Origin: Staphylothermus marinus F1
GTDB lineage: Archaea; Thermoproteota; Thermoprotei_A; Sulfolobales; Desulfurococcaceae
DNA length: 32,000 bases
Assembly: GCF_000015945.1 (NCBI RefSeq)
Contig: NC_009033.1
Span: forward strand, 570,001 to 602,000
Direction of reading: 5' to 3'
The first letter of the stretch is position 1. Every line of letters begins with the position of its first letter. A model generated the notes under the pieces. That model made no database searches. It was not told where the DNA came from and saw only the letters and a program-made list of their open reading frames with translations. The translations under genes and the position numbers were made by a program. Shown one piece after another: positions 1 through 32,000 of this stretch.

Positions 1-834
1 GTATAAGTTGTAGATCTCATAGAGTTTAAACGAGTATATTTTAAATGCTTGCTCGATCCCACTCGGCTTATCTATTAAACGATCAAGTCCACCAATTACT
101 AAATCAATGATTTTATCCAGATTTCTTTCTAATTCATTATCCAAATAGTATTTATAAACAAGATCAAGTAAACGATCAACCCATTCAGGCCTCCACCCAG
201 CAGCTTCGACCTCATTTACCAATTCCAATATAGGCTCTACTGATTCTGTTGTATAGAGGTACATGGGTATCTTTTCGAGAAAGCTGTTATGAAGGAATAA
301 TTCTAGCTGTCTCATGTGTTTCTTTAACCTTTTATAGAGGAATTTTAATCCTTCCAATCCTCTTGACGCTTTTGCTGAAATATCTTTCTCTACTTCAAGT
401 TTCTTTTTGATCCCCCCCAACCTTTCCATTGCCTTCTTTAATCTATCATATGTATAATCAACTATTGCTCTTAATAGTAGGTTTTCCGGAGAAGTTAATG
501 TGTAGCTAATCACTTTCTGTGCAATAGGTCTTCCTATAATTATATTTCTTAGTGTATTAGGCCAGTCAATAATACCTCTAACGTTCCATTCCTCAATACT
601 GCCAAGTACGCGTTTTTGAATGAGCATTGTGTTAGCTTCCTCGATTATCTCTACAAGCTCCTCAGCAAGACTGTTAAGCCTCAATAAATATAATATAAAC
701 TGGACAATGGGCTTAGCATCAAAAGGCGTGTCACGCCTTTTCTCAATGATCTCCTCAAGTTCTTTTCCAGATAAAAATAGTTTAAATGGGTTCAGTTCGA
801 GAGATACATATAAATCAATTATTGCATCATGCAT
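1..834 (-). CDS. McrC-like nuclease subunit paralog, N-terminal 278 codons only (gene runs off the left edge of the window)
   Basis: Absent from the supplied ORF track because it is truncated by the window edge. Hand translation of the minus strand from the ATG at 834 gives 278 codons with no stop (MHDAIIDLYVSLELNPF...VRGIIDWPNTLRNIIIGRPIAQKVISYTLTSPENLLLRAIVDYTYDRL...). It starts 26 nt downstream of the stop of the McrB-like gene at 860..2482. The segment RGxIxWPxT...SPExLLL aligns with RGRINFPKTIV...SPETLLLANIALE of the 433-aa McrC-like protein at 2867..4168. Confidence 0.55.
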   Translation of the reverse strand, partial: MHDAIIDLYVSLELNPFKLFLSGKELEEIIEKRRDTPFDAKPIVQFILYLLRLNSLAEELVEIIEEANTMLIQKRVLGSIEEWNVRGIIDWPNTLRNIIIGRPIAQKVISYTLTSPENLLLRAIVDYTYDRLKKAMERLGGIKKKLEVEKDISAKASRGLEGLKFLYKRLKKHMRQLELFLHNSFLEKIPMYLYTTESVEPILELVNEVEAAGWRPEWVDRLLDLVYKYYLDNELERNLDKIIDLVIGGLDRLIDKPSGIEQAFKIYSFKLYEIYNLY

Positions 835-859
835 GTATGAAACGTATTTGTACCATAGT

Positions 860-2482
860 TTATTGCGTTGATTTCTTTTCGAAGACACTGTCTAGAACCT
901 CGTTAACGTGTTTCCTAACTCTTCTATCCCACAATCTCGATAATGGCAGGGAGGTTTCAATGTATTTTCTAAGAACCTTGTCTAAATCTTCAATTTCTTT
1001 TCCACTTTTCTTTAAGCTAAGATATGTTGTGATAAAGGATTTAATAGCTCTATAGAGGTTTGCTGGACTTATCACTAGATATGTACTAGTTCCTTTCTCT
1101 GTTTTTGTATAAGAATTGTTAGTTTCCTTATACAATTTTTTCAGCTTCTCATCAATTAAGCTCCTAACATCCTTAATTATACTCTCTATTTCATTGATTC
1201 TAGGGCCTAGCTCTGCTTTTATGTTTTCATAGACCTTGTCTAGTAATTTGTCTATATTATTAGGTGGCTTGATCTCTACTATTGCGAATCTTCTTGCAAA
1301 CGCGTCGCCGAGTGTAAATAAGTTTCTTACATCAACTTGGTTCATGGTGGCAATTATTCTAAAATCTAACGGTACACGATAACCAATAACCTTATCTCCC
1401 ACTTTTACCTTAGCAAGATACTCTTTACCTTCATCATTTTCGTTTTCAAGATATTCTATGAACTTTTTAGCATATTTATCAGCCATGTCTTTTTCAACAT
1501 AGCTTCTTATCTCTTCAAAAAGCTCTTCTGGAATAATTCTTTCACTGGGGTTATGGCTTGAGAATATTAGGAAGAATTCAGCGAAAGCCTTATCAACATC
1601 TGCACGATTAACCTCATCTATTATAAGATAAACACCTCGAACCCCTGAGCTACACTCTTTATACATCTGTGAATTCTCGATATGCTTAACAATAGCTCTT
1701 ATCAAGAACCCACTCCGCCACCTAGCCTCCTTACCCTCAAGCATTAATCCCCCAATAACATCGTACCGGCTCCAATGAGCAGTGGCGACAACATAGTATG
1801 GTTCATAGCCTCTAGCAATAGCTATTTCTCTTGCAAGAGAAGTTTTACCCGTACCTGGATAACCCACAAGTAATACGTTCTCACCAGCATCAAGAAGACT
1901 ATTAATAAGCATAAGTATATCTTCATCAATGAAGAACTTTTTTGAAATATGATCCCTAATATCTTCATAACGGATTTCCTTATGCATACATTTTGACGTA
2001 AAATTCTTTAACCCCCCAAGCTCCAATATAAAAGCTGCTACTCCAGGGTTTATTGAAGATAGATATTTCTCTGGAATGGAGATCTTGTCTGAAACTTCAT
2101 CATAGCTAATTTTTCTATGAAATTCAAGGAAATCCTTTAATTCAACATAATAAAATTGATCATATTTTCCTAGCCATTCATCAGCGAATTTACCATAGGA
2201 TTCATTCTGTATATTGAGCTCTTTAAATTTATTTAACAAATCGTTTTTGTTTAAAACTAAAGCCTTTCTTGCAACACGCGATATACCCACAAACGTTCTT
2301 TTAAGATTTTTAGCCCTACTAGAAGTGTAGTGAAGTATACAGTCGCCCGGCTTAAGTTCATCCATTTTTTCCCATCTTTTACCATGTGGTGCCCACAAAC
2401 ACTTACCTATATGTCCAGGGTAGGGTGAACGAGTAACCTCGAGGAAGAATCTATTACATGTATAAGTATAATTAGCCGGCAA
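860..2482 (-). CDS. McrB-like AAA+ (AAA_5 family) NTPase with a distinct N-terminal putative DNA-reader domain
   Basis: 540-aa ORF. Walker A is LLVGYPGTGKTS. The Walker B / McrB-type signature is YLIIDEVNRADVDKAFAEFF, followed by FRIIATMNQVD...FARRF. The first ~190 aa are non-ATPase (HIGKCLWAPHGKRWEKMDELKPGDCILHY), where McrB-family proteins carry their DNA-binding domain. It is a paralog of the 548-aa protein at 4152..5798. Confidence 0.8.
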   Translation of the reverse strand: MPANYTYTCNRFFLEVTRSPYPGHIGKCLWAPHGKRWEKMDELKPGDCILHYTSSRAKNLKRTFVGISRVARKALVLNKNDLLNKFKELNIQNESYGKFADEWLGKYDQFYYVELKDFLEFHRKISYDEVSDKISIPEKYLSSINPGVAAFILELGGLKNFTSKCMHKEIRYEDIRDHISKKFFIDEDILMLINSLLDAGENVLLVGYPGTGKTSLAREIAIARGYEPYYVVATAHWSRYDVIGGLMLEGKEARWRSGFLIRAIVKHIENSQMYKECSSGVRGVYLIIDEVNRADVDKAFAEFFLIFSSHNPSERIIPEELFEEIRSYVEKDMADKYAKKFIEYLENENDEGKEYLAKVKVGDKVIGYRVPLDFRIIATMNQVDVRNLFTLGDAFARRFAIVEIKPPNNIDKLLDKVYENIKAELGPRINEIESIIKDVRSLIDEKLKKLYKETNNSYTKTEKGTSTYLVISPANLYRAIKSFITTYLSLKKSGKEIEDLDKVLRKYIETSLPLSRLWDRRVRKHVNEVLDSVFEKKSTQ

Positions 2483-2866
2483 GTCTTATGTCCTCTTCAC
2501 CCTATTTCTTATTTATTATAGCTCTTTAATATAAAATCAGCTAGATAAGTTTATAATCATCTACACTAGTATAGTCTTACCTTAATATTTTCAGTCTCTG
2601 ACAAACAAGTATTTCTATATGGTGCTCTTTTAAATCGGGGATTTTGCTAGAAATAGTCCTTGAAAAAAATGTTTAAAATCGATAATTATTTGGCTGATTT
2701 ATTGGTTAAGTTTAGGAGATAAAGTTTGTTAATTAGATAAGTTAAGTAATTCTTCTTAATAAAGGGATCTTTATTGTGTTAAATAATTAAAACTAACTAT
2801 AAATCAATAATTTATACAGTGGTATAGGATCTGTGTCTAAAAGGCCTAAAAATGGTTAGCCCGTGT

Positions 2867-4168
2867 TTAGTCTAACTTTTTAATAACGCTTTCCTCGACT
2901 ATATTTATGTGTTCTTTAATGAGTTGATCTAGTTCTTTTATTTCATTTATTTTTCTAAAGTTTAACGGTATTATTGCGATATATTTGTTATTGTCGTTTA
3001 TAGGTATTGGTTTATGTAAGCTGTTTGTTTCTTGTAGATAGGTGGCGTTGAAGATTATTGCTCCTTTATCTACGTTGTATTCGTTCATATATCCTAGTAC
3101 TATTCTTAGCTCCCTGTATATGTCTGGTAAATTTTGTCTCTGCTTTGCATCCATAACAAATATTATTTCTTCCTCATTTCCCCTGTTAATTGTTATTATT
3201 ATATCTGGTCTGCCAGCTTCAGGTCCTCCAATTATCTGTTTGTTTCTGGTAAGCCAGCTTTTGTCGCTGAAGCCTTTACTATGATAGATCCTGTAACTAA
3301 TATTTTTCCCATTTTCCCTAACATTTACTTCTATAAATTCCCCTCTATGATCAATAACTATTTCTTTTATTCCTAGGTGTTCTAGTTTTAAAAGTAAAGT
3401 GTATGATATTAGATAATAAGTATAGATCTCGAATACTCTCTCAAACTCTGCTCCTACGACAAAACCTGTAAACCCGGATTCTCCGCGAGTAGCGATCTCT
3501 TCTTTAATATTCATGATTGTTTGAAGATACTGTTTAAAACTTTTAGCAAGAAAATAGTATCCGTAGTTTCCACGTTCAAGAACGGTATCGCATAGTTGTA
3601 GGAGTGAATCATAATCTTCTCTTTCAGCTATACCTGCTAGATCAGTTATCCATAATATACTACCATATATCTCTCTTAGATCATCAAGTATTAAACCTAT
3701 AATCTTATTTAACAAATTGTTTTCAGTCACTACTTTTTCTTCTAGATCCTCGATTATCTTCTTAATTTCCAGAGCGATATTCGCCAATAATAATGTCTCG
3801 GGAGAATCATATAGTCTTTTAATTATGCTTGATACTATTAAGAGTCTACCACTACCATAATGTACTATTGTTTTTGGAAAATTAATTCTTCCTCTAGCAA
3901 AAATATCTGTTTGCTCCTCATAATGGGTTTCATAGATCAGTTCTAATGGTATTCTTTTTAGAGTTTCTATAACTTTTCTTATAGATAAAACACGTGCAAT
4001 AAGCAAACTAGTTTTATATATGTCCCTTAAAACAGTATCTTTCACTTTCCCCCAAAATTTTACAGGATAACCTCTAACATAGCTGTAGAAGAGAAATAAT
4101 CCTATAAGCCTAACAGTAACCATATACAATGTCTCTAAGAGGCTAGAGTCTTCAGAACTTTGAGACAA
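2867..4168 (-). CDS. McrC-like PD-(D/E)xK nuclease subunit
   Basis: 433-aa ORF whose start overlaps the upstream McrB-like gene by 17 nt. The C-terminal nuclease-like motif is GRPDIIITINRGNEEEIIFVMDAKQR (D ... D-x-K). Its position immediately downstream of a McrB-type NTPase matches mcrBC operons. Confidence 0.7.
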   Translation of the reverse strand: MSQSSEDSSLLETLYMVTVRLIGLFLFYSYVRGYPVKFWGKVKDTVLRDIYKTSLLIARVLSIRKVIETLKRIPLELIYETHYEEQTDIFARGRINFPKTIVHYGSGRLLIVSSIIKRLYDSPETLLLANIALEIKKIIEDLEEKVVTENNLLNKIIGLILDDLREIYGSILWITDLAGIAEREDYDSLLQLCDTVLERGNYGYYFLAKSFKQYLQTIMNIKEEIATRGESGFTGFVVGAEFERVFEIYTYYLISYTLLLKLEHLGIKEIVIDHRGEFIEVNVRENGKNISYRIYHSKGFSDKSWLTRNKQIIGGPEAGRPDIIITINRGNEEEIIFVMDAKQRQNLPDIYRELRIVLGYMNEYNVDKGAIIFNATYLQETNSLHKPIPINDNNKYIAIIPLNFRKINEIKELDQLIKEHINIVEESVIKKLD

Positions 4169-5798
4169 TACTATCTACCATTTCAACAAGTCCTCTATAA
4201 TCATCTAGCTTTCCTACTTTCTTAATATTCACTAATGCATCAATGTATTTCTTTGGTATCATTATCTTAGATATCTCGGGATCGAGAATTGAAGCCAGAG
4301 ATCTAGATAATGCTTCATCAACAGCGTTTTTGATATCCTTCGAAATATTCATGGTAATAAGATTATATGCATCAATAACGGACTCAATTATATAAGCTAT
4401 TCCTAATGGGAAGTTGTTGTTAATAAATATTTTATAAATTTTCGTTAATTCCTCGGCAACCTCGCTAAGTCTCTGATTATCAACATTGCTGATCTCTTTA
4501 AGTACTTTCCTAGCTTTATTAAAGACTATCCTCTTTAAAACTTCTTCTTCAGAATCAGAGATTTTCTGTGGGAATACTCTTATAATATGGAATCTTCTAA
4601 GCAGGGCATAACCTAGTGTATATAAATGGGTTATATCCCATGTGTTAATTGTTGCTATTACTCTAAATCCCCAGGGTAGACTATTGTTTGCTCTAATATA
4701 TTTGAGTATTATTTCAGCAGCTTCATCTTTATCATCATAGCTTTTAATTTCATCAATAAGTGTCTGAGGCAGCCTCCACTGACTAGGATCAACTCCTGGA
4801 TATATTGTGAAGAACTCTGCTAAAACCTTATCAGCTTCACAACGGTTCAATTCATCAATAAGCAATAATACTCCTCTAAACTTCGTGTTCCCACTACTTT
4901 CATTCATATACTCAATATGTTTTGCAAGAGCTAATAGAAACACGCCACTCCTCCACTTGAACCCTTTGGAAGAAATAATTGGTCCCCCTATGAAGTCGTA
5001 CCGGGTCCATGTAGAAGAAGCAGTACTGCTTACCAATTCATAGTTGAGATAATCAGCAAGAAGTTCTGTTAAATACGATTTACCAGTACCTGGTGGCCCC
5101 ACCAATAATAAGTGTTTACCCTTATTATAACCTGAAACAATGCTGTTTAAGATGCTATCCGCATAGAAACCGTTGTTTCTCAATACATATTCTCTGAATT
5201 CCCTGTAATCAATGAGGCTTGGACGAGAAGGCTGTTGTCTAGGCTTTGTTTTCTCTAATCCTCTAGAGTGTATTGCTTCATAATCCTCAGGCCTAATAGG
5301 TACTAGATATCTCCCAGTCCATGTGATGTGGCTAATAATATCTCTAACTTGATCATACTTGACTGGATTTTCATATTTACGATACTCAGCCAGTCTAAAC
5401 AAGAAGAAACGATCACTCCTTGATGGACGTATTATTCTCCTAATAGCAATGAAATACTGGTCAATAGTATCTGAACTAATACCATTATCGAGGAAAATTT
5501 TCCTAAGCACCTTTTTGATCTCTGGCCAAGAATACTCCTTTACAATCTTATTATTCTCTTTACTAAGAACTGATTCGCCTATGAAGGTTTTACCTAAATC
5601 ATGACTAGCTCTAGATCCGATATAGTGGATTATTTTAAGCTCACCAAACTTTTCGAGAGAATATCTTATCCCCCTATATTCTGATGCGTGCTTCTTAATC
5701 ATGCCCCATAGCGTTAACCCTATATGATCCAGGGTAGGAAGTATCCAATTATTTATTTCAACCCAATATTTTGAAAACCCCAATATTTTGTTATTCAA
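4152..5798 (-). CDS. McrB-like AAA+ (AAA_5 family) NTPase with N-terminal putative DNA-reader domain
   Basis: 548-aa ORF. Walker A is LLVGPPGTGKSY, with signature VLLLIDELNRCEADKVLAEFF and FRVIATINTWD...LLRRF. The N-terminal ~200 aa shares the pattern HIG..LW...(I/L)HY..SRA...TF(I/V)G with the 540-aa paralog. Confidence 0.8.
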   Translation of the reverse strand: MNNKILGFSKYWVEINNWILPTLDHIGLTLWGMIKKHASEYRGIRYSLEKFGELKIIHYIGSRASHDLGKTFIGESVLSKENNKIVKEYSWPEIKKVLRKIFLDNGISSDTIDQYFIAIRRIIRPSRSDRFFLFRLAEYRKYENPVKYDQVRDIISHITWTGRYLVPIRPEDYEAIHSRGLEKTKPRQQPSRPSLIDYREFREYVLRNNGFYADSILNSIVSGYNKGKHLLLVGPPGTGKSYLTELLADYLNYELVSSTASSTWTRYDFIGGPIISSKGFKWRSGVFLLALAKHIEYMNESSGNTKFRGVLLLIDELNRCEADKVLAEFFTIYPGVDPSQWRLPQTLIDEIKSYDDKDEAAEIILKYIRANNSLPWGFRVIATINTWDITHLYTLGYALLRRFHIIRVFPQKISDSEEEVLKRIVFNKARKVLKEISNVDNQRLSEVAEELTKIYKIFINNNFPLGIAYIIESVIDAYNLITMNISKDIKNAVDEALSRSLASILDPEISKIMIPKKYIDALVNIKKVGKLDDYRGLVEMVDSIVSKF

Positions 5799-5805
5799 TA
5801 TATTT

Positions 5806-6255
5806 TCACCTTTTATCGATTCCGAGAAGTATTCTTAGAGCTCTAGCTGGTCTGAGAATTCCAAGATATTTTTGTTCTCTAAATCTCTCAGTAATTATTC
5901 CCGCCCAATATTTTAAGTCTAAATATGTAAGTGTGTTAAGAGCTTCAATTGCTTGGAGTTTTTTCTTATAAGTTCTCAAATTACTAGTGATAGCGGCGTA
6001 GATTAATACCTTTGCATATGTTTCCCAATTATCTATTGTGAAGGTCATAATTTTTCTGCCGCCTTTCTTTTTGAAGCCGTTTCTAAGAGCATATTGCATT
6101 AGTAATTGAGGATTACATCTAATTTTTACTTCTAATACTCCTCTGCTCCTGGTTGTGCCAGCATAAAATCTTGAAATTCCCTTATTATTCTTAGAATTAG
6201 AATAAATTACTAAGTAATATAGAGGCTTAGCTTCCTCATCAATAGTAAAGCTCAT
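5806..6255 (-). CDS. Hypothetical 149-aa protein, translationally coupled between the DUF499 ATPase and the McrB-like gene
   Basis: Its ATG shares one base with the TAA stop of the upstream ATPase (TAATG at 6253-6257). Its stop lies 7 nt before the McrB-like start. The protein is basic and I recognise no motif. Confidence 0.5.
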   Translation of the reverse strand: MSFTIDEEAKPLYYLVIYSNSKNNKGISRFYAGTTRSRGVLEVKIRCNPQLLMQYALRNGFKKKGGRKIMTFTIDNWETYAKVLIYAAITSNLRTYKKKLQAIEALNTLTYLDLKYWAGIITERFREQKYLGILRPARALRILLGIDKR

Positions 6256-9200
6256 TATTTTCTCCTCACAACTGTTACTTCTATGCCGGCGTATCTAATG
6301 TATTTGTCAAGCATTCTTTTAAGAGTTGAATTAATAATTATTTCTTTTGTAAATTCTGCCTCAAAGCTTCCCTTAACAGATATATTTGAACCCATATAAC
6401 CTAGCAGATCGCTAATAACCTCATAGACAATTACTGGGTCAGCTTGTTTAAATAAAACATTACCCACTCCATACTCACGGCTTTCCACATGTAGTTCCAT
6501 TTTATTAACAATGAATACATTCTCATCTGGTTTATTTACTAATTCATTTAATTCATTAATAAGCTCTAGCACATCTCTATAGTTCTTATTGTTAACTAAG
6601 CTCTTAATACCGATCAATATATCTCCTTTTTCAAAAACCCCTGGTTTCTCAACAATAATGATGCTGGTCTTAGGCTTAACAATTATTATTCCCTCATATG
6701 AATTACCATAATCGTCGATTGCCTTAATCGTTATCAATGTTTGTTGCCTGATCTTTGAACCATTAATTTTGATCCATGTTTTAAATGGCACTTGTCCTTC
6801 AAGAACTCCATGATCTGTTACTACATCACTAGATACGTTAATTTTAATATTACCTCTATAATCTCCTAGAGGTTGAGCCTCAATTCTCACGTCTACGCTA
6901 TCGTCCGGTGAAATCTCAATATATGATGGTTCGACTATCAGGTTTATCCCTGTTCTCAGAATATTTTCCTCCTTAACAATGAAGCCGTCTCTAAGAATTA
7001 TTTCCCAGTCCGGAAACTTTTCGATATCCTTAATTGGATACTTATTGTTTCTGTATATAACGTAGTAGTTTAACTTGAGAATACCCTTATCTTTCCTTGC
7101 CCCATTGTTTTCTTCTATATCCCTCTTGATCTCTTCTAGCATCTCTCTTAGCGCGTCTCGCCAATGCATTATAATAAAACTTTCCCGAATACTTGTTGGC
7201 ACTTCTCCTCTATCCTTGTCAGTAAATGACGTAATATCGCTTGGTGAGTATATGTGTTTAAAGTATCTTCTATTGAACTCGTCTATTAAGGCGATTTCCA
7301 GGTTTGATACACCCTCTTTGATGGCATCTATTATTCTACTTTCTCTTATCATAGGTAGTTCGGGCCTAGTCTTAAAGACGTTGATAACATCTCCAACACT
7401 GATCTTTCTCCCAGGGTTTATCTCAATTTCCACTTTGCTTAAATAAGTCTTTAACGATTCAAAATTTAATGATCTAACTATTTTGCCGATGTTTGGAGAG
7501 CTAAGTGCTGAGACAACTTTTTCGCTAATTGATCTATCAGATGTTGTAGCATATGTTTTCTCAACAATTCTTCTAGAACCCCTAACTACCGGATAATATA
7601 CTTGATCAAAGAAGTTGAGAATATTCGTTAATAAAATGTTCTCGAACACTCTCTTCTGATAAGCTGCAATACTTCTCTCAATATCCCTGATCTCCTTGGC
7701 ATAACCACTATACAGCTCATTAATTCTATCCATAATTATTTCCGCTGCTCTCAGAAGAGCTTGATACTCGAGAAGCGATTCAAGCTTGTCCCTTGTTGAA
7801 ATTGTTACTGCTACAACGGTATTAGCATACGTTCTCTCAATTCCTCTAAACTTATAGATCAGTTCTTCGATCTCCTCTTGCTTATTATATAGTATAGCAA
7901 CCAGTTTATAGTAACTGTTATCGGGAACCTCCGCCTCTGACGCATATTTATAAACTGATATATTCTTTGTATCGAATATTTCAACATAATTAAATTGTTC
8001 CATAGAATAAACACTAGCTTCTCTAGATCTGCCTATCTCGATTAAACGTGAGGTCATTAATTTATGTATATTCTCCATAAGCAGGTTCTCGACATAGCTC
8101 CTGTTTTCTTCTAGGATTCTTTTAGCTTCTCTTCTAATCCATTCCTTGATGGATGCAATTCTAGAATACCAGTATCTATCGGTTGATTCATCGTAATGTA
8201 GGAATACAGTATAGTTGCTGATCTTGATCTCCGTTAATGCATCTCTTATATCTACTGGCTTAAATCTATTGGTTTCGAAGAATTTTGGTTCATAAACCAT
8301 TTGAGCGATTTCTTTGCTTGTTGGAAACACGGGTTCTGCTTTAAGACTATCATAAGGATAGGTTGACAAGAATATTGTTCTTAGAATTATTTTTGTTAAG
8401 TTTCTCTTTGCTGATTCTCTAGGGATTTTCTTATCTAGTGCAATTATTTCATCAATATATATTTTTTGGTAATCACTATAATCTCCCATGAAGAAGAGGC
8501 CTTCAACGCCTAGCTCGACAGGGTCAATGTGCCATGGCATAATCAGTACTGGGTCCTCATTGCTATTCAATAGTTTTCTTAACAGTAGCCTGGATATTCT
8601 CATTAAGAACCTGGTCCTATTACCGGTAACTCTTTCAGCTATTTCCCTGAGCACACTAATATAGGATGGATGGAAGGGATAGGTCTCGCTAATATCTTTT
8701 TCGAGCTTACTAGTATCCCCAAATACCTCCTTGAATTCATGATATGTATTTATGAGTCTGCGGATCTCATCGTTGGCTTCACTAACTCTGACTTCACTGA
8801 AAAGTCTCTTCTTTATAACATTGAAGAGTTCGGTATTCCTAGATATTGGGGCATATACGTTGCCTGCTACACGTAGTAGAGCGTCTAGGAGATCTCTTAC
8901 GAATTCGCTTATTCTCTTATATCTAGGTTGAGGCTCTATTATTCCTTCAGGCTTCTTTTCAGCAGCAATAGTTATTACTAATACATTGTTTGTTGACTCA
9001 ACAGCTTGAGCTAGTCTATCGAAAAACCTAACTACCTCTCTTATATATCCCTCCTTATTCCTATATTTTGATGATAGAATAGAATCTATATAATCAAGAA
9101 TCTCGTCTACAAGAATAACAACTTTGAGTCCCTGCAATAGTTCTTTAAGAACACTTTGATCAGGACATGTCTCGTTTCTATCATCTCTTTCCACAAGCTC

Positions 9201-9677
9201 GTATCTCTTCAATCTATATGCTAGATAACCCCATAAAGTCTTTATTTTACGCGATCCCTTCTCTAATGGTTTTACAGGGCTTGGTGCTAATTTAGAATCC
9301 TTACCATATACAACTACTATTTCAACACCTTTAACATTCCTATATAATTTATAGACCTCATCTGAGAGTAGATGCGTTGAGTCAGGGCTTAAAACAGCGT
9401 GATAAATAGTTAGTAATGTATGCGTCTTACCTCCGCCGAAAAAGGCTATTATTGGATAAACCTTGCGTCCTTTCCCCTCAGTTAGAGTATTCCCGATCTC
9501 CAATAGAATAGTCCTCATACTATCCGTAAGATATGTTCTTTTGAAAAACTCTTTAGGATCCTTATATATTCTAGGAGCTGTACCATAAACAACCTCATAG
9601 ATCTCAGGTGCTAGTTTCTCGTCAAAACTTGGATCTAGAACATCCTTCCTCACAGAAACATGTTGTTTGAAACCCAT
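6255..9677 (-). CDS. Large P-loop ATPase, DUF499 / BrxC(PglY)-like
   Basis: 1140-aa ORF. The N-terminal region DVLDP...LAPEIYEVVYGTAPRIYKDPKEFFKRTYLTDSM is followed by Walker A AFFGGGKTHTLL and Walker B VVILVDEILDY. This is the pattern I associate with DUF499 ATPases (COG1483), which pair with DUF1156 methylases and also occur as BrxC in BREX. Confidence 0.72.
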   Translation of the reverse strand: MGFKQHVSVRKDVLDPSFDEKLAPEIYEVVYGTAPRIYKDPKEFFKRTYLTDSMRTILLEIGNTLTEGKGRKVYPIIAFFGGGKTHTLLTIYHAVLSPDSTHLLSDEVYKLYRNVKGVEIVVVYGKDSKLAPSPVKPLEKGSRKIKTLWGYLAYRLKRYELVERDDRNETCPDQSVLKELLQGLKVVILVDEILDYIDSILSSKYRNKEGYIREVVRFFDRLAQAVESTNNVLVITIAAEKKPEGIIEPQPRYKRISEFVRDLLDALLRVAGNVYAPISRNTELFNVIKKRLFSEVRVSEANDEIRRLINTYHEFKEVFGDTSKLEKDISETYPFHPSYISVLREIAERVTGNRTRFLMRISRLLLRKLLNSNEDPVLIMPWHIDPVELGVEGLFFMGDYSDYQKIYIDEIIALDKKIPRESAKRNLTKIILRTIFLSTYPYDSLKAEPVFPTSKEIAQMVYEPKFFETNRFKPVDIRDALTEIKISNYTVFLHYDESTDRYWYSRIASIKEWIRREAKRILEENRSYVENLLMENIHKLMTSRLIEIGRSREASVYSMEQFNYVEIFDTKNISVYKYASEAEVPDNSYYKLVAILYNKQEEIEELIYKFRGIERTYANTVVAVTISTRDKLESLLEYQALLRAAEIIMDRINELYSGYAKEIRDIERSIAAYQKRVFENILLTNILNFFDQVYYPVVRGSRRIVEKTYATTSDRSISEKVVSALSSPNIGKIVRSLNFESLKTYLSKVEIEINPGRKISVGDVINVFKTRPELPMIRESRIIDAIKEGVSNLEIALIDEFNRRYFKHIYSPSDITSFTDKDRGEVPTSIRESFIIMHWRDALREMLEEIKRDIEENNGARKDKGILKLNYYVIYRNNKYPIKDIEKFPDWEIILRDGFIVKEENILRTGINLIVEPSYIEISPDDSVDVRIEAQPLGDYRGNIKINVSSDVVTDHGVLEGQVPFKTWIKINGSKIRQQTLITIKAIDDYGNSYEGIIIVKPKTSIIIVEKPGVFEKGDILIGIKSLVNNKNYRDVLELINELNELVNKPDENVFIVNKMELHVESREYGVGNVLFKQADPVIVYEVISDLLGYMGSNISVKGSFEAEFTKEIIINSTLKRMLDKYIRYAGIEVTVVRRK

Positions 9678-9708
9678 AGCTTTTATCCCCTTACCATATA
9701 TGTTTTAT

Positions 9709-12700
9709 TTACTTTATGTAGTTATCAATAGTTTTATGAATGGGCTTGGCTGGACCGCATTTAACGCCCATATATTCAAGCATTCTCATGGAGAGCCGTT
9801 GCTCCGGATCGCCTTCGAAATAGCTACAGATAACATATGCTATACCCTTAGCTTCATCAATAAAGCTAGGCCCACTAGGTTGTTCTCGAAGCTTTGAAAC
9901 AAGCTTCTCAAATACGTTTTTATCATATCTAGAAGCATAGTATTCGAGAACATGAAGCGCATCAACACTATTACTTATCCTCGGCTTATCTGGATTAATT
10001 CCTCTACGCTTCTCCAAGAAAACCCTCAGCCTACTTGGTTCGATGCTTAGAGGCGCATTCAACACATACTCCTTCTTATTAGTAGACGGTACTCGCTTCT
10101 CATCTACTATCCTCTTTTTAACCATATCATCCACATCTATGCCTGAAGCAATAGATAATATGGTTATACTGCTAGCATCAAGCTTCTTCTCCTTAGAAAG
10201 AAGTTTACGAGCCGTCTCAGGATCCCTTAGAAACACTAGCTTGAATAAGAGATAGAACAGAGCTTCTGGAGAACCAACATTGAACATAGACGTACCAACT
10301 AAATAATCTATCAATCCGCGAGCAGCAGCGGGGAATACTATTTCACGTATAATTCTGCTAACAGACTCCAGATCTTTTCCATTGCTTTTAATCTCCAGAA
10401 AGTTGCTAAGCTTATTCCTTCTCGCTGGAAACACTATTTTATCATAGCTTGTTACAACTTCTAAAACCCTACCCATTACACCAATAAAAGCATCTAGTCC
10501 CCTATGTTTTTTCCAAATATCCCCTGAATAGTTTCTAGCAACTTCCACCGCCTCACGGTATACATCACTAAAAACACCAACCCGACTACTTTGTGATCTC
10601 TTCCTCCAAACAATGATCAAACTAGTATCCAGACTGCGCTTACCCCTCTTAACAATAGACTGCTTACTCTCAGTATCAAGAGGCCAAGTAGCAGTAATCC
10701 TGAAGCCACCCCTAGCCCAACCAGCCCATAATAGATCCCGCCAAGCATCCGGATCAGTATGATTATAATACGTAACAAGCAACCCATCATCCTTCAAATG
10801 CTCCCTCATAGCTATGAAAGAATCGCTGAGGAGCTCTAAGTAGCGTTCATAAGCATATTTTTCAGCATCCTGATTATTTCCAGCATAATCCCTGTAACGT
10901 CCAGGATTAAAACTAACCTCGCGCTTAGCAAAGAATTCCCACTGAGTACTAATAGGCTTCCAAACAGCACCAACACGTCTAAAGAATAAGTCCCGATGAA
11001 ACATCGGAACAAGCCTACCATTCTCGATATCACACAAGGCACGCTTCAACCAGACATAATAAAAATCACTAAGCTCAGCATAAGGAACATCATCCCTATA
11101 AGGTGGATCAGTAACTATTATATCAAACTTTTCATTACTGAGTTTTCTAAGCATTGTAGCATCATCAAGCATAACTTTAACATTACTAGAATTTTCGGAC
11201 ACTATAGATACAAGATATGTTAAGCCATTATATATGCTCCTTAAATTTCTCGTCCAAGAACCGGTAATGTCTGCGTAAGGAGAAATTTCTCCATAATTCC
11301 AAACCATAGCAATTCCTCTAAACGTTAATGAGCCAGCAACAATTGCGCCCATTAATGTGTCTGCTCTTATAGTCGCTGTAATAGAATTAAACGCTGAATA
11401 TCTTAACAGGGATATTGTAAGATAAGTCATTACCGCTTCCGTATAATTAAATACCGTCTTTTCACTCCAGCCATTCTTGAGCTTTTCTTCTTCTATTTTC
11501 TTGCCAGCTTCTCGTATTAGCTTGACTGTTTTGATTAGGGTTAGGAGTTGGCGTGGGTTAAAGAGTTTATAGAATTTGTCAATACCCCATACAATTGTAT
11601 GATAAGTAGATGAACAGTATGGCTCTATCGGCTCTGTTGGTATGTCTGGGTCTCCCCATATTTGTTTTATTTTTTCTAGTGCTTTCCATAGTTTTTCTTG
11701 GTCTTCTTGTGTTGCTGGCTCGAATTCTAGGTCTTTACCTCTGGTCTTTACCTTGACTAGTATTCTGGGTCTTGCGGGTGCTTTTTTGAGTTCTTCTAGG
11801 CTTATTTCTCCGGACAAGTATTTCTCGAGGAGTTTGTTCCATTGTTTTAGAGCGTATTTGGGGTAGAATTCGACTTTTTTTCTGAGAGATGTTGGCAAAT
11901 TTGATTTATCGGGGTAGTGTTGTCCTGTTTCTGGGTTTATGTATCCTATTTTGTTTCTGCAGTATAGACATTTTGCTTTCTTCTTTTTTGGATCAATGTT
12001 TTTCTCTGGGACTTCAAGCTCTATGGTTTGTTCTCCTCTAGGTATGGTTATTTTATTTGATTTAATTTTGTTCTCGTCAAGTAAGGAGATTTTGTATTTT
12101 TTGTTTACATCTATTACCTCGATATCTACTCTATTGTTTCTTTTTACTGGCTTCATATAAGCTATTCTAGTGTACTTATTATTTTTCTTCACTCTTGCTA
12201 GCCAATAGTTTCCTATTAGCGGTGTATATCTTTTACAATGGGGGCATTGGACTTCCCATGTTCCTATGTATACTGCTATATCTTCGTCATATAGTTCTTT
12301 TAGATCTTGATCATTTTTTAATTGTTCAATAATCCATTTACCCCATTTCTCTACATCCTTAGCCAGGTTTTTCCATTTAGGATCACTAACTGTTTTTAGA
12401 GGATATTCCAGGACTGCTTTCAAGAATACAACTGCTGTTGGCAATAGTTCTACTGCTGTTACTTTTCCCACGCCTAGTCTTAGTGCTTCTAGGGGTATTG
12501 AGCCAAATCCTGCGAAGGGATCTAGCAAACTTGTTTCTTTAAACAATTTCTTTAAACCAGCTAGTTCTCCCTGAAAACTTGGATTAAACCTGTGTGGAGT
12601 ATTCTTGTCTAATCTGAGAATGTTCTGTTTAAACGCTTCTGGATCGATTTTGTCTGCTGGTATTATTGACCCCGCTATTACTGCTCTTGCTGTTATTAAT

Positions 12701-12726
12701 GGTTTACGTGTCCACCAGAAAACCAT
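9709..12726 (-). CDS. DUF1156-type adenine-specific DNA methyltransferase with Zn-ribbon (COG1743-like). The true start is probably upstream of the annotated ATG.
   Basis: 1005-aa ORF. It carries the N-terminal FWWTRKPL motif (the DUF1156 hallmark HxWWARRPL), SAM motif I DPFAGFGSIPLEA, Zn-ribbon cysteines CPHC ... CLYC, and catalytic motif IV IIVTDPPYRDDVPYAELSDFYYVWL. In-frame upstream sequence (12727..12828) encodes 34 more DUF1156-like residues without a canonical start codon; see findings. Confidence 0.85.
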   Translation of the reverse strand: MVFWWTRKPLITARAVIAGSIIPADKIDPEAFKQNILRLDKNTPHRFNPSFQGELAGLKKLFKETSLLDPFAGFGSIPLEALRLGVGKVTAVELLPTAVVFLKAVLEYPLKTVSDPKWKNLAKDVEKWGKWIIEQLKNDQDLKELYDEDIAVYIGTWEVQCPHCKRYTPLIGNYWLARVKKNNKYTRIAYMKPVKRNNRVDIEVIDVNKKYKISLLDENKIKSNKITIPRGEQTIELEVPEKNIDPKKKKAKCLYCRNKIGYINPETGQHYPDKSNLPTSLRKKVEFYPKYALKQWNKLLEKYLSGEISLEELKKAPARPRILVKVKTRGKDLEFEPATQEDQEKLWKALEKIKQIWGDPDIPTEPIEPYCSSTYHTIVWGIDKFYKLFNPRQLLTLIKTVKLIREAGKKIEEEKLKNGWSEKTVFNYTEAVMTYLTISLLRYSAFNSITATIRADTLMGAIVAGSLTFRGIAMVWNYGEISPYADITGSWTRNLRSIYNGLTYLVSIVSENSSNVKVMLDDATMLRKLSNEKFDIIVTDPPYRDDVPYAELSDFYYVWLKRALCDIENGRLVPMFHRDLFFRRVGAVWKPISTQWEFFAKREVSFNPGRYRDYAGNNQDAEKYAYERYLELLSDSFIAMREHLKDDGLLVTYYNHTDPDAWRDLLWAGWARGGFRITATWPLDTESKQSIVKRGKRSLDTSLIIVWRKRSQSSRVGVFSDVYREAVEVARNYSGDIWKKHRGLDAFIGVMGRVLEVVTSYDKIVFPARRNKLSNFLEIKSNGKDLESVSRIIREIVFPAAARGLIDYLVGTSMFNVGSPEALFYLLFKLVFLRDPETARKLLSKEKKLDASSITILSIASGIDVDDMVKKRIVDEKRVPSTNKKEYVLNAPLSIEPSRLRVFLEKRRGINPDKPRISNSVDALHVLEYYASRYDKNVFEKLVSKLREQPSGPSFIDEAKGIAYVICSYFEGDPEQRLSMRMLEYMGVKCGPAKPIHKTIDNYIK

Positions 12727-12923
12727 TTCCCAGAATGAGGGTCTGCCAGGTCCTTTCTCAGCGATTGCTTTTTCCGAGATCTCGAGGCTTGGGAAGGAGG
12801 GAGTTTCTATTAGTTTCTTTTCCAGAATGCTTCACCTATCGTAGTGTTTTTCCTTATATAATAATTTATATTCTGCCTTGTAGATTAATTCTTTTTCCAG
12901 AAAAACTCTATTAGGATCTCGCT

Positions 12924-14051
12924 ATGATCTTTGGTGACCCTGTTTTGAATCCGTGGAAAAATATGCCTGTTCACAGAATATTTACATTTGTAGAGCATGG
13001 TTTATTGCCTGGTATTGTTGGTGAGTTTTTCGATCTAGCCTGGGAGATCGGCTGTAGTCTAATAGTTGATCCCTTTATTGGCGGAGGAGTTGTTGCTGTT
13101 GAAGGGATTAGTAGGGGTTTCAATATTGTGGGGTTAGATGTTAATCCTTGGAGTCTTATCGTTACAAAGGCTAAGACATTAAGACTTAAAGAACCAAGGA
13201 AGATTTTGGATAGATTCTTAGGGATGCTTGAGAATGTAGGTAAGCCATATATTCCTACAAGGAGGCTGGAAAAATACTATGTTCCAGAACACCTAGAAAA
13301 AATAGGTTTAATCAGGGCGGTGATCGAAAATATAAATGATGATCTTAGACTATTACTGCTCACAGTTCTCGGGAGAATAGCTGATGAATACTCTTTTCTC
13401 AAAAGAACTCCTGCCCCAAGATTTAAGGGTAATCCTCCTCGAGGGGATCCTGTGAAGAGATATGTTGAAATATTAGAAGTAGCTCTAAAAGATCTATCCA
13501 ATGCTAAACCCAGAGGATCAGCCATGTTATTACTAGCTGACTCTACCGAATGGCTTCCCGAACATATATGCGGTTTACTAACTAGTCCACCTTTTGCAAA
13601 CAATATTGATTATATAAGGCATACACAGTTACAATTGCTTTGGAGCGGCTTTGCAGTTAATAGTAGAGACCTAGGTTATTGGAGAAACCTACAGCTTCCA
13701 GGCTGTGAAGCAGCCTCTAGAGCGTGGAAGAAGACGAGTAATGATGAAGTAATTAATCAATTAATCAATAATATGGCCCCCAAGTATAGGAAAAGATATG
13801 GTCGTTTCCTCAAACAGTATTTCTACTATATGCAGAAACACATAAATTTATTAGCAGAGAGTCTAGAAGGAATTGCATGGTATACTATTGGAGACAGCTA
13901 CTTGGGAGGAGTATATGTTCCAACACATTTGTTCCTTCAAAGATATGCTGAGAAAAGTGGGTTAAAGACTAAGATAAGGAGGATCAAGGATAGATATTCA
14001 AGAAGTAAAAGGCTAGCATTGTATTTATTAGAAATAATGAATAAGCGATAA
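12924..14051 (+). CDS. N6-adenine/N4-cytosine DNA methyltransferase (motif I before motif IV, SPPF type)
   Basis: 375-aa ORF. Motif I is LIVDPFIGGGVVAVEG...GLDVNPW and motif IV is LLTSPPFANNIDY. It is transcribed divergently from the DUF1156 methylase and converges on the SF1 helicase gene, with 22 bp between the stops. Confidence 0.75.
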   Translation: MIFGDPVLNPWKNMPVHRIFTFVEHGLLPGIVGEFFDLAWEIGCSLIVDPFIGGGVVAVEGISRGFNIVGLDVNPWSLIVTKAKTLRLKEPRKILDRFLGMLENVGKPYIPTRRLEKYYVPEHLEKIGLIRAVIENINDDLRLLLLTVLGRIADEYSFLKRTPAPRFKGNPPRGDPVKRYVEILEVALKDLSNAKPRGSAMLLLADSTEWLPEHICGLLTSPPFANNIDYIRHTQLQLLWSGFAVNSRDLGYWRNLQLPGCEAASRAWKKTSNDEVINQLINNMAPKYRKRYGRFLKQYFYYMQKHINLLAESLEGIAWYTIGDSYLGGVYVPTHLFLQRYAEKSGLKTKIRRIKDRYSRSKRLALYLLEIMNKR

Positions 14052-14073
14052 AAATACATGAGGAACTACTAGG

Positions 14074-15684
14074 TTAAACTATTTTGAATAACTCACGTAT
14101 TATAACACTACCACCATCCTTAAGTAACTCAATACCCTCTATTGTTTTCTCTATGGATTCCCCGGCGATTCTATACTGAGAAATATGTTTGCCCTTATTT
14201 TTAGCATAGTGTGCTGAATGCTTGAGCCGGTCTATATTTCCTATTATTATCATTAATAATCTATGCCTGCTTAACTGTACATTTAAAACTTGGTGCTCAC
14301 TAAAATACATTGTTTCAGGCCTAGTAGTGGCGAATGAATAATATGAGAAGTCATCTCCGGCCAACCATTCTTTTCCAAGCATAGTCACTATAACGTCGTC
14401 TTCGCCTCCAATTATTGATTGGACAGTTGCATATCTAAGGTGATCAGTGCTTATACCGGTTTCTATTAGTTTTTTCTTCAAATAATATCCTGTACTATAA
14501 GCTAAATCACTATATGGTGCTGTTAAGCTTATTCCAAAAGCTGGATTGCCTCCATGCAATATTATAGATATTATTGAGAGATAGAGACCTGTTAAGTAGC
14601 CTAAATACGCCCTGCTTCTATCATAAGTATCTCCAGGTGGGAATTTTCTTGTTTCGAAAACAATTAATGGTATACCATTTATTAGTGCTTCATCAATTGT
14701 TTCAGTAACACGTTTAACAGTAGATTTTGAAAGATCTAGTATTTTCCCCATTTTTGTTTTAGATTTATCTAGTACATCCTCTAAGCCGCCGGCCAATAAC
14801 TTATTATATCTAACTTTGAAATGCTCTTTTGCTTTGAGTTTTCCTTCATAAAAACCTCTGCTTATCGGCGTTTCAGTGGGCCCCGGTAATCTAAAAGTTG
14901 TGTCGAGAAACTTATAGTATTCTTCTAAATTATGTCTTTCAAGTACGGATTTAATATAATTCATTAACAATGGTATACGAAATGTTTTAAATTCTGCTGC
15001 AATAGAAATTGCTTGTTGAGGATCTCCAAGAACGATCATCGACTTAGGATATGTTTCCTCAGGATTCCTAATAATGCTTCTCGCTATTGGCAGGAAAACT
15101 CTGAAAAAGGGAGTTTTACTAGCCTCGTCAACAATAAATCTTATCTCATCAGGTTTTTCAACTAGTTTCGGAGTTATTCTCTGATATTCTGTTGCAAACA
15201 CGAACCTGACATTTCTAGGATCAATACTTTTCATTAGCTTTTTGATCTCGTTGCACGGTAGAATTTTATTATTTATTGATACATCCCTAAACTCTTTTTT
15301 ACATGGCTCAATTTTTGATCCATAAACACGTATTAGATCAAGAATTACATTAACATCATAGCCCTTATAAAACAAGTTTGCAACAAATCTTGTAAAAGCC
15401 TCAACAACAAGATGATTTGTCGGAGCAATATATAGATAGAGAATTTTCCCCTTATAACTAAGAACTTCATCTAATATTTCTCTAGTACCTAAATCGAAAA
15501 CACTAGTCTTACCTGTTCCTGGAGGGCCTTGGACAGCGCCTAATCCTAGGTAGCCCTTAGCTACTTTCTTGAATAACCTGATTGCTTCAATCTGTGATCC
15601 TTCAGCCTCCCTCTCTATACAATTCCTATTACGTGAACACTCGTAAGCCTTACGAAGCGCATCCGATAAGTGATACATTACCAT
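14074..15684 (-). CDS. Superfamily 1B (Upf1/Dna2-like, AAA_11/AAA_12) helicase
   Basis: 536-aa ORF. Motif I is VQGPPGTGKTS, motif II is FIVDEASK, motif III is VLGDPQQ, motif V is TVQSIIGGEDDVIV and motif VI is LNVQLSRHR. Its start overlaps the upstream nuclease gene by 7 nt. Confidence 0.85.
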   Translation of the reverse strand: MVMYHLSDALRKAYECSRNRNCIEREAEGSQIEAIRLFKKVAKGYLGLGAVQGPPGTGKTSVFDLGTREILDEVLSYKGKILYLYIAPTNHLVVEAFTRFVANLFYKGYDVNVILDLIRVYGSKIEPCKKEFRDVSINNKILPCNEIKKLMKSIDPRNVRFVFATEYQRITPKLVEKPDEIRFIVDEASKTPFFRVFLPIARSIIRNPEETYPKSMIVLGDPQQAISIAAEFKTFRIPLLMNYIKSVLERHNLEEYYKFLDTTFRLPGPTETPISRGFYEGKLKAKEHFKVRYNKLLAGGLEDVLDKSKTKMGKILDLSKSTVKRVTETIDEALINGIPLIVFETRKFPPGDTYDRSRAYLGYLTGLYLSIISIILHGGNPAFGISLTAPYSDLAYSTGYYLKKKLIETGISTDHLRYATVQSIIGGEDDVIVTMLGKEWLAGDDFSYYSFATTRPETMYFSEHQVLNVQLSRHRLLMIIIGNIDRLKHSAHYAKNKGKHISQYRIAGESIEKTIEGIELLKDGGSVIIRELFKIV

Positions 15685-17459
15685 GTCTTATTCTCCCCCT
15701 TTAATAAGCCCTCGATAAACAAGACACTAAACATTGCATCTCTGTATTTTTTACGAATTTTCTCCGCAGTTTTAGCTAATATATTGAGTTCAGCGACTTT
15801 ACGGCTACCGCGGTGGAATGCGTCGATTGCTTGTAGTTCTAGCTGGGTTAAATCAACGTTTATCTCGACCCCTATTATTTTCTCAAGATACTCTCGATTA
15901 CGGAATGTAGTTCTTCTTAGTATTTCAAGTTGTAGTCTCGATGGAATATTAGGGGCGGCGACGTGAACGTATACTTTATCTCCCTTCCTTGAAGGCTCTA
16001 TCTCTATTTCTTCGACTCTACCATGGAAACTTAGTCTGAGAAGCGGGTTATTCACATAAGGATCATTAAAAATTATTAGAACGGGTTTTCCTTCTCTTAA
16101 CGTTTTAAGCTTGATCGGTTCTGTGGATTTCTCGTATTCTCTAACTTTTCTCTCAAGGATTATTTCATATGGTTCACTTAGTGATGCTTTTTCAAAGTAA
16201 TCTATACGATTTCCGCTCTCACCCAGTGTATTTTCCAGCCTAATTATGGCTTCAATTAGTCTTTCTATATTATAATTGTTTGCTGTGTATAGATTGTATA
16301 GCTCTTTTATGGGTTTTTGAGCATTCTCTCTAATCTTATATATGGCGTGTCTAGCTCTATAGGCTATTCTATCTAGTAGTGTCCAGTCTTCATATGTTTT
16401 CATGTAGAATTTACATGCTTCCTTATACCTACAAATTCTGCAGGGATATTTGTTTCCATATTTAACAGGATTACTGCGTGGCAAGTCTTTTGGCGCCCGG
16501 CGGAAAGCAGATATTTTTTGTCCATGCAATCCTCTTATGCTACAGATTTTAGCAGTATTTTTATCTATGTAATCTGTATACTCTGTTATTGTTAAGACTA
16601 GGTGTTCTGCAGATAATAATATGTTCCTAATTAATTCATATTTATCAATTGTCTTATCAGCTGTTCTAAAAGTATCCGCTATACTGTATACCGTAATTTT
16701 TCCAGTAGGTCTTATCACTATTGGAACAACGTCTTCTCTATCTCTAACAGCACCAACAGGATCTTCGTGTCCAAGTCTTTCAGCCTCCATTAAAGCATAA
16801 GTATAAGCTTGTGCAATCTCCCAGTTTTCTGGCGTTTTACCCGTTTTCCACTCAATAACAAGAGCTTTTCTAGAAATAGGATCTTCTATAACGGCATCAA
16901 TGATTCCTACAACATGAAACCTATAACTATACATGAATAGTTCTGTAAATAATCTAAGACTTCCCTCATTCAATCCTATTCTACTTATAAAAATAGGCAT
17001 TACTCTAGATAAGCTATAAATCATTTTAGTAGCGTACGTAATAGATTCATTAACTAGTTTATCTTCAAACTCTTCAATAGCTTCTTTATTCACTATTCCA
17101 GCTTCTACTAAATCCTTGTATGTATTGTTGACATATGATTCTATAGTTGAATATGGAAGTCTTCCCTTAATAAGATCAACTCCATTCGGACCATAAAATA
17201 TCTGCGGTAAAGCCACAGCTAACAACTGATGAGTCAATCTCCCCCTCCCAGGTATTATAGATACAAAATCAGTTACTGCACCAATAGCCTCAGCTAAACG
17301 AGCAGCATAAATACAGAAAGCAGCACCTCGAGCAATATTGCTAGCCCTAACTAGATGAGATGTGCCAGATAAAATCTTTTGTACTCCACTACCACAGAGT
17401 TCTTGATCAGTTAGTTCAATAATGTATTCTTCAATAACCAAAACAATCCTACCCTTCAA
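15678..17459 (-). CDS. RecB/Cas4/Dna2-type PD-(D/E)xK nuclease with predicted 4Fe-4S cysteine cluster and a ~240-aa C-terminal extension
   Basis: 593-aa ORF. It has an N-terminal Cys (ELCGSG), the core IIDAV...LVIEWKTGK (D...ExK), the QxxxY motif QAYTYALM, and C-x2-C-x5-C (PCRICRYKEAC). This cysteine arrangement is typical of Cas4, AddB and Dna2 nuclease domains. Confidence 0.7.
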   Translation of the reverse strand: MKGRIVLVIEEYIIELTDQELCGSGVQKILSGTSHLVRASNIARGAAFCIYAARLAEAIGAVTDFVSIIPGRGRLTHQLLAVALPQIFYGPNGVDLIKGRLPYSTIESYVNNTYKDLVEAGIVNKEAIEEFEDKLVNESITYATKMIYSLSRVMPIFISRIGLNEGSLRLFTELFMYSYRFHVVGIIDAVIEDPISRKALVIEWKTGKTPENWEIAQAYTYALMEAERLGHEDPVGAVRDREDVVPIVIRPTGKITVYSIADTFRTADKTIDKYELIRNILLSAEHLVLTITEYTDYIDKNTAKICSIRGLHGQKISAFRRAPKDLPRSNPVKYGNKYPCRICRYKEACKFYMKTYEDWTLLDRIAYRARHAIYKIRENAQKPIKELYNLYTANNYNIERLIEAIIRLENTLGESGNRIDYFEKASLSEPYEIILERKVREYEKSTEPIKLKTLREGKPVLIIFNDPYVNNPLLRLSFHGRVEEIEIEPSRKGDKVYVHVAAPNIPSRLQLEILRRTTFRNREYLEKIIGVEINVDLTQLELQAIDAFHRGSRKVAELNILAKTAEKIRKKYRDAMFSVLFIEGLLKGENKTW

Positions 17460-17706
17460 CTCCTACAAATAATTTCACTATTAAAACCATTTATAAAAAT
17501 GTATTAGGAAATGATAAACCATAGAAGTATAGAAACTAAATTATAAATATGATAGAATAGTAATACGAGGTAATGAAATATTAATTCATTAAACCTATGC
17601 AGAATCATAAGCACTTAACCATATTATTTTCACTTTTTATATTAGAATATATTAGAATACAATATTGATATGATTCAAACGCATAAATTCATGTGGAGGG
17701 ATAAAT

Positions 17707-18024
17707 TTGTTAGAAATTTCCGATATTATCTTAACTAGCATATTAAAAGGGCTAAAGAGAAAGCCTACCCTCCTAGTTCATTTTCTATTTGCAACTATTT
17801 TAGCAACAATCCTGAAAATTTTAGTAAAGCTTATTGTTAATTACTTTGTTAATTATTTCCATATTTCACCGTCAAATTATCAAGTTGTACTTTCCGGGGC
17901 TATTTTAACTGGGATATTAATGTTGTCCGCGTTAGAGCTATATATACATTTATGGAACAATATAAGGAGCTTTCTATACGAAAACCTCTACAAGAAATCA
18001 CCTGAAGAATCACTACTTAAGTAA
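17707..18024 (+). CDS. Small hypothetical membrane protein
   Basis: 105-aa ORF with two or three hydrophobic helices (LLVHFLFATILATILKILV, VVLSGAILTGILMLSALELYI). It follows an AT-rich 250-bp intergenic region. No recognisable motif. Confidence 0.35.
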   Translation: MLEISDIILTSILKGLKRKPTLLVHFLFATILATILKILVKLIVNYFVNYFHISPSNYQVVLSGAILTGILMLSALELYIHLWNNIRSFLYENLYKKSPEESLLK

Positions 18025-18068
18025 TTCGAAGAAGCTTTTAAAAATATCAATTATTCATTCAAGAAATA

Positions 18069-18890
18069 ATGGATAAAACTCTCTATGACTTCTTAAATAG
18101 AAGCATACTAGAGAGAGTGTGGCCAATAACTTTTGGACTTCTGTTATTCTATTACTTAGCTTGGGGGATCAGGCATCTATTTTAACAAGATCCGTGATAG
18201 GCCTCTTGATGGTAGGAAGAAGTTGCAGAAGCTTTTATTCCTTGTTGAACACTTAGATCTAGAGTCTGGTAGGTTGTCTAAGTCAAGGGGTTTGACCGGC
18301 TATAAACTTTGTTGTTTAGAGTTATGGACCTTTCTCTAAAGATGTGTATAATGATCTTAGGATGCTTGTTAGAGAAGGATTAGTGGAGGAGAGAGTGGAG
18401 ACTATTCGCTTATCTAGATACTATAGTTGTTTTGGAAGTTATGGAAATAATGGTTGTTTTGAAGACTTTGGAGCTTGGGTTCGATTTATAAACCCCCTAC
18501 AATATAATGGTTTAAAACTGCAGATGAAGGGCTCTAAGTGGTCTGTGTGGAGCCCCGATAGCCCCCTCGATGAAGGGATGAAAACCCGACACAAGAGGGG
18601 GAAGCCCGTGCAAACAGTTCCAAAAATAACCGTAGTTTCCAAAAGATAATGCACGGGCAACCACTTGGAGCCAAGACTTATCACTATACACTTACATCGA
18701 TGGTGGTATGCCTCGGAGAATATACTATTATAGAGTATTAGATGAGAGTAGAGTCCCAAGACCGCCCCGCGAAGTAGAGGATAAAATTAAATTTGTGATC
18801 AAAAAATATGGTTCTCTCTCGCCTATGGAGTTAGAATCACGTGTTAACGAGCTTTTAAGACTTACTCCAAAGAAAAAAGTAGAATACTAG
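18069..18890 (+). pseudogene. Decayed SocA/Panacea (DUF4065)-like gene, broken by frameshifts, an in-frame TAG and a ~250-bp insertion
   Basis: The pieces lie in three frames. First comes MDKTLYDFLNRSILERVWPITFGLLLFYYLAWG.., then ..IYFNKIRDRPLDGRKKLQKLLFLVEHLDLESG...GLTGYK. After a TAG this continues as SYGPFSKDVYNDLRMLVREGLVEERVETIRLS, then the inserted element. The gene resumes as ..DGGMPRRIYYYRVLDESRV...PMELESRVNELLRLTPKKKVEY (18708..18890). The KLQKLLF and YGPFS..VY motifs are characteristic of DUF4065-type proteins. Confidence 0.4.
18417..18666 (+). repeat. Copy A of a conserved noncoding element (candidate promoter-bearing small RNA or non-autonomous mobile element)
   Basis: Aligns by eye with 28323..28507. 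It shares the left end GATACTAT(A/G)GTTGTTTTG, a TTTATAAA box (18485..18492) about 30 nt upstream of a conserved core, and the core TGCAGATGAAGGGCTC.AAGTGGTCT.TGTGGAGCCCC.ATAGCC...ATGAAG...GAAAACCCGAC...AGGGGG.AGCC..TGCAAACA...GCACGGGCA..CACTT. Hairpins are GGGCTC(18529-34)/GAGCCC(18550-55) and CCCGTGC(18605-11)/GCACGGG(18651-57). Differences between the copies include 1-nt indels, so conservation is not protein-coding. Confidence 0.45.
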
Positions 18891-19450
18891 GGTAGATCTA
18901 TCGATGAGTACCTAGAGACAGAAGGACTTGCATAGAATTGTTGTAACGAAGAAGAAACCTGTATATGTATCGGAGAATCTCGCATTAAGACCGGCAACAC
19001 AGAATTCAAAATTAATTCGAATGATATATAAACAGTTGGCTTCTTTAAATGATGCAATAAAGAATTTTTCTTGTGTCTTTCAAGCATTAATTATTTTAGT
19101 GCTCATAGCGAATTAAAGCAAGAAGCCAATAACTATGCAAGATCATTAAAAAGCAAATTAAATATTGATTCCCGGAAAATTCTAAGACCAACATCGAGTA
19201 CTGGTTTATTTTCTCCTAATATTACATATGTTATGGATCAGCGAAATTATCCCAGTCACATAAAACTGTATGTTGAACCAGAAGTCATGATTCGGGGGGT
19301 TGTGAGGCAGTTGGATTATGCTATAGTGGATCATAGGGATCCAGCCATAGTAGAGAAATAGGCAATACTGTGCATAAATATCGACGATTTTTATGAAGTA
19401 ACTATTGTCTATAATATTCTATTTCTCTACAGCACTAAAGGTACTACTTA

Positions 19451-20653
19451 TTATTTGAAGCCTATTTTGAACATTTTTTCTGGGTTGGTTAGTCCTGCTA
19501 GGCTTAGTGCTAGTAGTGGGTTTTTGGTTTTGTTTGTTAGTTCTGTGTAGAGTTGTTGTTGAACTATGTAGAGTAGTTCTTTTTTTATCATGCTCATTGT
19601 GTCTACTTTGTCTATGGGGTCTGGTACTCCATTGTTTCCCGTTATATATGATAGGTATGATACTATATTGTCTAGACTGGTTTTTCTGGTTGGGTAGGCT
19701 TCGATTTTTGTTGCTATCATGAAGTATGTTGGGTGTATTGCTTTGTATGTTGCTACTCTAACATTCTTTGTTGTAGGAGCTGCATTGATTACTCTTGTTA
19801 TCCACTCTCTTCTCTCTATAAGCGATCTTATTCTGCGTGGTTCGAGGTTGGCTCGGTGTTTCTCAATATATTTGTTTAAGTAATTTAATATACTAGTATA
19901 CGATCCTATATCGATCCACTCCCCACTATTCAGTATGAATGTTGAAAATGCTTTATCGTTAACCTTGATCATGGGGTTGTCGAGGACAACTTGTAGATCC
20001 ATACCATAAACTCTCTTAATAACTCCTACAATAACAGTATTTGTTTCTTCAGCAAGCTCTAGTATTTGTTGTGTTAAGTCTAGGATCCTATTATAAGCTT
20101 TAATTATAACGCTTTCACTATTCCTCTTACCAACATATCCTGGAGGGATTCGTGGGAAAAGTTCTCCATCTAGGAGAACAATGTCTAAGTCAAGTAATCC
20201 ATTCTTCTTCTTCACAAGCACTTCTCTAATAAATTCTCTCTCAACAATTTTCGAGTAGGGAGTCCCTATTTTCTCGTCTCCCTGTATAAACCTTACATAC
20301 CCAACAGTACCTGTTTTTTCTTCTCCACCAAGGCTTCTGCATCCATAGAATAAGTGAGACCTAGTTATAACGAGCAGTTTCCCCCCAGTAAGTTCTAGTG
20401 GTGGTGAGGTGAAGCTTGTATCTAATGCTAAGCAACAAGGCTTCACATCACTGCTGAGAATTTCTATTTTCTTCAACATTTTCTTCTCAACAAGTATTTT
20501 TCTAAAATAATCTTTTTCCTCAAGTAAATAATTCGTGTTCAAATACTTTATGATCTTCTCTGCTTCCTCCCTAACACCCTTAAAAACTATAGATGTAAGC
20601 GGTTCTCCCTGTTCAGGAGCGGGAAATAATTCTTCTAGGGATTCTTCACTCAA
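19451..20653 (-). CDS. nurA: NurA-like 5'-3' nuclease
   Basis: 400-aa ORF. NurA-type motifs are CLALDTSF (catalytic Asp region), DIVLLDGELFP and VIVGVIKRV. Its start overlaps the upstream HerA-like gene by 8 nt. Confidence 0.7.
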   Translation of the reverse strand: MSEESLEELFPAPEQGEPLTSIVFKGVREEAEKIIKYLNTNYLLEEKDYFRKILVEKKMLKKIEILSSDVKPCCLALDTSFTSPPLELTGGKLLVITRSHLFYGCRSLGGEEKTGTVGYVRFIQGDEKIGTPYSKIVEREFIREVLVKKKNGLLDLDIVLLDGELFPRIPPGYVGKRNSESVIIKAYNRILDLTQQILELAEETNTVIVGVIKRVYGMDLQVVLDNPMIKVNDKAFSTFILNSGEWIDIGSYTSILNYLNKYIEKHRANLEPRRIRSLIERREWITRVINAAPTTKNVRVATYKAIHPTYFMIATKIEAYPTRKTSLDNIVSYLSYITGNNGVPDPIDKVDTMSMIKKELLYIVQQQLYTELTNKTKNPLLALSLAGLTNPEKMFKIGFK

Positions 20654-22232
20654 CCGTTCTCACCTTTATAAGTATGGGTATTCTAAGCGGGTTCATGAGC
20701 CCTGCCACGAAGAATTCTCGCTTACCCAGAATTGCTAAGGTGTTTTCACTTATACCTGATAAGTCCATGTAGCCTTTTAACTCGTTGAAGTCTCCTGGTG
20801 TTTGGAGTTTGCTGAACAACCAAGTATTAATATTGCCTCTGATCTCGGGGTCTATATCTATTATTCTCTGCGTTGCTAAGAGAACTCCAAGACCCCATTT
20901 ACGCCCTTCCCTAGCAATCCTCGTTATAGCTCTATGTGATACACCACAACTCCTACAAGCATAATTATGTGCTTCATCTATAACTACAAGTGTATTGATT
21001 GGTTCTCGTTTCTCCTCTATAATTCTCCACAACTCATTTATAACTGAGGACACTATATATCTACGCGCCTCAAGATCTTCTGTGCTTAAATCAACAACTA
21101 CAAGCCTATTATTACCAGCATACCCAACTATATCTCGAGGCAACATATCTCGTTTATTAAGTGATTCAAAAAATTGTTTGCCAAGATAAACATCTAAAGC
21201 TATTCCAAGCCTGATCTTAGAACTATCTCTAGCCCTCATATTCTGCAGGGTTCTAATTAGTTGCTCTTTAAAACTAGTAATATCCCATACAATATTCTTT
21301 TCAGCAAGTATTTCTTGAAGCCTAGAATAATCTATCTTATTTAGGAATTCTTGAAAAGAAGGTGTTTTGGGAACTAGTGTTTTCTGCCTACCACCACTGC
21401 TACTACCTATAAGTTCTTGGAGGAGTTCTGGATGTTTTTCACGTATATAGTTGTATATATATGATAGTAGGGAGACCATTATGTATGGTTCATAGGTGTT
21501 CCTGTTAAGACCTGTTCTATAAAGGATCATGTCTGTGATCAAGCTTATATCTAGTACTGTACGAGAACCTTCAACCACATTGTCTTTGTAGAACACACTA
21601 TAATCCATCCCAGTATGATCAAAGACTATTATGTTATAGTTTGTCTTAGCCAAAACCTCATCTATAAACGCTTTAACAAGCCTCGACTTACCAGTACCAG
21701 TAGCACCCACAACACCTATATGATAAGGAATCCCCCGTGGATCGAGGGGGATCTCAATACCACTATACTTATGAACACCAATAACAAGCCCCCCGCCAAG
21801 CTCAAGGCTTAGATCCGTTGGAGACTCAACAACATACACTTTAGAACCAGGATTTGGAGGCAATTGAGGCTCAACCACTCCATTCTCAGAAATAACACCA
21901 ATAATCGAGACATAGCCAGAACTATGTGGAAGAGTACCAGTCTCAACAAGATCAGGATTATCAACATAACTAGTTCTCTTCCTAGAATCGAGGAAAGGCT
22001 CATAACGCCTAATCAACCTTAAAACACCGAGAAACCTCATACTCCTCCGGGAATCATCAACAACTACAAGTTGCTCCTCCTTAGCATAATGCTCAACACG
22101 ATCCCAAATAATAACTGGAGCATAAGCAGTACTAGACCCACTACCTATAAGACCAATAAGCTTCAAACACAACTCACCCCCAACAATAATATAAACATAT
22201 ATAAAACAAATTATTAACACTCCAATCCACAA
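20646..22232 (-). CDS. herA: HerA-like (FtsK-HerA superfamily, DUF87) hexameric ATPase/translocase
   Basis: 528-aa ORF. Walker A is IGVVGATGTGKSRLV and Walker B is LVVIDEAHNY. The first ~22 codons (MWIGVLIICFIYVYIIVGG) lie in an AT-rich promoter-like stretch. A more likely start is the TTG at 22166, preceded by GGTGAG (22173-22178, minus strand) and an upstream TATA-like TTATATAT near 22196-22205. Confidence 0.85.
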   Translation of the reverse strand: MWIGVLIICFIYVYIIVGGELCLKLIGLIGSGSSTAYAPVIIWDRVEHYAKEEQLVVVDDSRRSMRFLGVLRLIRRYEPFLDSRKRTSYVDNPDLVETGTLPHSSGYVSIIGVISENGVVEPQLPPNPGSKVYVVESPTDLSLELGGGLVIGVHKYSGIEIPLDPRGIPYHIGVVGATGTGKSRLVKAFIDEVLAKTNYNIIVFDHTGMDYSVFYKDNVVEGSRTVLDISLITDMILYRTGLNRNTYEPYIMVSLLSYIYNYIREKHPELLQELIGSSSGGRQKTLVPKTPSFQEFLNKIDYSRLQEILAEKNIVWDITSFKEQLIRTLQNMRARDSSKIRLGIALDVYLGKQFFESLNKRDMLPRDIVGYAGNNRLVVVDLSTEDLEARRYIVSSVINELWRIIEEKREPINTLVVIDEAHNYACRSCGVSHRAITRIAREGRKWGLGVLLATQRIIDIDPEIRGNINTWLFSKLQTPGDFNELKGYMDLSGISENTLAILGKREFFVAGLMNPLRIPILIKVRTVE

Positions 22233-22269
22233 TATAAAACATTACACACCCAACACAGCCAGAAAACAA

Positions 22270-23339
22270 CCTTCAATTCTTTCTATGTTGTTACATATTT
22301 CCTGATGGGAGGAGAGCCGAGGTAGAGCTTGATCCTAGCTTTCAATTCTTTCTATGTTGTTACTTAGCCCAACAAACAAGAATGAACTGGAATGGCTTAC
22401 ACTCTTTCAATTCTTTCTATGTTGTTACAGAAATAGCGTTTCTGCGTTTCGCATTCATAAAAGCTTGGCTTTCAATTCTTTCTATGTTGTTACTTATGTT
22501 GTTGAAAATAATATTGAATATAAGATAGATAAAACTTTCAATTCTTTCTATGTTGTTACCGATTGATACAATTAATTAATATGAATAAGGCTGAGAAACT
22601 TTCAATTCTTTCTATGTTGTTACGCAAATATACATTGCCCGAGAGAGAACAGGGAGTTAAAACTTTCAATTCTTTCTATGTTGTTACTTATTTTATTTTT
22701 ATAAAAAGACAGGCTAGGTGAGCAAGCTTTCAATTCTTTCTATGTTGTTACATAGTGTGTGAATCTACTAGCTAAGGCGGTAGCTATGAGCTTTCAATTC
22801 TTTCTATGTTGTTACTAAAACCATTACACCTAAAAGCTGGATCGACATGGTTGACTTTCAATTCTTTCTATGTTGTTACTTTGTTATGCGGGAATAGGGT
22901 CCTTTTTCATCTACTAATCTTTCAATTCTTTCTATGTTGTTACTAACCGAGAGAATACCCCCATTCGTTGATTACTGTAATAGCTTTCAATTCTTTCTAT
23001 GTTGTTACCTAACTCCCTCGAGGGGGTTGCGGGGGGTGGTGAAGATAAGACTTTCAATTCTTTCTATGTTGTTACTAACCGAGAGAATACCCCCATTCGT
23101 TGATTACTGTAATAGCTTTCAATTCTTTCTATGTTGTTACCTAACTCCCTCGAGGGGGTTGCGGGGGGTGGTGAAGATAAGACTTTCAATTCTTTCTATG
23201 TTGTTACTAACCGAGAGAATACCCCCATTCGTTGATTACTGTAATAGCTTTCAATTCTTTCTATGTTGTTACCTAACTCCCTCGAGGGGGTTGCGGGGGG
23301 TGGTGAAGATAAGACTTTCAATTCTTTCTATGTTGTTAC
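22270..23339 (-). CRISPR. CRISPR array 1: 17 repeats of 25 nt, 16 spacers of 39-44 nt
   Basis: The repeat reads CTTTCAATTCTTTCTATGTTGTTAC on the plus strand. Repeat starts are 22270, 22339, 22404, 22469, 22535, 22599, 22663, 22727, 22791, 22855, 22919, 22984, 23051, 23116, 23183, 23248 and 23315. The repeat at 22270 has one mismatch (CCTTC..), as expected at a trailer end. The functional orientation is minus: GTAACAACATAGAAAGAATTGAAAG ends in the ATTGAAAG 8-nt crRNA handle typical of archaeal type I/III repeats. The leader is on the right side. Confidence 0.97.
22944..23339 (-). repeat. Perfect 3x tandem duplication of a 132-bp spacer-repeat-spacer-repeat unit inside array 1
   Basis: The 40-nt spacer TAACCGAGAGAATACCCCCATTCGTTGATTACTGTAATAG starts at 22944, 23076 and 23208. 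The 42-nt spacer CTAACTCCCTCGAGGGGGTTGCGGGGGGTGGTGAAGATAAGA starts at 23009, 23141 and 23273. The three units are identical by eye. Confidence 0.9.
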
Positions 23340-23520
23340 TTTGGTTCGAATTCTTTGCTACATTATATCTTTTTGTTCGAATCATTATATATGTTTTTCT
23401 ATATTTGGTTTCTTAGTTGATCGTGTTCGACTGGTTTTCTATTGGTTTATTAGTATCTTTGAGGTATTGACGGGTTTGTATAATGAAAAACATTCGACTA
23501 TGTTTCTATTGGTTTTGTAT
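23340..23520 (-). promoter_or_regulatory. CRISPR leader of array 1
   Basis: AT-rich sequence abutting the last perfect repeat. About 160-180 bp is homologous to the reverse complement of 26870..27052. Shared blocks are TTTGGTTCGAAT, TTTTTGTTCGAA, TTCTATATT, GTTGATC, TTTTCTATTGGTTTA.TAGTATCTTTGAGGTATTGA.GGGTTTGTATAATG and ATTCGA. Confidence 0.7.
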
Positions 23521-24281
23521 GTGTTTTTATGTGTTTGTTGTTTAGAAACTGCTTGGCTGTTTTGTTCGGGAATGTTGGTATTGGTGTATTTTTATTTTAC
23601 ATATTTTAGGGATAGTGTTGGGTTTTGGATCTTAGATATTTGGTTTAGGAGGAAAATTATATGAGAGATTGTTTCTAGTGGAGAAAGAAATATGATGAAC
23701 TATTAGGTATTGATCATATTTTTAGAACCGTCTAAATCCTATAAATAAATACGTATGTTGGAAACTGAATAGTGAATCCACATATAGCTTAGCTACTCTA
23801 TACTCCATTTTTCCAAGTATTCTCTAATTCTTTTCATCAAAAATGTGCGGTAAGCCTGTCTTCTACCCCCCTTAAACTCTTTCTCTCAGCTACTTCCTTA
23901 TGTATAGTCATCCCCATCTTTGGGAGAACTCTATAAACACCTACTAACTCTTAGCATAACCAAAACACTTTTTAAAATCCATAAAGGCTGTTGCCAGCAA
24001 AAATATTTCAATACATAATAAAACATAGGATAATACTTAATGTTTCGATTCCGGATACGGAGATGAGCATTCGCCTAAGACTTTGAAAAATAGTTGTAGC
24101 TTCCCCGCTAGAATCTATAGCTTATAGATAAGGGAGGAGAAGCGTCTAGGTTAAAAATATGTTAAAAATACTATGGACACAAATTCTTATTTTTAAACTA
24201 TCTAGAAAAACACTTTATCAGTCAGCATAATTATAGCCTAATCCTAATACTATTCAATATTGTAAATATATGTTTATGTTG

Positions 24282-24905
24282 TTATTTCTTTATAATTTTT
24301 TCAATAAAGTACCTATGTATTCTAGTATCGCTTGTAAGTTCTGGATGAAATGATAGAGCTAGCTTATTATTTTCCCTAGCTGCAACGACTACTTTTTCCC
24401 CATTGTAGTTTATTATACCTATCGGCTTTGTTGCTCCCCAATACTTTGTTATTGCTGGTGCTCTAATGAATACTGCTCTGAATGGCTTATCATCTAGTTC
24501 ATCTAATACTATATCTAGTTCAAAGCTTTCTCGTTGCCTACCGAAATAGTTCCTTGTAACAGCTATATCCATGACTCCTAGTAGGGGTTGCTTTGTTTCT
24601 CCAACTACTTGGTCGACTACTTCTTTTGCTAGCATTATTGCTCCCGCACAAACACCCATAACTGGTAATCCTTCCACTATCTTTTCTCTAAGTAATTCTA
24701 ATACATTTGTTTTACGAGCTAATATGCTGATTGTTGTCGATTCCCCTCCGGGAATAATGATACCGTCTAAGTCATGGAGTTGTTGTGGCTTCTTCACAAT
24801 TAACACTTTGCCGTTGATCCCTAGTTCATGAAAGGATTTCTTCAACATGTATACATGTTCATATACTCCTCCTTGAAAGCCTAGAACACCTATCCTCATA
24901 TTCAC
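24282..24905 (-). CDS. pdxT: Pyridoxal 5'-phosphate synthase glutaminase subunit PdxT
   Basis: 207-aa ORF. MRIGVLGFQGGVYEHV is followed by GIIIPGGESTT, GVCAGAIML (catalytic Cys) and SFHPELT, matching a class I glutamine amidotransferase of the SNO/PdxT type. It lies directly downstream of pdxS. Confidence 0.93.
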   Translation of the reverse strand: MNMRIGVLGFQGGVYEHVYMLKKSFHELGINGKVLIVKKPQQLHDLDGIIIPGGESTTISILARKTNVLELLREKIVEGLPVMGVCAGAIMLAKEVVDQVVGETKQPLLGVMDIAVTRNYFGRQRESFELDIVLDELDDKPFRAVFIRAPAITKYWGATKPIGIINYNGEKVVVAARENNKLALSFHPELTSDTRIHRYFIEKIIKK

Positions 24906-24926
24906 CGCCCCTAAACATATAGTTTT

Positions 24927-25988
24927 TCATGTTCCCCTGACTTGTAATAGTTCTTCTGGTTTCAATTGACGTATATCAATTCCCATCATACTCTTCTGCT
25001 CACTTATCATTCTCTGAGCCTCCAATACTGTCTCCGGGTCATCCCACATACTTGTAGCTAGTACTATTGCTTCCGCTCTTTCCCTTGGATCACTACTCTT
25101 AAATATGCCTGAGCCAACGAATACCCCATCTGCTCCAAGCCACATCATCAATGCAGCATCTGCCGGCGTAGCTATCCCCCCAGCAGCGAAGTTAACGACT
25201 GGCAATCTACCTAGTCTAACAGTTAAGTCCAGTAACTCGTATGGGATACCATATTCTCTGGCAACCCTTATTCTCTCCTCTGGCAAAGTATTTCTAAGCC
25301 TTAGAATATCGCCCATGATCAGTTTCATATGCCTAACAGCTTCCGCAACATTACCCGTTCCCGCCTCACCCTTTGTTCTTATTAATGCTGCTCCCTCTGT
25401 TATCCTCCTCAATGCTTCTCCAAGATCACGTGCACCATTTATGAACGGTACTGTGAATAACCATTTATTTATATGGTGTTTTTCATCAACCGGTGTAAGT
25501 ACTTCACTTTCATCAATCATATCTACACCTAGTGCCTCCAGGATTTTTGCCTCCATGTAATGTCCGATCCTAACCTTAGCCATAACCGGTATCGTTATAC
25601 TATTCATAACCTCCTCTATAACCCTAACACTTGCCATGCGGGCAACACCACCACTCCTACGTACATCGTAGGGTAGCTTATCTAGAACCATGACAGAAAC
25701 AGCGCCTGCATCCTCAGCTATACCTGCTTGCTCAACATTAGTTACATCCATACATACACCGCCTTTCTGAAACACTGGGAAACCATATTTAACTCTCAAA
25801 GTACCCTGCTTAGGAATAGTTATCCTATCAGGAAGTTTCTCAGGACCATAAATGAAGAACAAGCCGTCCTCACGGAGCTTATCATATGTTTCAGCTAATT
25901 TATAGAAGAAATTAACAATAGTATCAAACCCTACATCGTAGAGCCGCGCAGATGTATTCAATAACATGTATTGTTGAAACATATCCAT
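24927..25988 (-). CDS. pdxS: Pyridoxal 5'-phosphate synthase lyase subunit PdxS
   Basis: 353-aa ORF. Motifs include [98 protein letters not shown]. The N-terminal extension ([18 protein letters not shown]) resembles that of crenarchaeal PdxS. The exact start codon is uncertain. Confidence 0.95.
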
Positions 25989-26869
25989 TCCCCTATATTG
26001 AACAAATATAATGGATCACAAATATAAAGTTTAATCTTTAAGAAAAACTTTAATAAAAACTCCCAGAAACCAAAGCCCATTAAATACAAGAATAACCCAT
26101 AAACTTGAATTAAAAACTATGAGAATGCAATAAGCCTAATTATAATAATGAATTTTAATGTTAATAAAATATGATTGACTGATTAAAATTATTTAAGGTA
26201 ATAGCCCTAATACCATAAGATCTATCCGGAATACTATGTTCCAGCGATACACGTATCAAATCCGAGTACAAATAGAAACATCCGCAAAACCCCAAACAAG
26301 CTACATAGAAGCTTTCTCTGACATACAGTTGCTTAAACTTAAATAAATATATAGATATGCCAATAAACACAAGGCATAGATAATGAAAATATAAAAACAT
26401 GGTACAGAAAAATAGCATACATGATCTTGTTAGAGGTTTATGGAAACATATATGTTAAGTACTCCTAGGGAATTCTCTGATTAACAACATATGCTCATCA
26501 CCACAAAATAACTAAATCTCTTTTAAGCAAGCTCCTATAATCACATATTTTTCACGAATATTTGCTTCTTCATCCGCTCCATAGGTATTGGATCTATTTT
26601 AATAGTAGTATAGTGTAATTGCCTAGTTAAAGGAATATGTCTACCTCGTATTACGTTAGATATGTTGTCCCATTGAACGTTTTTATTTTTGCCATAGGTT
26701 GCGATCTAGGACCTATTATAATTATTGTTTTACCAATGATCTCTTCTAAATAAAAATTCCTACAAGCGATCTAGCGATGACTTTCTATCCTATCTACTAT
26801 ACTCGTATAGTGTAGGTGATGCTTCCTTGTAGGGATGTTGTGGTAAGAAAAATTATAATAGTAGTAAAC

Positions 26870-27052
26870 AATACCTCAAACAACAAAGAAAACCAATCGA
26901 ATATTTCCCATTATACAAACCCATCAATACCTCAAAGATACTATTAAACCAATAGAAAATCACTCGAATATGATCAACCAGGGATCTAATATAGAAAGCA
27001 ATATATACTGGTTCGAACAAAAAAATAAATGTAACAACATATTCGAACCAAA
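26870..27052 (+). promoter_or_regulatory. CRISPR leader of array 2
   Basis: Reverse-complement homolog of the array 1 leader (see 23340..23520). It contains a partial repeat copy, GTAACAACAT, at 27031, 22 nt upstream of the first repeat. Confidence 0.7.
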
Positions 27053-28118
27053 GTAACAACATAGAAAGAATTGAAAGACCGCCCTAGGAGAGGGCTCGAG
27101 CCCTGATTTGCTCCACAAGTAACAACATAGAAAGAATTGAAAGGTATCAAGTATCCATTACTGCCTTTCACGACACGATAATCAGTAACAACATAGAAAG
27201 AATTGAAAGTTCCTAAGAAACTCTATTCTTGGATCACTATCTTCTCCGTAACAACATAGAAAGAATTGAAAGTGTTATTCATAGCCATTATAATACTAAT
27301 GGCTAGAAGGGGGGTAACAACATAGAAAGAATTGAAAGTTAAGTAGAATTGTTGAACGGCTAACTGGATTTGACATGTTAGTAACAACATAGAAAGAATT
27401 GAAAGTATGTAGTTTCTCGGCTATATGATCTATTATGGAGAGTGTGTAACAACATAGAAAGAATTGAAAGAAAAACAAGTGCTCTAATGCCTTATCCCAA
27501 TCCCTATACAGTAACAACATAGAAAGAATTGAAAGCTTGCCATTCTATTGCCGAGGATATTGAATGATCCAGGAGTAACAACATAGAAAGAATTGAAAGT
27601 GTCCAATAATGAACGTAATTGTTTTCCCGATCTCGGTATGTAACAACATAGAAAGAATTGAAAGTAACTAATCCTAACGCAGATCCCATTTCTTTCATAC
27701 TTGTGTAACAACATAGAAAGAATTGAAAGCTTATTGGAGAAAATACTTAGTGAACTCTCCAAGCATGATTGTGTAACAACATAGAAAGAATTGAAAGATT
27801 ATTGCAAATATTAACTGTGCAACATCGCGTAAAGTAGGTAACAACATAGAAAGAATTGAAAGCCCCAACCTATACGCACCGGCTCAGTTGAAGTGGCTGG
27901 TGGTAACAACATAGAAAGAATTGAAAGTGTATTCGTCTTGCACATGTATTGTTATGCTACCGCTCGTAACAACATAGAAAGAATTGAAAGCGCTTTTTCT
28001 AATGCAATTGTGAATTTTCTCTTATCTGGGTAACAACATAGAAAGAATTGAAAGTAAGCTTGAGGGGAAAACCGAGATAGTGTCAGAAACGATGTAACAA
28101 CATAGAAAGAATTGAAAG
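27053..28118 (+). CRISPR. CRISPR array 2: 17 repeats of 25 nt, 16 spacers of 38-43 nt
   Basis: The repeat is GTAACAACATAGAAAGAATTGAAAG. Repeat starts are 27053, 27119, 27185, 27248, 27314, 27381, 27446, 27511, 27575, 27640, 27705, 27773, 27838, 27903, 27966, 28030 and 28094. All spacers are unique by eye. The leader is on the left side. Confidence 0.97.
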
Positions 28119-28322
28119 ATTATTGTTAAAAGGTTTAAGGATAGATAGCTGGTTATGAAGTTGGTATAGGTAATATAATATAAGTGTATACATGGTTCGA
28201 GAAAATAAGTCTGTTATTCTAACATGCTGTGTTTATGAGGCTGTATCTAAAACTGATAATAAATATTATGCAACATTTGAATGACTCGTAACACCATTCG
28301 GACTAGACTATTTGCTTATTTG

Positions 28323-28507
28323 GATACTATGGTTGTTTTGTAGTGTTTATGTTTTCGCTTTATAAACACTTTATAATTGTTTGTAAAATGCAGATGAAGG
28401 GCTCAAAAGTGGTCTATGTGGAGCCCCAATAGCCTCTCAATGAAGAGAGTGAAAAACCCGACCCAAAAGGGGGGAGCCTGCAAACAATAAAGCACGGGCA
28501 TTCACTT
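28323..28507 (+). repeat. Copy B of the conserved noncoding element (see 18417..18666)
   Basis: It shares the left end GATACTATGGTTGTTTTG, a TTTATAAA box at 28359..28366, and the conserved core starting TGCAGATGAAGGGCTC at 28389 and ending GCACGGGCATTCACTT near 28507. It lacks the 26-nt internal duplication and the ~31-nt loop insertion seen in copy A. It lies about 200 bp beyond the trailer end of CRISPR array 2. Confidence 0.45.
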
Positions 28508-28764
28508 CATTGATAACCATTTCAAGGAGAGCGTGAATGGGCTCTACTGGGAGGGAGAGATAAACGGGATATATATAGTTATTGATGCAAGTTTTCCAAA
28601 TGTTGGAGAAATATATGAGGCTTGGGGCGAGCCTGTGGGATACTGCCACGCACATGTATGGTGGGTTAAAGAGTAATACTAATGCGAACACGGTGATCCA
28701 TAAACAACAAATAATTCCTAAACATATAATTATAGCCGTTTCTGGAATCGAAATCCTTATAACA

Positions 28765-29292
28765 TTATTTTTTCAATTGAGCTTTCAGCTTTTCCACAAA
28801 CTTCTCCACATCCTTTATATTCTCCTTAACCATTTCTGGAGGTAGCCAGTTTTCATAGAAGTTCTGGTGAAGTGTGATAGCTGAGAGCCAAAGCCTCCTA
28901 ATCTCGTCATCTCCTTTCTCCCTTACAAGCTTCATAATAAACCTGTACAATTCTCCATGACTCCTCAACTCTATATTCCTAGAAGCTGCAATAGCTTTAA
29001 CAATCTGTGATGCAGCCTCCCAAGCCTTCTCAGATGCTTGGACATAATCTTTTTTCTCTAAAAACTTCTTAGCCTCATTCAAGTATTTCTCACACAGCAT
29101 TAAATGTAGCTCTGCCTTTACCGCAGGATCACTTGTGCTCGTCTCTCGTAGCACAGCCTCACCAATAAGCTCCTCCAAAGATTTACCTTCAGACTCTGCC
29201 CTCCTCTTAAGCTCCTCCAGGACTTTGCCGGGTAAAATAATAGAAACTTGTGCCAAAACACTCACCCAAGATAAACTATAGTTCTCTCGCAA
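28765..29292 (-). CDS. Ribbon-helix-helix domain fused to a PaREP1-family (HEPN-related) domain
   Basis: 175-aa ORF. The N-terminal RHH-like segment is IILPGKVLEELKRRAESEGKSLEELIGEAVL. The C-terminal PaREP1 pattern is KYLNEAKKFLEKKDYVQASEKAWEAASQIVKAIAASRNIELRSHGELYRFIMKL...RLWLSAITLHQNFYENWL. The true start may be an internal GTG. Confidence 0.65.
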   Translation of the reverse strand: MRENYSLSWVSVLAQVSIILPGKVLEELKRRAESEGKSLEELIGEAVLRETSTSDPAVKAELHLMLCEKYLNEAKKFLEKKDYVQASEKAWEAASQIVKAIAASRNIELRSHGELYRFIMKLVREKGDDEIRRLWLSAITLHQNFYENWLPPEMVKENIKDVEKFVEKLKAQLKK

Positions 29293-29440
29293 TATTATAT
29301 ATTATATTTATTTACTAGTACTCTATTCAAACATGTGTATATTGTAACTATATGGATAATATATTCTAGGATAGGAGAGAGAACTTATAAATAGACAAAT
29401 AGATAGAGGGTAATGGATAGTTTTATGCTTAATAAATAAA

Positions 29441-30601
29441 CTATGTATCTAGTTTCATGTATGAGCTGTACTTGTATTTTCTATATTCTTTTTTATTTAT
29501 TGGTTTTCTTAGTATGAATAGTTTTTCATGATATATTAGTAGGAAGTCTTTGTTTTTCAGTTTTGACCATACTTCTCTTGTGGTCTTCATTTTATGCTGT
29601 ATTTTCACAACTTCTTCTTTGAGTATGAATCCTGTTTTTAGAAGTGTTTGTAGTACATAATGGGTTATTGGGACATAGTGTTTATGTATTCTAGTATCTC
29701 CTACAAGAATGCCCATGTAGTGTCCTGGCTTTAATACTCTATAAGCTTCTGAGATCACTTGTTGTATCATGGATAAATATTCTTCTAATTTCCTAGCCCC
29801 CGAGAGATCCCCAGGGATCTTCTCCCCCCTACTATACCTTATAATGTTAAAATAGGGTGGATGAGTAGCCACTAAGTCTATACTATTATTACTTATCTTA
29901 TCCAAGTTCCTGGCGTCTCCATGGTAGATCTCGACTTTAGCGTTAAGAATATCCTCAATAGATATGGGGGAATTTTCTCCTTCAATAATTTCTTGTGGTT
30001 TAGAAGCTTTTTTCTCTAAGTATTTCTCTAGCCAGTATAGTCTGTGGAGTGTGAGCATTAATGCATTATAGTTTATATCTACACCTATACAGTTTCGGCC
30101 TAGAAGCTTAGCTTCAATACATGTTGTTCCACTACCAATCATTGGGTCAAGTACTGTGTCTCCAGGCATAGTATATTTTTGTATGAGTGCACGAGCCATT
30201 TGTGGAGGCCAATTACCACGATAATTTCCGCGGTGAGTAGCCCAAGAACCCCTCTTTGGAAAACTCCAAACAGTAGTGCTTATATCAGTTAATTCTTCTG
30301 GGAGAGGATATAAATGCTTCACATGTATAGGTTCCAAACTGATCTTGCTTCCCTCAATCTCTATTACTTTATTATTCTTTAAAAACTCGAGGTAATCTTC
30401 ATAAGATACTTTCCTCATGCTAACCACATCATTACTTCTCTGCATTCTGCCATGCTTCATTCCAGGCATACACCTAGAAAACCCCTTTATGCTTCCTAAA
30501 ATATATTTCATATATATTATTATATAGTAAATCATATTGATCGTTTGATATGGAGAATAGGTGTTTATTGCTTCTTTATTCTTAATTGTTTGATTAGACA
30601 T
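29441..30601 (-). CDS. N6/N4 DNA (possibly RNA) methyltransferase, permuted N6_N4_Mtase-like with HPPY motif IV
   Basis: 386-aa ORF. WSFPKRGSWATHRGNYRGNWPPQMARALIQKYTMPGDTVLDPMIGSGTTCIEAKLLGRNCIGVDIN covers the SAM-binding motif I region. It is followed by DLVATHPPYFNII (motif IV). The first ~60 codons lie in AT-rich promoter-like sequence, so a more plausible start is M62 (ATG at 30418) or one of M45, M48 or M53. Confidence 0.75.
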   Translation of the reverse strand: MSNQTIKNKEAINTYSPYQTINMIYYIIIYMKYILGSIKGFSRCMPGMKHGRMQRSNDVVSMRKVSYEDYLEFLKNNKVIEIEGSKISLEPIHVKHLYPLPEELTDISTTVWSFPKRGSWATHRGNYRGNWPPQMARALIQKYTMPGDTVLDPMIGSGTTCIEAKLLGRNCIGVDINYNALMLTLHRLYWLEKYLEKKASKPQEIIEGENSPISIEDILNAKVEIYHGDARNLDKISNNSIDLVATHPPYFNIIRYSRGEKIPGDLSGARKLEEYLSMIQQVISEAYRVLKPGHYMGILVGDTRIHKHYVPITHYVLQTLLKTGFILKEEVVKIQHKMKTTREVWSKLKNKDFLLIYHEKLFILRKPINKKEYRKYKYSSYMKLDT

Positions 30602-30686
30602 TGTTTATTTTAACGAAATTTTTATAATATGGATACTGTATAAATGGGGTTAACATTATTATTTATAGGGTAGGAGATTGTTTAGA

Positions 30687-32000
30687 ATGAATAAGATGCT
30701 TGCTTTACTCTTCTTATCTATAATGGTTCTCAGTATATTGGTTATATTTTCAAATAATATAGTTGGTTCAGTAGGGGAAGAAATGGGACCTTATTGGTTC
30801 AAGGATTATCATGCTAGGATTTTCAATTATCTATATACTTACTACCATACTTCTAGTATAGCTTTTGCACCGAACGGGGACATTGTTATTGTTGGTGATA
30901 CTGATGGTTTTGGTGCTGGAGAAATTGATTCATGGGTTATGAGAGTTAACAAGTGTGGTGAGATAATATGGTATAAAAGCTATGGTGGAGCCAGAGATGA
31001 TATTGTATCCTCTGTAGCTATAGCACCTAATGGAGACATCATAGTTGCTGGTTGGACTGGGAGTTTTATGGAGGATGGAGACTGGGATCTATGGGTTCTC
31101 CGCCTAGATGGGGATGGAAACATAGTTTGGGAGAAAGATTATGGAGGAAGCGTTGATGATGGCTATACAAAGGTTTCATTAGCAATTGATTCATCTGGAG
31201 ACATAATTGTAGCAACATCAACTCTTCAAAGCGATAGCTATGGTTATATGTGGAATAATATGTGGCTTCTACGCTTAGATGGGAATGGCAATGTTATGTG
31301 GGAAAAAACATATGGTGTAGAATCAGATGAGGATTATGCTTACGCTGTAGGTATTGCTCCGAATGGAGACATAATTGTGGGTGGAGAAACAAGGGGGTTC
31401 TATAGGGTAGGAGACACATATGTTTCTGGTGCATGGGTGTTAAGACTTGATCCAAACGGAGATGTTATATGGCAGAAAGTCTATCAAGGACCACAAGCAC
31501 TAGAAAAGATCAGTGGGCTCCTAGTAATGCCCAGCGGAGACATATTAGTTAGTGGTTCAAGAGGGAGTTTAAGCGAGGAAATGTATGGTTGGATCGCGTA
31601 CCTAGATGGAGAAGGCAATGTTAAATGGTCGAAAACATATATTCGAAGCATTGAAGAAGGGGGTTCAATCGATGAACTAGTCCTAGCCCCCAATGGTGAC
31701 ATTATTGGTAGAGACATATATGTTATAGATGTATCACAAAACGGAAGCTTGAAATGGGCTAAGTGGATGATAGATGGACCAATGGTTGGACCCGTAATAT
31801 CCCAAAATGGAATAGCTGCAGTAGCTGGGATAGAAGCAAATGGCTTAGCTATTGGGAGATTCAATATAAGCGATGTAACAGAGTATTCTGGTTGGCACAA
31901 CCCAGACGATCCTGGCTGGGATGGATGGGGCAGTATTAAGCTTAATGTTTACGATGCTGAAACAATTATTGCATCCTCAAATATTGTCCCAGACACATTG
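30687..32000 (+). CDS. Secreted or membrane-anchored beta-propeller repeat protein (SBBP-like repeats), partial; continues beyond the window end
   Basis: Absent from the ORF track because it is truncated. Hand translation from the ATG at 30687 gives 438 codons with no stop. The N-terminal signal/anchor is MNKMLALLFLSIMVLSILVIFS. At least 6 repeats of ~55 aa follow, with the pattern APNGDIIV.G.T......D.W.LRLD..GN..W.K.YGG. Confidence 0.75.
   Translation, partial: MNKMLALLFLSIMVLSILVIFSNNIVGSVGEEMGPYWFKDYHARIFNYLYTYYHTSSIAFAPNGDIVIVGDTDGFGAGEIDSWVMRVNKCGEIIWYKSYGGARDDIVSSVAIAPNGDIIVAGWTGSFMEDGDWDLWVLRLDGDGNIVWEKDYGGSVDDGYTKVSLAIDSSGDIIVATSTLQSDSYGYMWNNMWLLRLDGNGNVMWEKTYGVESDEDYAYAVGIAPNGDIIVGGETRGFYRVGDTYVSGAWVLRLDPNGDVIWQKVYQGPQALEKISGLLVMPSGDILVSGSRGSLSEEMYGWIAYLDGEGNVKWSKTYIRSIEEGGSIDELVLAPNGDIIGRDIYVIDVSQNGSLKWAKWMIDGPMVGPVISQNGIAAVAGIEANGLAIGRFNISDVTEYSGWHNPDDPGWDGWGSIKLNVYDAETIIASSNIVPDTL

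Follow-up and report, generated by a model that had tools for sequence, protein, structure and literature searches.

What is the role of two overlapping genes of Staphylothermus marinus F1, one coding for a Cas4-type nuclease and the other for an SF1B helicase, that stand beside DNA methyltransferase genes? We analyzed this locus within a 32,000-nt stretch of contig NC_009033.1 (positions 570,001 to 602,000), hereafter the window, whose numbering is used throughout. A first-pass annotation had proposed that the pair is a two-subunit nuclease-helicase immunity module resembling Dna2 and Nhi. As the pair is constantly found beside DNA-modification genes, it is most likely the DNA-destroying arm of an archaeal antiviral system of known type, in a variant that had not been described before.

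Both ORFs are found in the sequence where they had been placed: the nuclease gene Smar_0579 at 15678–17459 (minus strand, 593-aa ORF) and the helicase gene Smar_0578 at 14074–15684 (minus strand, 536-aa ORF), with the expected 7-nt overlap, ATGGTAA, formed by the helicase ATG (15684–15682) and the nuclease TAA (15680–15678). A Shine-Dalgarno-like GGGGGAG (15693–15699) lies 8 nt 5′ of the Smar_0578 ATG, whose translation is predicted to be coupled to that of the nuclease gene through the overlap. The initiation codon of Smar_0579 is ambiguous: NCBI starts the gene at TTG 17441 (587 aa), the alternative being TTG 17459 (593 aa), and the former fits the N-termini of the homologs better. A candidate archaeal TATA box, TTTTTATAA, can be read at 17491–17499 (minus strand); it precedes TTG 17459 by 31 nt and TTG 17441 by 49 nt.

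Judging from its sequence, Smar_0579 is a Cas4/RecB-type PD-(D/E)XK nuclease with a four-Cys Fe-S motif, spanning approximately residues 1–355. The nuclease motifs reported previously (IIDAV, IEWKTGK, QAYTY, and PCRICRYKEAC) are all present. In an alignment of 22 homologs, D188, W204, K205, Q217, Y221, C49, C340, C343, and C349 are invariant, as are many C-terminal residues, residue 203 is always acidic (E or D), and the conservation of C22 reaches about 90%. The catalytic residues (D188, E/D203, and K205) and those of the putative Fe-S cluster, the latter read from the Cys motifs alone, are therefore kept, and the objection that the first-pass annotation had itself foreseen, namely a lack of conservation of the catalytic residues, does not hold. 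PADLOC Cas4-like models match the protein, and so does Pfam PDDEXK_1, above its gathering cut-off (E 1.8e-5). The first reading had also described a C-terminal extension of unknown fold; the extension is real, and its fold can now be proposed from an AF2 model (pLDDT 85.8), in which residues ~355–565 start with a helical linker, continue as a beta-barrel of six strands, and end in a long helix that is conserved (helices 346–407, beta domain 418–532, and helix 538–565). Compared with the PDB by Foldseek, the model has mouse Dna2 as its top fold match (5eax_A, E 2e-7), with an alignment of 587 columns for a model of 593 residues, and AddB as the second best (E 1.5e-3).

Smar_0578 is a Upf1/Dna2-like SF1B helicase core made of domains 1A and 2A, with only ~45 residues ahead of motif I. 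This assignment, already made by the first-pass annotation, is borne out by Pfam (AAA_11 above the cut-off, AAA_12 below it), by a profile search against PDB sequences that retrieved Upf1 at 1e-12, and by motifs I, II, III, and VI, invariant across 46 homologs. The top PDB fold match of its AF2 model (pLDDT 92) is again mouse Dna2 (5eaw_A, E 1.5e-16), barely ahead of IGHMBP2 or Upf1, and the Dna2 matches of the two models are moderate (TM 0.41 and 0.58). At the sequence level, HMMER searches of Smar_0579 against PDB sequences, both single-sequence and profile, returned nothing meaningful and no Dna2; the single-sequence search of Smar_0578 had no match in the PDB. The idea of a two-subunit Dna2-like nuclease-helicase is thus upheld by the folds, as Dna2 is the top match of both models, and not by sequence. 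As for the likeness to Nhi, it was not retrieved at the sequence level: PADLOC matched the two proteins with Cas4-like and MkoA/MkoC models only, none of them named Nhi.

The family turned out to be very small. Of 1.84 billion cluster representatives, 107 matched the nuclease profile at E ≤ 1e-3, a count that takes in fragments, and 185,579 species genomes gave 9 matches; the pair is rare, restricted to archaea, and patchy over unrelated archaeal phyla, a distribution that makes it accessory rather than universal. Fusion of the two genes in relatives, which the first-pass annotation had suggested looking for, was not seen: all 107 nuclease-profile matches are shorter than 800 aa, and all 157 helicase matches measure 368–572 aa.

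The surroundings of the pair in S. marinus differ from what had been described. The two adjoining methylase genes both lie beyond the helicase gene, in the downstream direction, and do not bracket the pair; the next methylase gene is found at 29441–30601, 12 kb off. On the other side, the nuclease gene and NurA are 2 kb apart; we looked for a hidden methylase or other gene in this interval, and none is supported because the ORFs found there have no Pfam match. The closer of the two neighbors, Smar_0577 (12924–14051, plus strand), codes for a small DNA methyltransferase (PADLOC MTase_II 3e-14, PHROG DNA MTase 3e-21) and is convergent with Smar_0578, from which it is separated by 22 nt. Its motif I (DPFxGxG) and motif IV (TSPPF/Y) may point to an N4-cytosine specificity. 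This small methyltransferase family has only ~40 members, the next-best methyltransferases having E > 1e-6; many of these members are found on contigs that correspond to the ones with helicase homologs, and the gene looks truncated in S. hellenicus. Divergent from Smar_0577 is Smar_0576 (9709–12726, minus strand), an HmaB-like DNA methyltransferase of the N6-adenine type with a TDPPY motif and the Pfam DUF1156 domain (PADLOC MTase_II 2e-229, HmaB 5e-48; NCBIfam DUF1156_antiphage). Smar_0575 (6255–9677, minus strand) encodes an HmaC-like DUF499 ATPase of the STAND/ORC-like type (Pfam DUF499 E 0, 1361 bits; PADLOC HmaC 2.5e-46). The start of a 149-aa ORF (5806–6255, minus strand) abuts the DUF499 stop; it has no match in Pfam or NCBIfam and weakly resembles (24% over 93 aa, E 5e-5) a 152-aa ORF located between DUF499 and the Snf2 helicase of locus L036. 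This small gene may have an accessory function within the DUF1156/DUF499 operon. The five genes from Smar_0575 to Smar_0579 are currently annotated as “hypothetical” or under generic names only. Elsewhere in the window, HerA and NurA genes are found 2 kb from the pair, Type IV-like genes (McrB-like AAA_5, EVE-AAA_5) are plentiful, and there are two CRISPR arrays (22270–23339 and 27053–28118).

Related loci fall into two groups, and one has to keep in mind that they are phylogenetically non-independent. In group A, DUF499, DUF1156, nuclease, and helicase genes occur together in all 11 loci with enough flanking sequence, as they do in the window, in three different gene orders and with nuclease identities down to ~35% (local-alignment matrix). 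The small methyltransferase gene adjoins the helicase gene in each of the 10 loci whose contig extends that far, with 42–50% identity between distant loci. The loci fall into the same clusters whether the identity matrix is that of the nuclease, helicase, DUF1156, or DUF499 gene, and the DUF499 pattern tracks those of the nuclease and helicase (Spearman 0.62–0.67 among these non-independent loci); the small methyltransferase correlates only weakly with the other four genes (0.17–0.29), with agreement restricted to the closest locus pairs. Two MAGs, from Aeropyrum and Acidilobaceae, have these five genes and no others as a block between S7/EF-1alpha and S12/NusA/RpoA. This discrete block among housekeeping genes, together with the rarity and the patchy, archaea-only distribution of the family, agrees with the accessory defense context suggested initially. 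We searched for flanking direct or inverted (att-like) repeats around the cassette in two related loci (L016 and L018), and obtained short chance-level matches only. ABC-ATPase cassettes stand between the two cassette halves in L012 and L001, and the insertion of such cassettes among hma genes is known (bioRxiv 10.1101/2024.01.29.577857). GmrSD genes adjoin some of the related loci.

In Hma/BREX-related (Hma/BR) systems, an ATPase and a methyltransferase act with a helicase-nuclease effector (PMC12839542), the parts of Hma being HmaA (Snf2-nuclease), HmaB (DUF1156 methyltransferase), and HmaC (DUF499 ATPase) (PMC12839542, PMC8565338). The window shares 39–50% identity with canonical Hma for DUF1156 and 27–31% for DUF499. 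The SNF2 Pfam domain is absent from the window ORFs, and no Snf2 helicase was found in a tblastn search that took five Snf2-NOV_C helicases of canonical loci as queries and covered the window and 17 nuclease-helicase loci. We set against this a census of metagenome loci seeded by DUF1156, limited to the best 80 of 495 matches as ranked against the DUF1156 of the window. A Snf2-NOV_C helicase was present in 46 of these best 80 loci, including 30 of the 32 that are at least 12 kb long, and the nuclease-helicase pair in none of the 80; loci with close relatives of the window’s DUF1156 (39–50% identity) are among those carrying Snf2. Fisher’s test on the census gives p = 2e-4, the related loci being non-independent. 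The pair thus occupies the place of the Snf2-nuclease helicase of Hma/BR systems, a point that the first-pass annotation had missed. A literature search returned no description of this gene arrangement, and the portion of the PMC12839542 supplements that was available mentions neither Staphylothermus, nor Cas4, nor SF1 in this context.

Group B is a more distant clade, with members in Thermoplasma (T. acidophilum), Vulcanisaeta, Pyrobaculum, and Nitrososphaerota. In all seven of its loci with enough flanking sequence, a DndC-like gene adjoins the pair (PADLOC DndC 1e-22 to 1e-36 in the five loci scanned), and DUF499 and DUF1156 are absent, so the pair may not need them. The pair was first seen as a self-contained module, a view that has to be abandoned, given its conserved partners: the small methyltransferase and DUF1156/DUF499 in group A and the DndC-like gene in the distant clade.

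Could the nuclease, the helicase, and the small methyltransferase work on their own as a three-gene, ATP-dependent R-M-like system, comparable to a Type III Mod/Res whose Res is split, while DUF1156 and DUF499 belong to a separate helicase-less or degenerate Hma that co-travels or synergizes with it? The group B loci, where the DndC-like gene is the only modifier, speak for it, as do the constant position of the small methyltransferase beside the helicase gene, the apparent near confinement of its ~40-member family to the cassette, and the role of UvrD-Cas4 fusions as ancillary partners of Type III R-M (PMC5704561). We nevertheless hold it to be rather unlikely: the 11 group A loci all combine the pair with DUF1156 and DUF499, through three arrangements, with congruent clusters and nuclease identities falling to ~35%, the otherwise near-universal Snf2 helicase is missing exactly where the pair is present, and the block inserted in the two MAGs consists of five genes, not three. 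That the pair is instead a modification-dependent (Type IV-like) or abortive effector acting on modified or aberrant invader DNA, the methylases being those of other systems, seems quite improbable. The McrB-like and EVE-AAA_5 genes of the window and GmrSD near some related loci would fit such a function; however, only a modification gene constantly neighbors the pair in the two clades, the hallmark of modification-protected, as opposed to modification-dependent, restriction, and no modified-base reader domain is recognizable in either protein (Pfam for both, AF2 model for the nuclease).

The remaining two readings were rejected on context and distribution. A housekeeping Dna2 ortholog, working in Okazaki-fragment processing or end resection with the nearby HerA-NurA, would explain why both proteins have a Dna2-like fold and why HerA and NurA genes lie 2 kb away. 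It is made very improbable by the tiny family (107 and 9 matches in the searches above), scattered over unrelated phyla and surrounded by defense genes, by the discrete block in the two MAGs, by the apparent truncation of the small methyltransferase partner in S. hellenicus, and by HerA/NurA not being near the pair in the other loci. A Cas4 serving the two CRISPR arrays of the window is hardly credible, even with weak Cas4 model matches and the arrays present: TIGR00372 (cas4) gives 18 bits where 65 are required, cas genes, cas1 and cas2 among them, are absent from the window, the gene neighborhoods of the related loci examined contain no cas genes or cas-type Pfam families, and Smar_0579 is three times the size of Cas4, with a Dna2-like C-terminal part.

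We therefore favor, with a probability of roughly 0.6, the reading in which the split Dna2-like pair is the DNA-degrading effector of an Hma/BREX-related, modification-based, restriction-like cassette, where it replaces HmaA. The S. marinus cassette would consist of five genes, coding for the DUF499 ATPase, the DUF1156 m6A-type methyltransferase, the nuclease, the helicase, and a dedicated small methyltransferase. The host DNA would be marked by the cassette methyltransferases, and unmarked incoming DNA would be recognized by the DUF499 ATPase with the DUF1156 methyltransferase. A two-subunit machine, made of an Fe-S nuclease carrying the beta-barrel/stalk and of a separately encoded, translationally coupled SF1B core, would then be loaded at a free end or nick; its motor would run 5′→3′ on single-stranded DNA and, by analogy with Dna2, feed the strand to the nuclease for processive degradation. 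The restriction-modification-like class of the cassette is proposed from the conserved linkage to methyltransferase or DndC-like genes; its defense role, the association of the two subunits, the polarities of nuclease and helicase, and the specificity of methylation are predictions. As HmaA is absent where the pair is present and a DndC-like partner is found in the distant clade, the pair would be a swappable, modification-linked restriction effector; its coupling to this other enzyme suggests an effector portable between different self-marking modules. We tentatively extend this, at slightly less than even odds, to a family of unnamed archaea-specific portable effectors that displaced HmaA in one Hma/BR lineage, giving a five-gene variant with two methyltransferases, and that constitute with the DndC-like enzyme a second, wholly undescribed modification-restriction system.

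If this is true, the pair would be the closest prokaryotic structural counterpart of the nuclease-barrel-helicase layout of Dna2 and may bear on the origin of Dna2, either by fusion of a defense-type two-gene operon or, conversely, by the splitting of a Dna2-like gene. Hma/BR would be extended by one lineage with a non-homologous effector, against the invariable Swi2/Snf2 helicase of a 2026 survey, and nature would thereby have set up an experiment to learn what is passed to the effector by the DUF499 ATPase and the DUF1156 methyltransferase. A compact thermostable two-subunit Dna2-like machine, with nuclease and barrel apart from the motor, could also ease the dissection of how a Dna2-type threading nuclease is coupled to an SF1B helicase. 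An unrecognized DndC-linked system is indicated in model archaea such as Thermoplasma acidophilum. Recognized defense systems are scarce in archaeal genomes, so naming this family would improve their annotation.

Among known systems, Dna2 (5EAX, 5EAW, 5EAN) has in this order an Fe-S PD-(D/E)XK nuclease, a beta-barrel/stalk, and a Upf1-like SF1B helicase, an order that the modeled pair probably shares, its barrel/stalk being a prediction. In S. marinus, however, these parts are split into two polypeptides with the break after the predicted barrel, homology is not detectable by HMMER, the N-terminal 165 residues of the nuclease are all-helical in the AF2 model with no visible OB fold, and the context is accessory defense instead of replication/repair. 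Nhi of Staphylococcus likewise combines a nuclease with an SF1B-type helicase for defense, but as a single, stand-alone bacterial polypeptide without a modification partner. AddAB and AdnAB are two-subunit helicase-nucleases with an Fe-S “iron staple” RecB-type nuclease; they differ in their SF1A motors (Smar_0578 being SF1B, AAA_11/AAA_12 and Upf1-like), in having helicase-like and nuclease domains in both subunits, and in their housekeeping role in recombination repair. The UvrD-Cas4 fusions also unite a Cas4-like pfam12705 nuclease and an SF1 helicase with a genomic tie to DNA methyltransferases, either Type III R-M or Dcm/Vsr (Hudaiberdiev et al. 2017, PMC5704561), but their helicase is of the UvrD-like SF1A type and N-terminally fused, they lack the beta-barrel part and DUF499/DUF1156, and they occur in bacteria and mesophilic archaea.

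With BREX type 4, Dnd, and Ssp, the group B loci share the pairing of a PAPS-reductase/DndC-like enzyme with restriction-type genes; they are without DndD/SspC/BrxC, PglZ, and DndFGH, and their effector is the split Dna2-like pair. The nearest comparison for S. marinus is Hma/BR, with which the cassette shares the DUF499 ATPase, the DUF1156 N6-methyltransferase, and the tolerance of embedded ABC-ATPase cassettes. HmaA is a Swi2/Snf2 helicase, usually fused to a PD-(D/E)XK or HKD nuclease, and the 2026 survey assigns a Swi2/Snf2 helicase to every BR system. In place of this SF2 helicase with its NOV_C/PD-(D/E)XK nuclease, S. marinus has a non-homologous SF1B helicase, a separate Cas4-type nuclease, and a second, dedicated small methyltransferase.

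By exact-sequence look-up, the nuclease corresponds to Smar_0579 (15678-17459, minus strand), the SF1B helicase to Smar_0578 (14074-15684, minus strand), the adjacent small methyltransferase to Smar_0577, the DUF1156 methylase to Smar_0576, and the DUF499 ATPase to Smar_0575; all five are annotated under generic names or as hypothetical. ORF finding returned exactly the coordinates that the first-pass annotation had given for the nuclease and helicase ORFs, along with the 7-nt gene overlap it had described, in which the helicase ATG and the nuclease TAA form ATGGTAA. This ATG is preceded, at a distance of 8 nt, by a GGGGGAG run; an overlap and a run arranged like this are typical of translationally coupled genes. 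Where the nuclease starts is ambiguous, with a TTG at 17459 (593 aa) chosen by the ORF finder and a TTG at 17441 (587 aa, MVIEEY...) by NCBI, the NCBI start agreeing with the N-termini of homologues.

The nuclease matches Pfam PDDEXK_1 with a score above the gathering cut-off, and PADLOC Cas4-like models weakly. Invariant positions in an alignment of 22 homologues, with identity down to 26%, are D188 and K205 of the catalytic site, Q217 and Y221 of the QxxxY motif, and the cysteines C49, C340, C343, and C349; position 203 is either E or D. Loss of the catalytic residues, which the first-pass annotation had named as refuting its reading, is not what the alignment shows. Conservation is also dense in the C-terminal 240 residues (e.g., R370, E378, P383, R418, D420, and G457-K-P-V460, as well as E532, D536, D546, and R550), a region in which the AlphaFold2 model (pLDDT 85.8, pTM 0.88) has four helices, then a beta domain of six strands (418-532), and finally a long helix (538-565); a conserved helix at 536-565 bears E-x-N-V-D-L-T-Q-L-E-L-Q-A-I-D-A. 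When this model was compared with the PDB using Foldseek, mouse Dna2 (5eax_A) was the sole match below 1e-3 (E 2e-7, 587 aligned columns), followed by weaker matches to AddB, SETX/Aquarius, Cas4, and MGME1.

For the helicase, Pfam AAA_11 passes its gathering score and AAA_12 falls short of it; a profile built from 46 homologues, which show no variation in motifs I, II, III, and VI, matches Upf1 at 1e-12. The best PDB match of its AlphaFold2 model (pLDDT 92) is again Dna2 (5eaw_A, 1.5e-16), with IGHMBP2 and Upf1 only about tenfold weaker. The stretch ahead of motif I is only about 45 residues long, which fits the barrel/stalk part coming from the nuclease polypeptide. The split Dna2-like architecture proposed in the first-pass annotation is, thus, supported at the level of predicted folds, where Dna2 is the top PDB match for both proteins, and unsupported at the sequence level, because HMMER finds no Dna2. 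Fused relatives, which it had suggested looking for, did not turn up: all 157 helicase homologues are 368-572 aa long, and searching 1.84 billion cluster representatives exhaustively with the nuclease profile (HMMER) gave 107 hits, none of them longer than 800 aa and the full-length ones measuring 550-736 aa. The family is small, patchy in distribution, and always split; scanning 185,579 species genomes yielded nine loci, every one of them archaeal and most belonging to lineages of thermophiles (Aeropyrum, Acidilobaceae, Vulcanisaeta, Pyrobaculum, Desulfurococcales, Thermoplasmata, and Bathyarchaeota).

Gene neighbourhoods and tblastn across all fetched loci split this family into two groups. 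Group A consists of the window and 11 non-redundant loci whose nuclease is 33-49% identical to that of the window, and there the nuclease and helicase always occur with the small methyltransferase, the DUF1156 methyltransferase, and the DUF499 ATPase. Wherever the contig extends far enough, the small methyltransferase gene directly adjoins that of the helicase, and its product is 42-50% identical between distant loci; DUF1156 and DUF499 take three positions or orientations relative to the nuclease-helicase-methyltransferase trio, yet they are absent from none. In pairwise identity matrices, the nuclease, helicase, DUF1156, and DUF499 genes all cluster alike, with a Spearman coefficient of 0.76 between nuclease and helicase and of 0.53-0.67 between either of them and DUF499 or DUF1156; the pattern of the small methyltransferase is flatter, agreeing in the closest locus pairs only (0.17-0.29 against the other genes). 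Domain content, conservation, and gene linkage of the cassette are, in this sense, matters of observation. Its borders are set by two insertions, one in an Aeropyrum MAG (L016, 3368-15140) and one in an Acidilobaceae MAG (L018, about 3400-15000), where the inserted block is exactly the five cassette genes, with EF-1alpha, S7, and a BFN-domain ORF on one side and S12/NusA/RpoA on the other. This transcription/translation gene cluster, from S7 to S12-NusA-RpoA, is usually contiguous; no flanking repeats or integrase were found around the two cassettes. Such a discrete block delimits the cassette as a unit and shows that it is accessory, which answers the question, raised at first reading, of whether the pair is accessory or housekeeping.

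The small methyltransferase family is narrow: among 5.8 billion clusters it has about 40 homologues, beyond which other methyltransferases reach only E 2.5e-6. Many of these homologues lie on contigs that match in length those of helicase homologues, and an Archaeoglobales MAG has the two under neighbouring locus tags. Its motifs I (DPFxGxG) and IV (TSPPF/Y) are invariant in the motif alignment, and the corresponding DUF1156 motif is DPPY. SPPF/Y is more typical of N4-cytosine enzymes and DPPY is of the N6-adenine type; judging by these motifs, the small enzyme is putatively an N4-cytosine and DUF1156 an N6-adenine methyltransferase, a lead rather than a determination. In the sister species Staphylothermus hellenicus (proteins P0024 and P0248), the helicase is intact (88% identity) and the annotated small methyltransferase is shortened to 247 aa (66% coverage), a hint that the cassette may be decaying there; no NCBI record of the nuclease was returned for this species.

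Group B, whose nuclease is 26-29% identical to that of the window, includes Thermoplasma acidophilum, a Thermoplasmata MAG, Vulcanisaeta, Pyrobaculum sp. WP30, and Nitrososphaerota. By neighbourhoods and tblastn, DUF499, DUF1156, and the small methyltransferase are absent from these loci; a DndC-like PAPS-reductase gene adjoins the pair in all seven with enough flank. PADLOC matches DndC at 1e-22 to 1e-36 in the five loci scanned, NCBIfam DndC matches the T. acidophilum copy at 4e-21, and the Nitrososphaerota copy rests on a Pfam PAPS_reduct annotation. With methyltransferases in group A and a DndC-like gene in group B, the constant partner of the pair is a DNA-modification gene of varying type. 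Vulcanisaeta (L017, 629-10233) and Pyrobaculum sp. WP30 (L021, 5642-18403; helicase, then nuclease) have further genes around the pair in common: a 527-543-aa protein, a class-I SAM methyltransferase (385-429 aa), a 170-174-aa Cys-containing protein, and the DndC-like gene. In T. acidophilum (L024, 10615-11826) and the Thermoplasmata MAG (L020, 13406-14584), the helicase and DndC-like genes are separated by an ORF of about 400 aa without family match; in the latter, an HNH_2 endonuclease (15886-16662) follows.

Elsewhere in the window, McrBC-like genes (860-5798, minus strand) occupy the site where a Snf2 helicase follows DUF499 in canonical loci: an AAA_5 GTPase (4152-5798, minus strand) overlapping a 433-aa ORF (2867-4168) with a faint PD-(D/E)XK signal, and a second AAA_5 protein (860-2482, minus strand) whose N-terminus matches EVE, a modified-base reader. 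The roughly 2 kb that separate the nuclease gene from NurA (17460-19450) hold only ORFs of at most 105 aa, none with a Pfam match, and 17001-18000 is AT-rich (31% GC); this stretch may be degraded or non-coding. Overlapping genes for a HerA-like ATPase (528 aa) and a NurA-domain protein (400 aa) (19451-22232, minus strand) have no Mre11/Rad50 beside them in the window and may be of defence type rather than a repair operon. They directly adjoin the first of two CRISPR arrays, each of 17 repeats (Rfam CRISPR-DR27; 22270-23339, plus strand, and 27053-28118, minus strand), which flank pdxS/pdxT (24282-25988); there are no cas genes in the window, and the ORFs at 22934-23416 and 23263-23664, inside the first array, are probably spurious. 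Beyond the second array lie a PaREP1/HEPN-like protein with an RHH N-terminus (28765-29292, minus strand) and, adjoining it, an N6_N4 DNA methylase (29441-30601, minus strand; E 3e-30).

The known Hma system combines DUF499, DUF1156, and a Swi2/Snf2 helicase usually fused to a PD-(D/E)XK nuclease; a recent renaming made it the DUF499-centred “BREX-related” (BR) system, and according to a 2026 survey, the helicase of every BR system is Swi2/Snf2 (PMC12839542). We looked for this helicase in the pair loci and, for comparison, in a DUF1156-seeded metagenome scan, using the best 80 of 495 hits ranked against the window DUF1156. None of these 80 loci has the nuclease, the SF1B helicase, or the small methyltransferase, and a Snf2 + Helicase_C + NOV_C protein is present in 46 of them (30 of the 32 that are at least 12 kb long); the clade nearest to the window DUF1156 (39-50% identity) has the order DUF1156, DUF499, a small ORF in some cases, and Snf2-NOV_C. 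Five Snf2-NOV_C proteins used in tblastn had no match in the window or the other nuclease-helicase loci tested. Snf2 presence, 0/11 in pair loci versus 46/80, gives a Fisher p of 2e-4, related loci being phylogenetically non-independent. This complementary distribution is as expected from effector displacement by a non-homologous helicase-nuclease, and our comparisons are consistent with the Snf2 effector having been displaced by the pair in one Hma/BR lineage. Abutting the DUF499 stop, a 149-aa ORF without family match (5806-6255, minus strand) weakly resembles (E 5e-5) a 152-aa ORF (18627-19085) that, in one DUF1156-seeded metagenome locus (L036), separates DUF499 from the Snf2 helicase.

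The main alternative is that the nuclease, helicase, and small methyltransferase form an autonomous Type III-like R-M system with which DUF1156 and DUF499 merely co-travel, and the group B pair does exist without DUF499; we consider this less likely than an integrated cassette, given the co-occurrence of DUF1156/DUF499 with the pair in 11/11 loci, the congruent divergence of these genes and the pair, and the precise absence of Snf2 from pair loci. A housekeeping Dna2 and a CRISPR-Cas4 nuclease were both rejected on distribution and context. In the most likely mechanism, host DNA would be marked by DUF1156, the small methyltransferase, or both; the DUF499 STAND/ORC-like ATPase would recognise unmarked DNA, as proposed for Hma/BR; and the Dna2-like pair would be recruited to a DNA end or nick, where the SF1B motor would translocate 5'->3' and the Fe-S nuclease would cut the strand. 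Complex formation by the pair, its polarity, its trigger, and a defence phenotype are what we infer here.

Effector swapping is common among defence systems, and the methyltransferase, ATPase, and helicase-nuclease logic of the cassette is already known. For the nuclease, helicase, and small methyltransferase, there is no curated family in NCBIfam, and Pfam offers generic domains only; in the literature that we searched, we found no description of a Cas4/Dna2-like and SF1B pair with DUF499/DUF1156 or with DndC. The newest aspects are the DndC-linked clade and the split Dna2-like architecture. It is characteristic of Hma systems that ABC-ATPase cassettes are embedded among their genes (bioRxiv 10.1101/2024.01.29.577857), and an ABC-ATPase (AAA_15/AAA_21) with a small ORF is found between DUF1156 and the nuclease in one related locus (L012, 5917-7717) and between the small methyltransferase and DUF1156 in another (L001, 9446-11327), further supporting the relation to Hma. 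The cassette resembles Hma in its DUF499, its DUF1156, and these embedded ABC-ATPase cassettes, but it differs in having, instead of a Swi2/Snf2 helicase, an SF1B helicase and a separately encoded Cas4-type nuclease.
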